DNA from: an uncultured Acidimicrobiia bacterium
GTDB lineage: Bacteria > Actinomycetota > Acidimicrobiia > Acidimicrobiales > JACDCH01
Direction: 5' to 3'
DNA length: 64,000 nucleotides
Assembly: GCA_963802415.1 (NCBI GenBank)
Contig: CAWDIH010000001.1
Span: 2,633,000 to 2,696,999 of the forward strand
This document shows, piece after piece, positions 1 to 64,000 of the stretch; position 1 is the first letter of the stretch; the number at the start of each line of letters is the position of its first letter. The position numbers and the translations under genes are program-made. Under the pieces are notes generated by a model. The model did no database searches. It was not told the DNA's origin and saw only the letters and a list, made by a program, of their open reading frames with translations.

Positions 1-445
1 GGGCGATAGCACCGGCTTCAACTGGGACTATGTCAGGCATCTCGCGCTTCCGATCGCAACGTTGTGCGTGCAGATCGTGGCGTCGTGGAGCCGCTACCAG
101 CGTGCATCCATGCTCGACTCGTTGGGTGCCGACTACGTGCGCACGGCGCGAGCCAAGGGCGTACCGCGGCGCCAGGTGATCTTCAAGCACGCCTTGCGCA
201 ACTCGCTCATCCCGTTCGTCACCGTCGTCGCCCTGGACTTCGGCGCACTCTTCGGTGGCTTGATCATCACCGAGAACATCTTCGCCATCGGTGGGATGGG
301 AAGGCTGTTCTACAACGCGCTCCTCGTCGGAGACGTCTACGTCGTGGAGGCGTGGATGATCGTGGTCGCGGTGCTGATCATCTTCTTCAATCTGCTGGCG
401 GATCTGCTGTACGGCGTCCTCGATCCTCGGATCCGGCTGTCATGA
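1..445 (+). CDS. ABC peptide/nickel transporter permease (DppB/OppB type), C-terminal part; 5' end outside window
   Basis: Frame of ORF 62..445 stays open to the window edge. Permease loop DYVRTARAKGVPRRQVIFKHALRNSLIP plus C-terminal TM segments. Stop overlaps the next start (ATGA at 442-445). Confidence 0.85.
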   Translation, partial: GDSTGFNWDYVRHLALPIATLCVQIVASWSRYQRASMLDSLGADYVRTARAKGVPRRQVIFKHALRNSLIPFVTVVALDFGALFGGLIITENIFAIGGMGRLFYNALLVGDVYVVEAWMIVVAVLIIFFNLLADLLYGVLDPRIRLS

Positions 446-1398
446 GGACTGAGGACAAGATCGGGGGCGAGCCTGCGCCACTCGGTTCACCCGTCGCGCT
501 CGAGCCGATGTCGATGCTGCCGGTCGAGCAGCACGAGCCGACGCCGCGCACGCAGTGGCAACTGTTCCGTCGTCGCTTCCTGCGCCACCGGCTCGCCGTC
601 GGCGGCGCGATCGTGCTGATCCTGCTGATCGTCTTCTGCTTCGGGGCGAGGTACTTCGCACCGTACGACAAGAACCACCAGGACCTGCTGCTGGGCCCGA
701 CGTCACCGAGCCGAGCGCACTGGATGGGAACCGATCAGCTCGGCCGTGACCTGATGACCGAGATCATGTACGCGGGCCAGATCTCGTTGAAGATCGGTCT
801 CGCCGTCGCTCTGGTGTCGACCGCGGCGGGCACGATCGTCGGGGCGGCGGCAGGCTACTTCGGCCGTGTCTGGGACCAGTTGCTCATGCGGTTGACGGAT
901 CTGTTCCTCGTCGTGCCGGCCATCGCCGTGCTCGCGGTCGCCCTCAAGTACTTCGGCAATTCGAGTTTCGATCAGACCACGGTCATCATCTTCGTGCTCG
1001 CCGGTCTCGGATGGATGTACATCGCCCGAGTCGTGCGCGGGCAGGTGCTCTCGCTCAAGGAGAAGGAGTTCGTCGAAGCCGCCCGAGCGGCAGGCGGCTC
1101 GAGCGGACGCATCGTGTTTCGGCACATCCTGCCGAACTGCATCGGACCGATCCTCGTCAACGCCACGCTCAGCATCGCTGCGGCGATCATCACGGAGTCG
1201 ACGCTGTCCTTCCTCGGCTTCGGCGTGCAGCCGCCGACGACCTCCTGGGGCAACATGCTCGCCTCGGCTGAGGGCAACTACAACCAGAACACCCACCTGC
1301 TCTACTTCCCGGGGCTGATGATCCTGCTCACTGTCCTGTGCGTGAACTTCCTGGGCGACGGTCTGCGTGACGCCTTCGACCCCCAGCACAAGCACTGA
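442..1398 (+). CDS. ABC peptide transporter permease (DppC/OppC type)
   Basis: In-frame ATG 442 inside ORF 64..1398; the upstream part is high-GC read-through. Multi-TM profile and conserved loop ARAAGGSSGRIVFRHILPNCIGP. Confidence 0.85.
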   Translation: MRTEDKIGGEPAPLGSPVALEPMSMLPVEQHEPTPRTQWQLFRRRFLRHRLAVGGAIVLILLIVFCFGARYFAPYDKNHQDLLLGPTSPSRAHWMGTDQLGRDLMTEIMYAGQISLKIGLAVALVSTAAGTIVGAAAGYFGRVWDQLLMRLTDLFLVVPAIAVLAVALKYFGNSSFDQTTVIIFVLAGLGWMYIARVVRGQVLSLKEKEFVEAARAAGGSSGRIVFRHILPNCIGPILVNATLSIAAAIITESTLSFLGFGVQPPTTSWGNMLASAEGNYNQNTHLLYFPGLMILLTVLCVNFLGDGLRDAFDPQHKH

Positions 1399-1402
1399 TC
1401 GA

Positions 1403-2494
1403 ATGGACGACCCTTCTGTCGATCTCGACCTCGAGTTGGAGATAGTCCCGTCTGCTCGATGGTCGGGCCCGGTGCTCGAGGTCAGCGACCTGACGGTGAC
1501 GTTCCCGTCCGACGACGGTCCGGTCCACGCGGTCAGCAACCTCAGCTTCGAACTGCTCGACCACGAGACCCTCGGGATCGTGGGCGAGTCCGGCTCGGGC
1601 AAGAGCGTCACGTCGATGGCGATCCTCGGGCTCTTGCCTGATTCGGCGAACGTCACCGGCAGCGTGAAGCTCCGTGGCCGGGAGTTGTTGGGCCTGTCCG
1701 ACAAGGCCATGCAGCCCGTGCGGGGAAAGTCGATCGCGATGGTCTTCCAGGACGCGCTGACCGCGCTCAACCCCGTGTACACCGTCGGCAGCCAGATCGC
1801 AGAGGCGATCAAGGTCCACGACGACGTGCCCGACGATGTGGTGAGGGCGCGCGTTCTCGAGTTGCTGGACACCGTCGGGATCCCGAACCCGGCGCGGCGC
1901 GCCGACCAGTACCCGCACGAGTACTCCGGAGGCATGCGCCAGCGAGCGATGATCGCCATGACGATCGCCAACGAGCCGGAAGTGCTCATCGCCGACGAGC
2001 CGACCACCGCGCTCGACGTGACGATCCAGGCGCAGGTGCTCGAGGTTCTGGAGCGCATCCAGGACCGCACCAGGAGCTCGATCATCCTGATCACGCACGA
2101 TCTCGGTGTCGTCGCCGGCGTCGCCGATCGGGTGCTCGTGATGTACGCCGGACGTGAGGTCGAGCTCGCGAGTGTCGACGATCTCTTCTACAACCCGCGG
2201 CATCCGTACGCCCGTGGCTTGCTGGCGTCGCTGCCGCGCGTCGACGGGCGCCGCGACGCGCGCCTCAACCGCATCGCCGGTCAACCGCCCTCGCTCATCA
2301 TGATCCCGAGCGGGTGCGCGTTCCATCCGAGGTGCAACGACGCACGCCTGCCGTCGCCGTGCCAGACCGACCGGCCGGAGCTGCGCGAGATCGATGCCGG
2401 CCACCTCTCGGCGTGTCACTTCGCCGAGGACCTGCCGGCGTTGAGCACGAGTGAGCTCTCGGCTGACGAATCCGGAGAGGCGTCCGTTGGCTGA
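1403..2494 (+). CDS. ABC peptide transporter ATP-binding protein (DppD/OppD type)
   Basis: ATG 1403 within ORF 1367..2494. Walker A GESGSGKS, signature YSGGMRQR, Walker [12 protein letters not shown], Cys-rich oligopeptide-ABC C-terminal extension. Confidence 0.9.
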
Positions 2495-3482
2495 GACCAT
2501 CCTCGAGGTGACCGACCTGGTGAAGGAGTTCCCGGTTCGGGCCGGGCTCTTCCAGCATCAGGTTGCGACCGTCAAGGCCGTGTCGGGCGTGTCGCTCTCG
2601 GTGGACAGGGGCGAGACGTTGGGGGTCGTCGGCGAGTCGGGGTGTGGGAAGTCGACCACCGGGCGCCTGATCCTCCGGCTGATCCCCGCGACGTCGGGCT
2701 CGGTGAAGTTCCACGGCGAAGAGGTACTGAACCAGTCGAGCCGCGCGATCCGGTCGCTGCGTCGCAAGATGCAGATCGTCTTCCAGGACCCGTACGCATC
2801 GCTGAATCCGCGCATGTCGGTCCAGTCGATCATTGCCGAGCCGATGGTGATCCATCGGAGCCGCCGACGGAAGGCGATCGCGAAGCGAGTCAAGGAACTG
2901 ATGGAGCTGGTGGGCTTGAAGGCGGAGCACGCCAGCCGCTACCCGCACGAGTTCTCAGGCGGACAGCGCCAGCGCATCGGCATCGCCCGCGCGCTGGCAC
3001 TCGATCCTGAGTTGCTCGTTCTCGACGAGCCCGTGTCCGCGCTCGACGTCTCGATCCAGGCGGGGGTGGTGAACCTTCTCGAGGATCTGCAGGACGAGCT
3101 CGGCCTGTCGTATCTGTTCATCGCGCACGACCTCTCGGTCGTGCGCCACATCTCGGACGTCACGGCCGTGATGTACCTGGGCAAGATCGTCGAGATCGGG
3201 CCGGCCGCGCAGCTCTACGAGCGCCCCGCGCACCCGTACACCCAAGCGCTGTTGTCAGCCGTGCCGGTTCCGGACCCGCGCAAGGAGCGCTCCCGTAAGC
3301 GGATCGTGCTCACCGGCGATGTGCCGAGCCCCATCGCGCCTCCGTCGGGCTGCCGGTTCCGGACGCGCTGCTGGAAGGCGCAAGCGATCTGCGCCGAGCA
3401 GGAGCCCGAGCTCGTCGATCGTGGCCACGGTCATCCGTCCGCCTGCCATTTCGCCGAGGTCGTCGACGTCGTATCGGCGTGA
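2487..3482 (+). CDS. ABC peptide transporter ATP-binding protein (DppF/OppF type)
   Basis: Walker [10 protein letters not shown], signature FSGGQRQR, Walker [15 protein letters not shown] 2487 follows GGAGAGG and overlaps the upstream stop, so it is preferred over the ORF-track start 2451. Confidence 0.88.
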
Positions 3483-3497
3483 TTCGGCGCGCAGTCC

Positions 3498-3884
3498 CTA
3501 CCGGTGGCTTCGGAGTGCATGGAAGGTGTCGCTCAGCGCACGGGGTGAACCGCCCCACGTCGGCTCCAGGACCAGGATCGAACCGGTCGCCACGGTGACG
3601 CGCAGTCGCGAGGTACCGAGTCGCCGCACGAGATCCATGCTGGTGACCTGGTCCAGTTCCACCGAGGTGGCCAGCCCGCCCGGACGGCCGAACCACCGCG
3701 ATGCCCTCCAGAAGAGCAGGCGTCGATCGGTCAGGCCGAGCACGAAGATGCGGCCAGGCAGGGGGAAGGTGGCTCTGGCCGTGGAGCGTCGGGCCAACGC
3801 CACCCGTGCGGCGACGAGGAGCTGCTCTCCGTCATCCAGCTCGGCGGCGAGCGCAGCAGCGTGCTGATCGGCCCACCGATTCAC
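3498..3884 (-). CDS. hypothetical protein (possibly bacterial PH-like domain)
   Basis: 128-aa ORF with GC3-rich codon usage that fills the gap between the ABC operon and secG. No motif recognised with certainty. Confidence 0.45.
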   Translation of the reverse strand: MNRWADQHAAALAAELDDGEQLLVAARVALARRSTARATFPLPGRIFVLGLTDRRLLFWRASRWFGRPGGLATSVELDQVTSMDLVRRLGTSRLRVTVATGSILVLEPTWGGSPRALSDTFHALRSHR

Positions 3885-3919
3885 GGCGCGGCACCGTAGC
3901 CAGTACCCTCGACCAAGTC

Positions 3920-4177
3920 ATGCTCGCCGCAATGATCTTCACCAAGCTGATCTTCTGGGTCGGTCTCGTCCACGCCGTCGACTCGCTGTTGCTGATCTTT
4001 CTCGTGCTGCTGCACAGCGGGAAGGGCGGCGGCCTGTCCGACATGTTCGGCGGCGGCATCGGCGCGACGGCAGCGGGTTCGACCGTCGTCGAACGCAACC
4101 TCGACCGCATCACGGTCGTGGCGGCTCTGGTCTTCGCCTTCAGCACCATCGGCTACGGCCTGCTGCTCTCCGCCTAG
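3920..4177 (+). CDS. secG: preprotein translocase subunit SecG
   Basis: ATG 3920 inside ORF 3701..4177. Two TM helices flank the Gly-rich loop HSGKGGGLSDMFGGG, which is typical of SecG. Confidence 0.8.
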   Translation: MLAAMIFTKLIFWVGLVHAVDSLLLIFLVLLHSGKGGGLSDMFGGGIGATAAGSTVVERNLDRITVVAALVFAFSTIGYGLLLSA

Positions 4178-4227
4178 GCCTCAACGGGGCTTGCGGCTTG
4201 AACTGTTGCAGTAGCTTGGGCCGCCCC

Positions 4228-4312
4228 GCGGACGTGGTGGAATCAGGTAGACACGCCAGCTTGAGGTGCTGGTCCGGGCAACCGGGTGGAGGTTCAAATC
4301 CTCTCGTCCGCA
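4228..4312 (+). tRNA. tRNA-Leu (anticodon GAG), class II with long variable arm, no encoded CCA
   Basis: Folded by hand. Acceptor GCGGACG/CGTCCGC, anticodon stem CCAGC/GCTGG with loop TTGAGGT, variable arm CCGG-GCAA-CCGG, T arm GGAGG-TTCAAAT-CCTCT, discriminator A. Confidence 0.9.
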
Positions 4313-4379
4313 CGCACCCGGCACGAATGTTGGTGCGCCGTGGTCGCTGGAGCGACCACGGCGACCCGGAGTTGGGCCG

Positions 4380-5217
4380 ATGTCGCTGCTGACTGCCGGC
4401 GAGGCAGTCGTGTTGGGGTTGGTGGAGGGGGTCACCGAGTTCCTCCCGATCAGCTCGACGGGGCACCTGCTCGTCGCGTCGCGCATCATGGGTCTGCCTG
4501 ACTCCGGTTCCGCAGGCGACGCGCTGAAGAGCTACGAGATCGCGATCCAGTTCGGCGCCATCCTCGCGGTGCTCATGCTGTACAGGCAGACGCGTCGGCG
4601 TGATGGTCGAAGGATTGCGAGGGCGGAGCGAGCAGGGCCGGCAGCTGCTCGCGGCCGTCGCGATCGCGTTCGTGCCGGCGGCGATCGTCGGCGTGGTGTC
4701 CGAGAGGCTGATCAAAGACGTGCTGTTCGGCGTCGGGCCGGTGGTTGTCGCGTGGATCGTTGGCGGCGTCGCCGTCCTCGAGCTGAGTCGTCGTGGTCTC
4801 GTCGGTCCTCGGGGTGGTCGTGGACTCGTCGAGATCACAACGCGGGACGCGGTGGTGATCGGCGCCGCGCAGGTGCTCGCGTTGTGGCCGGGGACGAGCC
4901 GCAGCCTCGTCACCATCGTCGCCGCGCTCCTGCTCGGGATGTCGATGGAGGCCGCGGTCGAGTTCAGCTTCCTCCTCGGGTTCGTGACGCTCGGCGCGGC
5001 CACGGTCTACGAGACGGCCAAGGACGGAAAGCTGATGATCGACACGTTCGGCATCGCCATCCCGCTGCTCGGCCTCGTGGTTGCGTTCGCGGCGGCGGCC
5101 GTCTCGATCAAGTGGATGGTCGGCTACCTGCGCCGCCACGACCTCGCCATCTTCGGTTGGTACCGCCTCGGGGTCGCCGCCCTGGCGATCACGTTGGTGG
5201 CCACAGGAACGATCTGA
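4380..5217 (+). pseudogene. uppP: undecaprenyl-diphosphate phosphatase (UppP/BacA), interrupted by one frameshift near 4590
   Basis: The N-terminus ([30 protein letters not shown]...[13 protein letters not shown]) is in the frame of ORF 4266..5543. The rest (VMVEGLRGR...PGTSRS...YLRRHDL) is in ORF 4600..5217. Removing one base near 4590 restores a full-length UppP. Confidence 0.8.
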
Positions 5218-5233
5218 CGGAAGGAGGGAGGAC

Positions 5234-6038
5234 TCAGGCGGGCCACCACACGGTCACGACTTCGGATGGCGCGAGGCGGGGATGCGGGCCGAGCAGCGCG
5301 GCGATCTCCGGGTCGGCGGTGGCGGGAAGACACAGCCGCCGCCGCGCCAGAGCGACGATCTCCTCGTCGGTCCGTCCGGGACACACGCCCGGGTCGGGTC
5401 GGATCCACCGCTCGACCCCGACGCTGACGTCTCCACGCCCGCCGACGGCTTCGGTGATCACCTCGATGGCATCGGCCGCCGTGGGCGTCGACGGACGGTC
5501 GATGTTCCAGAAGTGCCGCCACAACGGCGCCAAGTGCGACTGAGGATGGACCTCGGTCAGTTCCATCACCACCCGCGTCGACGCATGGTCAGTGAGCGCG
5601 GACACGAATGCGCCGAGGTCTGCCACGTTGTAGGCGACGTGGCCGCAGAGGGCGACGTCGGCCCTTTCGACGTCCGCTTCCACGTCGGGCCACCGTCCAC
5701 ACACCGTGCGCACGTCCAGCGCGAACAGGCGCGAGCGCACGCACGGCGTCGAGCATGTCCTGGCTCGAGTCGACGGCGATCAAGGCGCCGGCATCATCCG
5801 CAATCGGCAGGGACGATGCGCCTCCGCCGGCGCCGACGTCGAGCAGGGTCCCGCCAGAAGGCAACGCTTCGCGAGCGCGCACATGGGTCGGTGTCAACGG
5901 CGCGTCCAGCGCCGCCCTGGCGCCGTGCACGAACGTGGCAACGGGAAAGCCATGCGGCGGTTCCGGCGCCGCGGCGACGATCTCCTCCGGGATCGCCCAA
6001 CACGCGAGCGCCAGCGACCACCGTTGCGCGGCAGTCAA
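5234..6038 (-). pseudogene. class I SAM-dependent methyltransferase, one frameshift near 5740
   Basis: N-terminal ORF 5589..6038 carries motif I LLDVGAGGGA and ends DSSQDMLDAVR. The sequence continues in ORF 5234..5740 (RSRLFALDVRTVCGRWPDV...). The start overlaps the coxE-like stop. Confidence 0.7.
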
Positions 6039-7231
6039 GACGATCGGATCACCTCGAGCAGCGTGTCCATCGAGGCAAGCGAGTGACCGCTGACCATGTG
6101 ATCGACGTAGGGGAGTGCGGCTGCCATTCCCGCGACCAGGGGTTCGTAGCGGGGACTCGCCGTACGCGGGTTGACCCAGATGACGCGGCGGGCGAGTCGG
6201 GACAGGCGCGCCATCTGCGTGGCCACGACATCGGGATCATCGCGTTCCCAACCGTCGGAGACGATGACGACGACGGCGCCCCGGGCGATTCCACGACGGC
6301 CGTAGCGGTCGTTGAACGCGGCCAGCGTTGCACCGATGCGCGTGCCGCCGGACCAGTCTGTTGTCGCAGCTGCGGCTCGTTGCAGTGCGAGGTCCGGATT
6401 GGTGATCGCGAGATCGCGGGTGAGGCGGGTCAGGCGTGTCGCGAACACGAAGGCCTCGGCCTTGGTGGCCCGCACTGCTCCATGGAGGAGATGGAGGTAC
6501 GTGCGCGTGTAGGGCTCCATCGATCCGGAGACATCGGCGATGAGCACGAGTCGTCGTGGACGGCGTTTGTGGCGTCGCAGAACCTGCTCGACCGGATCGC
6601 CGCCGGTGCGGTGCGAGCGCCTCAGCGTTGCTCTCACGTCGAGACGTTCACCAGGGTGGCGGCGAACGTGCCGGCGGCTCGAGCGCTGGGGCGGATCCAA
6701 CCGAATGGCGGCGATGAGGGATCGCAGCAAGGCCATCTCTTCCGGGGTCCACGCGGCGAAGTCCTTCTTCCGTAGCCGCTCCTCCGGGCTGGCTGCCGCG
6801 ACCAGCATCGGCTCGTCGTCCTCGTCGATCGCGGTGCCCTCGGCGGGTCCCGGCATGCCCGGCGAAGGCTGCGGGCCTCGCCCGGTGTCGCGGTCCGAGC
6901 TGCGCGGCCGGTGATCGCTCCCAGGCCGGGCGTGGGGCGGGGGCGGCTGGCTGCTGTCACCGCGATGATCGGCGACGTCCGTGATCCCTTCGACGACTTG
7001 CGCGAAGACCGCGTCGAAGACCGGAAGGTGGGCGTACTCGGACACCAATGTCACTCGCGCGACCCAGTAGAGCTCGTCCACGGTCGCGGGCGACGCGTCG
7101 AGCAGCGATCGCGCGAACCTTCCTGTGCGCTCCGGTGTCGCAGGCAACCCGGCGCGATGGAGCAGTTCGCTGAACGCGGCGGTCACACTCGCGACGTCGA
7201 CCGCTTGGAGCGTTCCGGGACCGGCGGTCAT
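6035..7231 (-). CDS. coxE: VWA domain protein, CoxE-like CO-dehydrogenase maturation factor
   Basis: ATG 7231 (MTAGPGTLQ...) overlaps the upstream stop (ATGA). C-terminal VWA/MIDAS region LVLIADVSGSM. Sits in a cox cluster directly after a MoxR ATPase. Confidence 0.8.
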   Translation of the reverse strand: MTAGPGTLQAVDVASVTAAFSELLHRAGLPATPERTGRFARSLLDASPATVDELYWVARVTLVSEYAHLPVFDAVFAQVVEGITDVADHRGDSSQPPPPHARPGSDHRPRSSDRDTGRGPQPSPGMPGPAEGTAIDEDDEPMLVAAASPEERLRKKDFAAWTPEEMALLRSLIAAIRLDPPQRSSRRHVRRHPGERLDVRATLRRSHRTGGDPVEQVLRRHKRRPRRLVLIADVSGSMEPYTRTYLHLLHGAVRATKAEAFVFATRLTRLTRDLAITNPDLALQRAAAATTDWSGGTRIGATLAAFNDRYGRRGIARGAVVVIVSDGWERDDPDVVATQMARLSRLARRVIWVNPRTASPRYEPLVAGMAAALPYVDHMVSGHSLASMDTLLEVIRSS

Positions 7232-8115
7232 TCGCCGACGACCCAGGCGACGCCGCGCTCGTGCACGACGTCGAGGTCCTCGCGGTACTTCAGCACGGAG
7301 CCGAGCGTCTGTGTCGCGACCTCCGCGTCGAGCCGCTCGACGCCGAGCAGCTCGATGATCGACACCCAGTTGATCGCCTCTGCGATACCGGGCGGCTTCT
7401 GCACGTCGAGTGTCCGCAGGCGCGCCACCGCGGCGGCGGCTTGTTCGGCGATCGAAGTCGACGCGGCGGGAACTCGACGACGGATGATCTCGACCGTACG
7501 CGGAAGCGACGGATAGTCGATCCAGTGGTACAGGCAACGGCGCTTGAGCGCGTCGTGGAGATCGCGTGTGCGGTTCGATGTCAGTACGACGATCGGTGGC
7601 TGCTCGGCGCGCAATGTCCCGAGCTCCGGGATGGTGACTGCCGCCTCAGCGAGCAATTCGAACAGGAACGCCTCGAACTCGTCGTCGCTGCGGTCGATCT
7701 CGTCGATCAGGAGCACTACTGGCCGGGGACCGCGGTGCTCGACGGCACGCAGCAACGGGCGTTCGACGAGATAGTCGCGCCCGAACAACTCGTGTTCGCT
7801 GACGTCCCGCCCCGAGGCTTCGGCGACCCTGATCGCGAGCAGCTGCCGCGGGTAGTTCCACTCGTACAGCGCTTCGGACGCGTCGATGCCCTCGTAGCAC
7901 TGCAAACGGATCAACGGCGTGCCGAGGGCGCCGGCTAGCGCCTTCGCCGCCTCCGTCTTGCCGACGCCGGGCTCGCCCTCGAGGAGGATCGCCTGCGGCA
8001 ACCGGACCGCGCAGAACAGCGCGGTGGCCAGCCCGAGATCAGCGAGATAGTCGACCTCGTCCAACCGGCCGCGCAACGTGTCGACTTCGGGGACGAGGCT
8101 CTCGAGATCACTCAC
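7228..8115 (-). CDS. coxD: MoxR-family AAA+ ATPase, CoxD-like
   Basis: Walker A GEPGVGKT, Walker B VVLLIDEIDR, MoxR-type length (295 aa) and cox-cluster context. Confidence 0.85.
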   Translation of the reverse strand: MSDLESLVPEVDTLRGRLDEVDYLADLGLATALFCAVRLPQAILLEGEPGVGKTEAAKALAGALGTPLIRLQCYEGIDASEALYEWNYPRQLLAIRVAEASGRDVSEHELFGRDYLVERPLLRAVEHRGPRPVVLLIDEIDRSDDEFEAFLFELLAEAAVTIPELGTLRAEQPPIVVLTSNRTRDLHDALKRRCLYHWIDYPSLPRTVEIIRRRVPAASTSIAEQAAAAVARLRTLDVQKPPGIAEAINWVSIIELLGVERLDAEVATQTLGSVLKYREDLDVVHERGVAWVVGE

Positions 8116-8124
8116 GTCGATCGC

Positions 8125-9012
8125 TCATGCATAGGCATCGGGATCGGCCGCGAAGGCGCGCAGGCATCCGCTCCCGCAGAACCACCAGCGCGTGCCGGCG
8201 TGGTCGTAGTGCAGCGAGGAATCCACCATCGGGACGCTCATGCCGCACACGGGGTCGACTGCCAGGTCGACCGCCGCTGCGTCCGGCGCGGCGATCGGAC
8301 GGGCGGACGGGCGGGGGCGGTTCGCCACGATCTCCGCGAGGATCGACAACGCCACCTCCTCTGCGGAGCGGGCGCCGATGTCGATCCCGGCGGGGGTGTG
8401 CACACGGGCCCGGTCCGGCGCGCCTGCGTGCAACGAACCAAGGACGGCCTCACCGCGCTTGCGGCTCGCAACGAGGCCGACGTAAGGCACGCCGGCGCGC
8501 AGCGCGGCGTCGAGTACCTCCTCTTCGTCCCGTCCGTGCGAGGCGACCACGACAGCCGCGGCACCGGCTGGGTCGGCCGCGGCCCACGGCACGAGGTCGT
8601 AGCCCAAAGCCGCGCCGAGCGAGAGCAGCGACCTCGCGATCGGCGTGTCGCCGTGCACCGTCACCACGGGTGCAGGGATCACCGGTTGCAGGAAGATCTC
8701 GATCGTCCCGCCGGAAAGGCAGGGATTCACAACCGTGAGCTTGCCGGGGTGCGGTTCCTCGTCCTCCGGTGCGATGCGCAGCAGCACGGTCTCGCCCGAG
8801 TCGAGCAACGTCAGACTTTGCGCCCGTACGGTCGATTCTGCACAGGTGCCGCCGACGAACCCTTCCATGGTGCCGTCGGCCAGCACGAGCGCTTCATCGC
8901 CCGGCTTTGCCGACGTCGGCCGTTCGGCCAGCACGACCCGAGCGTGCACGTAGGGGACGCGGTCCCGCCGAAGCGAGCGCGCCCGTTCGTGCACACGGTC
9001 GCGTTCGCTCAC
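8125..9012 (-). CDS. XdhC/CoxF(CoxI)-family molybdoenzyme accessory protein with C-terminal YHS/TRASH metal-binding domain
   Basis: XdhC N-domain (YVHARVVLAERPTSAKPGDEALVLADGTMEGFVGGTCAE) and Rossmann-like XdhC_C. Last ~45 aa read DPVCGMSV...WWFCGSGCLRAF, a YHS-type Cys motif. Confidence 0.8.
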   Translation of the reverse strand: MSERDRVHERARSLRRDRVPYVHARVVLAERPTSAKPGDEALVLADGTMEGFVGGTCAESTVRAQSLTLLDSGETVLLRIAPEDEEPHPGKLTVVNPCLSGGTIEIFLQPVIPAPVVTVHGDTPIARSLLSLGAALGYDLVPWAAADPAGAAAVVVASHGRDEEEVLDAALRAGVPYVGLVASRKRGEAVLGSLHAGAPDRARVHTPAGIDIGARSAEEVALSILAEIVANRPRPSARPIAAPDAAAVDLAVDPVCGMSVPMVDSSLHYDHAGTRWWFCGSGCLRAFAADPDAYA

Positions 9013-11447
9013 GACGCGGCGATGTCCGTCCTCGTCGGTCTACCGTCGATGGCGAGCCAGACCTGTGCGGGAGTGAGCGGCATGTCGGCATGGCGCACAC
9101 CGAATGGTTGCAGTGCGTCGATGACGGCGTTGACGACCGCCGCGGGCGACCCGACGGTGGCCGACTCCCCCACGCCCTTGCATCCGAGCGGGTGATGGGG
9201 CGACGGCGTGACCGTCTCGCCCAGCTCCCAGCTCGGACACTCGAGCGAGGTGGGCAGCAGGTAGTCCATGAAGGAACCACCCAGGCAATTGCCGTCGTTG
9301 TCGAAGGCAATGACTTGCATGAGCGCCATGCCCACGCCGTCCGCTAGCCCGCCGTGGACCTGCCCCTCGACGATCATCGGGTTGATGCGCGGCCCGCAGT
9401 CGTCGACCGCGATGAAGCGCTCGACCTTCACTTGTCCGGTACCCGGGTCGACGTCCACAACACAGACGTACGCACCGTAGGGGTACGTGAGATTGGGAGG
9501 GTCGTAGACGACCGACGCGTCGAGGTGCCCCTCGACGCCGTCCGGCAACTCGAGGCTGCCGTGCGAAAGCAGCGCGATCTCCTGGATCGTCTTGCCCTGC
9601 TCGGGATCGCCCTTCACGAACCAGCGCCCGTGATCCCATTCGAGGTCGTCGGGCGAGCATTCGAGCGCGGCGGCAGCGATCAGGCGCGCCTTGTCACGGA
9701 CTCGGCGCGCAACGACAGCAGCCGCGGCACCGGACACAGGCGTCGACCGGGAGCCATACGTTCCGAGGCCGAACGGCGTGTTGTCGGTGTCGCCGTGCAG
9801 CACGTCGATGTCCTCGGGCGGGAGGCCGAGCTCCTGGGCGACGATCTGGGCGAACGTCGTCTCGTGGCCTTGACCCTGGGTCTGCACGCTCAACCGCAGC
9901 TGCGCCTTGCCGGTCGGATGGACGCGCAGCTCGCAGCCGTCGGCCATGCCGAGGCCGAGGATGTCCATGTGCTTGCGCGGGCCGGCACCGACGCCCTCGG
10001 TGAAGAAGCTGAGCCCGATGCCCATCAGGTGCTCGCCGCCCGCACCGGGGTGGTCCTCCGTGCCACCGGCGGCCGCCCAGCGTCTGCGTGACTCGTCGCG
10101 CTGGCGCACCAGGTCGGGATAGCCCGCCTTGTCGAGTGCGACCTGGAGGGTGTGCGGATAGTTGCCCGAGTCGTACTCCCAACCGGTCTTGGTCGTGTAC
10201 GGGAACTGCTCGGGCCTGATGAGGTTCTTCATCCGCAACTCGGCGGGATCGATACCCAACGCGTCGGCGAGTACGTCGACGATGCGTTCAACGAGGTACA
10301 CGGCTTCCGTGACCCGGAACGAGCAGGCGTACGCGACGCCGCCCGGCGCCTTGTTCGTGTAGACGCCTGTGACCTTGCAGTACGCGGCCTCGAGGTCGTA
10401 GCTCCCCGTGAAGATGTGGAAGAAGCCGGCGGGGAACTTCGTCGGCTGCGCGGTGCCGTTGAACGCACCGTGATCCGCGATCACGTTCACGCGCAGACCG
10501 GTGATCGTGCCATCACGCGTAGCTGCGATCTCGCCGTGCATGTGGTAGTCGCGGGCGAACGCAGTGGTCATGAGGTTCTCGGACCGGTCTTCGACCCACT
10601 TCACCGGCTTGCCGGTCACGATCGAGCCGACCACGACGAGCACGTAGCCCGGGTAGATGCCGACCTTGTTCCCGAAACCGCCTCCGATGTCAGGCGAGAT
10701 GATCTGGATCTTGTGCTCGGGCAGACCGGCGACGAGCGCATAGACCGTGCGATGGGCGTGCGGCGCCTGCGTGGTCGTCCACACCGTGAGCTTGCCGGTG
10801 ACCGGGTCCATGCTGGCGATGCTGCCGCACGTCTCCATCGGTGCGGGATGCACGCGCGGGTAGAGCATGTCCTGTTGGACGACGACGTCCGCACGCGCGA
10901 ACACCTCGTCGCACAGCGCGCCGTCACCCGCTTCCCAGTCGAAGATGTGGTTGTCGGTCTTGCCTTCGACGTCGTCGCGGATCACGGCCGCGTCCGGGTC
11001 GAGCGATCGCCGCGCGTCCATCACGGGAGCGATCGGCTCGTACTCGACGTCGATCAGCTCGAGCGCGTCTCGGGCCGCGTAGCGATCCTCGGCGACCACG
11101 AACGCGACTTCCTGGCCTTGGAAGCGGACCTTGTCGGTCGCGAGCACCGCCTGCACGTCCTGCGACAACGTCGGCATCCACGCCAGACCGAGCGTTTCGA
11201 GGGTTGCGCCGGTGATCACGGCCTTCACCTTCGGATGTGCTTCCGCCGCAGACGTGTCGATGGACACGATGCGAGCGTGCGCCAGCGGGCTGCGGAGGAT
11301 GGCGGCGTGCAGCGTGCCGGGCGGGTTGATGTCGTCGATGTAGTTGCCCCGACCGCGCAGGAAGCGCGCATCCTCCTTGCGGAGCATGCGTCCGAACCCG
11401 ATCGGATTGCCGGCCGCGCTCGTCGGTGTGGCGTCAGCTGTGGTCAC
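9009..11447 (-). CDS. coxL: aerobic carbon-monoxide dehydrogenase large (Mo-pterin) subunit, form I signature
   Basis: 812 aa in the xanthine-dehydrogenase family. The active-site loop VAYACSFR matches the form I AYXCSFR signature. Flanked by coxS, coxM and coxD/E/F-like genes. Confidence 0.85.
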   Translation of the reverse strand: MTTADATPTSAAGNPIGFGRMLRKEDARFLRGRGNYIDDINPPGTLHAAILRSPLAHARIVSIDTSAAEAHPKVKAVITGATLETLGLAWMPTLSQDVQAVLATDKVRFQGQEVAFVVAEDRYAARDALELIDVEYEPIAPVMDARRSLDPDAAVIRDDVEGKTDNHIFDWEAGDGALCDEVFARADVVVQQDMLYPRVHPAPMETCGSIASMDPVTGKLTVWTTTQAPHAHRTVYALVAGLPEHKIQIISPDIGGGFGNKVGIYPGYVLVVVGSIVTGKPVKWVEDRSENLMTTAFARDYHMHGEIAATRDGTITGLRVNVIADHGAFNGTAQPTKFPAGFFHIFTGSYDLEAAYCKVTGVYTNKAPGGVAYACSFRVTEAVYLVERIVDVLADALGIDPAELRMKNLIRPEQFPYTTKTGWEYDSGNYPHTLQVALDKAGYPDLVRQRDESRRRWAAAGGTEDHPGAGGEHLMGIGLSFFTEGVGAGPRKHMDILGLGMADGCELRVHPTGKAQLRLSVQTQGQGHETTFAQIVAQELGLPPEDIDVLHGDTDNTPFGLGTYGSRSTPVSGAAAAVVARRVRDKARLIAAAALECSPDDLEWDHGRWFVKGDPEQGKTIQEIALLSHGSLELPDGVEGHLDASVVYDPPNLTYPYGAYVCVVDVDPGTGQVKVERFIAVDDCGPRINPMIVEGQVHGGLADGVGMALMQVIAFDNDGNCLGGSFMDYLLPTSLECPSWELGETVTPSPHHPLGCKGVGESATVGSPAAVVNAVIDALQPFGVRHADMPLTPAQVWLAIDGRPTRTDIAAS

Positions 11448-11543
11448 GGTTGGCTTCTTCCTGCGATGCGAGCGACGGAGCGCCAGCGGAGGAGCGGTCC
11501 CACCGGCCTGCGTGGCCGGGGAACGCCGACAACACAGTTGTGG

Positions 11544-12038
11544 TCATGCTGGAACCTCTTCGGTCTCCGCGCCGGCGGGGTGTTCGGCGGCCCACCGGAT
11601 GGCACGCACGATGTTTTCGTACCCGGTGCAACGGCAGATCTGCCCACAGATCGTCTCGCGGATCTCGTGCTCGCTCGGATCCGGGTTGTGATCGAGCAAC
11701 CAGCGGGCCGTCATCATCACCCCGGGCGTGCAGAACCCGCACTGCAGGCCGTGCTCCCGCATGAAGCCCTCCTGCACCGGATCCAGCTTGCCGTCGATTT
11801 CCAAGCTCTCGACCGTGCGGATGTCGCGGCCCCCGGCCATGGCCGTCAGCACCGTGCAGCTCTTCACCGGTTCGCCGTCCATCCACAGCACACACGTGCC
11901 GCAGTTCGACGTGTCGCATCCCCAGTGTGTCCCGGTCAGGCCGAGGTGATCGCGCACGAAGTGCACGAGCAGGAGACGCGGCTCGACCTCGCGCGTCACC
12001 TCCTCGCCGTTCACCGTCATCGTCACTTGCATCGTCAC
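11544..12038 (-). CDS. coxS: CO dehydrogenase small [2Fe-2S] subunit
   Basis: Two 2Fe-2S motifs, GCDTSNCGTCV and QCGFCTPG...CRCTGY. The GTG start overlaps the coxM stop (GTGA). Confidence 0.9.
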   Translation of the reverse strand: MTMQVTMTVNGEEVTREVEPRLLLVHFVRDHLGLTGTHWGCDTSNCGTCVLWMDGEPVKSCTVLTAMAGGRDIRTVESLEIDGKLDPVQEGFMREHGLQCGFCTPGVMMTARWLLDHNPDPSEHEIRETICGQICRCTGYENIVRAIRWAAEHPAGAETEEVPA

Positions 12039-12922
12039 GTCCCCTCTCCGTTCGATCCAGTGCGCGCTCGTGCCACTGCTCGGTGCAGTGCGCGTCTCGT
12101 CAGTTCGCCTGCCAGGTGGCGCTTGTAGTCGGCCGGTCCCCGCTGGTCGCTCTGGGGCTCACACCCGTTCGCTGCCAGTTGCGCGGCGGTCGCGACGGCG
12201 TCGTCGTTCGGCTGGCGCCCCCGGGAGTGCTTCCTCTGCTTGCGGTGCGGAGAAGTGCGGCGCGCCGACTGCGGTCAGCCCGATGCCGGCGTCAGCGACG
12301 GTGTCGCCGTCGAGGACGACGTAGCAGCCGGCGGCGGCGACCGCCCAGTCACCCGCCCGTCGTTCGACCTTCTCGTACGCGCTGCCGGCGCCCGGCCGGA
12401 TCGGGATCCGGATCTCCTCCACGATCTCCGCCGGTCCGACCGCGGTCTCGTACGGTCCGGTGTGGAACTCGCGCGCCGGGACGGACCGCGTACCGCTTGC
12501 CGACCGGATCACGATCTCAGCCCGCAGTGCGGCCGCGACGGCGGACAGGTCTTCCGACGGATCCGCCTGACAGAGAGAACCGCCGACGGTGCCCCGATTG
12601 CGAACGATCGGATCGGCTATGACCCGTTCGGCGTCGTGGAAGATCGCGTAGTGCTCGCCGAGCACCGCGAGGCGAGGACGTCCGCGTGGCGCGCCATCGA
12701 GCCGATCGCGAGGTCGTCGCCGTCAACCCGGATGTACGACAGGCCGGCGAGGTCGTTGATGTCGATGAGCACCTCGGGCCGAGCCAACCGCAGCTTCATC
12801 ATCGGCAGCAGGCTGTGGCCTCCCGCCAGCAGTCGGGCGTCGGGCCCGTGGCGTTCGAGCAGCGCAAGCGCGTCCTCCACGCTCGTGGCCCGCTCGTACT
12901 CGAATGGCGCCGGTGTCTGCAC
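12035..12922 (-). pseudogene. coxM: CO dehydrogenase medium (FAD) subunit, two frameshifts (near 12660 and 12224)
   Basis: Three consecutive frames carry PFEYERATSVEDALALLERHG..LLAGGHSLLPMMKLRL, then LGEHYAIFHDAERVIADPIVRNRGTVGGS, then RQPNDDAV...DQRGPADYKRHLAGELTRRAL. GTG 12922 is preceded by GGGGAG. The second shift lies in a CCCCCGGG run (12218-12225). Confidence 0.8.
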
Positions 12923-13005
12923 CGCATCTCCCCTCGCCTTGATTCCCCGAGCGTCCTCCCGCACGGACAGTTTCCGTCACCGCGGGTGCGCCCACAAGGG
13001 GTGCC

Positions 13006-13019
13006 TAAGCGAACGCTTA
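13006..13019. promoter_or_regulatory. perfect 14-bp palindrome TAAGCGAACGCTTA in the coxM/LysR divergent region (candidate LysR operator)
   Basis: Seen directly in the sequence. It lies 5 nt upstream of the LysR ATG (13025) and about 85 nt from the coxM start. LysR proteins bind T-N11-A-like dyads. Confidence 0.35.
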
Positions 13020-13024
13020 TCGCG

Positions 13025-13999
13025 ATGCTCTCGGCCTATCGTCCAAGCGTGACGCTGACCCAACTGGAGGCGTTCGTGCTGGTGGCCCGCCTCGGTTCGG
13101 TGAAGGCGGCGGCCAACGTCCTCGGCGTGAGTGAGCCCGCGGTGTCCGGTGCGTTGTCGACGTTGCGGCAGCACCTCGGGGACCAGTTGATCGTGCGGTC
13201 TCCGACGGGGATGGAGCTCACTGCCGGCGGCAAGCGGCTCGTGGGGATCGCCTCGGAGATGGTGAACCTGGCGGTCGGCGCCGAGGCCGCGATCCGGGAC
13301 GCGCAAGGCGCACCGGAGCTGCTGCGTCTGGTGGCGACGAGCACGATCGCAGAGTTCGTTGCGCCGGCCATCATCACCGCGTTCACGGCACGCACGGGAG
13401 CGGTCGAGGCATCTGTCGGTGCGACGACGGCCGCGGAGATGCCCGCGCTGCTGTCCGAACGGCTGGCGGACGTGGGGCTCGGCCCGCGTCTGAGTGGCCT
13501 GCGCAGTGAGCCCATGATGCGATACCGGCTCGTCGTGGTGGCGAGCCCGAAGCATCCGTTGGCGACAGGCGCACCCTCGACGGCGCGCCAGGTCGCGGGT
13601 CACGAGTGGCTCGTTGGCGCGTCCGGCGCTGATCCGTCGAGCGCCGCGGGCCAGTTGCTCCTCCGCCTCGGTGTGCCGGCGTCGCGTCTTCGCGTCTTTC
13701 CGAGTGAAGCGGCGGCGTGGGCGGCTGCGTCCGACGGTCACGGATTGGCGACGGCCGTGGCGCACATCGTGCAGCGCGAGGTCGATCGCGGTGCGCTCGT
13801 CGTCCTGCCGGTCGACGGAACGCCCGTGGACCTGCTCTGGTACGTGAGCATGCTCTCCGCGGATCGATGCTCGCCGGCCGCGACCAAGCTGCGCCGTTTC
13901 CTCGGCACGCCCGACGCGATGCAGGTCATGCACCGTTCTGACGGCAGCGTCCCCGCATCACGGTTCCGCCCCCCCGTGTACGTCACGCTGTGGAGCTGA
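13025..13999 (+). CDS. LysR-family transcriptional regulator
   Basis: ATG 13025 in ORF 12686..13999. N-terminal wHTH TLTQLEAFVLVARLGSVKAAANVLGVSEPAVSGALSTLRQHLG plus a LysR substrate domain. Divergent from coxM. Confidence 0.85.
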   Translation: MLSAYRPSVTLTQLEAFVLVARLGSVKAAANVLGVSEPAVSGALSTLRQHLGDQLIVRSPTGMELTAGGKRLVGIASEMVNLAVGAEAAIRDAQGAPELLRLVATSTIAEFVAPAIITAFTARTGAVEASVGATTAAEMPALLSERLADVGLGPRLSGLRSEPMMRYRLVVVASPKHPLATGAPSTARQVAGHEWLVGASGADPSSAAGQLLLRLGVPASRLRVFPSEAAAWAAASDGHGLATAVAHIVQREVDRGALVVLPVDGTPVDLLWYVSMLSADRCSPAATKLRRFLGTPDAMQVMHRSDGSVPASRFRPPVYVTLWS

Positions 14000-14028
14000 C
14001 CTCGAATGTTGGCGACCCGATGTTCGAA

Positions 14029-14850
14029 TCAGGGGCCGGCTTGTTCGAGGGCGCGGCGGACCAGGACTCGGGCGAGGTGCCGGCGGTACTCGGGGGTGGC
14101 GTTGAGATCGGACGGGGGATCGGTCCCTTGGTCCGCCACCGCGGCCGCGTCCTCGATCGACGCGCCCGAACCCAACGCGTCCTCCACCGCCGCGCCCCGT
14201 AGTGGAGTCGAGCCGAGGTTGACGAGGCCGATGCCGGTGTTGCCGTTCCGGACGCAGGCAACACCGACAATCGCCCAGTCCTGCGCGCGCCGGTTGAACT
14301 TCTGGAACGACCAGCCCGCGCCCGACACCTTCGGCACGCGTATCTCCGTCAGCAGTTCGTCGGCTTCGAGAGCCGTCTCGAGGAATCCGGAGAAGAAGTC
14401 GTCGACCCCGATCTCGCGCGTGCCATTCGGTCCTTGCGCGACCAGCGTGGCGCGAAGCGCGATCAGCACGGCGGGCAGATCCGACGCAGGGTCGCCGTGG
14501 GCGATCGATCCGCCGATCGTGCCGCGGTGCCGCACTTGCGGATCGCCGACCTGCCCGGCCGCGTGACGCAACAGCGGCGTCTCCGAGCCGAGGAGATCGG
14601 AGTGCTCGAGGTCGTGATGCCGAGTGAGCGCACCGATGGCGACGTGGTCGCCGCCGTCGCGTACATACGACAGGTCGCGCAACCGGCCGACATCGATCAG
14701 AACCGAGGGAGTGGCCAGCCGCAGCTTCATCAGCGGCAGCAGCGAATGACCACCGGCGAGCAGCTTGGCGTCGTCGCCGTGCTCCCGCAGCAACTGCACG
14801 GCGTGATCGGGTGATTCGGCTCGCACGTAGTCGAAGGTGGCAGGGATCAT
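14029..14850 (-). CDS. FAD-binding medium subunit of a form II CODH-like molybdenum hydroxylase
   Basis: [13 protein letters not shown]...LLAGGHSLLPLMKLRL...RHRGTIGGS...TPEYRRHLARVLVRRAL. The ATG overlaps the large-subunit stop (ATGA). Confidence 0.85.
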   Translation of the reverse strand: MIPATFDYVRAESPDHAVQLLREHGDDAKLLAGGHSLLPLMKLRLATPSVLIDVGRLRDLSYVRDGGDHVAIGALTRHHDLEHSDLLGSETPLLRHAAGQVGDPQVRHRGTIGGSIAHGDPASDLPAVLIALRATLVAQGPNGTREIGVDDFFSGFLETALEADELLTEIRVPKVSGAGWSFQKFNRRAQDWAIVGVACVRNGNTGIGLVNLGSTPLRGAAVEDALGSGASIEDAAAVADQGTDPPSDLNATPEYRRHLARVLVRRALEQAGP

Positions 14851-17201
14851 CGGGACTTCGCCTCCTGGATGAGCGACCACAGCCGTTGTGGCGATGCGGG
14901 CATGTCGACGTCCGTGATGCCGAGGTGCGACAAGGCGTCGACGACGGCGTTGATCACTGCAGGGGTGGCGGCGATCGTCCCCGCTTCCCCGATCCCCTTC
15001 ACGCCCAGGATGTTCGTGGGCGACGGCGTCACCGTGTGATCGAGCTTGAAGCTGGGGACCTCGGCAGCTGACGGCACGAGGTAGTCCATCAACGTCGCGT
15101 TGCGGAGCTGCCCGTCCTCGTCGTAGACCGCCTCTTCCCACAGCGCCTGCGCGATGCCTTGCACGATGCCGCCGTGCAACTGTCCGGACACGATCAAGGG
15201 ATTGACCTGGTTGCCGCAGTCGTCGACGGCGGCGTAGTCCTGCAGCCGCACCTGCCCCGTCTCCTCGTCGACCTCGACCACCGCCACGTGCGTCCCGAAC
15301 GGGAACGTGAAGTTCGGCGGATCGAACGTCACCGATTCGTTGAGGTTCGGCTCCACGCCGTCCGGCAGGTTGTGGGCCGTGAACGCCTCGAAGGCGATGG
15401 CCTGGATCGGCATCGTCTTGGTCGGTGTACCGCGCACACGGAACTCGCCGTCCACGAACTCGAGGTCGTCCTCGCTCGCCTCCATCTGGTGGGCGGCGAT
15501 CGTCTTGGCCTTGTCCAGCACCTTCTGTGCGGCCATCTCGACCGCCACGCCGCCGACGGCCACCGACCGCGACCCGTAGGTGTCGAGGCCCACCGGCGCG
15601 ATCGCGGTGTCGGAGTGCAGCACGTCCACGTGGTCGGGATCGATGCCGAACTTGTCCGCCACGAGCATCGACCAGCTCGTCTCGTGTCCTTGCCCGTGCG
15701 GCGAGGTCCCGGTGACGACCTGCACCTTGCCGGTGGGCAGGAGCCGAACGGTGGCCGCTTCCCAACCGCCGGCGCCGAAGTTCAGCGACGCCAGTACCCG
15801 CGACGGTGCGAGGCCGCACATCTCGACGTACGACGAGATGCCCACGCCGAGGTGCTTGGTCGCGCCTGTCGACCGGCGGTCGGCCTGCTCTTTGCGCAGT
15901 GCTTCGTAGCCGACTAGCTCGAGCGCTCGATCGAGCGCGGGCTGGTAGTCGCCGGAGTCGAACAGCAGGCCTGCGGACGACGTGTACGGGAACTGGTCGG
16001 GTTTGATGAAGTTCCGCCGGCGGATCTCGTCCGATCCGACACCGACCTTCGCTGCGAGTGCCTCGATGCTGCGCTCGATCGCGTACGTCGCTTCCGGACG
16101 TCCAGCGCCCCGATAGGCGTCCGTTGGTGTCTTGTTGGTGAAGATGCCGGTGCACTCGAACGAGTACAGCGGGATGTCGTATGCACCGTGGTACAGGAAC
16201 CCGCCGAGCAGAGGAATGCCGGGCGTCACGAGTTGCAGGTAGGCGCCCATGTCGGCGAGCAGCTTGGTCCGGACCACGGTGATCTTTCCGTCGGCGTCGG
16301 CGGCAAGCTCGATGTCCTGGATCTGCCCACGGCCCTGGACGGTGGCGACCGCGTTCTCGCTGCGATCCTCCGTCCACCGGACGGGGGCGCCGAGCTTGCG
16401 CGCCACCGCAACGGCGATGAGCTCCTCCGCATACACGTCGAGCTTGGACCCGAAGCCACCTCCGACCGACGGTGCGATCACACGCAGTTTGTGCTCGTCG
16501 ATGCCGGTGGTGACCGCCATCATCACCTTGAGGATGTGGGGAACCTGTGTCGACGAGTAGATGACCAGATCGCCACCGATTGGTTGCGGCACGACCGCGA
16601 CACCGCGCGGCTCCATTGCTTCGGGGATCAGGCGTTGTTGGACGTACCGCTCGTGGACCGTGTGCGCAGCCGATGCGAACGCCTGCTCGACAGCGGGCGG
16701 ATCAGGGATCAGCGTCCACGTGTACGACTTGTTGGTACCTGCGTCCTCGTGGATGACCACGCGGTCGCTGGCCGCATCCTCGATGTCGACCATGGCCGGC
16801 AACGGCTCGTAGTCGACGATCACCGCGTCGGCACCGTCACGTGCCGCGTACCGTGAGCTTGCGACGACCACCGCGACGATGTCGCCCTGGTAGTTCGCCT
16901 TGCCGATGGCGACCGGCAGGTGCTCGGGGCTCTTCATGTCCTCCGTGACCGTCCATGCACACGGCATCGGTGCCGCCCACGCGTCGCGGAGATCCTCACC
17001 CGTGAAGACGGCCTCGACTCCGGGCACGTCGAGCGCGGCGCTGGTGTCGATCGAGGTGATGCGGGCGTGCGCCTCCGAGCTCCGCACCATGTCGAGGTAG
17101 CGGGCGCCTGGGATGACGAGGTCGTCGACAAAGCGCGCCTCGCCGGTGAGCAGCCGCGGGTCCTCCTTGCGGACCATCGGCGTCCCGACGACCGGGCTCA
17201 T
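14847..17201 (-). CDS. molybdopterin large subunit, form II CoxL-like (AYRGAGR type)
   Basis: ATG 17201 ([21 protein letters not shown]). Active-site loop [12 protein letters not shown] is the form II signature. Gene order S-L-M is typical of form II clusters. Confidence 0.85.
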
Positions 17202-17665
17202 GACGCGTCGCCCGCGCCGGCCGCGGCGAGCACGGCCTTCACGATGTTGTGATAGCCGGTACAGCGACAGAGGTTGCCCTCGAGTCCTTCCCGAACGGCC
17301 GCTTCGTCGGTTGCCCTGCCCTCCTCGACGAGCGACACCGCCGCCATGACCATGCCGGGCGTGCAGAAGCCGCACTGCAAGCCGTGGTACTCCTGGAAGG
17401 CGGCCTGCATCGGATGGAGGTGACCGTCGGTCGCAAGTCCTTCGATCGTCTTCACCGCCGTACCGTCCGCCTGCGCGGCGAGCACGGTGCAGGACTTCAC
17501 CGATTCGCCGTCGAGGTGAACGGTGCACGCTCCACACGAGGACGTGTCACAACCCACGTTCGTGCCGGTGAGCCCGACCACGTCTCGCAGGTAGTGCACG
17601 AGCAACAGACGCGGTTCGACGTCATGCTCGTTGGTCACGCCGTTGACTGCGATGGAAACCTTCAC
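17198..17665 (-). CDS. [2Fe-2S] small subunit of the form II CODH-like enzyme
   Basis: [12 protein letters not shown] and QCGFCTPG...CRCTGY. GTG 17665 is preceded by GGGAGGA; the ORF track extends to 17719. Confidence 0.85.
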
Positions 17666-17824
17666 TGGTTCCTCCCCCGAGCATCGTGTTCTGTGTGGCT
17701 TGCCGCTCGCTGTCGTCATCCTGCCGCGAACGGCGAACCCGCGCTAGCCGCCCGGCCCATCTGCAACTTCGACGACCCGCCGGTACGCTGGCTGGCCTTC
17801 GCCACAACGACACAGGGAGGATCC

Positions 17825-18901
17825 ATGCGGGCTGCCGTCCTGAACGGGTACAACGAGCCGCTCGTCATCGAGGAGCTGCGGGAGCCGCCGCTCGGCCCGC
17901 GTGACGTCCGGGTGCAGATCGACGCCAGCGGCGTCTGCCACTCGGACCTGACGGTGCAGACCGGCGGTGTACCGATGCCGGTGCCGCTGATCCTCGGTCA
18001 CGAGGGCGCAGGCACCGTGCTCGAGACCGGCCCCGAGGTGAGCCGCGTTCGCAAGGGTGACCGTGTGATCGCGTCGTTCATCCCGGCGTGCGGCAACTGC
18101 TTCCACTGTCTGCACGAGCAGTCGAACCTCTGCGAGGAGTCCGTGGGAATGATGACCGCGGCTCGTGCCCTGCGCGAGGACGGGTCGGGCGTGTTCGGCA
18201 TGACCGGACTCGGCACCTTCTCCGATCTGATGACGACGCACGAGATGTCGCTTGTGAAGATCGACACCGACCTGCCGAGCGAACAGCTCGCCCTCATCGG
18301 ATGTGGCGTGACGACCGGTGTCGGCGCCGCGTTGCTGACGGCGAGGGTGCAGCCCGGCTCCACTGTCGCCGTCATCGGCTGTGGTGGTGTGGGTCAGTCC
18401 GTGGTCCAGGGTGCTCGCATCGCGGGCGCGTCGCGCATCTTCGCCGTCGATCCAGTGGAGCTGAAGCGCAAGACGGCGGAGCAGTTGGGTGCCACCGACC
18501 TCGTCGACCCGGCGCAAGGCGATCCGATCCAGCAGGTCAAGGACGCGACCGGCGGACGCGGTGCCGACTATGCGTTCGAGGTCATCGGGCTGCCGGAGAC
18601 GATCCTCCAGGCGTACAACACGGCGCGACGCGGCGGCACGGTGGTGGTCGTCGGCATGCCGCGCATCGAGGACACTGTGACCTTCTCCGCGATGCAGTTG
18701 TTCTACGAGGAGAAGAAGATGCTCGGCTGCCTGTATGGCTCGGCGCAGGTGCGGCGCGACTTCCCCAAGTTCGTCGACCTGGTCGAGACCGGCCGGCTCG
18801 ACATCGGTTCGATGGTGTCGCGGCGCATCAAGATCGACGAGGTGAACGACGCCTTCCGGGCCATGCAAGCGGGCGAGGTGATCCGCAGCGTCATCGTCTG
18901 A
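17825..18901 (+). CDS. zinc-dependent alcohol dehydrogenase family (class III/formaldehyde-DH-like)
   Basis: ATG 17825 preceded by GGGAGGA. GVCHSD, GHEGAG, structural-zinc Cys cluster CGNCFHCLHEQSNLC, NAD fold GCGGVGQS. Confidence 0.85.
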   Translation: MRAAVLNGYNEPLVIEELREPPLGPRDVRVQIDASGVCHSDLTVQTGGVPMPVPLILGHEGAGTVLETGPEVSRVRKGDRVIASFIPACGNCFHCLHEQSNLCEESVGMMTAARALREDGSGVFGMTGLGTFSDLMTTHEMSLVKIDTDLPSEQLALIGCGVTTGVGAALLTARVQPGSTVAVIGCGGVGQSVVQGARIAGASRIFAVDPVELKRKTAEQLGATDLVDPAQGDPIQQVKDATGGRGADYAFEVIGLPETILQAYNTARRGGTVVVVGMPRIEDTVTFSAMQLFYEEKKMLGCLYGSAQVRRDFPKFVDLVETGRLDIGSMVSRRIKIDEVNDAFRAMQAGEVIRSVIV

Positions 18902-18977
18902 GGAAGCCCTGCCGGACCTGATCCGGCGCACGGCCGGTGCGATCGCCGACTACCGCGCCGGCCTCGCGGACGCGCGG

Positions 18978-20276
18978 GTGCATCCGATGATCGACCTCGA
19001 CCAGTTGCGAGCCGCGTTCAACCGACCGCTACCTGCGGACCCCGTCGACCCTGGCGTGGTCCTCGACGAGTTGCAGCGAGCCGCGACGCCGGGGCTGGTC
19101 GCGACCGCGGGGCCGCGCTTCTTCGGCTTCGTGATCGGAGGATCGGTCGACGCCGCCGTGTGTGCGGATCTGCTGGCCACGGGTTGGGATCAGGTGGGCT
19201 TCAACGCGGTGTCCTCGCCGGCGGCCGCGGTCGCCGAAGAGGCCGCCGGTGTCTGGCTGAAGGACCTCCTCGGCATCCCGGAACACGCCACCGTCGGTTT
19301 CGTGACCGGCGGGCAGGCCGCCAACACCGTCGGGCTGCTGGCAGCGCGCCAGCACATACTGCGCGGCGCGGGGTGGGACGTCGAGCGGGACGGTTTGATC
19401 GGGGCGCCTCGCGTGCGGGTGGTCGCCGGCGCGGAGCGGCACGGCACGCTCGATCGGACCCTGCGGTTCATCGGACTGGGCGCAGGCTCCGTGGTCGAGG
19501 TGCCTGCGGACGGCAACGGCGCGATGCGGCCGGATGCGTTGGCCGCGGCGCTCGCCGAAGACCATGACGCGCCGACGATCGTATGCGCGCAGTCGGGCAA
19601 CGTGAACACGGGCGCCTGCGACGACTTGCGGACGATCTGTGAGGCGGCGCGGTCCGTCGGCGCGTGGGTGCACGTCGACGGTGCGTTCGGCCTGTGGGCT
19701 GCTGCCAGCCCGTCGACGCGGCACCTCGTCGACGGCATCCACCTGGCGGACTCGTGGGCGTGCGACGGCCACAAGTGGCTCAACGTGCCGTACGACTCCG
19801 GCTTCGCGTTCTGCGCGCATCCCGAGGTGCACCGCAACGCCATGAGCTACACGGCGGCCTACCTCACCGGCCAGAGCCTCACGGGCACACCGGGGCCGTC
19901 GGACTTGGTGCTCGAGTCGTCGCGCCGCGCCCGCGGGTTCGCAGTGTGGGCCGCGCTGCAGTCACTCGGGCGATCCGGCGTCGCGGACCTCGTCGACCGG
20001 TGTTGCGCACTCGCCCGCAGGTTTGCGAAGCAACTCGACGCCGTCGACGGCTTCGAGGTCGTGAACGACGTCGTCCTCAATCAGGTCCTCGTGCGGTTCG
20101 GCGACCCCGCCGCGACCGACCGCGTGATCGACGCAGTGCAGCGCGAGGGCACGTGCTGGTTCGGCGGGACGACGTGGAACGGTATGCGACTCGCCCGCAT
20201 CTCGGTGTCGAACTGGTCGACGACCGAAGACGACGTCGATCGCTCCGTCGACGCCATCGTGCGCATGGCGCAGTAG
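18978..20276 (+). CDS. PLP-dependent group II decarboxylase-like enzyme
   Basis: PLP-lysine context DGHKWLNVPYDSGF in a fold-type I length protein. The frame is open upstream to about 18903, so the true start is uncertain. Confidence 0.7.
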   Translation: MHPMIDLDQLRAAFNRPLPADPVDPGVVLDELQRAATPGLVATAGPRFFGFVIGGSVDAAVCADLLATGWDQVGFNAVSSPAAAVAEEAAGVWLKDLLGIPEHATVGFVTGGQAANTVGLLAARQHILRGAGWDVERDGLIGAPRVRVVAGAERHGTLDRTLRFIGLGAGSVVEVPADGNGAMRPDALAAALAEDHDAPTIVCAQSGNVNTGACDDLRTICEAARSVGAWVHVDGAFGLWAAASPSTRHLVDGIHLADSWACDGHKWLNVPYDSGFAFCAHPEVHRNAMSYTAAYLTGQSLTGTPGPSDLVLESSRRARGFAVWAALQSLGRSGVADLVDRCCALARRFAKQLDAVDGFEVVNDVVLNQVLVRFGDPAATDRVIDAVQREGTCWFGGTTWNGMRLARISVSNWSTTEDDVDRSVDAIVRMAQ

Positions 20277-20286
20277 CTTCCGGCCC

Positions 20287-21165
20287 GTGAAAGTCGGAGC
20301 CTTCGTCCCGATCGGGACGCTCAACGCCAATCCGGATTTCCTGCGTACGCTCGGGACCGCGCTCGAAGAGCGCGGGTTCGAGTCTGTGTGGGTCGCGGAG
20401 CACATCGTCTTGTTCGACGACTACGCGAGCCACTACCCGTACGCCGACGACGGGAGGTTCCCAGGCGGCGGCGACACTGGCCTGCTCGAACCGCTGACGG
20501 CCCTGTCGTATCTCGCCGCGGTCACGGACAACGTCCGGCTCGGCACCGGCATCTGCCTCGTTCCTCAGCGCAACCCCGTGTACACCGCGAAGCAGGTCGC
20601 CGATGTCGACGTGCTGTCGGGAGGACGCGTCGACTTCGGCGTCGGTGTCGGCTGGCTGCGTGAGGAGTTCGAGGCTCTCGCCATGCCGTTCGAGCATCGC
20701 GGCCCGAGGACTCGTGAGCATCTCGAAGTCATGAAGGAGCTGTGGACGAAGGAAACGGCGTCGTTCAAGGGTGAGTACTACGAACTTCCGGCGTGCCGGT
20801 TGTACCCGAAGCCGGTGCAGCAACCGCATCCCCCGATCCACTTCGGGGGCGAGACGACGGCGGCGCTGCAGCGAGTCGCGGATCTCGGGCAGGGATGGTA
20901 CGGGTTCAATCGGACGCCCGAAGAAGTCCCGGATGCGCTGGCGAACCTCGACCGGTTGCTCGAGGCCCGCGGACGGTCACGAGACGAGATCGAGATCAGT
21001 GTGTGCCCGTACTTCAAGGGTGCGGATCGCGACGCGTTGTCGCGCTACCGCGACCTCGGCGTCGACCGCGTCATCGCGGTGTTGCTCGCGTTCGACCGCG
21101 ACGGGCTGTTGCGCGCCGCCGACGAGCTGGCGAAGGAGCTGGTGGAACCTGGGCGCGCGATGTAG
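20287..21165 (+). CDS. LLM-class (luciferase-like) F420-dependent oxidoreductase
   Basis: 292 aa with the typical LLM pattern FESVWVAEH...LGTGICLVPQRNP...GGRVDFGVGVGW. Confidence 0.75.
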   Translation: MKVGAFVPIGTLNANPDFLRTLGTALEERGFESVWVAEHIVLFDDYASHYPYADDGRFPGGGDTGLLEPLTALSYLAAVTDNVRLGTGICLVPQRNPVYTAKQVADVDVLSGGRVDFGVGVGWLREEFEALAMPFEHRGPRTREHLEVMKELWTKETASFKGEYYELPACRLYPKPVQQPHPPIHFGGETTAALQRVADLGQGWYGFNRTPEEVPDALANLDRLLEARGRSRDEIEISVCPYFKGADRDALSRYRDLGVDRVIAVLLAFDRDGLLRAADELAKELVEPGRAM

Positions 21166-21178
21166 CGCGAGTGACTCG

Positions 21179-22282
21179 TCACCTGAACTCGGGGATGACG
21201 TGCTTTCCGATCAGGTCGATGGTCTGCATGACCTTGTCATGCGGGATCTTGTAGGGGTTCACGAGGCACAGCAGCAGCTCGACGCCTGCTTCTTCGTAGC
21301 GCTTGCATGCTTCGAGACAATCGTCGGGAGTCCCGACGGCCGACGCACCGGACTCGGCGAGGTACTCGAGGCTGAGCAGGTCGAGTGAGCCTTCGCGGTC
21401 CACGCGCTTCATGTCGCCCGCGTAGGCGTAGTTACCGAGGTCCTCCTGCTTCTCCGCCATCCAGTCCGCCACTGAGGCGATGAGGCGCGCCCCCTTCCTC
21501 GGATACCACTCGAACGACTCGCGCGCGTTCTCCCACGCTTCCTCGCGTGTCGGCGCGCACAACACCATGGTGAACGTCGCGGCTTCGTTGTGAACGTACG
21601 CGCCGACAGGCTGCGTGCAATTCGCAACGCCTTCTCGGTAGATGTCGATGCTGGCCTTGACCTGCTCGGGCGGAACGCCCACGGCGAACGAGCAGAGACC
21701 GAGACCGAGCTCGCCGACTTGGCGATGGCCGTCCGGACTCGACGTCGCGCCCCACAACGGCGGGTGCGGCTTCTGCATCGGCTTCGGCAGGACGCGGCGC
21801 CTGGGCATCTGCCAGTGCTCGCCGGCGAACTCGTACTCGTCGTTCGTCCAGCAGCCGACGACGTGCTCGATCGCCTCCTTCCACATGCCGCGGGTCTCGT
21901 GAGGATCGATGCCGAAGCCCTCGAGCTCGGGGCGGGTGGCGGACCGTCCCGTCCCGAAGTCGACTCGGCCGCCGGAGATCAGGTCGAGCACCGCCACGGA
22001 TTCGGCAGTGCGCACCGGATGGTTGTACGGCTTCGGCATGAGCCGCACGCCGTAGCCGATACGGATGCGCTCCGTCTTCGCCGCGATCGCGCCGTACAGG
22101 ACCTCAGGGTTCGAGCAGTGGCTGTACTCCTCGAGGAAGTGGTGTTCGACGGTCCAGATCGCGTCGAAGCCGGCACGTTCGCCGGCTATGACCTGTTCGA
22201 TGGTGTCGAGGTAGGCCTGCCGCTCGCTGTCAGGGCCCCACGGACGTGCGACAGGGATCTCGTAGAACAGGGCGAATCTCAT
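21179..22282 (-). CDS. LLM-class flavin-dependent oxidoreductase
   Basis: 367 aa, MRFALFYEIP...FDAIWTVEHHF...GGRVDFGTGRS, luciferase-like monooxygenase family pattern. Confidence 0.8.
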   Translation of the reverse strand: MRFALFYEIPVARPWGPDSERQAYLDTIEQVIAGERAGFDAIWTVEHHFLEEYSHCSNPEVLYGAIAAKTERIRIGYGVRLMPKPYNHPVRTAESVAVLDLISGGRVDFGTGRSATRPELEGFGIDPHETRGMWKEAIEHVVGCWTNDEYEFAGEHWQMPRRRVLPKPMQKPHPPLWGATSSPDGHRQVGELGLGLCSFAVGVPPEQVKASIDIYREGVANCTQPVGAYVHNEAATFTMVLCAPTREEAWENARESFEWYPRKGARLIASVADWMAEKQEDLGNYAYAGDMKRVDREGSLDLLSLEYLAESGASAVGTPDDCLEACKRYEEAGVELLLCLVNPYKIPHDKVMQTIDLIGKHVIPEFR

Positions 22283-23078
22283 GGCCGGTCACAATACGGG
22301 GATGGCTGGAGCCGAAGGGAAGCTGGCGGGCAAGGTCGTCCTGGTCACCGGCGCGGCGTCGGGCATCGGACAGGCGACGGTTCGGCGGATCGAGGCCGAC
22401 GGCGGCATCGCGGTCGGCGCGGATGTAGCCGCCGATGGAGCGCGTGCCGTCGACGTGCGCGACGACACCGCAGTCGGCGCGTTGATCGACGGGATCGTCG
22501 CGGAGCACGGACGCATCGACGGCGTCGTGACTGCGGCCGGTGTTGCCGGCGGCGGGCCGGTGCATCTCGTCGACGGTCCGGAGTGGGAGCGCGTGCTCGG
22601 GGTCAACCTGACCGGCACGTTCCTCGTCTGCCGGCACGCGGTGCGCCACATGCTCGAACAGGAGCCGGTGGACGATGAGCGTGGCTCGATCGTGACGATC
22701 GCCAGCGTCGAGGGCATTGAGGGCACCGCGGGAGGATCGTCCTACAACGCGTCGAAGGGCGGCGTCGTGTTGCTCACGAAGAACATGGCGATCGACTACG
22801 GACCTCGCAGCATTCGGGCCAATGCCATCTGTCCCGGCTTCATCGACACGCCGATGACCGAAGGCATCTTCGGGATGGAGGGCATGGAGGAGTCACGCAG
22901 GCTGATCATCGAAGAGCACGCGCTGCGCCGCTTCGGCCGTCCCGATGAGATCGCCGCCGTCGCCGCCTTCTTGCTCTCGTCCGATGCGTCGTTCGTGAGC
23001 GGGCAGGCGATCGCCGTCGATGGTGGCTACACGGCCGGACGCGACCACGGCGTCACCCGGGTGCTGGGCCTCTCGTAG
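22281..23078 (+). CDS. SDR-family oxidoreductase
   Basis: TGAASGIGQA cofactor motif and YNASKGG catalytic motif. The internal ATG at 22302 is an alternative start that avoids head-to-head overlap with the LLM gene. Confidence 0.85.
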   Translation: MAGHNTGMAGAEGKLAGKVVLVTGAASGIGQATVRRIEADGGIAVGADVAADGARAVDVRDDTAVGALIDGIVAEHGRIDGVVTAAGVAGGGPVHLVDGPEWERVLGVNLTGTFLVCRHAVRHMLEQEPVDDERGSIVTIASVEGIEGTAGGSSYNASKGGVVLLTKNMAIDYGPRSIRANAICPGFIDTPMTEGIFGMEGMEESRRLIIEEHALRRFGRPDEIAAVAAFLLSSDASFVSGQAIAVDGGYTAGRDHGVTRVLGLS

Positions 23079-23080
23079 CG

Positions 23081-23629
23081 TCAGAGTGTCTTGAACGCAG
23101 GAAGCGTGGCGTCCTTCTCGGAGATCTGTGAACGATCGTCGACGTCGACCGGCAGCGGCCACTCGATACCGAGTGCGGGATCGAGAGGATTGACCGCAGT
23201 TCCCGCCATGCCCGGAACCCATTCGTTGTCGAAGCAGTACAGGTACTGCGTGGGTGCGTCGCCGAGCGATTGGAAGCCGTTGCAGACGCCCTTCGGAACG
23301 AGCACCTGCTTTCCGGCCGTCAGACGCACCGTGGCCACCTGCCCGTACGTCGGCGACTCGGTGCGCGCGTCCACATACGCGCCGAACGCTTCACCGCTCG
23401 CTACCGCGACCAACTTGTAGATCTGCTCGCCGTGCAGTCCCCGCACCGCACCCGGCTTCGTCTCCGTGATGTTCACCTGCAGCCACGGCCCGAGCGACGG
23501 CAAACCCATCTCCGTCCAGGCGGACTCACGGTAGAACTCACGCACCACGCCCCGGTCGTCCTCGACCTGCTTCATCGTTATGACCACGAGGCCCTCGATC
23601 TCGGTCTCCTCGACCGCCATGTCTGTCAT
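23081..23629 (-). CDS. dTDP-4-dehydrorhamnose 3,5-epimerase-like cupin (RmlC family)
   Basis: ATG 23629 in ORF 23081..23929. DDRGVVREFYR and RGLHGEQ resemble RmlC motifs. 182 aa. Confidence 0.7.
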   Translation of the reverse strand: MTDMAVEETEIEGLVVITMKQVEDDRGVVREFYRESAWTEMGLPSLGPWLQVNITETKPGAVRGLHGEQIYKLVAVASGEAFGAYVDARTESPTYGQVATVRLTAGKQVLVPKGVCNGFQSLGDAPTQYLYCFDNEWVPGMAGTAVNPLDPALGIEWPLPVDVDDRSQISEKDATLPAFKTL

Positions 23630-23700
23630 CCGCACCCCCATTAGCTTCCTCAGACAGGGGCCGAGGTTAGAACCCGGCGCTCGCACGTCAGTCCGCGGCA

Positions 23701-23747
23701 ACCATCGTGCATTGACACGTCTACCGGCTGAGTCAATGCACGATGGT
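23701..23747. repeat. 47-nt palindromic element, copy 1 (arms ACCATCGTGCATTGAC / GTCAATGCACGATGGT, 15-nt spacer)
   Basis: Perfect 16/16 inverted repeat read directly. It lies in the divergent spacer between the RmlC-like gene and the DUF559 gene, 28 nt before ATG 23775. Confidence 0.8.
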
Positions 23748-23774
23748 CGGCTGTGGGGAGCCGAGCCCGGCTCG

Positions 23775-24740
23775 ATGTCACACCCTGTCGGCAGGATGGC
23801 GCTCATGTTCGACCATTCCTTCGACCGCCGCATCGAGATGTTGGCTCGACGGCAGTGCGGCGCGTTCAGCCATGCGCAACTCATTCGAACCGGCGGATCC
23901 GACGAGATGCTCGCCACACGGATACGCACGGGCCAGTTCCTCCGGCTCGATGCGGCTGTGTACGCGCTCGCTTCGTATCCGGGCAGCTTTCACCGGCAGT
24001 GCTGGGCCGCCGTTCTCGGTACGCCTGGCGCGGCACTCGGGGGTTTGGCCGCTGCTCATCTTCTGGCGTTCGCCGGTTTCGCACCAGGACGTCCGGAGAT
24101 CGTCGTCGGCCCGACCGGAAACGCCCGAAGTGCAATCGCAGTGGTGCGCCGGTACGAGAAGCCTGCTTTGACCAATGTCGATGGTCTTGCGATCACGACG
24201 CCGGCGCAGACGCTCTTCGACATCGCGTCGAGAGTCACCATCGACCGGCTCGAGCGCACCGTCGACGACCTGCTTGTGGCGAGACGGATCACAGTCGACG
24301 AGCTCGACGAGCGACTTGCGTTCTACGAGGACACTCGTCGCGCTGGCATGCGAGTCATGCGGCCGCTGATCGCGGACCGGCGTGCCGAGGGTTTCGTCCC
24401 GCCCGCGAGTGAGCTCGAGCGGCGCGCCGACCGCATTGTTCGCCGGCTCCAGGGCAAGCCTCGTGTGGAAGTCGAGGCGAGCTTCGCTTGGCTCGATCGT
24501 GGCCGAGGACGGGTCGACCGCTATCTCCCCGACGAAGGCATCATCCTCGAGTTCGACGGGCGACGCTGGCACACGAGAGTTGCCGACTTCGATCGCGATC
24601 GATGGCGCGACGCCCAGGCCGTCGCGGCGGGACTCGTACCACTCCGGTTCACATACGCGCACGTCACGACACGACCGACCGAGGTGCTCGAAGTCATCGA
24701 GCGGACGCGCCGAGTCCGACGCCGTCGTTCCGCCGCTTGA
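23775..24740 (+). CDS. AbiEi-like wHTH N-domain plus C-terminal DUF559 (Vsr/PD-(D/E)xK-like endonuclease fold) protein
   Basis: N-terminus RRQCGAFSHAQLIRTGGSDEMLATRIRTGQFLRLDAAVYAL (AbiEi_4-like). C-terminus ILEFDGRRWHTRVADFDRDRWRDAQAVAAGLVPLRFTYAHV (DUF559-like). ATG 23796 is an alternative start. Confidence 0.75.
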   Translation: MSHPVGRMALMFDHSFDRRIEMLARRQCGAFSHAQLIRTGGSDEMLATRIRTGQFLRLDAAVYALASYPGSFHRQCWAAVLGTPGAALGGLAAAHLLAFAGFAPGRPEIVVGPTGNARSAIAVVRRYEKPALTNVDGLAITTPAQTLFDIASRVTIDRLERTVDDLLVARRITVDELDERLAFYEDTRRAGMRVMRPLIADRRAEGFVPPASELERRADRIVRRLQGKPRVEVEASFAWLDRGRGRVDRYLPDEGIILEFDGRRWHTRVADFDRDRWRDAQAVAAGLVPLRFTYAHVTTRPTEVLEVIERTRRVRRRRSAA

Positions 24741-24746
24741 CGCCCG

Positions 24747-24793
24747 ACCATCGTGCATTGACGCGCCTACTGGACGTGTCAATGCACGACAGT
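24747..24793. repeat. 47-nt palindromic element, copy 2 (left arm identical to copy 1, right arm GTCAATGCACGACAGT, 15-nt spacer)
   Basis: Starts 6 nt after the DUF559 gene stop and ends 82 nt before the flavodoxin-like start. Shares a 3' tail with copy 1 (GTCG..GTGG..GGG). Confidence 0.8.
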
Positions 24794-24874
24794 CGCAGTG
24801 GTGGGGTGTCGGGGACGCGTCGCGGTGACGCTGGACGGTCGGTGGCGCACACACCTCTGCTAGAACGACCGGCG

Positions 24875-25303
24875 GTGAGGGTGGTGGTGCTGTACGAGTC
24901 GATGACGGGGAACACGCGTCGTGCGGCCGAGTTGATCGGTGGGGCGGTTGCGGCGACGGGTGCCGAGGTGTCGGTGTACCCGGTCACGAATCCGGATCTG
25001 CACCGACTCTCGGTTGCCGACCTCGTGTTCGTCGGCACTTGGGTCGACGGGCTCGTCCTGTTCGGACAGCGGCCTGGCCGCGCCACCCGCTTGTGGAACC
25101 TGCCGGTGCTCGACCACAAGCCTGTGGCCGTGTTCTGCACGTACGCGATCAACGCGGGGAAGGCGCTCGACAAGACGGTCGCGATCCTCGAAGCGAAGGG
25201 CGCTCGCGTCGTCGGCCGCCGTCAGTTCCGGCGTGACCGCATCGAGCAGGGTGTCCAGGAATTCGTCGACGACGTCCTGCAGTCGGTGCCGGCCCGCCCA
25301 TAG
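24875..25303 (+). CDS. flavodoxin-family protein
   Basis: VVVLYESMTGNTRRAAE FMN-loop motif at the N-terminus. GTG 24875 was chosen within ORF 24488..25303; the start is uncertain within a few codons. Confidence 0.65.
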   Translation: MRVVVLYESMTGNTRRAAELIGGAVAATGAEVSVYPVTNPDLHRLSVADLVFVGTWVDGLVLFGQRPGRATRLWNLPVLDHKPVAVFCTYAINAGKALDKTVAILEAKGARVVGRRQFRRDRIEQGVQEFVDDVLQSVPARP

Positions 25304-25310
25304 CGGGCTC

Positions 25311-26609
25311 CTAGCGGGAACAACTCCTCGTCACCCGGTACACCTGGTACGCGGCGTTCGTGTCGACCGGTTGCACCGCGACGCCGTTGACGCAGCTGGA
25401 ACCGCCCCACGCCAGGTCGTCGAGCAGCTCCTGTTCGTTCGTCCTGAACTTCCGGTACCGAGGGTCGACTACCACGTAGTCGACCCGCCGGCGAGTGAGG
25501 AACCGGGCATAGGCCGCCTCGTCCCGGAAGCTCCGCCGGTACATGCTCTCGGGGAAGAACTCGGAATCGATCCGTCCGCCGGCGCGAACGATCGAGTACT
25601 GGCCGTACTTCGCGTCGCCGAAGGCGAGCACGCGGTACGTCGCGCCGGGAACGAACGCGGACGACTCGGAGAACGCGCTCACCGAGTTGGTCGGCCGCCG
25701 ATTGAGCGCACTCCATCCCGCGGCCATCCCGGAGAACGGGACGGTCACGAGCTGCGAGAGCACCATGACCCCCGCGAGCACCATGGGTGCGCGCCGCCGC
25801 CAACCCGAGCGCTGCACCGACACCAACGCCATCGGGACGAGGAACACCAGCGACCGCAGCGCGACGGTCTCGAACTCGATCCACACCGTGTAGAGCAGCG
25901 AGTTCTGCGAGGCCACGGGGGAGGCAAATACCAGCACTGCCGCCGGCAGGGAGATAACGAGTGACACCAACCATCCGACCACCAATGCCCGCCGGTGTGG
26001 CTCCCCTCGGTAGCGCAGGACGACGAGCAGCGCAGTCAAGGGAACCAGCACCGCCGCGTGCGTGAGCTGCGCGAGCCCGGCGAGGACGACCGCGAGCTTC
26101 CGCCGATCGCGCCGCCAGCACCCGACCGCGAGCATCAGCATCGCTGCCGCCCACAGGAACGGCAGCTGCCCGAGGAGCAGGGCTTCGACGAGGGCGGGAT
26201 TGACGAGCACCGCCACGGCCCACCAACCGCGCCGCAGCTCCGGGAAGGTCCAGAACGTAGACAGCACCAGCCCCACGAAGCCGGCACCGAGCACGAAGGT
26301 CACGCTCCACTCACCCATGAGCGGCCACAGCAGGACCGCAACCATCCAAGGGATGAACGCGTAGGGGAACGCGAGCGCACTTCCGTGTGCGAGGACCGGC
26401 ATGTGGAACGGCAGGCCGTTCCCGTGCCACAGCTGTTGGGACACGAACCACACGTGGATGTAGTTCGACAGCGTGTCGCTCGAGATCACCTCGCGGTGAC
26501 GCAGGAGCAAGCCGAGGATCACGAGCCAGACCGCGATCACGACCGATCTCGCGGACGCGACCACTGCGTTCGACGCGCAAGTTGACCGGTGCCTCGGCAC
26601 TACCGTCAT
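25311..26609 (-). CDS. polytopic membrane protein with C-terminal soluble domain (possible GT-C-type glycosyltransferase)
   Basis: 432 aa with about 9-11 hydrophobic segments followed by a ~120-aa hydrophilic tail. Lies in a sugar-modification cluster. No diagnostic motif recognised. Start is uncertain because it overlaps the divergent gene. Confidence 0.55.
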   Translation of the reverse strand: MTVVPRHRSTCASNAVVASARSVVIAVWLVILGLLLRHREVISSDTLSNYIHVWFVSQQLWHGNGLPFHMPVLAHGSALAFPYAFIPWMVAVLLWPLMGEWSVTFVLGAGFVGLVLSTFWTFPELRRGWWAVAVLVNPALVEALLLGQLPFLWAAAMLMLAVGCWRRDRRKLAVVLAGLAQLTHAAVLVPLTALLVVLRYRGEPHRRALVVGWLVSLVISLPAAVLVFASPVASQNSLLYTVWIEFETVALRSLVFLVPMALVSVQRSGWRRRAPMVLAGVMVLSQLVTVPFSGMAAGWSALNRRPTNSVSAFSESSAFVPGATYRVLAFGDAKYGQYSIVRAGGRIDSEFFPESMYRRSFRDEAAYARFLTRRRVDYVVVDPRYRKFRTNEQELLDDLAWGGSSCVNGVAVQPVDTNAAYQVYRVTRSCSR

Positions 26610-26615
26610 CGGCCG

Positions 26616-27848
26616 ATGCGATGGCCGTCGCGAACTTCAGCTTCATCGCCGACGGCCCGTTCGATCGCTGTTGGTCACGGAATCGCCGCGCTGGGAGCGG
26701 TGTTGTTCGCGTCGGCTACGGGCAGCAGCGCGCTCAGCACGGTTTCGGTCACGACCGCGTCGCTGCTGATCGCCGCGATTTCCGCACGCGCCGGCGCCTT
26801 GTCGGTGCGGCGCGCCGCGCTGGTACCCGTCGGCGTCATTGCGGTAGGAGTGGCGTGCGCGTTGCTCGCGGTCACGTTGCGCGGCGTGATCACGCTTCCG
26901 ATAGCCGCGGTGCTCGGTGTCGGCATCGGCATCGCGATGCCCGACGTCGAGGGTCTCGATCGCCGCACGATCGGTCTCGGCGTCGTCGCCGGCGTGCTCG
27001 AGTTGACCGTCTGCGCGCTCATCGGCGGGCGCGTCGCCGGACTCTGGTGCGTCGCAATCATCGGCCTCGGTGTCGGTGTGGTGTCGATCGCCGCCGCGCC
27101 GCGCGAACACGCCGATCTCGGGCGCGTCGGCCTCGCGCTCGTCACCGCGACCGCGCTGCTCGCGGGTGGGCTCGTGGCGTGGGTGGGGGCGAACGATCCC
27201 ACCGTCGAGTGGTTCGGCAACGTCATCGCGCACGGTGACCGCTCGCAGCCGCGGGTGGCGCTCACGTTCGATGACGGGCCAGATGATCCTTACACCATGT
27301 CGGTGGCCGGCATTCTCGACAATCGCGGCGTGAAGGGAACGTTCTTCGAGGTGGGCAACGCGATCGATGCGCGCCCGGACATCACCCGCGCCCTGCTGGC
27401 CGATGGCCAGCTCGTCGCGAATCACTCGTACCACCATGACTATTGGCGTTGGCTCGATCCTCGTTACCCGGAGCTCGACCGCACCCAGGAGGCCTTTCAA
27501 CGGGCCGTGGGCAAGTGTCCCGCGTTCTTCCGACCCCCACACGGTCAGCGCACGCCGTTCATGCTCGCACAGGTCCGGGCCGAGGGCATGCATGCAGTGA
27601 CCTGGGATACCTCGGCCAAGGACTGGGTCGAGCGCGATGGAAGGGTCGTAGCCGACCGCATCGTGGACCGAGCGCGTCCGGGGTCGATCATCCTGCTGCA
27701 CGACGGCCTCGACGGCAGCGTCGACGCTGATCGCTCGGTGCTGTTGACGGCTCTTCCGCTCATCATCGACGGTCTACGCGCCAAAGGTCTCGAACCGGTG
27801 CGGCTGGACGATCTGCTCGGTCTGCCCGGCTACCTCGACCGGTGCTGA
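26616..27848 (+). CDS. membrane-anchored polysaccharide deacetylase (NodB homology domain)
   Basis: N-terminal half has about 6 TM segments. The C-terminal half has NodB motifs ALTFDDGP, HSYHH, RPPHG and LLHDG. ATG 26616 lies inside ORF 26589..27848. Confidence 0.8.
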   Translation: MRWPSRTSASSPTARSIAVGHGIAALGAVLFASATGSSALSTVSVTTASLLIAAISARAGALSVRRAALVPVGVIAVGVACALLAVTLRGVITLPIAAVLGVGIGIAMPDVEGLDRRTIGLGVVAGVLELTVCALIGGRVAGLWCVAIIGLGVGVVSIAAAPREHADLGRVGLALVTATALLAGGLVAWVGANDPTVEWFGNVIAHGDRSQPRVALTFDDGPDDPYTMSVAGILDNRGVKGTFFEVGNAIDARPDITRALLADGQLVANHSYHHDYWRWLDPRYPELDRTQEAFQRAVGKCPAFFRPPHGQRTPFMLAQVRAEGMHAVTWDTSAKDWVERDGRVVADRIVDRARPGSIILLHDGLDGSVDADRSVLLTALPLIIDGLRAKGLEPVRLDDLLGLPGYLDRC

Positions 27849-28686
27849 GCCCGACGAAGGAGGCCGCGGAGAGTCGCCAGACCGGTCACCGCGGCTGCGG
27901 CCGTGACCGCCAGCGGCGGCGCGAGGCTCGGTACCTCTTTGCCCGGCGGACGTCGCACCGTGACACGAAACGCCGCCATGGGGATCGCAGCAAGATCGAT
28001 GAACACATCCACCATGCGCGTGCGGCTTCGATACACGGGTACCGGCACGAGCACGTCGTTGCGCACGCGGTAGCCGAGCCGGCAGAGCACAACCGCCACT
28101 TCGACCGTCTCCGAGTACTTGTACCCGCGGTAGTACGTCGAGCGCGTCGGCGAGCGCTCCGAGCCGGAAGATGCGGTAACCGGACTCGACGTCGTGCAGA
28201 CGGTGACCTGCCCACAGCGTTGCCCACGCCGAGAGCAGTCCATTGCCCGCTTGCTTGTACGGCGGGTACGTCGACAGGTCCCGACGAACGAGCAGGGCGT
28301 CGAGCTTCTCGTCGACCGCGCGCCGGTGCAGGTCGTCGATCACGTCGAGGTCGTGCTGTCCGTCCGCATCGACCGTGAACACGAGGTCGTCGGGCGAGAG
28401 CTCGCCATCGCGCATTCGCCGGCGAAGGTCGGTGAACGCGAGGTAGTAGGCGGCCGACATGCCTTGGTTCTCGTCGAAGCAAAGGAGCCGCGGCATGGTC
28501 GTGCCGCGGCAGCCACGCTTCGATCTCGTCCCGCGTGCGATCCGTCGAGCCATCGTCGACGACGACGAGCTCGTCGACGAAGTAGCTCAGCTTGTCGAGC
28601 ACCTGCGCGACGGTGGGTTCCTCGTTGTACGCGGGAACGACCGCTATGCGGCGGGTGCTTCCAGGCCGGTCGGAGTCAGGAAGCAC
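27830..28686 (-). pseudogene. family 2 glycosyltransferase (polyprenyl-phosphate sugar synthase/ArnC-like), two frameshifts (near 28500 and 28137)
   Basis: Three frames carry RIAVVPAYNEEPTVAQVL..VVVDDGSTDRT, then PRLLCFDENQGMSAAYY..VDADGQHD..ESGYRIFR, then YYRGYKYSETVEVAVVLCRLGYRV plus a hydrophobic tail. Confidence 0.75.
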
Positions 28687-28689
28687 CGG

Positions 28690-29658
28690 CTACTCCTCGG
28701 TCAACCCGACGTGGCGCGGCTGTGCCGTGGCAGCGCGCTCGCTCGCTTCCGCCGCTTCGAGCGCCTGGTACCACGCGTAGGTGCGGGCGAGTCCCTGCGT
28801 GAACGTGGTCGCCGGCTGCCAGCCGAGCACGTCGCGCGCCTTGTCGTTCGAGACGACCCGAGCCTTGAGATCGCCGGGGCGCGCCGGTCCGAACTCGACG
28901 GAGCCCGAACCGACCAGTGAGCACACCGATTCCGCGATCTCTCGGATGCTGACGGGAGAGGCTCCCTCGATGTTGAACGTCTCGTTCGCCGCCACGTCGT
29001 CGAGCGCTCTCACATGTGCCTGCGCGAGGTCTTCCACGTAGACGAAGAAGCGTTGCTGGCTCCCGTCACCATCGATGCGCAGCGGTTCGCCGCGCAGGCA
29101 TCGCTTCAGGAACGCGGCCACGACACAGTTGTCACGCATGCGCGGCCCGTAGGGGATGCCATATCGCAGGATCGTGTACGGCCGCCCGTAGAGCGTGTGG
29201 TAGTCGCGGCACGCCATCTCGGCAGCCACCTTCGATGTCACGTACAGGTGGCGATCGGTGTTCGGGTCGAACGTCGTGTTCTCGTCGACGACGTCAGCCG
29301 TGGTCGCGGCGTACACCCACACCGTCGACGCGAGCACGACTCTCCCTGCTTCGGCTCGCCGTGCGGCCTCGAGTACGCGCGCCGTGCCGAGCGTGTTGAC
29401 CTGGATCGTGAGCGTCGGATCCACGATCACGTCGTTGACGTCGGCGATCGCGGCGAGGTGGAAGATGACTTCGGATCCCGTGAGCGCAGTGGTGAGGCCG
29501 TCCGTGTCGAGCACGTCGACCGGCACCCACTCGGCGTCGGCGCGGTGCGGTGGCTTGGGGTCGAGCACGCGGACGGTGCAACCGGCATCGAGGAGCGCGT
29601 CGACGACGTGCGTCCCGATGAAACCGGAACCCCCGGTGACGGCGACGAGTCTGTGCAA
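28690..29658 (-). CDS. NAD-dependent epimerase/dehydratase (extended SDR)
   Basis: VTGGSGFIGTHVV Rossmann motif and YVTSK catalytic motif. 322 aa. Confidence 0.85.
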   Translation of the reverse strand: MHRLVAVTGGSGFIGTHVVDALLDAGCTVRVLDPKPPHRADAEWVPVDVLDTDGLTTALTGSEVIFHLAAIADVNDVIVDPTLTIQVNTLGTARVLEAARRAEAGRVVLASTVWVYAATTADVVDENTTFDPNTDRHLYVTSKVAAEMACRDYHTLYGRPYTILRYGIPYGPRMRDNCVVAAFLKRCLRGEPLRIDGDGSQQRFFVYVEDLAQAHVRALDDVAANETFNIEGASPVSIREIAESVCSLVGSGSVEFGPARPGDLKARVVSNDKARDVLGWQPATTFTQGLARTYAWYQALEAAEASERAATAQPRHVGLTEE

Positions 29659-29671
29659 CGTGGATCCTTTG

Positions 29672-30856
29672 CTACGAGGGGGCAGCGAGTCGATCGAGTG
29701 CGGCGCGGAGCGACGTGACGACGTGTGCAGCTTGTTCGTCCGTCATCACGGCTGACACCGGCAGGCAGATGTGTGACGCGCAGAGTTGCTCGGCGCCGGG
29801 CAGCGGCCGGTCGACCCACGGCGCGAACACTGGTTGCGCGTGCAACGGGAGCTCGTACACCTCGCCGGACAGGCCGACGCCGTAGTCCTGTCGCATCAGC
29901 TGCCTGAGCTCGGATCGGTCGACGCCGTCGGGCAGGAAGGCGATGTACTTGTAGTAGTTGCACACCGCGCCTGTGGGGACGTCGAGCGACGTGAGCGGAA
30001 GCTGAGCCAACCCGTCGTCGTAGATCTTGGCGATGCGCTGACGGTGTGCGATGAACTCGTCGAGCCGGCCGAGTTGGCTGAGCGCGATCGCCGCGTGCGG
30101 CTCGCTCATCCGCCAGTTGTAACCGAGGTGGGTGTGGACGTTCGCGGTGAAGCTCGCCTTGCCTTGGTCGCGGTAGATGCGCGCTTCGTCTGCGATGGTG
30201 TCGTCGTCGGTGAGGATGATGCCGCCCTCGCCGCCGGCCATCACTTTCGTGGGGTAGAAGCTGAACGAGCCGGCGATGCCGAACGTGCCGGCCATGCGGT
30301 CATCGAGCGACGATCCGTGTGCATGCGCCGCGTCTTCGAAGAGGAAGATCCCACGCTCGTCGCACAAGTGGCGAAGCTCGTGGATGGCGGGCGTCACGAG
30401 ACCGCCGATGTGCACGACCACGAGCCCGGCCGTGTCGGGTCCGATGGCGCCAGCGACGTCACTCGGATCGACTGCCATCGTGGCGGGGTCGCAATCAACG
30501 AACTTCGGTCGTGCTCCAGCGGCGACGACCGCGGCAGCCGTGGCGAAGAACGTGTTGGCCGGGACGAGGACCTCGCGACCGTCGACCGACTGTCCGAGGG
30601 CTGCCATGCTCCGCAACGGGATCTCGATCGCGCTGGTTCCGGAGTTGACCGCCACCGCGTGCTTGGAACCATGGTGGGCTGCGAAGCGCTCCTCGAGCTC
30701 GCGGCCGATCTCTCCAAGTGTGAGCTGTCCCGTGGTGAGAGCCTCGTCGATGCGTCGAAGGATGTCGGCGCGGTCCTCGGGTGGGAAGTGGACCTTCGCT
30801 GGCGGCACGGACAGAGCGGGCGTTGCCGCACCGGACGGGGCGCTGGGAGCGGTCAT
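29672..30856 (-). CDS. DegT/DnrJ/EryC1/StrS-family sugar aminotransferase
   Basis: 394 aa. FEDAAHAHGS and SFYPTKVMAGGEGG (PLP-lysine region) are typical of the family. Confidence 0.9.
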   Translation of the reverse strand: MTAPSAPSGAATPALSVPPAKVHFPPEDRADILRRIDEALTTGQLTLGEIGRELEERFAAHHGSKHAVAVNSGTSAIEIPLRSMAALGQSVDGREVLVPANTFFATAAAVVAAGARPKFVDCDPATMAVDPSDVAGAIGPDTAGLVVVHIGGLVTPAIHELRHLCDERGIFLFEDAAHAHGSSLDDRMAGTFGIAGSFSFYPTKVMAGGEGGIILTDDDTIADEARIYRDQGKASFTANVHTHLGYNWRMSEPHAAIALSQLGRLDEFIAHRQRIAKIYDDGLAQLPLTSLDVPTGAVCNYYKYIAFLPDGVDRSELRQLMRQDYGVGLSGEVYELPLHAQPVFAPWVDRPLPGAEQLCASHICLPVSAVMTDEQAAHVVTSLRAALDRLAAPS

Positions 30857-31061
30857 CGTGTGCTTCGACTCTAGTTTGCTGAACCGCCGCGACCGCTGAT
30901 GCGCCGGCGACGAGGTCGCGTCGGGGGAGCGTGCTCAAGTGTTCTCCGGCGGCCACTCGACCGTACATGATCGGCCATCCGAACCCCGGTCGCCACGCGG
31001 CTCGGAATCGGTTCGTCACAGGATGGTGACCTCGGCTCCGATGCGTCGTAGTCTTTGAGCC

Positions 31062-31244
31062 GTGCTCGTCGAGCGGTGCTGGATCTGCTTGGAACAGCCC
31101 GCCGTCACGACGGTGGAAGCGGCCGACGGCCGGCGTTATCCGGCGTGCGATGTCTGCGCGGTCGAGCACCCGAACGGCCCGCCGCGCGACCGGGGAACGA
31201 TCACCGACGACGATCTCCGACGCATCGTCGGCGACACCGCCTGA
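31062..31244 (+). CDS. small hypothetical zinc-ribbon-like protein (CxxC-N19-CxxC)
   Basis: 60-codon GTG ORF with strong GC3 bias. CWIC...CDVC spacing is typical of a zinc ribbon. No convincing SD. Lies directly upstream of the methylase. Confidence 0.35.
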   Translation: MLVERCWICLEQPAVTTVEAADGRRYPACDVCAVEHPNGPPRDRGTITDDDLRRIVGDTA

Positions 31245-31285
31245 CCGCTACTCGTCAGCGATCCGTGACTCATGTCGGTGTCGCA

Positions 31286-31322
31286 CGTGCGTCTGCGTGT
31301 CAAAACGACACGTCAATGCACG
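31286..31322. repeat. degenerate third copy of the palindromic element (right arm GTCAATGCACG intact, left arm about 7/11)
   Basis: Exact 11-mer GTCAATGCACG at 31312-31322, 21 nt before the methylase ATG. The left half CGTGCGTCTGC only partly matches CGTGCATTGAC. Confidence 0.4.
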
Positions 31323-31343
31323 GGCGATCCCTAGAAGCCACCA

Positions 31344-32488
31344 ATGGATCGGTCCTGGCTCGTAACGTTTCGGTCGGTGATCAAGTACCTCGGGTCGAAG
31401 CGTCGTCTGGTGCCTGCGCTCACTGCGATCGCGCACGCGTCGGGCGCGCGCACTGCGCTCGATCTGTTCACGGGCACGACGCGGGTCGCGCAAGCCTTCA
31501 AGTCGTGCGGGATCGAGGTCACCGCAGTCGACAGCGCTCGGTACGCGGCAGCGTTCGGCCAGTGCTACATCGCGACGGACGCGGATGCCGTCGACCACGG
31601 CGAGCTTGCACGCCTGATCACCCGGCTCGACGCGCTCGCGCCGCAGCCGGGGTACGTGACTGAAGTCTTCTCGGGCAAGGCGCGCTACTTACGGCCGCAG
31701 AATGCCGCACGCGTGGACGCGATCCGAGACGCCATCGATCGCGAGTGGCGGGGGCATCGGTACGAGCCGATCCTCCTCACGAGCCTGATCGAGGCCGCCG
31801 ATCGAGTCGACTCCACCACAGGTGTGCAGATGGCGTTCGTCAAGCAATGGGCACCTCGCTCGCAACAGGTGCTCGAGCTCCGCCTGCCGTCACTGCTTCC
31901 CGGCCGCGGGCATGCGATGCACGGCGACGCCTGCGAGGTAGCGGCAAGGCGAAAGCACTTCGATCTCGCCTATCTCGATCCGCCCTACAACCAGCACCGC
32001 TACACCGCCAACTACCACGTCTGGGAGACGTTGGTCGCCTGGGACGCGCCGTCACACTACGGCGTCGCGTGCAAGCGCAACGACCTCCGTGATCCATCTA
32101 CGCGATCCGTTTCAACTCGCGACGCACCATGCCCGACGCGTTGCACAAGGTGATCGAGGACTTGGACACCGACCTGTTGGTGGTCTCGTGCTCGAATGAG
32201 GGATGGGTCGACATCGAGGAGCTGCAGGCATGGTGCCGGCCGCGCGGCCATGTCGAAGTGATCGCGTTCGATTCCCGTCGTTACGTCGGCGCTCAGATCG
32301 GTGTGTACAACCCGCGAGGCGAACGCGTGGGGGAGGTCTCACATCTCCACAACGTCGAGTACCTTGTTCTGTCCGGTGAGCGTGGGCTCGTTCGACGCGC
32401 CGCTCAATCGAGCAGCGAGCTCACCAATGCGTCGACGTCGGCGAGCGGCTCGTCGACTGCGCTCGTTGGCGCACCGGCTGCCGGCTGA
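31344..32488 (+). pseudogene. D12-class N6-adenine DNA methyltransferase (Dam-like), one frameshift near 32093-32110
   Basis: VIKYLGSKRRLVPAL (SAM motif) and LDPPYNQHRY (catalytic DPPY) are in ORF 31344..32153. The C-terminal part (FNSRRTMPDAL..LLVVSCSNEGW) is in ORF 32129..32488. Confidence 0.8.
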
Positions 32489-34445
32489 AGGTCGTCGCAA
32501 GCACGCGCATCTCCCTCGTGAGTCATCGTCGCGACCACCGCGTCGGTGAGGAACCGGCTGCGTTGTCCGAAGACGTGGCGGTCGCTCAGCCGCGCCCGTC
32601 CGAGGCCCGTGTGATAACGCAGCGGCAGGTAGCACCACAGGCGGTCCCGTGCGCGCGTCATCGCGACGTAGAGCAGCCGACGCTCCTCTTCGATGGCCGC
32701 GTCGTCACCAGTGGCCATGTCGGACGGCAGGTTGCCGTCGGTCACGTGGATGACGTGGACGCACTGCCACTCGCCGCCCTTGGCGGAGTGGATCGTCGAA
32801 AGCGTCAGGTAGTCGTCGTCGAGGTGCGGCGGTCCCGCCAGCTCGCCGGTGGCGGACGGCGGATCGAGGACCAACTCCGTCAGGAACCGCTCGAGGCTCG
32901 GCGCCTGCGACGCGGCCTTGCCCAGCTCCTCGAGGTCCGCCAGTCGCGCCGATGCATTGCGATAGCGGGCATCGACCCGATCGTCGAGCCACGTTCGCAC
33001 TCGTTCGACGACGGCACCGGGCCCGGCCTCGCGATCGAGGCGCCGCGCGTCGGTGACTGTGATCAGCAAGGCATCACCGGCTTCGGGCAGTGCGCCTGCG
33101 GACAGGTTCGCGCCTGTCGATGCGAGCCGGCGCGCGGTCGCGGGACCGATGCCGTCGACGAGCTGCAGCACGCGGAACCACGCCAGCTCGTCACTCGGGT
33201 TCGCGACGATGCGCAACAGGCACAGCAGGTCCTTCACGTGTGCGGCCTCGAGGAACCGGAGCCCGCCGAACTTGACGTACGGAATGCGGCGGGCGGTGAG
33301 CTCGAGCTCGAGTAGGTCGCTGTGGTGCGCGGCGCGGAACAGCACGGCTTGGTCGTGCAAGGCCACGCCGCGCTCGTACTCGTCGACGATTCGTCCGCAC
33401 ACGGCCGCCGATTGCGCACCCTCGTCGGCGCACGACACCAGCGCCGGTGCTGGTCCGTCGGAACGCGTCGACCACAAGGCCTTGTCGTGCTTGTGCTCTG
33501 CTGCTGCCTCGGCCATGACCGCGTTGGTGGTGCGCAAGATTGCCGGCGTCGACCGATGGTTGCGGTCGAGCACGACGACGTCGCGCGCCGAAGCGCTCGG
33601 GGAACTCCAGGATGTTGCGTTGGGTGGCGTTGCGAAAGCCGTAGATCGCTTGTGCGTCGTCACCGACCGCGGTGATGGCCGCCCCTCCGGTCGCTAGCGC
33701 ATGGAGAAGGTCGGCCTGCTGCGTGTTCGTGTCCTGGTACTCGTCGACGAGCACGTGGTCGAACTGCGCCCGCAACGCCGGCGCCGCGGACGATTGCAGG
33801 AGTGACGACCATCCGAGCAGCAGGTCGTCGTAGTCGAGGACGTGCGCGGCGCGTTTGCGGGCCCGGTAGGCCTCGAAGGTCGCGCGCAACTCCTGGCGTT
33901 CTTCGACGCACCACGGGAAGGAGTCGCGCAGCACTTGCGACAGCGGCGTCGACGTGTTGACGACGCGGCTCAGGATGGCAGCCATCGTGTCCTTCTTGGC
34001 GCGGCGGCGGGTGGCGTCTGGCGTTTCGGACAGGTCGGCGCGCACCAGCGCCAACAGGTCGGCGGTGTCTGCTTGATCGAGCACGGTGAACGCGGGATCG
34101 AGCCCGAGCGCCCAACCGTGCCGGCGCAGCAGCCGGTTGGCGACCCCGTGGAACGTGCCACCCCACGTGCGGCGGGCGACATCGCGGCCCGCTTCGGCTT
34201 CGGCCCTGCGTAGCAGTTCGGCGGCGGCGCGCCGGCTGAACGTGAGCAACAGGATCCGCTCGGGGGGCACGCCGCCGCTCGACCAGCGCCGCAACTCGGG
34301 AGGCCAGCGTCGTGGTCTTGCCGCTGCCGGCGCCCGCCACGATCAGGAGGTGCCCACTGTCGTGCGCGACCGCAGCGCGCTGCTGTTCCGTCAGACCAAA
34401 CACCTGTTCGACAGTACAACGAGGTTGGAGTTGGCGGGGGGACAT
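32404..34445 (-). pseudogene. UvrD/PcrA-type superfamily 1 DNA helicase, two frameshifts (near 34280 and 33590)
   Basis: AGAGSGKTTTL, VDEYQDTN, LDRNHRS, TIHSAKGGEW and LYVAMTRARDRL are spread over three frames (ORFs 33660..35297, 33191..34294 and 32404..33663). ATG at 34445. Confidence 0.8.
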
Positions 34446-34460
34446 TGCGAGGATGCACGG

Positions 34461-35645
34461 ATGGACGAACGCGAGCGCCTGCTGACGCCCGCCTTCGTCG
34501 AGGTCACAGGATCGGCGCTCTGCTACTTCATTGCCATCGGCATCGTCGCGCCGGTGCTGCCCCGGTTCGTCGAGGACTCGCTCGGGGGAGGCGGCACCGC
34601 GGTGGGGCTGTCCGTCGGCGCCTTCGCCATCTCGGCCGCGGCGCTGCGACCGGCCGTCGGCCACCTGGGCGATTCCAGGGGACGGAAGCTGCTCGTGCTC
34701 GGTGGCGCCTCGATCGCCGGCATCTCGATGTTCGGCTACGTGCTCGCCACGAGCCTTCCGATCCTCATCGGCATGCGTCTGCTGACCGGCGTCGGCGAGG
34801 CCGCCATGTTCGTCGGCGCGGCGACGGCGGCTCAGGATCTCGCGCCGCCGTCGCGCCGGGGCGAGGCGGCGTCGTACTTCTCGGTTGCCGTGTACGGCGG
34901 ACTGGCGGTTGGGCCGATACTCGGCGAACTGGCTCGCACACACTGGGGTGTGAACGCGGCGTGGTACCTGGGCGGCGCGTTCTGCTTCGCCGCTGTACTG
35001 CTCGGCACACGGATGCCGACCGCCCGACCGTCGGTCGCGCCCGAGCCGGCCTCGGGTCGCCGCCACTTGCTCCATCCCGCCGCATTGCGTCCAGGCCTGA
35101 TCCTGATGCTGTCGACAACCGGGTACGCAGGGTTCGCCGCATTCGTTCCTCTGTACGTCACCGACCTCGGGTTGAGTGGCGCAGGGCTCGTGTTCGCCGA
35201 GTACGCGTTCGCCGTGCTGGTGGTGCGCATCTTCGGCGCACGCCTGCCTGATCGATTGGGATCGCGCCGCGGCGCCTCCATCGCTCTTGCGCTGCAATCG
35301 GTGGGGCTGATGACGATGTGCCTCTGGATGAGCGTGACCGGGCTGTACGTCTCGACGTTCGTGTACGCGATGGGTGTGTCACTGCTCTATCCGGCGTTGT
35401 TCCCGCTCGTGATCGACGGCACGCCGGAGTCCGAGAGAAGCCAAGCGGTCGCCACGTTCACGCTCGCGTTCGACATCTCGGCCGGACTCGGCGCGTTCCT
35501 GCTCGGCATCATCGTCTCGCTGTCGAGCGAACGTTGGGCATTCGGCGTGGCCGCGATCCTGTCGTTCATCGGGCTGTTGCTGGTGCGGACCGTGGGCCGG
35601 CGCTACAGCCGAGTTCCTCAGCTGTCGCCCGCAGTCACCTCGTAG
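34461..35645 (+). CDS. MFS transporter
   Basis: ATG 34461 in ORF 34086..35645. About 12 TM segments and MFS loop motif GHLGDSRGRK. Confidence 0.8.
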   Translation: MDERERLLTPAFVEVTGSALCYFIAIGIVAPVLPRFVEDSLGGGGTAVGLSVGAFAISAAALRPAVGHLGDSRGRKLLVLGGASIAGISMFGYVLATSLPILIGMRLLTGVGEAAMFVGAATAAQDLAPPSRRGEAASYFSVAVYGGLAVGPILGELARTHWGVNAAWYLGGAFCFAAVLLGTRMPTARPSVAPEPASGRRHLLHPAALRPGLILMLSTTGYAGFAAFVPLYVTDLGLSGAGLVFAEYAFAVLVVRIFGARLPDRLGSRRGASIALALQSVGLMTMCLWMSVTGLYVSTFVYAMGVSLLYPALFPLVIDGTPESERSQAVATFTLAFDISAGLGAFLLGIIVSLSSERWAFGVAAILSFIGLLLVRTVGRRYSRVPQLSPAVTS

Positions 35646-36595
35646 GCGAGCGGTTCGCCGTTCTCCCACCGCGTCAAGTTCGCGATGAACGCGCTGGCCG
35701 CCCGCTCGTAACGGCCGGTGCCGCCTGCGGAAGAGTGCGGTGTGAGGACGACACGCGGATGGTCCCACAGCCAGCTGCGCTCAGGTGGCGGTTCCTCGTC
35801 GGTCACGTCGAGGATCGCGACCTCGGGTACGCCCCGGTCGAGCGCGGTTCGCAACGCGCTCTCGTCCACCAGCGAGCCACGACCGATGTTCACGAGCACC
35901 GACCCAGGCCGGAACAACGCGAGCCGCGAACTGTCGATGAGATGCCGGGTCTCGGCGCCGCCGGGCGCCGCGAGGACGACGACGTCCGCGCGCGGCAAGC
36001 ACGCGTCGAGCGCGGCCGGGCGTACGCACTCGTCGACCGGTTCCTGTCCGTTCGGTGAATGTCGCACGCCGATGACCGTGGTACCGAATGCCTTGGCGCG
36101 TATTGCGACCTCGGTGCCGATGTGCCCGAGACCGACGATGACCCATGTCGTCCCGTGGACCTCGCGGAAGTCATGTGGCTGCCATCGACGAGCAGTTCGT
36201 TCTTCGGTCCACGCGGATGCTTGCTGGAAGTGATCGAGCACGGCGCGCACGATGTACTCCGCGATCGGGATGCCCGTCACGTGCGACGTCGTGAGCCTCG
36301 TACCGCCGTCGGTCAGCATCTGGAACACGGGATGATCCGTGCCCGCCCCGGAGCTCTGGAGCCACCGTGGTCTGGTGTTCAGCGCGAGACGGAAGAACTT
36401 GCGAACCGGGCCGCCGTCGAAGAAATCCGAGGTCAGCCACGCGACGTTCGGCTCCGCCTCCTCCCACGGGATGGTGCGGTCGTCGAGGACCAGGTCGCCA
36501 TCCTGTTGCATGCGGATGAACTGCACGTGCGGCACAGCGGCGTTGATGCGGTCGGCGTAGGCGGCGAAGGCGCGCTCACTCAGTAGCAGCAGCAT
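35618..36595 (-). CDS. D-isomer-specific 2-hydroxyacid dehydrogenase family protein
   Basis: NAD-binding GLGHIGTEVA, conserved LVNIGRG and TPHSSAG regions. Confidence 0.8.
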   Translation of the reverse strand: MLLLLSERAFAAYADRINAAVPHVQFIRMQQDGDLVLDDRTIPWEEAEPNVAWLTSDFFDGGPVRKFFRLALNTRPRWLQSSGAGTDHPVFQMLTDGGTRLTTSHVTGIPIAEYIVRAVLDHFQQASAWTEERTARRWQPHDFREVHGTTWVIVGLGHIGTEVAIRAKAFGTTVIGVRHSPNGQEPVDECVRPAALDACLPRADVVVLAAPGGAETRHLIDSSRLALFRPGSVLVNIGRGSLVDESALRTALDRGVPEVAILDVTDEEPPPERSWLWDHPRVVLTPHSSAGGTGRYERAASAFIANLTRWENGEPLAYEVTAGDS

Positions 36596-37833
36596 CGGCG
36601 GGCACCGTACCGGTGACGCGCACCGCGGTCCGGCGTCGCCGGGCGAGCAGCACGACCGAGGGCACCTGCACGAGTCCCGCGCACACCAGCGCCGTCGGTG
36701 TCGACGTCAGTACCGCGATGGTCCCGAAGGTCGGTCCCCCCGCGACCTCACCCACCGCGTGCGCTTGGCTGGCGAGCGAGTTGACCGTTGCGCGCGTTCG
36801 GGGGTCGAGACCACGGTTGACCCACGCGGCGAGCACGGGCTCACTCACCTCCCATACCGCGGCCGCTGCGCACAGCGAGATCGTGGCGAACCAGAACGAG
36901 CGGCTGAGACCGAACGCGACGACGGCGACGATCATGCCGACGACCACCGCGCTCGCGGTGCGCTCGACGCCGTGGTCGCTGTCGAGGTCGGCGCGACGGC
37001 GCACGATCTCGGTGAGCGCGACGGCGCACAACAACCCGAGCGCCTGGAGCCCGGCGATCCACACGACGGGTGCAACGTTGCCGACCTCGGGAACACCGAT
37101 GTCGTCGAGGATGTGCAGGGTCCACAGGCGGTCGAATCCCTCCGAGGCGAGGCCGATGAGCGCCACGACGCCGAGCGTCACGAGCAGCGTCGGGTGGGTT
37201 CGAACCGTTCCGATCGCTTCGGTCACGGTCCGCTTCATCGTCGACGCCGCGCTCGGTGCGCAATGCGGGATCCGCGCGCACGAACGCGGTCTCCGGCATG
37301 AGGAACCACAGCCAAACGGCGTTGAGGAGCTGCAGGAGTGCACCGACGATGATCGCCAGCCACAGCGCGATCGCACCGAGTGCTGCACCGACGAGGATGC
37401 CGGCGAAGATCGCCGCTTGGCGAGCCTGTGCGCCGCGCACGTACAGGGGTCGTGCCGCTTCCTCGCCCACCTCGTCGGTGATCCACGCAACGTCAGCGCC
37501 GCTGGTGAACGTGTAGCCCACTGCCCACACGACCTGCGCCAACAGGATCACGGGATAGGAAGGCACGGCGTAGAGCAGGAAGCCGCAGCCGAGCAGCGCG
37601 ACGCCGATGACGACCGAGAGCTTGCGGCTCACGGTGTCCGCCAGCACGCCCGTCGGGATCTCGCACAGCGTCACCGTCACCTCGAGCACCGTGCCGACGA
37701 ACGTGAGCTCCAGCGCGTTGAGCTCGAGCCGCGTGATGAGGTACACCATCGTCACGGTGGCCGACATCTGGAACGCGAACCACGTCGCCGCCTGGTACGC
37801 CAACCACACGCGTGCTGCCCGCGCCTGCATCAC
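36576..37833 (-). pseudogene. MFS transporter, one frameshift near 37250
   Basis: The N-terminal half is in ORF 36841..37833 (6 TM, ends ...LMPETAFVRADP). The C-terminal half is in ORF 36576..37490 (MKRTVTEAIGTVRTHPTLL... 6 TM). Confidence 0.7.
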
Positions 37834-37856
37834 GCCATCTTGTCCGGGTCACGCCC

Positions 37857-37908
37857 CGAATTCCGGGGAGAAACGGGCGCCATAGCGCCCGTTTCCATCC
37901 AACATTCG
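37857..37908 (-). repeat. 52-nt hairpin repeat, copy A (sense on minus strand)
   Basis: Reverse complement reads CGAATGTTGGATGGAAACGGGCGCTATGGCGCCCGTTTCTCCCCGGAATTCG. Starts 2 nt after the IdeR-like stop and lies 23 nt before the MFS start. Confidence 0.85.
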
Positions 37909-37910
37909 AG

Positions 37911-38579
37911 TCAGGCGATGCGTTGGACGAAGACTTGCTGGGCGACGGTGCGGCCGAGCGTGCGGTCCTTGCCGTCGACGCGCAACACCAGCGGGCCGTC
38001 GAAGGGGTGCTTCTCCCGCACTTCGACGCGTCCACCGGGGCGAAGGCCGAGGGTGTCCAGAAAGGCGACGACGTCCGGGTCGGTCGAGCCCGGCACCGCC
38101 ACGACGGCCACGTCCCCCGGCTCGAGGTCGTACAGCGGAGGCATGTCGGGCAGGTCGTCCGTTTCCGGCGTAGGGATGGGGAACCCGTGCGGGCACGTGC
38201 TCGGGCGGTCGAGGGCGATGAAGATCCTGTCCTCGACCTCCTGGGGCAACTCGTGCTCGAACGACGTGGCGAGCCGGTCGGCCTCGTTCCACGCGTAGCC
38301 GAGCATGTCCGACAGGAACCGCTCGACGATCCGGTGGCGGCGGATGGCGCCGACAGCCTCACGCCGACCTCGCTTCGTGAGCTCGACGCCTTTGTACAAG
38401 CGGTGCTCGACCAGCCCACGGTCGGCGAGGCGCTTCACCGTCGTGGTGACGGTGGAGGGGCTGACGTCGAGGCGCTCGGCGAGGTCGCCGGTGTGGGCCG
38501 CCTCGTCGCCCTTCGTGAGGCGGTAGACGGCCTTCAGCGTCTCCCGTTCGGACTTCGTGAGCCTCAGGTCGTCGTCCAT
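37911..38579 (-). CDS. DtxR/IdeR/MntR-family metal-dependent transcriptional repressor with C-terminal SH3-like (FeoA) domain
   Basis: wHTH TGDLAERLDVSPSTVTTTVKRLADRGLV, dimerisation/metal region RRHRIVERFL...EHELP, FeoA-like tail. ATG 38579 is preferred over the TTG 38618 of the ORF track, which would make an AT-rich patch coding. Confidence 0.85.
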   Translation of the reverse strand: MDDDLRLTKSERETLKAVYRLTKGDEAAHTGDLAERLDVSPSTVTTTVKRLADRGLVEHRLYKGVELTKRGRREAVGAIRRHRIVERFLSDMLGYAWNEADRLATSFEHELPQEVEDRIFIALDRPSTCPHGFPIPTPETDDLPDMPPLYDLEPGDVAVVAVPGSTDPDVVAFLDTLGLRPGGRVEVREKHPFDGPLVLRVDGKDRTLGRTVAQQVFVQRIA

Positions 38580-38632
38580 CTCTGCCGAAGAATGGATTTT
38601 GGGACTCCGAAAAGTCAAAGCGACGGCCGCGC

Positions 38633-39286
38633 TCAGGCCGGTTCGGGTCGGTGCGCCACCGCCGCGACCACGCCGAGGGCGACGTAGACTGCGCCGCTCG
38701 AGCGCTGTCCCCAGCCCGTGCCGCCCGGGCCTCCCGGGCGGCGCCGCCCGCGCAACCGGCGTGCGAGCGTGCCCGCGACCACTGCGTACGCGCCGTCGCT
38801 CATGAGCCCGAGCGCGATGAAGCAGAGGCCGAGCACCACGACCTGCGCGGCGATCGGGCCCCGGTCCGGATCGACGAACTGCGGCAGAAATGCCACGAAG
38901 AACAACGCCGTCTTCGGATTGAGGACGGCCACGACCACGCCCTGGCCGTAGACGCGGCGCATCGTCACCGGCAGCGCGGTTGCGCGTCCTTCGGTGTGTC
39001 CGCGACCGAGGATCTTCACCAGCCCGAGCCCGATGAGATACGCGGCTCCCGCCAGCTTGACTGCCTCGAACGTGGTCGCGGACGCGAGCAGCAGCGCCGA
39101 CAATCCCGTCGCCGCCGCCGCGACATGCACGATCGACCCCGTGTGCAACCCGAGCACCGACATGAGGCCCGCTCGCGGGCCCTGTGACGCGCTGCGGGTA
39201 ATCACGTAGACGACTGCGGGACCGGGAACGACCAGCAGCGCGAGCGCGGCAACAGCGAAGAGGCCGAGCGTGGCCGGTTCCGGCAT
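38633..39286 (-). CDS. LysE/RhtB-family amino-acid exporter
   Basis: 217 aa with 5-6 TM segments and the N-terminal LVVPGPAVVYV motif typical of LysE-type translocators. Confidence 0.8.
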   Translation of the reverse strand: MPEPATLGLFAVAALALLVVPGPAVVYVITRSASQGPRAGLMSVLGLHTGSIVHVAAAATGLSALLLASATTFEAVKLAGAAYLIGLGLVKILGRGHTEGRATALPVTMRRVYGQGVVVAVLNPKTALFFVAFLPQFVDPDRGPIAAQVVVLGLCFIALGLMSDGAYAVVAGTLARRLRGRRRPGGPGGTGWGQRSSGAVYVALGVVAAVAHRPEPA

Positions 39287-39290
39287 CCGG

Positions 39291-39701
39291 TCACCCTGAC
39301 ACGTTCGGTCCCGCGTACTCCACCGAGATCCGCAGCATCACCCGTTGCTCGCGCTCCATCGCGGTGCGGTACTCGTCCCAGTCCGGATGCTCGCCGGCGA
39401 GCCCGCGGTAGTAGGCGATGAGGAGATCCATCGCCTCGGGCAGGTGCACGACCTCGCAGGTACCGCTCGCGAAGCACCAGGCGCCGAAGAAGGCGTCGTT
39501 CAAGACGCACAGCGCGGCGCGCGGGTCGCGGGCGAGGTTCTTCGTCTTCACCGCTGTTTCGCGGCTCGAGACGAGGGCACGGTTCTCGCCGTCGACCCCG
39601 ACCGCAACGGGTGAGAGCTGCGGGGAACCGTCCCGGCGGAAGGTGTGCAGCACCGCGTGGTGGTTGGTGCGAATGAAGTCGATGGCCTGTGTGATGTCCA
39701 T
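39291..39701 (-). CDS. PPOX-class (pyridoxamine 5'-phosphate oxidase-like) probable F420-dependent enzyme
   Basis: ATG 39701 within ORF 39291..40454. 136-aa split-barrel pattern (HAVLHTFRRDGSPQLSPV...KTKNLARDPR). Confidence 0.7.
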   Translation of the reverse strand: MDITQAIDFIRTNHHAVLHTFRRDGSPQLSPVAVGVDGENRALVSSRETAVKTKNLARDPRAALCVLNDAFFGAWCFASGTCEVVHLPEAMDLLIAYYRGLAGEHPDWDEYRTAMEREQRVMLRISVEYAGPNVSG

Positions 39702-39731
39702 GACGGAAGCGTGCCACGTACGCTCGGGGAT

Positions 39732-41189
39732 ATGGCTCGACGCGACGACGTCGATCCCGGTCTGCCGATCAAGCTCAACCCGTGTTCGAACGGGGAGTTC
39801 GTGCCTCCGCCGCCGGGACCCGTGGCCGCTGAGGCGGCGCGTCTCGCTCGCGCGGAGGCAGACGACCGTGCCCGCCGGTTGGGTATGTCGCGGCGCCGGT
39901 TCCTGCTCTCGTCCATGGGAGCGGCGGCCGGATTGCTGGTGCTCGACGCGTGCTCGAAGGAAAGTGGTAAGGCGACAGGTCAGGGACCGCCGTCGGGATC
40001 CTTCTCCGTCCCTGCCGAGGCATCGACCGATGCCGGCGCCGCGCAGAGCACGGTCGGCGGCGCGGAGGCGATCCTCGACGTGCAGACCCACCTCCTCGAC
40101 TACGAGCTCGTGCCCGAGGGACCAGATTTCTGGAGCCGGTTCCCGTACAGGAACTGCGGTGAGGCCGAGCAACGTGACTGCTTCGGCGTCGACCATTGGA
40201 TGGAGGAGCTGTTCCTCCGCAGCGATACCGCGATGGTCGTGCTGTCGGCGGTGCCGATCGTCGGCGACGCGGATCCGTTGTCGATCGACGTGATGGAGCG
40301 CGGCCGGCGGGTCGCGACGCAACTGTGCGGCGACGGGCGCGTGCTGCTGCAAGGCCATGCGGTGCCGAACGTCGGTCGCATCGAAGCCGCGCTCGACGGC
40401 ATGCGCGCGTTGCACTCGTCGCATCCGATCGCGGCCTGGAAGGTGTACACGCATGCACCAGGACCGGGTTGGTCGTTCACCGACAACACCGGCGAGGCGT
40501 TCCTGTCGACGGTCGAGGAGATCGCCGCGGCGGGAGGCACGCGCATCGTGTCAGTGCACAAGGGGCTCGCGGGCGGCAGCCCGGCGGCGTCGCCCGCTGA
40601 CATCGGTCCTGCCGCGGTTGCCCATCCCGACGTGCGCTTCGTCGTGTACCACTCCGGCTACGAATCGGAGAACAAGGAAGGCGCGTTTGCCGAGAACGGT
40701 CGAGGCGTCGATCGTCTCGTTCGCTCGCTACGCGATGCGGGCGTCAAACCCGGCGGCAACGTCTACGCCGAGCTCGGGTCGACGTGGCGCGCGGTGATGG
40801 GCGATCCGGACGAGGCAGGGCACGTGCTCGGCAAGCTGCTCGCCGCGGTGGGGGAGGACAACGTGCTGTGGGGCACGGACTCCATCTGGTACGGCTCGCC
40901 CCAGGACCAGATCCAAGCGTTCCGAACGTTCGAGCTGACCGCCGAAGCGCAGGAGCGATTCGGCTATCCGGCGCTGACGCCCGCGATGAAGGAGAAGGTC
41001 TTTGGCGCCAACGCGGCGCGGCTGTACGGGATCGACTTGACGAAGGTGGCCGCGTCGCAGTGTCAGTTCTCGCCCAACGACGTCGAGCAGGCCCGCCAGG
41101 AGACCGCGCTCGGCAACACGACATACGGCCCTGTGACTGCGGCGGCCGTGGCGGCATCGTTCAGCCGCGACCATCCCTGGGTTACGTGA
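39732..41189 (+). CDS. amidohydrolase-family metal-dependent hydrolase with Tat/lipoprotein-type signal
   Basis: SRRRFLLSSMGAAAGLLVLDACS twin-arginine plus lipobox. TIM-barrel amidohydrolase_2-like C-terminus (VLWGTDSIWYG). The ATG at 39885 is an alternative start. Confidence 0.7.
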   Translation: MARRDDVDPGLPIKLNPCSNGEFVPPPPGPVAAEAARLARAEADDRARRLGMSRRRFLLSSMGAAAGLLVLDACSKESGKATGQGPPSGSFSVPAEASTDAGAAQSTVGGAEAILDVQTHLLDYELVPEGPDFWSRFPYRNCGEAEQRDCFGVDHWMEELFLRSDTAMVVLSAVPIVGDADPLSIDVMERGRRVATQLCGDGRVLLQGHAVPNVGRIEAALDGMRALHSSHPIAAWKVYTHAPGPGWSFTDNTGEAFLSTVEEIAAAGGTRIVSVHKGLAGGSPAASPADIGPAAVAHPDVRFVVYHSGYESENKEGAFAENGRGVDRLVRSLRDAGVKPGGNVYAELGSTWRAVMGDPDEAGHVLGKLLAAVGEDNVLWGTDSIWYGSPQDQIQAFRTFELTAEAQERFGYPALTPAMKEKVFGANAARLYGIDLTKVAASQCQFSPNDVEQARQETALGNTTYGPVTAAAVAASFSRDHPWVT

Positions 41190-42462
41190 GGAACGCGGCG
41201 AGTGCGGCGCGGTACTGCGCCGCACCGCCTGTAGCCATCAACTCCCGGGCGGAGTGCATCGACAGTTGCGGCGCGCCCACGTCGACGGTGGAGACTCCGA
41301 GGCGGGCCGCGGAGATGGGACCGATGGTCGACCCGCACGGCAGATCTCCGCGGTGCACGTACTGCTGCACGGGTACACCGGCGCGGTCGCACGCTTCCAT
41401 GAACACCGCCGCGGACCGCGCATCGGTGGCGTAACGCTGCGACGCGTTCGTCTTCACCACGGGACCCCCGTCGAGCGCGATCAAGTGGCCGGGCTCGTGG
41501 CGATCGGGATAGTTCGGGTGCGTCGCGTGCGCCATGTCCGCCGACAGGCAGGTCGAAACGGCGAGCGCGCGGTGCCAGGCGTACCTGTCACCGCCGAGCC
41601 CGTGGGTGATGCGCTCGAGGGTCGTGTCGAGCAGCGAACTGCCGGCGCCGCGGTTCGTCGTGCTGCCGATCTCCTCGTGGTCGAAGAGCGCGATCACGTG
41701 AATCGCACCGGTGTCGGCGTTCGCGTCGGCCGAGATTGCGTGCACTGCGGCCCAGCACGATGCGAGGTCGTCGAGCCGCGGCGCAGAGACGAGCGCATCG
41801 TCGCGTCCGATGAGCGCGCCGGGTTCGACGTCGTGGAGCATCACGTCCCAGAACAAGATGTCGCGCGCGTCGACTCCGAGCTCACAGGCGAGGAAGCTGC
41901 GGAACGGTTCCGGCTCTGCACTGCCGATGTCCCACATCGGGACCAGGTGTTGTTGCGGGTTGAGCACAAGTCCTCTGCTGTTGACGTCGCGGTCGAGGTG
42001 GATGGCGAGTTGCGGGATGCGCGCCAATGGGCGGTCGATCTTCACGAGCTCGAGCCGTCCTCCTCGCAAGGAGACGCGGCCGGCGACACCGAGGTCGCGG
42101 TCGAGCCACGAGTTGAAGAGCGCGCTTCCATAGACCTCCGCGGCGAGCAGTTGCGCACCGGCGCGTTCGACGTCGGGATGCGGCTTGACGCGCAGGTTCG
42201 GACTGTCGGTGTGCGCGCCGATGATGCGAAACGGCGTCGTGGTCACCGCCGACGGCGGGACATTCCACGCGACGAGGCTGCCGTCGCGCACGAGGTACCG
42301 CCGATGTCCCGGCCCGCCCGGCCATTCGTCGGCCTCGTCGACGCGTGCGAAGCCGGCGGCATCGAGCCGGGCTGCAGCCGTTGCGCACGCATGGAACGGC
42401 GTGGGCGAGTCGTGGACGAAAGCGAGTAGGTCCCGCGCCGCGTCGAGGTCAACCGAATTCAT
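41182..42462 (-). CDS. M18-family aminopeptidase (aspartyl aminopeptidase-like)
   Basis: ATG 42462. SPTPFHA N-terminal motif, IGAHTDSP, FDHEEIGS and HPNYPDRHE conserved M18 blocks. Confidence 0.85.
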   Translation of the reverse strand: MNSVDLDAARDLLAFVHDSPTPFHACATAAARLDAAGFARVDEADEWPGGPGHRRYLVRDGSLVAWNVPPSAVTTTPFRIIGAHTDSPNLRVKPHPDVERAGAQLLAAEVYGSALFNSWLDRDLGVAGRVSLRGGRLELVKIDRPLARIPQLAIHLDRDVNSRGLVLNPQQHLVPMWDIGSAEPEPFRSFLACELGVDARDILFWDVMLHDVEPGALIGRDDALVSAPRLDDLASCWAAVHAISADANADTGAIHVIALFDHEEIGSTTNRGAGSSLLDTTLERITHGLGGDRYAWHRALAVSTCLSADMAHATHPNYPDRHEPGHLIALDGGPVVKTNASQRYATDARSAAVFMEACDRAGVPVQQYVHRGDLPCGSTIGPISAARLGVSTVDVGAPQLSMHSARELMATGGAAQYRAALAAFLT

Positions 42463-42475
42463 CTCGGATGATGTA

Positions 42476-43303
42476 TCACCCGAAGCGGTAGCGAACCGTC
42501 TCCTGGATCGGCTCGTACCCGAGACTGCGGTAGATGGCGTTCGACTGCGGGTTGCTGAGCTGCGTGTACAGGATGCAACGTTCCGCGCCCATGTCGAGGC
42601 CAACCTGACTGATGGCCGCCGTGCACGCCGCCGCATAGCCGTGGCGGCGATGTTCCGGTGGCGTGTACACGAGCCCGACCCGGGTGACGCCGGCGAGTGG
42701 CGTCGTGAGAGCGGCCGTCGCTACCGACTCGCCGTGGTCCCAGATCCACACGAGCCCGGCTCCGAGCCGCCGGCGCAGCGTCTCCGGGGTCACGGCGGCA
42801 CCGCCCGTGTCCGCTTCGAAATCCCGCATCCACCTGATCAGGCGTTCGGCATCGTCGTCACCCGCACGCCGCAGCTGTCCTGACACGCCGACGGGCGGCC
42901 GCAGCGTCCCGAGCTCGTACAGACGCTGGGCCTCCACGGGTGCGGCGGGTGTCTTCACTCGTTCCGCCCAGCAACCGGCGAACAGAGCAGCGGTGGCTGC
43001 CTCGCCCGACACGCCCGGAAGATCGGGCGCGACCTCAGAGGCGGATTCGGCCAGCGCCGCCACCGCGTCAGGGGCTGCAGGAGTGATCGCTGCATGGAAG
43101 TCCAAGGGCGACTGGAACATCACGGCGACGACTTCGCCGCCGCGCCTCACCGTCCAGAAGCGGCCCGGTCCGGGGTGCTCGGGGTGCTCGGCGCGATCGG
43201 TCAACAACGTGAGGAGGAGGTTGTGTTCGGCCGGTGCCGATCGGAGGAACGACCCCGCATCCTCGAGCACACGCGATGCGTCATCAGTGACCGCCACGTC
43301 CAT
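42476..43303 (-). CDS. GNAT-family N-acetyltransferase
   Basis: ATG 43303 in ORF 42476..43702. The C-terminal acetyl-CoA site VYTPPEHRRHGYAAACTAA...NPQSNAIYRSLGY. Confidence 0.7.
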   Translation of the reverse strand: MDVAVTDDASRVLEDAGSFLRSAPAEHNLLLTLLTDRAEHPEHPGPGRFWTVRRGGEVVAVMFQSPLDFHAAITPAAPDAVAALAESASEVAPDLPGVSGEAATAALFAGCWAERVKTPAAPVEAQRLYELGTLRPPVGVSGQLRRAGDDDAERLIRWMRDFEADTGGAAVTPETLRRRLGAGLVWIWDHGESVATAALTTPLAGVTRVGLVYTPPEHRRHGYAAACTAAISQVGLDMGAERCILYTQLSNPQSNAIYRSLGYEPIQETVRYRFG

Positions 43304-43374
43304 GGCACATATCTCACAGGTAATCCACAGCCGATGCATCCTGGAATCGCAGCCCGTCGGCGCACGATGCCGGC

Positions 43375-43725
43375 ATGACCCAGACATTGACCGTGCGGGT
43401 GACGCGAGCCAGCGGAGTGGTGGTGGTCGACCTGGCCGGCGAGCTGGACGCCGGGACGGCCGCGCCGGTGGTGGACGCGGTGGACGCGGCTGCACTCTTC
43501 GGCCCGGACGTCGTTGTCGTCGACACGTCCGCGTTGACCTTTGTCGACTCCGGCGGTCGGCGCGCGCTCGATCAGGCATGCCGCCGGGCAGACGCAGTGT
43601 TCGTCCCGGGCCGCGCCATCGAGCGCTTCGACCGCCTGCTCGCCCGCGCCCTGCGAACTCCGGGTCGCCGTGGCTGCGATAGCAGCCACGGCGCACCAAC
43701 ATTGGTCGCGACTACTGGGCGGTGA
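43375..43725 (+). CDS. STAS-domain protein (anti-sigma-factor antagonist-like)
   Basis: 116 aa. VVVVDLAGELD...VVVDTSALTFVDSGG is the typical SpoIIAA/STAS core. Confidence 0.7.
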   Translation: MTQTLTVRVTRASGVVVVDLAGELDAGTAAPVVDAVDAAALFGPDVVVVDTSALTFVDSGGRRALDQACRRADAVFVPGRAIERFDRLLARALRTPGRRGCDSSHGAPTLVATTGR

Positions 43726-45976
43726 TCGCGTCCTGGGCTTCGGCTTCCGGGTCGACGAATGGATCGCCTGACACGTCGATCTCGACGCGATCGATGTCAC
43801 CCGAGAACTCGAACCGGCCTCGGTAGTCAGTGTCGGCTGCGGAGAAGTCCGTCGCCCATCCCACTGTCAAGCCGGCGTTGGTCAGTGACAGCCGGCTCCA
43901 AAGTGTGCGCTTGATCTGTCCCTCGCCGATCACGGTTCCGTCGACGAGCAACGACACATCGGGCGGGGCGAAGTGCACCGCGAACGTGTGCGGTCCCGAC
44001 TCGAGCGACGCCGGCAACGGTGCGTCCACGCGGTACACGCGCCATCCCGCAAGGTTGTGGACGAAGCACAGGTTGCCGTCGACGGCGTGAAAGGACCAGC
44101 CGCCGAGCACCGAGCCCTGCGACACGAGGACGCCGCGCACGGGCGAGTCGTCGAGGCGAACGTGAGCCGTGACGGTGTGCGGGCGATTGCGGATGTTGAC
44201 CGCGACGCTCTCGGGCACCGGCGCACGGCCCGGCCAGTACACGTAACGCTGTCGCGCCGCGACCGACGATTGCCGCTCGAGCACGAACGCGGAGAACGGA
44301 CGGTTGTCGAGTGGCAGGACACCGTTCGCCTCCGCTTCGACCCACCAGCGGTCGATCATCGCCGCGAGACGCTCGGTGTGGTCCCCGGCGAGGTCGTGAC
44401 ATTCGGACGGGTCCGCGCGCAGGTCGTAGAGCTCCCACGGCGCGCGGTCGAGCCCGGGCTCGTCGAACTGGATGTCGTGGTACACGACCGCCTTCCACCC
44501 GTTCTGGTACAGGGCGCGGCACCCGAACATCTCGGAATACTGCACGGTGTGTCGCTCCGCGGCATCGGGCGCGTCGAACGTGTACGCGAAGCTGACACCG
44601 GCGAGCGGCCTCTGCTCGACACCGTCGACGACCTCAGGGAAGTCGACACCCGCGAGCTCGAGGACCGTCGGGACGATGTCGACCGCATGCACGTACTGAC
44701 CCCGCACCTCGCCCCGAGCCGCGATGCCGGCCGGCCAGTGGACGATCAACGGGTCGGCCACGCCGCCCTCGTGCGTCTCGCGCTTCCAGCGGCGGAACGG
44801 TGTGTTGCCGGCCACCGTCCATCCCCATGGGTAGTTGTTGTGCAGCCGTGGGCCGCCGATGTCGTCGACGCGGTCGAGCGCTTCTTCGACCGTTCTCGGC
44901 AGCGCGTTCCATGCGCGTCCGTCGTTGACTGAGCCGGTCGGACCTCCCTCCGACGACGCGCCGTTGTCGGACAGCACGATCACCACCGTGTTGTCGAGCT
45001 CGCTCAGCTCGTCCAGCCGGTCGAGGACGCGGCCGACCTGCGCGTCGGCATGCGACAAGAATCCGGCAAACGCTTCCATGTACCGCGCATAGACACGCTG
45101 CGCGTCGCCGTCGAGGTCGTCCCACCCTGGCACCCACTCGGGACGGGGCGACAGCTCGGTGTGGTCGGGGAGCAGTCCGCTCGCCTTCTGGCGGCGCAGC
45201 GCTGCGTCGCGCCAGACGTCCCACCCTTGATCGAACCGCCCGCGGTAATGAGCGATCCACTCGGACGGCGACTGGTGCGGTGAATGGCACGCGCCGGTCG
45301 CGAGATACAGCAGCCAGGGCTTGTCCACGTCGACCTGTCGAAGATCCTCGATGAACTCGATGGCGCGGCCGGCGAGGTCCTCAGTGAGGTGATAACCGTC
45401 CTCGTACGAGCCGGGCGGATCGACGAAATGGTTGTCGTAGACGAGTGACGGAACGAACTGGTGCGTCTCGCCCGCGAAGAAGCCGTACCAACGCTCGAAG
45501 CCACGCCCGAGCGGCCACCGATCACGGCGGGCGCCGAGGTGCTCCTCGTCCTCGGGCGTCAAGTGCCACTTGCCCACCGCGTACGCGGCATAACCGTGAG
45601 GCGAGAGCATGGCGGGAAGGAACGCGGACGATCGGGGGACCCGCGCGTCGTACCCCGGAAAGCCCGACGCGAGGTCGACGACCCGCCCCATGCCGCAGGC
45701 GTGATGGTTGCGACCGGTCAGCACGCACGCGCGTGTCGGGGAGCAGAGGGCAGTGGTGTGGAAGTTTGCGTAGCGCAAGCCGTTGGCTGCCAGCCGGTCG
45801 AGGTTCGGCGTGTCGATGTCGGAGCCGAAGCAACCGAGCTGCGCGTACCCCACGTCGTCGAGCACGACGAGCAAGACGTTCGGCGCGCCCGCTCGAGGTC
45901 GGGGTTCCTCCGGCCAGTACGGCTCCGAGTCCCAGTGGTAGCGGCCGATGCGGCCCCTGAACTCGCCCGGTTCCAT
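43712..45976 (-). CDS. arylsulfatase (formylglycine-dependent) with large C-terminal domain
   Basis: ATG 45976 (MEPGEFRG). LLVVLDDVGY, the sulfatase signature CSPTRACVLTGR, and SDNGAS. 754 aa. Confidence 0.85.
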   Translation of the reverse strand: MEPGEFRGRIGRYHWDSEPYWPEEPRPRAGAPNVLLVVLDDVGYAQLGCFGSDIDTPNLDRLAANGLRYANFHTTALCSPTRACVLTGRNHHACGMGRVVDLASGFPGYDARVPRSSAFLPAMLSPHGYAAYAVGKWHLTPEDEEHLGARRDRWPLGRGFERWYGFFAGETHQFVPSLVYDNHFVDPPGSYEDGYHLTEDLAGRAIEFIEDLRQVDVDKPWLLYLATGACHSPHQSPSEWIAHYRGRFDQGWDVWRDAALRRQKASGLLPDHTELSPRPEWVPGWDDLDGDAQRVYARYMEAFAGFLSHADAQVGRVLDRLDELSELDNTVVIVLSDNGASSEGGPTGSVNDGRAWNALPRTVEEALDRVDDIGGPRLHNNYPWGWTVAGNTPFRRWKRETHEGGVADPLIVHWPAGIAARGEVRGQYVHAVDIVPTVLELAGVDFPEVVDGVEQRPLAGVSFAYTFDAPDAAERHTVQYSEMFGCRALYQNGWKAVVYHDIQFDEPGLDRAPWELYDLRADPSECHDLAGDHTERLAAMIDRWWVEAEANGVLPLDNRPFSAFVLERQSSVAARQRYVYWPGRAPVPESVAVNIRNRPHTVTAHVRLDDSPVRGVLVSQGSVLGGWSFHAVDGNLCFVHNLAGWRVYRVDAPLPASLESGPHTFAVHFAPPDVSLLVDGTVIGEGQIKRTLWSRLSLTNAGLTVGWATDFSAADTDYRGRFEFSGDIDRVEIDVSGDPFVDPEAEAQDAITAQ

Positions 45977-47088
45977 CAGGGCGCCAGCCCGGTGCACGGA
46001 CGAAGAGCGTTCCAGTCGACGACAGCGGCTGCTGCTTCTGCGCCCGTGAGCGGCTGTGCGACTGAACCGCGGATCACACCCGGCAGGAACTGGTAGCCGT
46101 CCACGTGACGGCCGGTCATCGTCACCTGCACGACCCCCGTCTTCTCCGCACCGGCGCCGACGGCGGCGAAGTCGAAGTTGCCGAGTCCGTAGCCGACGAA
46201 CGTCGTGCCGAGCATGCCAGCCCCCTGCAGTCGGTGCGCGTGACCGCCGATGACGATGTCGGCGCCGGCATAGGCCAACTGGCCGGCGAGGGTGTGCTGC
46301 ACCTCGCTCGGACAGGTGTTGCGCTCGATGCCCCAGTGCAGGTAGACGACGACGATGTCCGCGTTCGCTCGGGCTCGCTGCACCGCGGCGACGAGTGCAT
46401 CCGCGTTCTTCGCTGATGCAAGGCCGGGATGGCCCGGCGCAGCTGTCCACGAGGCGACGAGCTCACCGTCGATCACCTGGGTGGCCGCGATGACCGCGAC
46501 GCGCTGGCCCTTCACGGTCGCGGTGAAAGCCCGGTAGGCGTCGACGTCGTCGTGGCCGATACCGATGATGAAACGATCCGATTGTGCGTCCTTGACAGCG
46601 AGCGACTCGATGAGGCCGTCAGGCCCATAGTCGCGCCCGTGGTTGTTCGCCATGCTCACCGTGTCGAAGCCTCCGGCCCGCAACGCGTCGACGGACGACG
46701 GTGGCGCCCGGAAGGTGAACTGCTTGTTCTCCGGCGTGCCGCCGGTGGCGATAGCGGACTCGAGATTGCCGATGGCGAGGTCCGCGGCGGACAGGATCGG
46801 CGTGAACGGACCGATGGCGGATGCCGGATCGCGCGCGAGCCGGGTCCCCATCGCGCCCTCGAAATTGATGTCGCCGGCGAAGGCGATCGTGATGGGCTGG
46901 GGCGGCGGGGTCGTCGAGGTCGTCGTCGAAATCGTGGATGGCGTCGTCGACGGCGTCGAGGCGCTGGGGGAGGCGACGGCCGGCGGTGGCCCTGCCGGTG
47001 TGTCGGACGAGGCCGAACTGCAGCCGGCGGCCAGGGCGAGTGCGGCCCACCCGAGAGCCACTGTGGCTCTCCGGTGCCCGCCTCGCAT
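45976..47088 (-). CDS. CapA-family lipoprotein (metallophosphatase fold, poly-gamma-glutamate capsule synthesis-like)
   Basis: ATG 47088. Lipobox LALAAGCSS and a Ser/Thr/Pro linker. FAGDINF, ANNH and GGHAH motifs. The stop overlaps the sulfatase ATG by 1 nt (TGATG). Confidence 0.8.
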   Translation of the reverse strand: MRGGHRRATVALGWAALALAAGCSSASSDTPAGPPPAVASPSASTPSTTPSTISTTTSTTPPPQPITIAFAGDINFEGAMGTRLARDPASAIGPFTPILSAADLAIGNLESAIATGGTPENKQFTFRAPPSSVDALRAGGFDTVSMANNHGRDYGPDGLIESLAVKDAQSDRFIIGIGHDDVDAYRAFTATVKGQRVAVIAATQVIDGELVASWTAAPGHPGLASAKNADALVAAVQRARANADIVVVYLHWGIERNTCPSEVQHTLAGQLAYAGADIVIGGHAHRLQGAGMLGTTFVGYGLGNFDFAAVGAGAEKTGVVQVTMTGRHVDGYQFLPGVIRGSVAQPLTGAEAAAAVVDWNALRPCTGLAP

Positions 47089-47201
47089 CGTGCGAGCGTA
47101 TTTCGTGGTTCGTCCCCGGCTGTACACCTTGGTAACATGATGGTGCTGCACGGGCCACTGTCGTCCCGAGTGCCTGGACCAATCGATCCGACGCGAACGG
47201 G

Positions 47202-51749
<4,548 letters not shown>

Positions 51750-51759
51750 GCACCCGATG

Positions 51760-51811
51760 CGAATGTTGGATGGAAACGGGTGCCATAGCACCCGTTTCTC
51801 CCCGGAGTTCG
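51760..51811 (+). repeat. 52-nt hairpin repeat, copy B (sense on plus strand) in the gltB-gltD spacer
   Basis: CGAATGTTGGATGGAAACGGGTGCCATAGCACCCGTTTCTCCCCGGAGTTCG. Starts 10 nt after the gltB stop and ends 21 nt before the gltD ATG. Confidence 0.85.
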
Positions 51812-51832
51812 GAAGATGGGGGAGGCGCGGCG

Positions 51833-53281
51833 ATGGCTGATCCCGCCGGGTTCCTCAAGCACGGGCGGCGCACGCCGACGCGGCGGCCGGTGCCGGTGCG
51901 CATCCTCGACTGGCAGGAGGTCTACGAGGACTTCCCCGACACGGACCTGCGGGCGCAGGCGTCGCGATGCATGGACTGCGGCATCCCGTTCTGCAACAAC
52001 GGCTGCCCGCTCGGCAACCTCATTCCCGACTGGAACGACCTCGTCTGGCGTGACCACTGGCGCGACGCCATCGACCGCTTGCACGCCACGAACAACTTCC
52101 CCGAGTTCACCGGTCGGCTGTGCCCGGCGCCATGCGAAACGGCGTGCGTGCTCGGCATCAACCAGGACCCCGTGGCGATCAAGCAGGTCGAGGTGTCGAT
52201 CATCGATCACGCTTGGCAGGAAGGTTGGGTCGAGCCGGTGCTGCCGTCGGTCAAGACGGGCAAGCGCGTCGCTGTCGTCGGCTCGGGTCCCGCAGGACTC
52301 GCGGCCGCGCAGCAGTTGACCCGCGCCGGCCACGACGTCGTCGTGTACGAGCGCGCCGACCGCGTCGGCGGTCTACTGCGCTACGGCATTCCCGAGTTCA
52401 AGATGGAGAAGCGCCATCTGGACCGTCGCATCGTGCAGATGACGGCAGAGGGCACCGAGTTCCGCACGAACGCCAACATCGGCGGCAATGTGCCGGTCAG
52501 TGACCTCGACGAGTTCGACGGGGTCGTGCTCGCCGGCGGCGCGACCTTGTCGCGCGATCTGCCGATCCCGGGTCGGGAGCTGGCCGGCATCCACCAGGCG
52601 ATGGAGTACCTGCCGTGGTCCAACAAGGTGCAGGAAGGTGACCTCGCCGAGACACCGATCACCGCGGCCGGCAAGAACGTCGTCATCATCGGCGGCGGCG
52701 ACACCGGCGCCGACTGTCTCGGCACCGCAATCCGCCACGGTGCGGCGTCGATCCACCAGTTCGAGATCCTGCCCCGCCCACCCGACGAGCGACCGGATGC
52801 GAACCCGTGGCCGACGTGGCCGATGATGTTCCGCGTCTCGTCCGCACACGAAGAGGGATGCGAACGAGTCTTCTCCGTCAACACGGAATGCTTCCTCGGC
52901 GACGGCGACGGCAATGTCCGCGCCTTGCGAGCGCACGAAGTCGAGATGGTCGACGGCCGCTTCGAGAAGATCGAGGGGACGGACTTCGAGCTTCCGTGTG
53001 AGCTGGTCCTCTTGGCCATGGGCTTCGTCGGGCCGGAACGCACGGGCCTGCTGGATCAACTGGGTGTCGAGCTCAACGATCGGGGCAACGTCAGCCGCGA
53101 CGCGTCCTATGCGACGAATCTCGAGCGCGTCTTCGTGTGCGGCGACATGGGCCGCGGCCAGAGCCTCATCGTCTGGGCGATCGCCGAAGGGCGCTCGTGC
53201 GCTGCGGCCGTCGACCGGTGGCTCATGGGCGAGACGGCGCTGCCCGCGCCGATCGCGCCGGACGCCCGGCCGTTGACCTGA
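51833..53281 (+). CDS. gltD: glutamate synthase small subunit (NADPH)
   Basis: ATG 51833 preceded by GGGGGAGG. Fe-S Cys clusters CMDCGIPFCNNGCP and CPAPCETAC. GSGPAGLAAA dinucleotide fold. Confidence 0.95.
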   Translation: MADPAGFLKHGRRTPTRRPVPVRILDWQEVYEDFPDTDLRAQASRCMDCGIPFCNNGCPLGNLIPDWNDLVWRDHWRDAIDRLHATNNFPEFTGRLCPAPCETACVLGINQDPVAIKQVEVSIIDHAWQEGWVEPVLPSVKTGKRVAVVGSGPAGLAAAQQLTRAGHDVVVYERADRVGGLLRYGIPEFKMEKRHLDRRIVQMTAEGTEFRTNANIGGNVPVSDLDEFDGVVLAGGATLSRDLPIPGRELAGIHQAMEYLPWSNKVQEGDLAETPITAAGKNVVIIGGGDTGADCLGTAIRHGAASIHQFEILPRPPDERPDANPWPTWPMMFRVSSAHEEGCERVFSVNTECFLGDGDGNVRALRAHEVEMVDGRFEKIEGTDFELPCELVLLAMGFVGPERTGLLDQLGVELNDRGNVSRDASYATNLERVFVCGDMGRGQSLIVWAIAEGRSCAAAVDRWLMGETALPAPIAPDARPLT

Positions 53282-53333
53282 CCACCATCGCCACTCTGCG
53301 CGCGCACGTGCTGGAACGTGCAAGGCTGCGCCC

Positions 53334-53999
53334 GTGCGGAGGGTGTTGGTCGCGGCCGCAGTTCTGCTGCTCTGGGGAGCCGGGGCGTCGGCGATCGTGC
53401 GGAATCTGGGACCGCGAACGAACTCGAACGGGCCGCCTGTGGTGCTGTCGACAGACCGGCTGACGTCCGCCGCCGTCCGCATCGACGGACGTGGCGGGGG
53501 ACGGTTCGACATCGGGAGCGGCGTCGGCGTCGCTCCGGACGTGGTGCTCACGAACGCCCACCTGATCGATGATCCGGCAACCTTCGTCACCCAGCGTGAC
53601 GAGAGCGTGCTCTCGCCCCGCCGTGTCGCGCGGGCCCAGAACGGGCTCGATCTGGCTGTCGTCGTGACGAACGGCCCCGACGTGAGCACGGTCGCGCTCG
53701 CGCCGCAGGACCCGGAGGCCGGCGAGGAAGTGACGATGGTCGGCTATCCCTGGGGTGAGCGCACGATCACCGAGGCCCGCATCGAGGGGACGCTGGTTCG
53801 GGGCGAGTCCATGGTCCTGCGCTTCAGCCCCGAGCCGCATCCTGGGCAGTCGGGGAGCCCGCTCATCGACTCGCACGGACGGCTCGTCGGCATCGCCTTC
53901 GCACAGGACACCGTCGGCGGCCAGGGGCTCGCGATCCCGGTGTCCGACGTGCGCGCCGCCCTCGACGCCTGGCGCGCGGACGGCATCCCGGTGGGGTGA
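53334..53999 (+). CDS. secreted trypsin-like (S1C/HtrA-type core) serine protease
   Basis: Signal peptide MRRVLVAAAVLLLWGAGASA. Triad contexts TNAHL, LDLAVV and GQSGSP. Confidence 0.75.
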   Translation: MRRVLVAAAVLLLWGAGASAIVRNLGPRTNSNGPPVVLSTDRLTSAAVRIDGRGGGRFDIGSGVGVAPDVVLTNAHLIDDPATFVTQRDESVLSPRRVARAQNGLDLAVVVTNGPDVSTVALAPQDPEAGEEVTMVGYPWGERTITEARIEGTLVRGESMVLRFSPEPHPGQSGSPLIDSHGRLVGIAFAQDTVGGQGLAIPVSDVRAALDAWRADGIPVG

Positions 54000-54000
54000 G

Positions 54001-54864
54001 GTGGCCCGTTCGCCGGCCGCGTTGCCGGTCGTCATCGTGCACCGGAACCAGCCCGAACGGCTGCGCGAGACGGTTGCGGCGTTCCGGGCGCAGGACGTCC
54101 CGGTCATGATTGCCGTCGTCGACAACGCATCGACCGAACTGCCTCAGGTGGACGCGCCGGATGTCGTCGTGCTCGACGCCCGTCGCAACCTTGGGTTCGG
54201 GCCTGGCGCCAATCTCGGGTTCCGACATTTCCTCGAACGCGACGGCACGTGGGGCTGGATCGCTCTCGCGCCGCACGACGCGCTGCCGGAGCCGGGCTGC
54301 CTTCGCCGGATGCTCGACGCGCTCGCCAAGCGTCCTCGAGCCGGCCTCGCGTGCGCGGACGTCGGCGACGACGCCACACCGATCGTCGACCCGTACTTCG
54401 GCGGCATCCTCGCGCCCGCCACCGAGGCAGAAGGTTGGGAGGACGCGGGCCATCCACACGGGACGCTCATGCTCGCTCGGCGCGCATGCCTGGAGGACGT
54501 CGGACTGTTCGACGAGCGCTACTTCGCGTACTGCGAGGAGGCCGACCTCGCGCTGCGCGCCGCGGCAGGCGGATGGGAGTGCGGATTAGTGCGTGGAGCG
54601 ATGGTCCGCAACCCGTATGTCGGCTCCGCGTCGGCGGCGATCGACTACTTGCAGTTGCGCAACACGTTGTTGCTCGTGCGCGAGCACTCGGGCCGGTACC
54701 ACGCCTTCATCCGCTACGTGATCGCGTTGTGGCACCTCGCGTCAGGCGCGGTGTTCCCGTCCCGTCGCGGCCCCTACTGGAACGCGCGTGGCCGGGTCGC
54801 CGCGCTGGCCGATTTCGCCCGTGGACGTTTCGGTCCGCCGCCGCGGCGGCTCATGTCCACCTGA
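54001..54864 (+). CDS. family 2 glycosyltransferase
   Basis: GTG 54001 directly after the protease stop. VVIVHRNQPERL...AVVDNAST...GFGPGANLG...YCEEADLALR, a GT2 (rhamnosyltransferase-like) pattern. Confidence 0.7.
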   Translation: MARSPAALPVVIVHRNQPERLRETVAAFRAQDVPVMIAVVDNASTELPQVDAPDVVVLDARRNLGFGPGANLGFRHFLERDGTWGWIALAPHDALPEPGCLRRMLDALAKRPRAGLACADVGDDATPIVDPYFGGILAPATEAEGWEDAGHPHGTLMLARRACLEDVGLFDERYFAYCEEADLALRAAAGGWECGLVRGAMVRNPYVGSASAAIDYLQLRNTLLLVREHSGRYHAFIRYVIALWHLASGAVFPSRRGPYWNARGRVAALADFARGRFGPPPRRLMST

Positions 54865-54878
54865 CCGTCACCTGACCC

Positions 54879-55157
54879 TCACGTGATGTCGATGTCGCCT
54901 TCTTCTGCGGCGGCAATTCGTGGCCGGACGCTGACGAGGTAGTAACCGGAGATCAGCAGGCCACCGACGAGGGTGAGGATCCCGAAGAGGATTGCTGTTA
55001 TCCAGACGACCCGCCGGCGTCCTGCCAGAGCCCACGCCCATTCCGGCCGGTGCGCGGCGTCGAGCAGCGCCCACAGCGACAGCCCGAGCGGGACGCAGGC
55101 GAACGTCGCGGTGACGATGGCCCACGCCCAGTCGCCGGGCCCGTAACGAGCGAGCAC
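54879..55157 (-). CDS. small membrane protein, PLD-nuclease N-terminal (PLDc_N)-like
   Basis: C-terminal 92 codons of ORF 54879..55982. Two TM helices with LWALLDAAHRPEWAW...VWITAILFGILTLVGGLLISGYYL. A GTG start is assumed, and the rest of that ORF is antisense to an SDR gene. Confidence 0.45.
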   Translation of the reverse strand: MLARYGPGDWAWAIVTATFACVPLGLSLWALLDAAHRPEWAWALAGRRRVVWITAILFGILTLVGGLLISGYYLVSVRPRIAAAEEGDIDIT

Positions 55158-55181
55158 CGGGCGAGGGTACTGTCCGCCGCC

Positions 55182-55965
55182 GTGACTCCTCGTCTGTCGA
55201 CCCGCAGCCGTTCCGTCGAAGGTCGGGTCGTCATCGTGACCGGCGCGGCGAGTGGCATGGGACGTGCGACCGCACACCTCTTCGGTGACGAAGGCGCGTC
55301 GGTCGCATGTACGGACGTCACGCTCGAAGGCGCAGCCGAGGTGGCCGACGAGATCGTGGGCGCAGGCGGCAAGGCGGCGGCGTGGGCGCTCGACGTGCGC
55401 GACGACGCGCAGGTTCGCGCTGTGGTCGCTGACATCGTGGAACGGCTCGGGCCGATCGACATCCTCGTCAACAACGCGGGCATCTCGATCCCCGCGCCGA
55501 TCGACATGGACGACTTCGACGTTGCATGGGACGCGACGTTCGCGGTCAACCTGCACGGGCACACGCGGCATGGTGCGCGCCTGCCTGCCGCATCTCATGC
55601 GTAACGGCGAAGGACGCGTTGTCAACATCGCGTCGACCGAAGGGGTCGGCGCCACCGGATGGACCTCGCCGTACACCGCCTCGAAGCACGGTGTGATCGG
55701 CCTCACCAGGTCGCTCGCCGTCGAACTCGGTTCTCGCGGTGTCAACGTCAACTGCGTCTGCCCCGGTCCGATCCATACCGGCATGACCCAGGCCATCCCC
55801 GACGACGCCAAGACGAAGTTTGCGCGGCGCCGGGTGCCGCTCCGTCGGTACGGCGAGCCCGAGGAGGTGGCGCACGCGACGTTGTCACTTTCGCTGCCCG
55901 CAAGCTCGTACATCAACGGCGCCGTCCTCGTCGTCGACGGTGGGATGACGGCGAAGAACACGTAG
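55182..55965 (+). pseudogene. SDR-family oxidoreductase, one frameshift near 55565
   Basis: TGAASGMGRA and NNAG are in ORF 55050..55604. YTASKHG and the C-terminus are in ORF 55252..55965. Confidence 0.75.
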
Positions 55966-55975
55966 CGTTCCTGCA

Positions 55976-56695
55976 ATGCCACTGGCGGATGAGGACATCG
56001 AGCGCATCCTCGTCGTCACCGCCCACCCCGACGACGTCGACTTCGGTGTCGCGGGCTCGGTGGCGGTGTGGACCGACAAGGGGATAGAGGTGTCGTACTG
56101 CGTCGTCACCGACGGCGACGCGGGAGGGTTCGATCCGGCCGTGCCCCGGAGCGACATCGCGGGGATCCGTCGCGCGGAACAGACAGCGGCCGGCGAGCAG
56201 GTCGGTGTCACCGACCTCACGTTCCTCGGTCATCCCGACGGACGCCTGTACCCGACCATCGAGCTACGGCGCGACATCAGCCGCGTGATCCGGCGGGTGC
56301 GTCCGCAGCGCGTCGTGACGCAGTCGCCCGAACGCAACTTCAAGCGCATCTACGCCAGCCATCCGGACCACATGGCTGCGGGCGAAGCAGCGTTGTGCGC
56401 GGTGTATCCAGACGCCCGGAACCCGTTCGCGCATCCGGAGCTGCTCGAGGAGGGGTACGAGGCGTGGACCGTGCCGGAAGTGTGGATCATGTCGTTCGCG
56501 TCCGATGACGCGTTCACCGACATCACGTCGGCCATCGACCGCAAGGTCAAGGCCTTGCTCTGTCACGTCAGTCAGATGACCAACCCCGACGCGATGGACC
56601 AGCTGATCCGGGGTTGGGGATCGGCCGTCGCCGTCGCGGCGGGGCTTCCCGCAGACCACTACGCCGAGTCGTTCCAAGTGGTCCCCACCCCCTGA
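55976..56695 (+). CDS. PIG-L/LmbE-family deacetylase (MshB-like)
   Basis: ILVVTAHPDDVDFG zinc-site motif and HPDH. 239 aa. Confidence 0.8.
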   Translation: MPLADEDIERILVVTAHPDDVDFGVAGSVAVWTDKGIEVSYCVVTDGDAGGFDPAVPRSDIAGIRRAEQTAAGEQVGVTDLTFLGHPDGRLYPTIELRRDISRVIRRVRPQRVVTQSPERNFKRIYASHPDHMAAGEAALCAVYPDARNPFAHPELLEEGYEAWTVPEVWIMSFASDDAFTDITSAIDRKVKALLCHVSQMTNPDAMDQLIRGWGSAVAVAAGLPADHYAESFQVVPTP

Positions 56696-56709
56696 CCGTC
56701 TCCGACCTG

Positions 56710-56761
56710 CGAACTCCGGGGAGAAACGGGCGCCATAGCGCCCGTTTCCATCCAACATTCG
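56710..56761 (-). repeat. 52-nt hairpin repeat, copy C (sense on minus strand)
   Basis: Reverse complement reads CGAATGTTGGATGGAAACGGGCGCTATGGCGCCCGTTTCTCCCCGGAGTTCG. Starts 10 nt after the lipase stop, in the convergent spacer with the PIG-L gene. Confidence 0.85.
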
Positions 56762-56771
56762 TTGAACGCGG

Positions 56772-58001
56772 CTACGAGCAGGTCTGGGCCTCGACGATCG
56801 GTTGGCCGGTGGGCGGGGTCGGATCGGGGGCGGGTTCGCCGGCGAAGCGGTCGTTGATCCAATGGAGCATGTCGGGAAACGACGGAGCGATGACGCCGGC
56901 GTGCGACTGGCCGGGGTAGATCCATCGCTGCTCGACCTGGTGGATCTTGCAGAGCTGATCGAACATGAGCGCCGTCGCCGCGACGGGAATCTGCTCGTCG
57001 TTGCCGCCCTGGATGACCAGAAGTGGCTGCTTCGCCGCGACGGGGAATCTGCCCGGATCGTTGTCGTCGAGAAGCTTCGCCCACTCGGGAACGGTGTCCG
57101 GGTCGGCCTTCACGAGGTCGTCGGTCTTCAGGTTGGCGGTTGCCTTCGAGATCGCATCGGTGCACCCGTCGTCAACGGTGGGAATGGCGGCCAGGCCTGC
57201 GGGCGTCAACACCTTGTCGAGCGGCGCGGCTTGGTCACCGAAGCCAGCGTTGAACCCGGCCGCCGCCATCAGCAGGTAGTACCGGAACGGGCTCGCCTTC
57301 AGTGCCTGGTACACAAGTGACAGTTGCGAAGGCGGCGCGCCGGCCACGACGCCGACGAGATGCAGTTCCGGCGCCCACTCGTCCGCGAGATGCAGTGAGA
57401 ACATCGCGGCGTGCCCGCCTTGTGAGTGTCCCCACACCAGATAGCGATCGCTGGCGTGGACGTCGGGCAGCGCTCGGGCCGCTCGGACGATGTCGAGGGT
57501 GCCCCGTGCTTCGCTCGTTCCGGCGATGTACGGATGACGTCCGGGCGTGCCGAGCCCTTCGTAGTCGGTGGCGACGACGACGTACCCGGCGTCGAGCAGT
57601 CCGTTCGCGATCTGCACGTACTGATCCGGTTTCAAGGATGGCGCGCACGTGTCGGCGATGCCCGTGGTGCCGTGCGCCCAAGAGACGACCGGATAGCCGC
57701 CGTCCGGCGGCGGCGTGTTCGGGACCGCGATGAGGCCCGTGACCGGTATGTCCTTCCCCTGGATCGACTGCGAGTGGTACATCACCCGCTGCATCGTCCC
57801 GTGCAGCGCCGGCACCGACACGGGCTCGGTCTTGATGACGTCGCCGGGCTTCCCTTGCGGAAGTGGATCAGGGATGCCGTAGAAGGCGGGTAGGCCGGGA
57901 GGCGGCGGAGCGGTCTTCGTCGCGGCGGGCTCCGTGTCGTTGGACGAGCACGCCGCCAACACCATGACGATCGCGATCGCGTTCAGTATGCGCCAGTTCA
58001 C
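56772..58001 (-). CDS. secreted lipase/esterase lipoprotein (alpha/beta hydrolase, LIP family-like)
   Basis: Lipobox VLAACSS and nucleophile elbow GHSQGG. 409 aa. Confidence 0.75.
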   Translation of the reverse strand: MNWRILNAIAIVMVLAACSSNDTEPAATKTAPPPPGLPAFYGIPDPLPQGKPGDVIKTEPVSVPALHGTMQRVMYHSQSIQGKDIPVTGLIAVPNTPPPDGGYPVVSWAHGTTGIADTCAPSLKPDQYVQIANGLLDAGYVVVATDYEGLGTPGRHPYIAGTSEARGTLDIVRAARALPDVHASDRYLVWGHSQGGHAAMFSLHLADEWAPELHLVGVVAGAPPSQLSLVYQALKASPFRYYLLMAAAGFNAGFGDQAAPLDKVLTPAGLAAIPTVDDGCTDAISKATANLKTDDLVKADPDTVPEWAKLLDDNDPGRFPVAAKQPLLVIQGGNDEQIPVAATALMFDQLCKIHQVEQRWIYPGQSHAGVIAPSFPDMLHWINDRFAGEPAPDPTPPTGQPIVEAQTCS

Positions 58002-58817
58002 TCAACGCAACATACGCAACAGAGCGTCGGGAATGGCGTCTTCGCCGCGCCGCAGCATCGCGGCGCGCTCGACGTTGACGGCGTCGTGCTGACGCGCGGT
58101 CCAGGTGTCCCACGGTCCCGAACCGATGCGCGCGACGTCGCCATCGGCGTCGACGCAGGCGCGTAGGTAGCGCTGCAGCTCTCGCACCTCCTCCTCGCCG
58201 CCGATCGGACCGTGCCCCGGTACGACGATCGGTGCGAGCTCGAGCAGGTCGTCGAGCGAGTCGGCCCATGCGGCGGGATCACCCTGGTGCGCGAGCGGGG
58301 TCACGCCGAAGCTGCACATCGCCCCGGCGAGGACGATGCCGGCGCCCGGAACGGTGACGACGAGGTTCTCGGCCTGCTGTCCTGTCATCGGCACCGCAAC
58401 GGCGGCGGGAGTCAGTTGCACGGGCGCGTCGATCACGTGACTGACGGGTCGAGTTCGGAACTCGTCGTCGATCTCGCCACTGACATCGGGATAGAGACGA
58501 CGGAGCACGTCCGGGTCCGCCGGCTGGTCGAGATGCGCGCTCGTCTGCGATCGCCCGTAGACGGCGGCGAAGCGGAAGCGGGTCGTGCCCCCGGAGTACT
58601 CGGCGTTGCTCGAGGTCAACACCACCCGCCTCACGGGGAAGCCGAGCGCGTCGACCGCGTCGCCGAACGGCCCCCATTGTGAAGGGCCGAGCAGCGTGTC
58701 GATCACGGTGACGCCGTCTTCGTCAACGACCACGGCGGCGTTGGCGCGTCCGGGTCCACTCGGAAGCTGCAGCCACGCGTAGACACCGGGAACGAGGGGG
58801 TCGAGCACTTCTGTCAA
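58002..58817 (-). CDS. MBL-fold protein with degenerate metal-binding motif
   Basis: The beta-lactamase-fold pattern VVDEDGVTVIDT...VVLTSSNAEYSGG aligns with the consensus THxHxDHxGG, but H, H, D and H are replaced. A later PGHGP is retained. A TTG 58817 start is assumed. Confidence 0.55.
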   Translation of the reverse strand: MTEVLDPLVPGVYAWLQLPSGPGRANAAVVVDEDGVTVIDTLLGPSQWGPFGDAVDALGFPVRRVVLTSSNAEYSGGTTRFRFAAVYGRSQTSAHLDQPADPDVLRRLYPDVSGEIDDEFRTRPVSHVIDAPVQLTPAAVAVPMTGQQAENLVVTVPGAGIVLAGAMCSFGVTPLAHQGDPAAWADSLDDLLELAPIVVPGHGPIGGEEEVRELQRYLRACVDADGDVARIGSGPWDTWTARQHDAVNVERAAMLRRGEDAIPDALLRMLR

Positions 58818-59800
58818 CTTACGAGGGACGCGAACCAGTCGCGCACGTCGACGGCCGGGACGAGAGCGAGAGCGACCGCGAGTGCGAGACGCGCCTTGCG
58901 CGCGCTCAGATCGCCGCCTTCGATGACGTCGAGCGAAGCGATCGAGTGACCACCGCCGGGGCCGCCGTAGATCGGCGCGACGCTTCCGGTCATGCAACGG
59001 CTGGTGATCACGACAGGGACGTTCCGGTCTCGCGCGTGCTCGAGGCCGGGTGCAAGGGCAGCGTTGACATTGCCGGCGCCGGTGCCCTCGACGACGACAC
59101 CGCGCACGCCACGGTCGAGATGCCAGTCGATCAACTCCGCGTCGGCGTCGCCGTACGAGGGAACGATGGCGATCGGACCGATCACGACATGCTGCCCGCC
59201 ATCGATCGGCGCAGCCGGAGCTCGTGCGGGCCCGGTGTCGAAGTGGACGGCGCCGGCATCGACGCGACCGACGGGTCCGTGGCCTGGCGATCGGAACGTG
59301 TCGACCGCCTGCGTGTCGGTCTTGGTGACCCACCGCGCTGCATGTACGTCTCCGGCCGCGACGACCAGCACGCCACGCCCCCGCGCCTCGGAGGATCGCG
59401 CGACGGCGAAGGCGTCGCGGAGGTTCTGGGGTCCGTCGCCATGGGGTTGACCGGCGTTGCGCATCGAGCCGGTGACCACGATCGGCGCGCGATCGGTCGC
59501 TTCTCCCGCAACCAGATCGGTGAGGTATGCCGTCTCTTCGAGGCTGTCGGTGCCATGCGTGATCACGACGCCCGTGCCCGTTGATGCGGCCTTGCGCGCG
59601 GCAAGCGAGACCGTGCTCATTTCGTCGAGATCGAGGTTCCAGCTCGGTCCCTGGAACAGGTCCTGGACGTCGACGCTCTCGACGTCGAGCCCGTCCACCG
59701 AGTCGAGCAGCTCCCGTCCGTCGAGCGCGACCGCGACACCGCCGTCGGGCTGCACAGTGCTCGCAATCGTGCCGCCTGTTGCGATCAGGAGCACCGCCAC
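58814..59800 (-). CDS. L-asparaginase (type I/II family)
   Basis: GTG 59800. IATGGTIAS nucleophile motif, ITHGTDSLEETA, and the VVEGTGAGN C-domain. Confidence 0.85.
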   Translation of the reverse strand: MAVLLIATGGTIASTVQPDGGVAVALDGRELLDSVDGLDVESVDVQDLFQGPSWNLDLDEMSTVSLAARKAASTGTGVVITHGTDSLEETAYLTDLVAGEATDRAPIVVTGSMRNAGQPHGDGPQNLRDAFAVARSSEARGRGVLVVAAGDVHAARWVTKTDTQAVDTFRSPGHGPVGRVDAGAVHFDTGPARAPAAPIDGGQHVVIGPIAIVPSYGDADAELIDWHLDRGVRGVVVEGTGAGNVNAALAPGLEHARDRNVPVVITSRCMTGSVAPIYGGPGGGHSIASLDVIEGGDLSARKARLALAVALALVPAVDVRDWFASLVS

Positions 59801-59801
59801 G

Positions 59802-60623
59802 TCACAGACCGAGTGCGATGCGTGTGACGCGGTCCTTGAGCGCGGTGGGCGTGAACCGGTCCATGGCGACGAGCGCGCGAGCGTCCATCCCGACGAGATA
59901 GCGGGGCCGTGGATGGCGAGTCGAGACGGCGGTAGCGATGACACGAGCGCACTTCTGCGGCTCACCCATGAGCGGAGACGTCAGCTTCAAGCCCTGCTGG
60001 CTGCGCCGGTACGCCGACCCGAAGCGAGAGTCGCCGCGCTGTTCGATGTCGCGCTCCAGGTCCTCCCAGATGCTCGTTCGGAAGCCGCCGGGTTCGACGA
60101 GCGCGACGTGGATCCCGTCGCGAGCGACCTCGACCCGTAGCGCGTCGGACACGGCTTCGAGTGCATGTTTCGCGCCCTGGTACCAGCCGCCGAGCGGCGT
60201 CGTCACGAGCCCCATGATCGACGAGACGTTGACGATGCGGCCTCGGCCGGCCTTGCGCATACCGGGCAGCGCCAGGCGAGCGAGGCGCATCGGCGCGATG
60301 ACCATCGTCTCGATCAGGTTGCGGGCTTCCTCGTCTGTGACGTCCTCGATGGCACCTGTTATGCCGTAACCGGCGTTGTTGACCAGGCCGTACAGATCGG
60401 TGCGGATGTCGTCGAGCACGGCGTCACAGGAGTCCGCATCGGTGACGTCGAGCAACACGGTCTCGACCTTCACGCCCGCGGCTTTCGCGGCGCGCTTCAC
60501 CTTGGCCGCCTTGTCCTCGGAACGCACCGATCCGATCGACCGGTAACCGGCTCGGGCGAGCTCGACGACGGTCGCGAGCCCGATGCCGGAGTTGGCGCCG
60601 GTGGTCAGAACAGCATCGGTCAT
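59802..60623 (-). CDS. SDR-family oxidoreductase
   Basis: [21 protein letters not shown]. 273 aa. Confidence 0.85.
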
Positions 60624-61375
60624 GGGCGACCCTCGGCGGCCACGATCGCGGCGCCGACGATGCCGGCTTCGTTGCGGAGCATCGCGGCCACGACTTCGGG
60701 TCGCACCTGCAGATGCGGGAGCAATACGTCCGCCTTCCTGCTCGCACCACCACCGATGATGACGAGGTCGGGCCAGATGAGGGCGTCAAGGCGACGGAGG
60801 TACGTCTCCACGCGCTCGGCGTACTTCTTCCAACTGAGCCCTTTTCTTTCGCGCACGACCTCGGCCGCCATGGTCTCGGCGTCCTTGCCGTTGATCTCGA
60901 TGTGACCGAGTTCCGTGTTTGGCACGAGCACGCCGTCGTTGAACATGCCGCAACCAATTCCCGTCCCGAGCGTGATCATGACCACGACGCCCTTACGGTC
61001 CTTGCCCGCCCCGAAGCGCATCTCGGCGACCCCTGCGGCGTCGGCATCGTTGAGCATCAGTACCGGCATGTCGAGTCGTTCGGTGAGCAACGCATCCGCG
61101 TCCGTGCCGATCCACTCCTTGTCGACGTTGGCGGCCGTCATCGTGATGCCGTCCTTCACGACGCCTGGGAAGGTCGTGCCCACTGGACCGTTCCAGTCGA
61201 AGTGGTTGACCACGTCGGCTACGACGTCCGCCACGGCCTTCGGCGTCGCCGGCTTCGGCGTCAAAATCCGAACGCGGTCAGCCGTCAGCTTTCCTTGCTT
61301 CACGTCGACCGGCGCACCCTTGATGCCGGTGCCGCCGATGTCGACACCCATCACGATCTGCGCGCTCACCTTGCT
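60620..61375 (-). CDS. ppgK: ROK-family polyphosphate/ATP glucokinase
   Basis: [15 protein letters not shown]-binding motif, NDADAAG, TLGTGIG and ELGH blocks. GTG 61375 has GGAGG upstream; ATG 61351 is an alternative start. Confidence 0.8.
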
Positions 61376-61428
61376 CACCGTTACACGACCTCCGCTTCGG
61401 GGCGGAGCCAACGGTACTGTGCTCGGCC

Positions 61429-62286
61429 GTGGCGAATTCCGAGGTCGTGCTCGACGGACTGGCATTCGGCGAAGGACCGCGCTGGCATGACGGCCGACTC
61501 TGGTTCTCGGACATGCACGCGCATGTCGTACACGCCTTCGACCCTTCGACCGGTGAGCTCGATTCCATCGTCGATGTGGACGGCGCGCCGTCGGGCCTCG
61601 GTTGGGATCCGGATGGCGCGCTGCTGATCGTGTCGATGGACGATCGACGACTCCTGCATCTCGACGCCGCGGGCTCGCTGGACGAGGTTGCTGACCTTTC
61701 GCGGTACACCGCCCATCCGATCAACGACATGGTCGTGAGCGCGTCGGGCACCGCGTACATCGGCTCGTTCGGTTTCGACCTGCACGCCGGCGAGGAACCC
61801 GTGAACACGGTCATCCTCGCAGTCGACGCTGACGGATCGCATCGCGTCGCGGTTGACGACATGGCATTCCCGAACGGGATGGTGATCACGCCCGACGAGG
61901 CGACGCTCGTCGTCGGCGAGTCGTTCGGCGGCCGGCTGACCGCGTTCACCCTCGGCGCCGAGGGCTCACTGGGCGACCGGCGAGTGTGGGCCGACCTCGG
62001 CGGCGGTGGACGATTCCCCGACGGCATCTGCGGGGACGCCGAGAACTGCATTTGGGTCGCATCGCCGGGTACACGCGAATGCCTGCGCGTGCGCGAGGGC
62101 GGCGAGATCGTGGACACGGTGTCGACCGGCGACCGACTGGCGATCGCGTGCATGCTCGCCGACGACGACCGTCGCACGCTGTACATCCTCACGAGCGGGG
62201 GACTCGATCCCGAAAAGGCACGCGAGCTTCGGACCGGCCGGCTCGAGCGCGCCCGCGTCGACGTCCCCGGCGCTGGACGACCCTAA
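61429..62286 (+). CDS. SMP-30/gluconolactonase/LRE-family protein
   Basis: [21 protein letters not shown] and PNGMVITPD beta-propeller repeats. Confidence 0.8.
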
Positions 62287-62296
62287 TGTCGCGCCG

Positions 62297-64000
62297 GTGG
62301 CTGAGTACGTTCCTCCGCTGAACGACATTCGCTTCGCGCTCGAGAACCTCGTCGATCTGGCCGCGCTCTCGACGCTGCCCCCGTTCGGACACGCCGATCC
62401 CGAGACTGTGTACGGCCTGCTCGACGAGTTCGGCCGGTTCGTCGCCGACGTGCTCGCGCCACTCGATCGAGGCGGTGACGCGAACGGTGCGACGTTCGAT
62501 CCGGACACGGGTTCGGTCTCGACCGCGCCGGGTTGGGCGCGCGCGTACCAGCGCTATGTCGACGCGGGATGGGGAAGCGTGCCGTTCGAACCGGCGCACG
62601 GGGGCGGCGGTTTTCCGTGGCTCGTTACGATCTCGATGCAGGAGATCCTCACCGCCGGGAACATGGCGTGGTCGCTGTGCCCGCTGCTGACGCAAGGCGC
62701 CATCGACATGCTGATGCACCACGGGAACGAGGAGCAGCAGGAGCGCTATCTCCGCCCAATGGTGTCGGGAGAGTGGACCGGCACGATGAACCTGACTGAG
62801 CCACAAGCGGGTTCGGACGTCGGCGCGCTGCGCACTCGCGCAGTGCCCTCACGCGAGGGCGACGGCTCTTGGCGCATCTCCGGCCAGAAGATCTTCATCA
62901 CCTACGGCGAGCACGACATGACCGAGAACATCGTGCATCTCGTTCTCGCTCGAGTGCCTGATGCGCCACCCGGGACGAAAGGCATCTCGTGCTTCATCGT
63001 CCCGAAGCGACTCCTCGACGCGGACGGCTCGCTCGGCGAACACAATCGGATTCATTGCATCGGCATCGAACACAAGATGGGCATTCACGCGTCGCCGACG
63101 TGCACGCTCGAGTACGACGACGCCGTTGGGTATCTCGTCGGCGAGCCGAACACGGGCATGCGGCTCATGTTCACGATGATGAACATCGCTCGCCTCTCCG
63201 TCGCGCTGTCCGGACTCGCCGTCGGCGAGCGCGCATACCAACAAGCACTCGACTACGCGGTCGAACGGCGACAAGGTCGTGCCGTCGGCGCGCCCGCCGG
63301 CGAGGAGAGTCCGATCATCGACCACGCCGACGTGCGCCGCATGCTCCTGACGATGCGCGCGCTCGTGGAAGCGATGCGCGGGCTCGTGTACGCGAACGCG
63401 GAAGCGGTCGACTTGGCACGCCACAGCGAGGACGGCGCAGCGCGTGAACGCGCGCAGGAGCTGGTCGATCTGCTGACGCCGGTCACGAAGGCCTGGTGCA
63501 CCGACATGGGCACCGAGGTCGCATCGCTCGCCGTACAGGTCCACGGCGGGATGGGGTACATCGAAGAAACCGGTGTCGCGCAGCGCTACCGCGACATCCG
63601 CATCGCCGCGATCTACGAAGGCACCAACGGCATCCAGGCGATCGACCTCGTCAGCCGCAAGCTCCCCATGCGCGCCGGAGGGGTCGTCGAGAACTTCCTC
63701 GAGGAACTCGACGCCCTGGACCCCGGGCTCGGTGACGAATGGCCCGCCGCGGTCGCCGCGTTGCGCGAGGCGACCACCTGGATCCTGGCCCATGGCGCAG
63801 CCGAACCGAACGACGCGCGCTCGCCGCGGCCACGCCGTACCTTCACATGTTCGGGATCGTCGCGGGCGGCTGGGTCATGGCCAGGCAGGCCGTCGCCGCG
63901 CGGAAGCTCGGCCTCGACGAGAAGCTGACGACGGCACGCTTCTACCTCACCGAGCTGCTGCCGCAGGCAACGGGCCTGCTGCCGGCCGTGACCGCCGGCA
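62297..64000 (+). pseudogene. long acyl-CoA dehydrogenase (FadE-like), frameshift near 63812, 3' end outside window
   Basis: GTG 62297 (AEYVPPLNDIRFAL). TEPQAGSD and FITYGEHD motifs. After ...AEPNDA the conserved continuation ALAAATPYLHMFGIVAGGWVMARQ... runs in another frame to the window end. Confidence 0.8.

Follow-up and report, generated by a model that had tools for sequence, protein, structure and literature searches.

A cassette of five genes in an uncultured soil actinobacterium of the class Acidimicrobiia is proposed to add an amino sugar to the cell envelope by way of a polyprenyl-phosphate carrier. A probability of about two in three is assigned to this reading, according to which the system would be both Arn-like and GalN-like and an orthologue of neither. 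The window, i.e. the whole stretch of 64,000 nucleotides that was analysed, had previously been described from its letters and open reading frames (hereafter the sequence-only reading) as holding five contiguous genes of an apparently actinobacterial genome: a DegT aminotransferase, an extended SDR, a GT2, a NodB protein and a polytopic membrane protein. All five were found where that reading had placed them (Table 1), and the genome was placed in the Acidimicrobiia.

Table 1. Location of the cassette genes and of neighbouring features, in positions of the window.
Feature	Position	Strand	Basis or remarks
DegT aminotransferase, 394 aa	29672..30856	-	PF01041
Extended SDR, 322 aa	28690..29658	-	PF01370
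GT2, ~284 aa read through	27830..28686	-	three frames; one C-terminal TM helix
Polytopic NodB/CE4 protein	26616..27848	+	PF01522; alternative starts GTG 26589, GTG 26700, TTG 26703
Predicted GT-C-fold membrane glycosyltransferase, ~444 aa	25311..26646	-	AF2 and Foldseek
Divergent start region of the NodB and GT-C genes	26616..26703	none	gene calls, sequence
Flavodoxin-like gene	24875..25303	+	Pfam Flavodoxin_3/_1; convergent with the GT-C gene

Conservation and integrity of the cassette

Conservation was followed in 67 related loci for the adjacency of the NodB gene and in 41 well-flanked loci for the complete set of partners. The divergent NodB/GT-C arrangement is kept in 61 of the 67, and the four partners of the GT-C gene are all present in 30 of the 41. 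Loci with all partners display eight different gene orders and are distributed among Acidimicrobiia, other Actinomycetota and Chloroflexota; the carrier genomes found are, without exception, metagenome-assembled. Such strong co-conservation under a varying gene order indicates that the five genes are functionally linked, in agreement with the co-occurrence in relatives that the sequence-only reading had proposed to examine. Catalytic motifs are invariant in each of the five proteins in alignments of orthologues. The flavodoxin-like gene is a lineage-specific neighbour outside the cassette core; among the relatives, it adjoins the GT-C gene in none but the closer Acidimicrobiales (loci L001 to L013). 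In one of these relatives (L001), the cassette is adjoined by a separate pair composed of a GT2 gene (219 aa) and a DUF2304 gene.

The GT2 gene had been reported to carry two frameshifts and the module to be possibly inactive. Both shifts are present in the assembled sequence and a third one is located at the N-terminus of the GT-C gene. Each consists of a single extra G, near 28492 and 28140 in the GT2 gene and near 26553 in the GT-C gene, where the first 31 codons are put out of frame. The intact 280-aa GT2 of a relative aligns through its residues 6-64, 66-182 and 183-277 in frames 3, 1 and 2, respectively. The membrane ORF as assembled (25311-26609, minus strand) encodes 432 aa; the true N-terminus, MKLKFATAIASADDGS..., was recovered in another frame starting at ATG 26646, for a total of about 444 aa.

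Inactivity would follow if the three frame-breaking insertions were real and the module a decaying pseudogene cluster, an explanation that we consider unlikely. Compared with an independent contig (L083), 98.6% identical and with every gene intact, including a 284-aa GT2 and a 444-aa GT-C protein, the extra G's lie exactly at the three shift points; the DegT gene is intact in both the window and L083. Internal stops are absent, and once the insertions are set aside the GT2 region differs from L083 by two synonymous and no non-synonymous changes. The essential rpoB gene is also split in this genome, likewise the UvrD and D12 methylase genes, and an assembly of three contigs at only 88.6% completeness fits widespread indel errors that break marker genes. 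Since the extra G's are absent from L083 and rpoB, UvrD and the methylase are shifted as well, the three frameshifts are likely to be sequencing or assembly errors, and the cassette is therefore probably functional.

The NodB and GT-C ORFs abut head-to-head, from which it had been concluded that at least one start was wrong. The start of the GT-C gene was indeed relocated as described above, and that of the NodB gene probably lies either at ATG 26616, with a 31-nt antisense overlap with the GT-C gene, or at GTG/TTG 26700/26703, with a spacer of about 55 nt. Gene calls in relatives leave spacers of 56, 62 or 73 nt, or a 1-nt overlap.

Properties of the five proteins

The DegT protein matches PF01041 with an E value of 3e-98 (329.7 bits against a cut-off of 19.8) and its FYPTK motif is invariant in orthologues. 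The PLP-binding lysine is present, instead of a dehydratase-type histidine, which identifies the protein at the sequence level as a DegT/DnrJ/EryC1 PLP sugar aminotransferase. Its best NCBIfam and PDB matches are C4/C3 nucleotide-sugar aminotransferases, none of them above an equivalog cut-off (the ArnB model reaches 164 bits against 631). The SDR matches PF01370 (E 3e-51) and, among solved structures, comes closest to UDP-Glc 4-epimerases and UDP-GlcA decarboxylases (E about 1e-36). STVWVY and YxxxK are invariant in its orthologues; the former aligns opposite STSEVY/F of human UXS1 and 8vr2, with TVW standing where ArnA and UXS have TSE and RmlB has TDE. The dehydratase and decarboxylase acid residues are absent from the aligned orthologues and the active site looks epimerase- or oxidoreductase-like. 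This substitution does not fit the decarboxylase role of ArnA, whose SDR domain had been proposed as the counterpart of this protein. As the residues releasing a 4-keto sugar through decarboxylation or 4,6-dehydration are lacking, the keto substrate of the aminotransferase is not accounted for.

The hydrophobic tail of the GT2 is read as a single TM helix, and its orthologues invariably carry the DDGS, DADGQH and ESGYR motifs. Over the full length of the protein, the best family matches in NCBIfam are PpgS (1e-10), AglJ and Dol-P-hexose transferase; these are polyprenyl- or dolichyl-phosphate sugar synthases, and the matches reach past the nucleotide-binding half. The GT2 is thus likely a polyprenyl-phosphate sugar synthase, the type foreseen by the sequence-only reading, with family scores that stay far short of the equivalog thresholds (for PpgS, 41 bits against 370).

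The AF2 model of the membrane protein (pLDDT 85.8, pTM 0.85) was compared with the PDB using Foldseek, where ArnT (5f15/5ezm), ALG12 and AglB (two entries) occupy ranks 1 to 5 and EmbB and PglB are also among the matches. The scores are modest but consistent, with a probability of 1.00, a best E value of 6.5e-4 for ArnT and TMq of 0.48-0.50, and on this modelled structure the protein is a GT-C-fold glycosyltransferase, as had been suspected. A conserved acidic loop residue, the other feature expected of such a fold, was found in D45 (SSD motif), which is invariant in 38 family sequences, down to 44% identity, and sits in the model just after TM1, between helix 12-37 and a juxtamembrane helix at 44-61. 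E124, a DSEFFPES motif and a cysteine pair in the tail (C406, C430) are invariant as well. The protein itself has no Pfam or NCBIfam match, and a Pfam comparison of the 38 members was likewise negative at E <= 0.01. Alignment with a PMT_2 protein by hhalign (probability 1.8%) did not reveal any relationship to PMT_2/ArnT in sequence, and a profile search recovered only 332 representative clusters, without spill into known families. These profile comparisons point to a membrane transferase family unnamed until now, apart from PMT_2/ArnT. In 10 loci the GT2 and a GT-C paralogue form a single in-frame fusion, and representatives of 650-880 aa are present among the sequences searched. Conserved linkage to, and fusion with, a PpgS/DPM-like GT2 make a polyprenyl-phosphate-linked sugar the putative donor of the GT-C enzyme.

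The module could also be viewed as a PNAG/Pga/Ica-type exopolysaccharide system, with the GT2 as processive synthase, the NodB protein deacetylating the polymer and the membrane protein as an export or polymerase component. Polymers are common substrates of CE4 deacetylases, a PgaC/IcaA model matches the N-terminus of the GT2 and one member of the GT-C family displays a faint EpsG match (E 0.037). However, the PgaC match is limited to GT2 residues 16-84, and the GT2, about 284 aa long and with only one TM helix at its C-terminus, is devoid of the multi-TM channel of processive synthases. The membrane protein moreover matches GT-C enzymes and no export proteins, and the DegT and SDR genes would be left without a role, which makes a system of this type very improbable.

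The NodB ORF (26589-27848, plus strand) encodes 6-7 TM helices followed by a CE4 domain at aa 216-336, matching PF01522 with an E value of 1.5e-24 (86.7 bits against a cut-off of 23.1). The motifs TFDDG, HSYHH, RPPHG, DW and LLHDG are all invariant in 32 sequences, by which the domain is classified as a canonical PgdA/NodB-type CE4. PdaB, NodB and PgdA models match it at 1e-27 to 1e-37, and the top Foldseek matches of the AF2 model (pLDDT 86.6) are peptidoglycan GlcNAc deacetylases, with other CE4 enzymes near (Bc1960, TMt 0.87). The ArnD model gives no match at E <= 0.1 and the ArnD structure is absent from the top 50 Foldseek matches. The loop between TM6 and TM7 is positively charged, that between TM1 and TM2 negatively charged, and a cysteine pair (C301, C410) is invariant in the domain; on the basis of the positive-inside rule and of this cysteine conservation, the catalytic domain is probably on the outside. 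Residues 116-160 form one long helix in the AF2 model, and the predicted orientation would be reversed if this segment were a single TM. The ArnD-type deformylase role proposed earlier is accordingly not supported, the domain being PgdA-like and predicted to face outwards.

Alternatively, the NodB protein may be an independent peptidoglycan/GlcNAc deacetylase lying by chance beside a four-gene module, or may act on the finished polymer. Its closest relatives in both sequence and structure are peptidoglycan GlcNAc deacetylases, its homologues are so named in the sources and its domain is probably outside. This alternative remains rather unlikely, as the divergent adjacency with the GT-C gene persists across phyla while the other genes are shuffled, and the TM domain has conserved motifs of its own, TPRG and GxGxG, which suggest a role at the membrane; the sugar may still be a substrate after its transfer.

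Proposed pathway

The envelope-decorating pathway that we favor can be summarized as follows. The SDR and the DegT aminotransferase would act first, producing a nucleotide amino sugar from a nucleotide sugar in the cytoplasm. If the precursor were a UDP-HexNAc, the sugar might retain its N-acetyl group, and a cassette without acyltransferase would be explained. The small membrane-tethered GT2 would then load the sugar onto polyprenyl phosphate, as suggested by family resemblance and by the natural GT2::GT-C fusions. The lipid-linked sugar would next be flipped by some factor; no flippase is encoded in this copy of the cassette, and in some relatives an EamA/DMT transporter lies inside it. The polytopic CE4/NodB protein, with its domain probably outside, would remove an acetyl group and leave a free amine. 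The GT-C-fold enzyme would finally pass the sugar to an extracytoplasmic acceptor, for which a wall glycopolymer, a lipoglycan, peptidoglycan or a protein are candidates.

Comparison with known systems

In Gram-negative bacteria, lipid A is modified with aminoarabinose by the Arn (PmrHFIJKLM) pathway (PMC4402001). Arn and the cassette both combine a DegT aminotransferase and an SDR with a GT2 loading polyprenyl phosphate, a de-N-acylase of NodB fold and a GT-C transferase; in structure, the membrane protein comes closest to ArnT. An OmpR-type two-component pair located inside the cassette of Chloroflexota relatives also recalls the PmrAB control of arn. Arn however includes a formyltransferase domain and ArnE/F, both missing from the cassette; the lack of a formyltransferase, already remarked upon in the sequence-only reading, holds for the five genes and the examined flanks with Pfam and NCBIfam. 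The cassette SDR is devoid of the decarboxylase Ser-Glu, the GT-C family has no detectable sequence kinship to ArnT/PMT_2, and ArnD works at the cytoplasmic face whereas the cassette has a PgdA-like deacylase with 6-7 fused TM helices and a probable outward orientation. From the role-for-role equivalence with arn claimed at the outset, the five-role logic and the ArnT-like GT-C fold are retained, while the SDR and NodB assignments are not.

A true Arn orthologue, producing undecaprenyl-P-4-amino-4-deoxy-L-arabinose with the NodB protein as ArnD-type deformylase, would account for the one-for-one correspondence, for the top rank of ArnT and for the weak ArnB and ArnC model matches (ArnC on the GT2: E 7e-3, 15 bits against a cut-off of 529). 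Besides the differences listed above, PdaB/PgdA/NodB models score 1e-30 where ArnD is not matched, the GT-C protein has no PMT_2 match, and the hosts belong to Actinomycetota and Chloroflexota, which are expected to have no lipid A. Orthology is thus highly improbable and, given the SDR, NodB, GT-C and formyltransferase evidence, the cassette was retained as Arn-like in logic only.

Gtr-type glycosylation is a three-component process based on a GtrA flippase, a GtrB GT2 and a GtrC-type GT-C. As in the cassette, a small GT2 loads polyprenyl phosphate and a polytopic GT-C transfers the sugar outside; unlike the cassette, Gtr includes its flippase and is devoid of sugar-modifying enzymes and deacetylase. 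Francisella FlmF2-NaxD-FlmK and Bordetella LgmABC put GalN or GlcN on lipid A. They share with the cassette a core composed of a GT2 (polyprenyl-P-HexNAc), a NodB deacetylase (polyprenyl-P-HexN) and GT-C transfer, and likewise need no separate acyltransferase. These systems (FlmK is cited in PMC4402001) target lipid A with ArnC/ArnT orthologues, whereas the cassette adds DegT and SDR enzymes and employs another GT-C family. In Clostridioides difficile, another Gram-positive, HexSDF/HexRK combines a glycosyltransferase, a polysaccharide deacetylase, a flippase and a two-component system to produce a cationic amino-sugar envelope lipid (PMC10128005). Glycosyltransferase and deacetylase are common to both, but the Hex product, a diradylglycerol glycolipid, is synthesized by an enzyme of the MGDG-synthase type, without GT-C, polyprenyl carrier or aminotransferase.

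The GalN modification of mycobacterial and corynebacterial arabinogalactan relies on GalE1 (Rv3634c), PpgS (Rv3631) with Rv3632, and the GT-C Rv3779 (PMC9671496, PMC7502851), and its scheme calls for as yet unidentified factors that flip and deacetylate the lipid-linked HexNAc (PMC9671496). An Actinomycetota host, a GalE-like SDR, a PpgS-like GT2 and a GT-C transferase are found on both sides, and a free-amine end product is predicted for the cassette as well. The core of the cassette has no DUF2304 (Rv3632-type) partner and its GT2, for which PpgS is the best model match, does not qualify as a PpgS equivalog (41 bits against 370); conversely, the cassette encodes its own deacetylase and adds a DegT aminotransferase. 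We tentatively suggest, as a possibility clearly less probable than the general pathway, that the cassette might constitute a self-contained and so far undescribed envelope-cationisation system of soil Actinomycetota and Chloroflexota, in which a new GT-C family would act together with an outward polytopic CE4 protein deacetylating a flipped polyprenyl-P-HexNAc-type sugar just before transfer. The TPRG/GxGxG membrane domain would then bind the flipped sugar and might even help to flip it. If this were true, the product could be a diamino sugar through the amine added by the DegT enzyme, and the CE4 protein would represent the 'flip and deacetylate' step that the GalN pathway of mycobacteria still lacks.

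Gene arrangement and reading-frame integrity

The window has a G+C content of about 67% and is situated on contig C1 of a 5.1-Mb genome assembled in three contigs; the homologues of its proteins originate from Acidimicrobiales/Acidimicrobiaceae metagenome-assembled genomes, which places the host in the Acidimicrobiia (Actinomycetota). All five genes of the cassette proposed in the sequence-only reading were recovered in place by ORF, Pfam and NCBIfam analysis. The DegT, SDR and GT2 genes form a tight minus-strand run with gaps of 13 nt and 3 nt, and the GT2 gene converges with the NodB (CE4) deacetylase gene, their 3' ends sharing a 19-nt overlap. The NodB gene and that of the polytopic membrane protein, designated GT-C below, diverge from 26616-26703. 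The GT-C gene starts at ATG 26646. A NodB start at ATG 26616 implies a 31-nt overlap with it, and a start at GTG/TTG 26700/26703 leaves about 55 nt between the two genes; in the gene calls of relatives this spacer measures 56-73 nt, with one exception displaying a 1-nt overlap. An Rfam scan of 24500-31500 returned no match. An RmlC-like gene is found close to the module, an adjacency not conserved in relatives, and a DUF559/AbiEi-like gene with repeated sequence on either side lies between it and a flavodoxin gene.

Coordinates of the cassette genes and of neighbouring genes in the window
Feature	Position	Strand	Observation
dTDP-4-dehydrorhamnose 3,5-epimerase (RmlC-like cupin)	23081-23620	-	PF00908, E 1e-37
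DUF559/AbiEi-like gene	23580-24740	+	
Polytopic membrane ORF (GT-C), 432 aa	25311-26609	-	no Pfam or NCBIfam match
CE4/NodB ORF	26589-27848	+	Polysacc_deac_1 at residues 216-336, after hydrophobic N-terminal half
GT2	28686 down to 27830	-	three reading frames
Extended SDR	28690-29658	-	PF01370, E 3e-51
DegT aminotransferase	29672-30856	-	PF01041, E 3e-98
D12 adenine methylase	31377-32410	+	two frames; one T missing in T-run at 32110 relative to L083
UvrD-type helicase	32407-34427	-	three frames

The two frameshifts noted earlier in the GT2 gene, and regarded then as a possible inactivation of the module, do exist in the assembly: the intact 280-aa GT2 of a relative aligns in three successive frames (residues 6-64, 66-182 and 183-277) with 82-88% identity. 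A third frameshift affects the GT-C gene, the membrane protein's conserved N-terminal stretch (MKLKFATAIASADDGSAEAP...) being encoded upstream in a different frame, from its ATG. Inactivation is nevertheless rendered unlikely by L083, an independent JGI metagenome contig of 8271 nt displaying 98.6% identity to window positions 24607-32842, in which all genes are intact (GT-C, 444 aa; NodB, 381 aa; GT2, 284 aa; SDR, 322 aa; DegT, 394 aa; D12 methylase, 370 aa). Compared to L083, the window carries a single extra G at each of the three shift points (26553, 28140 and 28492) and, these inserted bases aside, the two GT2 genes differ by 2 synonymous and 0 non-synonymous substitutions. In each case the inserted G comes after a C, in CG-rich surroundings (CGC[G]G, GTC[G]A and CGC[G]G, respectively), and the three insertions may reflect a systematic base-calling or polishing error rather than a homopolymer error. 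The methylase and UvrD genes are shifted as well, as is the essential rpoB gene outside the window (contig C2 of the same genome, 79139-82586), which is read in two frames and split near 80937-80944; this last case points to indel errors throughout the assembly, whose completeness is estimated at 88.6% despite its three contigs. The frameshifts of the module are thus, from these sequence comparisons, most likely assembly errors, a reading held with considerable confidence, and those of this assembly, rpoB included, should not be taken as pseudogenes.

Conservation, gene fusions and distribution

Across 185,579 species genomes, 79 GT-C family loci were retrieved, all from metagenome-assembled genomes and belonging to Acidimicrobiia, other Actinomycetota and Chloroflexota (Dehalococcoidia, Tepidiformaceae and Anaerolineaceae). 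The co-conservation expected of a functional module was observed in these relatives: in 61 of the 67 loci whose upstream sequence is long enough, the NodB gene is the divergent neighbour of the GT-C gene, and all four partners are present, at stringent scores, in 30 of the 41 loci with ample flanks. Some partners are found in 7 of these 41 loci and none in the remaining 4, at least three of which are second copies in genomes harbouring a full cassette elsewhere. Complete cassettes display eight distinct gene orders. In addition, ten Chloroflexota-type loci (L025, L038, L044, L047, L058, L060, L063, L073, L077 and L078) join the GT2 reading frame to that of another GT-C family member, about 30% identical, yielding proteins of about 685-700 aa; such long GT2::GT-C forms were also found in the representative library. 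The preservation of gene content despite a shuffled gene order, together with this natural fusion, provides strong evidence that the cassette proteins function together.

Within Acidimicrobiia, 25 of the 401 genomes sampled contained the GT-C family, representing 15 of 178 genera, a patchy spread of the kind that an accessory envelope trait would show. A literature search on this gene set in Actinobacteria/Acidimicrobiia returned no description of it. Accessory genes vary between lineages: an OmpR-type regulator and a histidine kinase are located inside the cassette in 14-16 loci, chiefly Chloroflexota-type, and a flavodoxin gene adjoining the GT-C gene is limited to closer relatives. Most of the ten fusion loci also hold the regulator and kinase pair. 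In L001, a relative with 66% identity, a second envelope-glycosylation set comes after the cassette (11836-15409), composed of a PMT_2 GT-C enzyme (436 aa), a 219-aa GT2, DUF2304 and Acyl_transf_3, in which the GT2 and DUF2304 pair resembles PpgS/Rv3632.

Predicted roles of the cassette proteins

The sequence-only reading proposed an ArnT-like GT-C transferase for the membrane protein, and the modeled structure agrees with such a fold. AlphaFold2 modelled the protein with high confidence (pLDDT 85.8, pTM 0.85), and the best matches of the model among 350,542 PDB chains are the ArnT structures 5f15 and 5ezm (E 6.5e-4 to 1e-3, TM about 0.5), followed by ALG12 and AglB and, at lower rank, EmbB and PglB, all of them GT-C enzymes. 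Alignment of the homologues revealed an invariant aspartate, D45 (...EVISSDTLSNY...), immediately downstream of TM helix 1; further invariant features are E124, two cysteines of the C-terminal soluble domain and a DSEFFPES block. At the sequence level, the protein appears to stand alone, outside every described GT-C family. None of its 459 homologues, mostly of about 444 aa, is named or carries a Pfam domain, and an HMM scan of 1.84 billion representatives retrieved just 332 clusters. A sequence link to known GT-C families found no support in a Pfam scan of 38 family members, none of which produced a match, or in hhalign against a neighbouring PMT_2 protein (probability 1.8%). The model therefore points to a GT-C fold without a described family, since the structural matches are all GT-C enzymes, yet neither Pfam, hhalign nor the HMM scan gives a link. 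Lone GT-C paralogues, with the other four genes not nearby, occur in the related loci L016 (9971-13603), L019 and L041, in each case just upstream of a gene for a class A penicillin-binding protein; all three belong to one lineage, and this neighbour may hint at a peptidoglycan-related acceptor.

Every CE4 motif is invariant in the NodB domain. Sequence and structure searches alike place it nearest to peptidoglycan GlcNAc deacetylases, acetylxylan esterases and chitin deacetylases. A relationship to ArnD was not supported, as neither a model match nor a structural match to ArnD was obtained. The membrane half comprises 6-7 helices with conserved motifs of its own, TPRG and GxGxG. Averaged over 32 homologues, loop charge is negative for TM1-2 and positive for TM2-3 and TM6-7, a pattern placing the catalytic domain outside the cell; the invariant pair Cys301/Cys410, Cys410 being the last residue, and the matching cysteine pair in the GT-C tail fit this location. 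AlphaFold draws residues 116-160 as a single long helix, and one TM segment there would reverse the orientation; on balance, an external catalytic domain is the somewhat more probable topology.

The GT2 orthologues share invariant DDGS, DADGQH(D/E) and ESGYR motifs. Matches to NCBIfam models of PpgS (1.3e-10), AglJ and dolichyl-phosphate hexose transferase extend through most of the catalytic domain, and those to PgaC and GpgS are confined to the N-terminal nucleotide-binding part; all are far under the equivalog cut-offs. The enzyme thus resembles polyprenyl-phosphate sugar synthases, membership of any one family not being claimed. An EPS/PNAG synthase was rejected on account of the insufficient size of the protein and the restriction of the PgaC match to its N-terminus.

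The DegT protein retains the PLP lysine. The best alignments of the SDR are to UDP-Glc 4-epimerases and UDP-GlcA decarboxylases, and its nearest structures include PDB 7YS8 and 8VR2. An invariant STVWVY stands in place of the TSE found in UXS/ArnA and the TDE found in RmlB, and the enzyme resembles an epimerase/oxidoreductase. The identity of the sugar could not be derived from homology, as DegT matches are spread across many C4/C3 aminotransferases and the matches of both proteins cover many specificities with similar scores.

Proposed pathway and comparison with known systems

The cassette can be read as follows. A nucleotide sugar would be tailored in the cytoplasm and loaded by the GT2 onto polyprenyl phosphate; the lipid-linked sugar would then be flipped across the membrane and de-N-acylated to expose an amine, and the GT-C enzyme would transfer it to an envelope acceptor. 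An EamA/NIPA-type transporter (DMT superfamily) is present inside the cassette in 13 loci, including L017, L018, L033, L045, L056, L059 and L062. ArnE/F belong to the same superfamily, which makes this transporter a candidate flippase in these relatives; the present genome displays no homologue at E < 1e-5. The simplest explanation for the lack of an acyltransferase in the cassette would be that a UDP-HexNAc precursor supplies the acetyl group that the CE4 enzyme takes off, which is also the scheme of the Flm/Lgm and GalN systems. As a speculation, DegT might add a second amine, making the product a diamino sugar.

The Arn-like interpretation offered initially was largely right in its logic and wrong as to orthology, the SDR being devoid of TSE and the NodB domain of any ArnD match; its view of what the frameshifts mean was wrong as well. 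If the reading is true, the strategy of delivering an amine sugar via a lipid carrier, known from Arn and GalN, reaches uncultured soil Acidimicrobiia and Chloroflexota. The main value of the cassette resides in its unnamed GT-C family, missing from Pfam and NCBIfam and now provided with a functional context by conserved partners and natural GT2::GT-C fusions, and in its polytopic, putatively outward-facing deacetylase. The cassette has its logic in common with the Arn, Flm/Lgm and mycobacterial GalN systems and is, by membership tests, a member of none of them. In the GalN pathway, the flipping and deacetylating factors are not yet identified (PMC9671496); a CE4 enzyme of the kind seen here, polytopic, anchored in the membrane and encoded next to a GT-C gene, offers a concrete candidate type for the deacetylation of the lipid-linked sugar in that pathway of mycobacteria and corynebacteria.

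Follow-up and report, generated by a model that had tools for sequence, protein, structure and literature searches.

What is the 52-nt palindrome that separates gltB from gltD in an uncultured Acidimicrobiia bacterium, and does it act as mobile DNA, as a signal in the transcript, or as both? Three copies, reported in a preliminary description of the window (the whole stretch of 64,000 nt that was analysed), were confirmed in place:

37857–37908, minus strand: type-A element, copy A, 2 nt past the stop codon of a DtxR/IdeR-type gene (37911–38579, minus)
51760–51811, plus strand: type-A element, copy B, in the gltB-gltD spacer (77.5 bits, model R1); its apex is of the T22-A31 subfamily with loop CATA (RNA fold −29.2 kcal/mol)
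56710–56761, minus strand: type-A element, copy C, in a convergent intergenic region, 10 nt past the stop codon of a LIP lipase gene (minus) and 14 nt from that of a PIG-L gene (plus)

Genes were called with our own simple codon-bias caller. Pfam agreed with the neighbours first proposed (a DtxR/IdeR-type repressor, GltB, GltD and a LIP lipase), and the spacings of 2, 10 and 10 nt from stop codon to element were reproduced. The chance expectation for the 35-nt core pattern was 0.00 in shuffled sequences. As described, copies A and C differed only at position 48, and copies B and C at positions 22, 25, 28 and 31. Read in reverse complement, the loop CATA of copy B becomes the TATG of copies A and C, so its two loop changes amount to a single loop flip. 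Positions 22 and 31 do form the compensatory pair that had been claimed, but as an inherited subfamily marker and not as an independent event: among the 118 distinct sequences in alignment A1, 11 had T22-A31, and the apex at locus L029 of a related genome was identical to that of copy B. Copy A had an orthologue in a related MAG (L048, 1598–1649), which stands at an identical distance of 14 nt from a conserved block downstream.

The hairpin between gltB and gltD belongs to an undescribed, lineage-specific superfamily of 52-nt palindromes in soil Acidimicrobiia that has spread within each genome to some hundred or more intergenic positions. A related MAG of the Acidimicrobiia, about 80% identical in protein sequence, contained at least 90 copies, and in a pattern scan of GTDB genomes 75 of 77 blocks among the matches listed came from one Acidimicrobiia MAG. 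The related-MAG loci and the window together gave 94 non-redundant copies, and further copies were present on 84 soil-metagenome contigs; both search patterns demanded exact matches to part of the element, so decayed copies would be missed. Nearly all copies were intergenic, making this a high-copy, short, extragenic imperfect palindrome of the REP/RAYT sort. It had not been recognised as a known family, and a search of the whole window against Rfam at the gathering threshold indeed returned a tRNA only; a permissive search of 51700–51880 gave only chance miRNA and snoRNA matches far under their gathering scores. No match was obtained among plasmids, two matches among viral contigs both lacked the hairpin and were due to chance, and no paper describing a matching element was found in the literature.

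Almost the whole unit had been proposed to fold, and RNA folding of the 52-nt copies gave a 21-bp rod, (((((.((((..((((((((((((....))))))))))))..)))).))))). Its 5′ arm GAATGTTGG and 3′ arm CC(C)GGAGTT(CG) are strand-asymmetric and pair in the sense strand, where G-U wobbles make up most of their pairs. They enclose a 2×2 internal loop, followed by an inner hairpin that is G+C-rich, has 12 bp and closes on a 4-nt loop. The outer arms GAATGTTGG…CCGGAGTT recur throughout the superfamily, as does the length of 52 nt; terminal inverted repeats are present (GAATGTTGG/CCGGAGTTC, imperfectly complementary). The family that expanded, type A, has inner stem GGAAACGGGCGC; type B has the same arms and differs in the 12-bp inner hairpin, for which it uses other stems. 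The 2×2 internal loop is conserved in both. The arms are conserved in sequence and the core in structure only.

Beyond the three copies first reported, the window contained two superfamily members and one arms-only relic:

4324–4375, plus strand: type-B element, inner stem CGCCGTGGTCGC/GCGACCACGGCG, same arms, 52 nt, 65.5 bits
14003–14026, plus strand: arms-only relic of 24 nt, CGAATGTTGG-CGA-CCCGATGTTCG, without inner hairpin, 23.2 bits, E 6e-5
43654–43705, minus strand: type-B element, inner stem CGCCGTGGCTGC/GCAGCCACGGCG, 67.5 bits

The element at 4324 lies 10 nt past a tRNA-Leu gene (aragorn, 4228–4313) and ends 4 nt before the BacA/UppP ATG (4380), with its GGAG tail 8 nt before that codon. 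The one at 43654 lies 6 nt past the stop codon of a sulfatase gene (43712–45997, minus), and a convergent STAS-like ORF (43375–43725, plus) runs through it. The relic sits in a 29-nt convergent gap between 13025–13999 (plus) and 14029–14850 (minus).

The strand-asymmetric pairing noted earlier was also found: pairs 5-48, 7-46, 8-45 and 13-40 are G-U in the sense strand, and G-U predominated at these four positions across the aligned family. Fold energies were −30.7 kcal/mol for the sense and −26.1 kcal/mol for the antisense strand (z about −5), the sense strand being more stable by about 4.6 kcal/mol. Pair 15-38 was seen as G-C, G-U and A-U. Single-mismatch intermediates in the inner stem were more commonly C-A, the wobble of the antisense strand, than U-G. 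The idea that compensatory change upholds the hairpin was weakly supported inside the main family and strongly across the superfamily, where 10 pairs were altered on both sides and the covariation score was 0.311 versus 0.127 in shuffles (none of 500 shuffles reached it). The use of this covariation as an argument for RNA was not supported as stated, as compensatory change in a DNA palindrome alone does not show RNA function. In palindromic DNA elements, template switching, hairpin-templated repair and other processes acting on DNA keep the arms complementary. Symmetric, fully complementary arm variants were found (L066 813–864, L086 and L122), and together with the flipped loops they point to DNA-level processes at work in this family; the covariation is therefore no proof of selection on RNA.

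One explanation wholly at the DNA level is a host site, where a nucleoid, gyrase, IHF-like or recombination protein would act on double-stranded or cruciform DNA, and some BIMEs have a protein-binding role of this kind. The strictly conserved arm sequences would suit such a site, and the hypervariable, flipping loop suggests extrusion of a DNA hairpin or cruciform. However, neither the sense-specific wobble pairing nor an orientation bias relative to genes would be expected of a double-stranded DNA site, and we regard this explanation as very improbable.

The orientation bias became apparent when copies were sorted by intergenic type. Convergent regions held 61 copies, for which orientation is uninformative, and divergent regions 7, compared with 125 convergent, 122 divergent and 379 co-directional regions as background in the same loci; the elements concentrate in convergent and avoid divergent regions. 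Co-directional regions held 55 copies in sense and 20 in antisense, so the earlier statement that the element is always sense-oriented does not hold. The element started a median of 9 nt past the stop codon (interquartile range 4–14). Copies survive almost only in the short space past gene 3′ ends, those of tRNA genes included, and they tend to point the same way as the gene upstream of them. Antisense copies were no more decayed than sense copies in co-directional regions (mean nhmmer score 63.8 vs 65.0, p = 0.42); being about a quarter of the co-directional copies and equally intact, they indicate that a sense-only RNA role is not enforced. An orientation set by replication direction was ruled out, since the five window copies switch strand within about 52 kb, each matching its own upstream gene, and single 8-kb loci contain both orientations.

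A recoding, read-through or SECIS-like signal at the upstream stop codon was rejected, because stop-codon usage equalled background (TGA 76% vs 72%) and the spacing was broad (−3 to about 26 nt for most copies). The GGAG tail was likewise rejected as a general ribosome-binding site, its spacing being suitable in only about 3 copies (window 4324, L124 and L155).

Enrichment between convergent genes, depletion between divergent ones and a start close to the stop codon are what a transcription terminator or insulator would give, either as a non-canonical intrinsic terminator or through a dedicated factor reading the arms, as proposed for TRIT. The element could also shield tRNA, as it follows a tRNA gene (window 4324) and lies just upstream of others (L021, L045, L080 and L085), and its high sequence conservation would suggest a binding factor by the argument made for TRIT. 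A canonical intrinsic terminator was rejected, as the hairpin is present but the U-rich tract of 7–9 nt is missing. That no U-tract follows the copies had been noted before, and a consensus scan agreed, with no terminator-like sites in 51000–57500; the 3′ flanks of the elements were G-rich. Type A has UUUCU directly behind the G+C-rich inner stem, and type B lacks a U run altogether. Mycobacterial RNA polymerase is reported to require a U-tract at intrinsic terminators (PMC3993855), which also counts against termination. Moreover, some copies lie inside apparent operons near the next start (gltB-gltD, and 4 nt before the BacA ATG), where efficient termination would be harmful. In M. tuberculosis, predicted terminators including TRIT overlap only 2–4% of mapped 3′ ends, a figure that speaks against termination and makes TRIT's own role as a terminator doubtful. 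We consider termination by the element unlikely.

A second role in RNA would be that of an RNase III-type processing site, by analogy with phage T7 early mRNA, in which intercistronic hairpins separate cistrons by RNase III-type cutting. A double-strand-specific RNase could cut the rod and separate the cistrons; 21–24 bp is about two helical turns, the 2×2 internal loop is kept in both types, and some copies do lie between cistrons. Most copies, however, are at the ends of transcription units, convergent regions included, where processing is not needed, and this role seems improbable.

TRIT is a conserved palindromic hairpin of about 150 copies per genome, found only in Mycobacterium in a narrow window around the stop codon and without a canonical U-tail (PMC3152330); its sequence conservation was taken to suggest a binding factor (Gardner et al. 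2011, PMC3152330). The present element resembles it as a conserved palindromic hairpin that is repeated at gene termini of one actinobacterial lineage and has no canonical U-tail. Compared by TRIT's description only, the two differ in position (TRIT is centred at about −8, inside the coding sequence, and the Acidimicrobiia element starts at a median of +9 past the stop), in symmetry (TRIT is mostly bidirectional, the Acidimicrobiia element strand-asymmetric) and in range, TRIT being confined to Mycobacterium (PMC3152330) and this family occurring in Acidimicrobiia.

Conservation was then read site by site. At 10 orthologous sites the stem was 96.9% identical, and 96.0% (291/303) at positions outside those fixed by the search patterns, as against 90.6% at codon positions 1+2 and 66.1% at position 3 of the adjacent genes. 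The 4-nt loop was randomised between orthologous copies. Rare variants were common to orthologous copies (e.g. the GGAGAACG tail in L052 and L097), and agreement at variable marker positions was 0.835 in orthologues versus 0.745 in random pairs. With its stem near-unchanged between species and its after-gene, mostly sense placement, the element therefore behaves like a conserved 3′-end RNA hairpin module, unlike mere junk DNA.

The REP- or MITE-like behaviour that had been suggested was seen in the high copy number, in orthologous sites that were occupied in some genomes and vacant in others, and in tandem arrays. At two orthologous sites (L155/L066 and window/L165) one genome had type A and the other type B, indicating that conversion or re-insertion occurs; this could add to the apparent conservation. 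The junctions were not visible in comparisons of empty with filled sites (L028/window, L090/L008, L098/L043 and L110/L054) because the short intergenic DNA was too diverged. Flank-to-flank direct repeats of ≥7 nt gave no sign of a fixed-length target-site duplication (13 vs 13.9 expected from mismatched flank pairs), and no conserved target motif was visible in the flanks. Most copies were solitary. Arrays of element plus spacer (L002, L051, L069 and L071) consisted of 2–3 head-to-tail units, with no inverted doublets, and are tandem duplications because their spacers are identical. Short tandem duplications began in the 3′ tail in 14 of ~92 copies versus 3–4 at the 5′ end. Subfamilies (T22-A31, TCTG loop) occurred at unlinked loci.

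The gltB-gltD junction allows a direct view of an insertion rewiring an operon. Its spacer was confirmed as 83 nt (51750–51832) and is bordered and occupied, besides copy B, by:

51742–51749, plus strand: left octamer copy ATGGCTGA, the end of gltB including its stop codon
51818–51825, plus strand: gltD Shine-Dalgarno sequence GGGGGAGG, 7 nt before the gltD ATG (51833)
51833–51840, plus strand: right octamer copy ATGGCTGA, the start of gltD

Relatives L164 and L166 and the P0010 contig lack the element, and their gltB and gltD genes share ATGGCTGA as an overlap; a single ATGGCTGA holds both the gltB stop and the gltD start in L164 and L166. In the window the element is present and ATGGCTGA is duplicated, its two copies lying 10 and 21 nt from the element, and this is the one clear case of a direct repeat. 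An ORF runs through copy B because the gltB end was duplicated. The gltD Shine-Dalgarno sequence lies in spacer DNA that is absent from the relatives with overlapping genes. One relative had a type-B element at this junction, and two relatives with 86–91% identical GltD had no element in 21 kb each. The junction is thus a natural experiment, with overlapping genes, coupled in translation, in some relatives and a hairpin plus a newly evolved ribosome-binding site in others.

The 8-bp duplication flanking the gltBD insertion would fit a purely selfish, non-autonomous mobile hairpin (REP/RAYT- or MITE-like), mobilised in trans and with its arms as transposase recognition or cleavage sites. The after-gene location would then reflect tolerated insertions, and the conservation would stem from gene conversion and from copying in the recent past; the host would gain nothing. 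Such an element would be expected to show the high copy number and patchy presence among close relatives, the filled and empty orthologous sites, the subfamilies common to unlinked loci and the switching between type A and type B; the arms kept in sequence around a core kept in structure only also agree, and the tandem arrays and 3′-tail-biased duplications look like a trace of copying. On the other hand, orthologous stems were more conserved than neighbouring non-synonymous sites and rare variants were inherited by descent; there was neither a general target-site duplication (flank repeats were as expected) nor a target motif; no transposase lay beside any copy in ~600 kb of loci from the MAG of roughly 4.3 Mb and in the 64-kb window from its 3.34-Mb contig; and the orientation tracks transcription and not replication, which is unusual for single-strand HUH transposition. 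We judge a purely selfish element less likely than not. The idea of a transposase enclosed by inverted copies was rejected: the pair in L008 encloses PEP carboxykinase and that in L004 an AbiEi_4/DUF559 protein, a single case in which both flanking copies obey the ordinary after-gene rule.

Known families of small repeats were compared as well. Like REP, BIME and REPIN sequences, the element is a short extragenic imperfect palindrome with hundreds of copies after genes or between cistrons, strand-asymmetric and with conserved mismatches; those sequences are also co-transcribed, as the element would be. It differs in being a single 52-nt rod (REP being 20–40 nt, or a REPIN doublet), in its consensus CGAATGTTGGATGGAAACGGGCGC… without the GTAG head of REP, in its modular build of conserved arms and swappable core, and in its phylum, REP belonging to Proteobacteria; REP has a RAYT partner, and no RAYT was found in ~600 kb of MAG loci and the 64-kb window. 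With Correia/NEMIS (Neisseria), RUP/BOX (Streptococcus) and ERIC it shares small size, non-autonomy, a palindromic form and presence/absence polymorphism. Bacterial MITEs are co-transcribed with their neighbours, as is probable here, and sometimes supply or change expression signals; unlike them the element has no general target-site duplication, and 52 nt is at the very small end of MITE sizes. No parent insertion sequence with the same termini was found in the available loci (~600 kb of MAG loci and the 64-kb window).

Integron attC sites were rejected, as housekeeping genes (gltBD, ideR, pckG, tRNAs) have copies dispersed between them on either strand and the order of core sites is wrong, GTTGGAT being at the 5′ end of the sense strand (attC: RYYYAAC…GTTRRRY). 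A CRISPR array was rejected because most copies are solitary and the few arrays have identical, not unique, spacers. MIRU are 46–101-bp non-palindromic units that lie, usually in tandem, in operon spacers and contain small ORFs reaching into the stop and start codons on either side; the element is a hairpin, mostly single and often at convergent gene ends, and was not assigned to them.

Taken together, the features of the sequence argue, with somewhat better than an even chance, for a dispersed palindromic element, REP/TRIT-like, that is transcribed along with its neighbouring genes and kept in the role of a 3′-end or intercistronic RNA hairpin. The element would be transcribed within the 3′ UTR or the intercistronic RNA and would fold there, at about −30 kcal/mol, to a rod that no U-tract follows. 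By itself this rod should be inefficient at stopping RNA polymerase; once transcription has terminated farther downstream, probably through Rho, or an endonuclease has cut the RNA, it would instead set the 3′ end and shield it. Within an operon it would make the upstream segment independent in stability of the downstream one. REP hairpins protect upstream mRNA from 3′ exonucleases, and REP/BIME hairpins in E. coli have this same role in 3′-end protection and segment stability. U-less 3′ stem-loops in Actinobacteria appear to do likewise. They are frequent at transcript 3′ ends in this phylum, for which the predicted Rho dependency is also the highest (PMC13613805). They resemble the element as stable G+C-rich hairpins without a U-tract soon after the stop codon, at transcript 3′ ends of high-G+C bacteria, and differ in being locus-specific (PMC13613805), the Acidimicrobiia element being one sequence family at many loci.

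We infer that a protein recognises the conserved arms; it could be the copying enzyme or a factor that binds RNA. A bolder and rather unlikely extension is that the G-U-rich outer helix and internal loop are the site of a dedicated protein, and that the superfamily is a lineage-wide, host-maintained 3′-end signal that spreads by self-copying and has a swappable core. If that were true, it would be a mobile, modular transcript-end module, for factor-dependent termination or RNA processing, that the host now relies on.

Soils are rich in Acidimicrobiia, of which almost none have been cultured, and to our knowledge nothing is known of how they end or stabilise their transcripts. One recognisable 52-nt module that marks the ends of a hundred or more genes in each genome would offer a handle on 3′ ends and operon boundaries in MAGs, and the family would provide a ready-made covariance model for annotation. 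With a stem constrained more than neighbouring protein-coding sites and a loop that is free, it also bears on the question of whether REP- and TRIT-like elements are parasites or tools of the host.

Three 52-nt copies of the palindromic hairpin repeat (the element), all with the single inner stem that defines type A, were found in the window, as claimed in the preliminary description, and each started within the claimed 2-10 nt past a stop codon. Pfam confirmed that the neighbouring genes encode a DtxR/IdeR-type repressor, GltB, GltD and a LIP-family lipase, and the gltB-gltD spacer was 83 nt, as described.

37857-37908, minus strand: copy A, 2 nt past the stop codon
51760-51811, plus strand: copy B, 10 nt past the stop codon, in the gltB-gltD spacer
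56710-56761, minus strand: copy C, 10 nt past the stop codon

Copies A and C differed at position 48 alone, and B differed from C at positions 22, 25, 28 and 31, matching the one difference and four apical differences reported. Since CATA, the copy B loop, is TATG read on the opposite strand, two of the four amount to one loop flip. The compensatory pair T22-A31 was indeed present in copy B but was a subfamily marker, not a private event: it recurred in other loci and genomes, and the apex of L029, one of the DNA loci collected for comparison, was identical to that of copy B. The chance expectation for the 35-nt core in shuffled sequence was 0.00 occurrences. In the sense orientation (matching the upstream gene) the RNA folded into a 21-bp rod (-30.7 kcal/mol, z = -5.4) with four G-U pairs, and the antisense fold reached -26.1 kcal/mol, bearing out the strand asymmetry proposed. 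A terminator scan gave no terminator-like site with a U-tract, also as described, and an Rfam search of the element returned no matching family.

One genome per GTDB species was scanned with TGGAAACGGG-N10-CCCGTTTCTCC. Among the 77 matches listed, 75 blocks belonged to a single MAG, "uncultured Acidimicrobiia bacterium MFD05841.bin.1.39"; of the other two, one was from a sister bin and one was a chance match. The window belongs to a distinct genome related to this MAG, with protein identities of 71-95% (mostly 77-90%) and common gene order in two segments. By nhmmer, at least 94 non-redundant copies, nearly all exactly 52 nt, were counted in the listed MAG loci and the window, and a second scan, of JGI metagenomes, gave 84 soil contigs with the element. 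Because both scans needed an exact match to a segment of the element, decayed copies were under-sampled; hairpin repeats may also be mis-handled in MAG assemblies. No copy was found in the plasmids searched, and two viral-contig matches were rejected as chance. Positions 3-10 were invariant in 88 MAG copies, though outside the search pattern, and the four loop positions varied freely, several loops occurring in both orientations (TATG/CATA, TCTG/CAGA, TATC/GATA, CAGG/CCTG). Near-identical flanks surrounded the copies at L031 2464-2514 and L055 5336-5387, on two MAG contigs (contig 4 and the 29-kb contig 1), which indicates a duplicated region or assembly redundancy.

On checking an "empty" orthologous site, an element with the arms and loop of type A and another inner stem, CATTTCCGGTGC/GCGCCGGAAATG, was met at L066 5544-5594. 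Further such type-B elements were found by pattern search and a covariance model of the element (R1), typically CGAATGTTGG-TG-[12-bp stem]-[4-nt loop]-[stem']-A-CCCGGAGTTCG and 52 nt long as in type A. The window held the following.

4324-4375, plus strand: type B, 10 nt past tRNA-Leu, with the BacA/UppP start codon 4 nt beyond the element
43654-43705, minus strand: type B, 6 nt past a sulfatase stop codon
14003-14026: arms-only relic of 24 nt, CGAATGTTGG-CGA-CCCGATGTTCG, inner hairpin absent, in a 29-nt convergent intergenic region

The relic is possibly the remainder after deletion of the palindromic core. Across types, both-side changes were seen in 10 of 24 pairs, and the covariation score was 0.311 versus 0.127 in shuffles (none of 500 as high), with slid controls far lower. 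Within type A, pair 15-38 showed the complete series G-C, G-U, A-U, and pair 22-31 was C-G or U-A. Arm sequence was conserved in both types, with sense-strand pairing as U-G, U-G, U-G plus one G-A mismatch. Fully symmetric palindromes, whose 3' arm complements the 5' arm exactly (…CCACCCAACATTCG), were observed at L066 813-864, L086 891-942, L122 2662-2713 and L016 5041-5092; these variants are ancestral or else arose by hairpin-templated correction.

Two genes beside the type-B copies were unusual. BacA/UppP (4380-5217) was apparently split by a frameshift near 4590, its N-terminal 70 residues (Pfam BacA, 1.6e-19) lying in the frame of ATG 4380 and the rest in that of ORF 4600-5217, which points to a pseudogene or else to an error in sequencing or assembly. 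A STAS-like ORF (43375-43725, plus strand), which converges on the sulfatase gene with a 14-nt overlap, runs through the element at 43654-43705, so its last ~20 codons are encoded by the element's antisense strand; the insertion has apparently given this small protein a new C-terminus.

Gene calls came from a simple caller based on codon bias, for which the long ORFs of the element loci served as training set (88% coding), and the copies were distributed as follows.

Placement of copies (listed MAG loci plus window; metagenome contigs; total)
Convergent intergenic regions: 38; 23; 61
Co-directional, sense: 34; 21; 55
Co-directional, antisense: 11; 9; 20
Divergent: 6; 1; 7

Against the background of the same loci (379 co-directional, 125 convergent and 122 divergent intergenic regions), convergent regions were about twofold over-represented and divergent ones strongly depleted. 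The claim that the element is always sense did not hold: the 55:20 ratio in co-directional regions (binomial p = 6e-5) is a 73% tendency, not a rule. The median distance from the upstream stop codon was 9 nt (interquartile range 4-14), and usage of that codon was normal. The five window copies switched strands over ~52 kb, and both orientations occurred within single 8-kb loci; orientation tracks the local gene, not replication direction. Several apparently divergent copies lay 32-57 nt upstream of tRNA genes.

Type-A copies before tRNA genes, same strand
L021 2059-2243: tRNA-Val
L045 3721-3878: tRNA-Cys
L080 145-303: tRNA-Cys
L085 966-1140: tRNA-Trp

When orthologous sites were compared by aligning flanks with the element masked, 10 intergenic regions were filled in at least two genomes (flanking DNA 72-99% identical), and at 5 or 6 one genome had the element and the other lacked it. 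At common sites the orientation was identical and rare variants were common too, as with the GGAGAACG tail of both L052 and L097. The few bases separating the stop codon from the element could barely be aligned, and the same was true of the bases following the element.

Identity at common sites
Element stems (positions 2-24, 29-50): 96.9%
Stem positions fixed by neither search pattern: 96.0% (291/303)
Adjacent codon positions 1+2: 90.6%
Adjacent codon position 3: 66.1%
Loop: 64.7%

Orthologous copies had loops no more alike than those of random copies (0.647 vs 0.598), and their variable non-loop markers agreed more often (0.835 vs 0.745, p ~0.003; 17 pairs from 10 sites, not fully independent). 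These comparisons indicated that copies are mostly inherited, with stems under strong constraint and hypermutable loops. At two sites, L155/L066 and gltB-gltD (window vs L165), type A in one genome faced type B in the other, showing that conversion or re-insertion also occurs.

The gltB-gltD junction was followed in relatives found through GltD. The two genes overlap by ATGGCTGA, the element being absent, in L164 (91% identical), the P0010 contig (89%) and L166 (86%); the P0005 contig (91%) shares with the window a spacer length of 83 nt, and L165 (89%, GCA_036257895.1) has a 74-nt spacer with a type-B element. The window carries ATGGCTGA twice (51742-51749 and 51833-51840), separated from the element by 10 nt on the 5' side and 21 nt on the 3' side, indicating that insertion split a translationally coupled pair and duplicated the overlap. 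The gltD SD (GGGGGAGG, 51818-51825; ATG at 51833) is new, located in the novel spacer. The window and L165 have an apparently homologous G-rich stretch ahead of the gltD start, and this likeness favours one old insertion that may later have changed type, a reading that the single-gene tree leaves tentative. No element was found in 21 kb around gltBD in either L164 or L166, which shows a patchy distribution of the family in close relatives.

Possible traces of the copying process were seen in four MAG loci with 2-3 head-to-tail copies of element plus spacer. Short tandem arrays were present at the 3' end of 14 of ~92 copies versus 3-4 at the 5' end (L019 6454-6532, L059 1716-1776, L073 574-613, L047 2911-2963, L022 6955-7002 and others), with a period of 11-23 nt and 2-3.6 units, beginning in or right past the 3' tail and often repeating (CCCC)GGAGTTCG plus a few flanking bases. 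The copies showed no general target-site duplication, the flanks inspected no visible conserved target motif, and the loci examined, a fraction of each genome, no transposase beside copies. In L004 a 346-aa AbiEi_4 + DUF559 (Vsr-like endonuclease fold) protein (6889-7929, minus strand) was bracketed by inverted copies ~1 kb apart (6919-6970, plus; 7963-8000+, minus), its ORF entering one; this single case may be fortuitous or may point to a nuclease partner.

Taken together, the element represents a hitherto undescribed superfamily of dispersed palindromic repeats in soil Acidimicrobiia, placed after genes, sense-biased and strand-asymmetric, with a conserved hairpin and constraint at each locus. 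REP/BIME elements are its closest functional analogue. Purely selfish DNA is a viable alternative: palindromes can be kept by DNA-level processes, a quarter of informative copies are antisense without extra decay, and conversion between types A and B occurs. The nearest described parallel is TRIT, a hairpin motif at gene ends of Mycobacterium (PMC3152330), whose terminator role was not confirmed by Term-seq. In Actinobacteria, U-less stem-loops are reported to mark transcript 3' ends, and predicted Rho dependence is highest (PMC13613805). A role as RNA stabiliser fits these published stem-loops, the absence of a U-tract and the copies near downstream start codons. Judged from sequence, the element would most likely be co-transcribed as part of a 3'-UTR or intercistronic RNA, where the stable hairpin may define and protect RNA 3' ends; inside operons, polymerase would pass the hairpin, and the stabilities of the upstream and downstream RNA would be separated.
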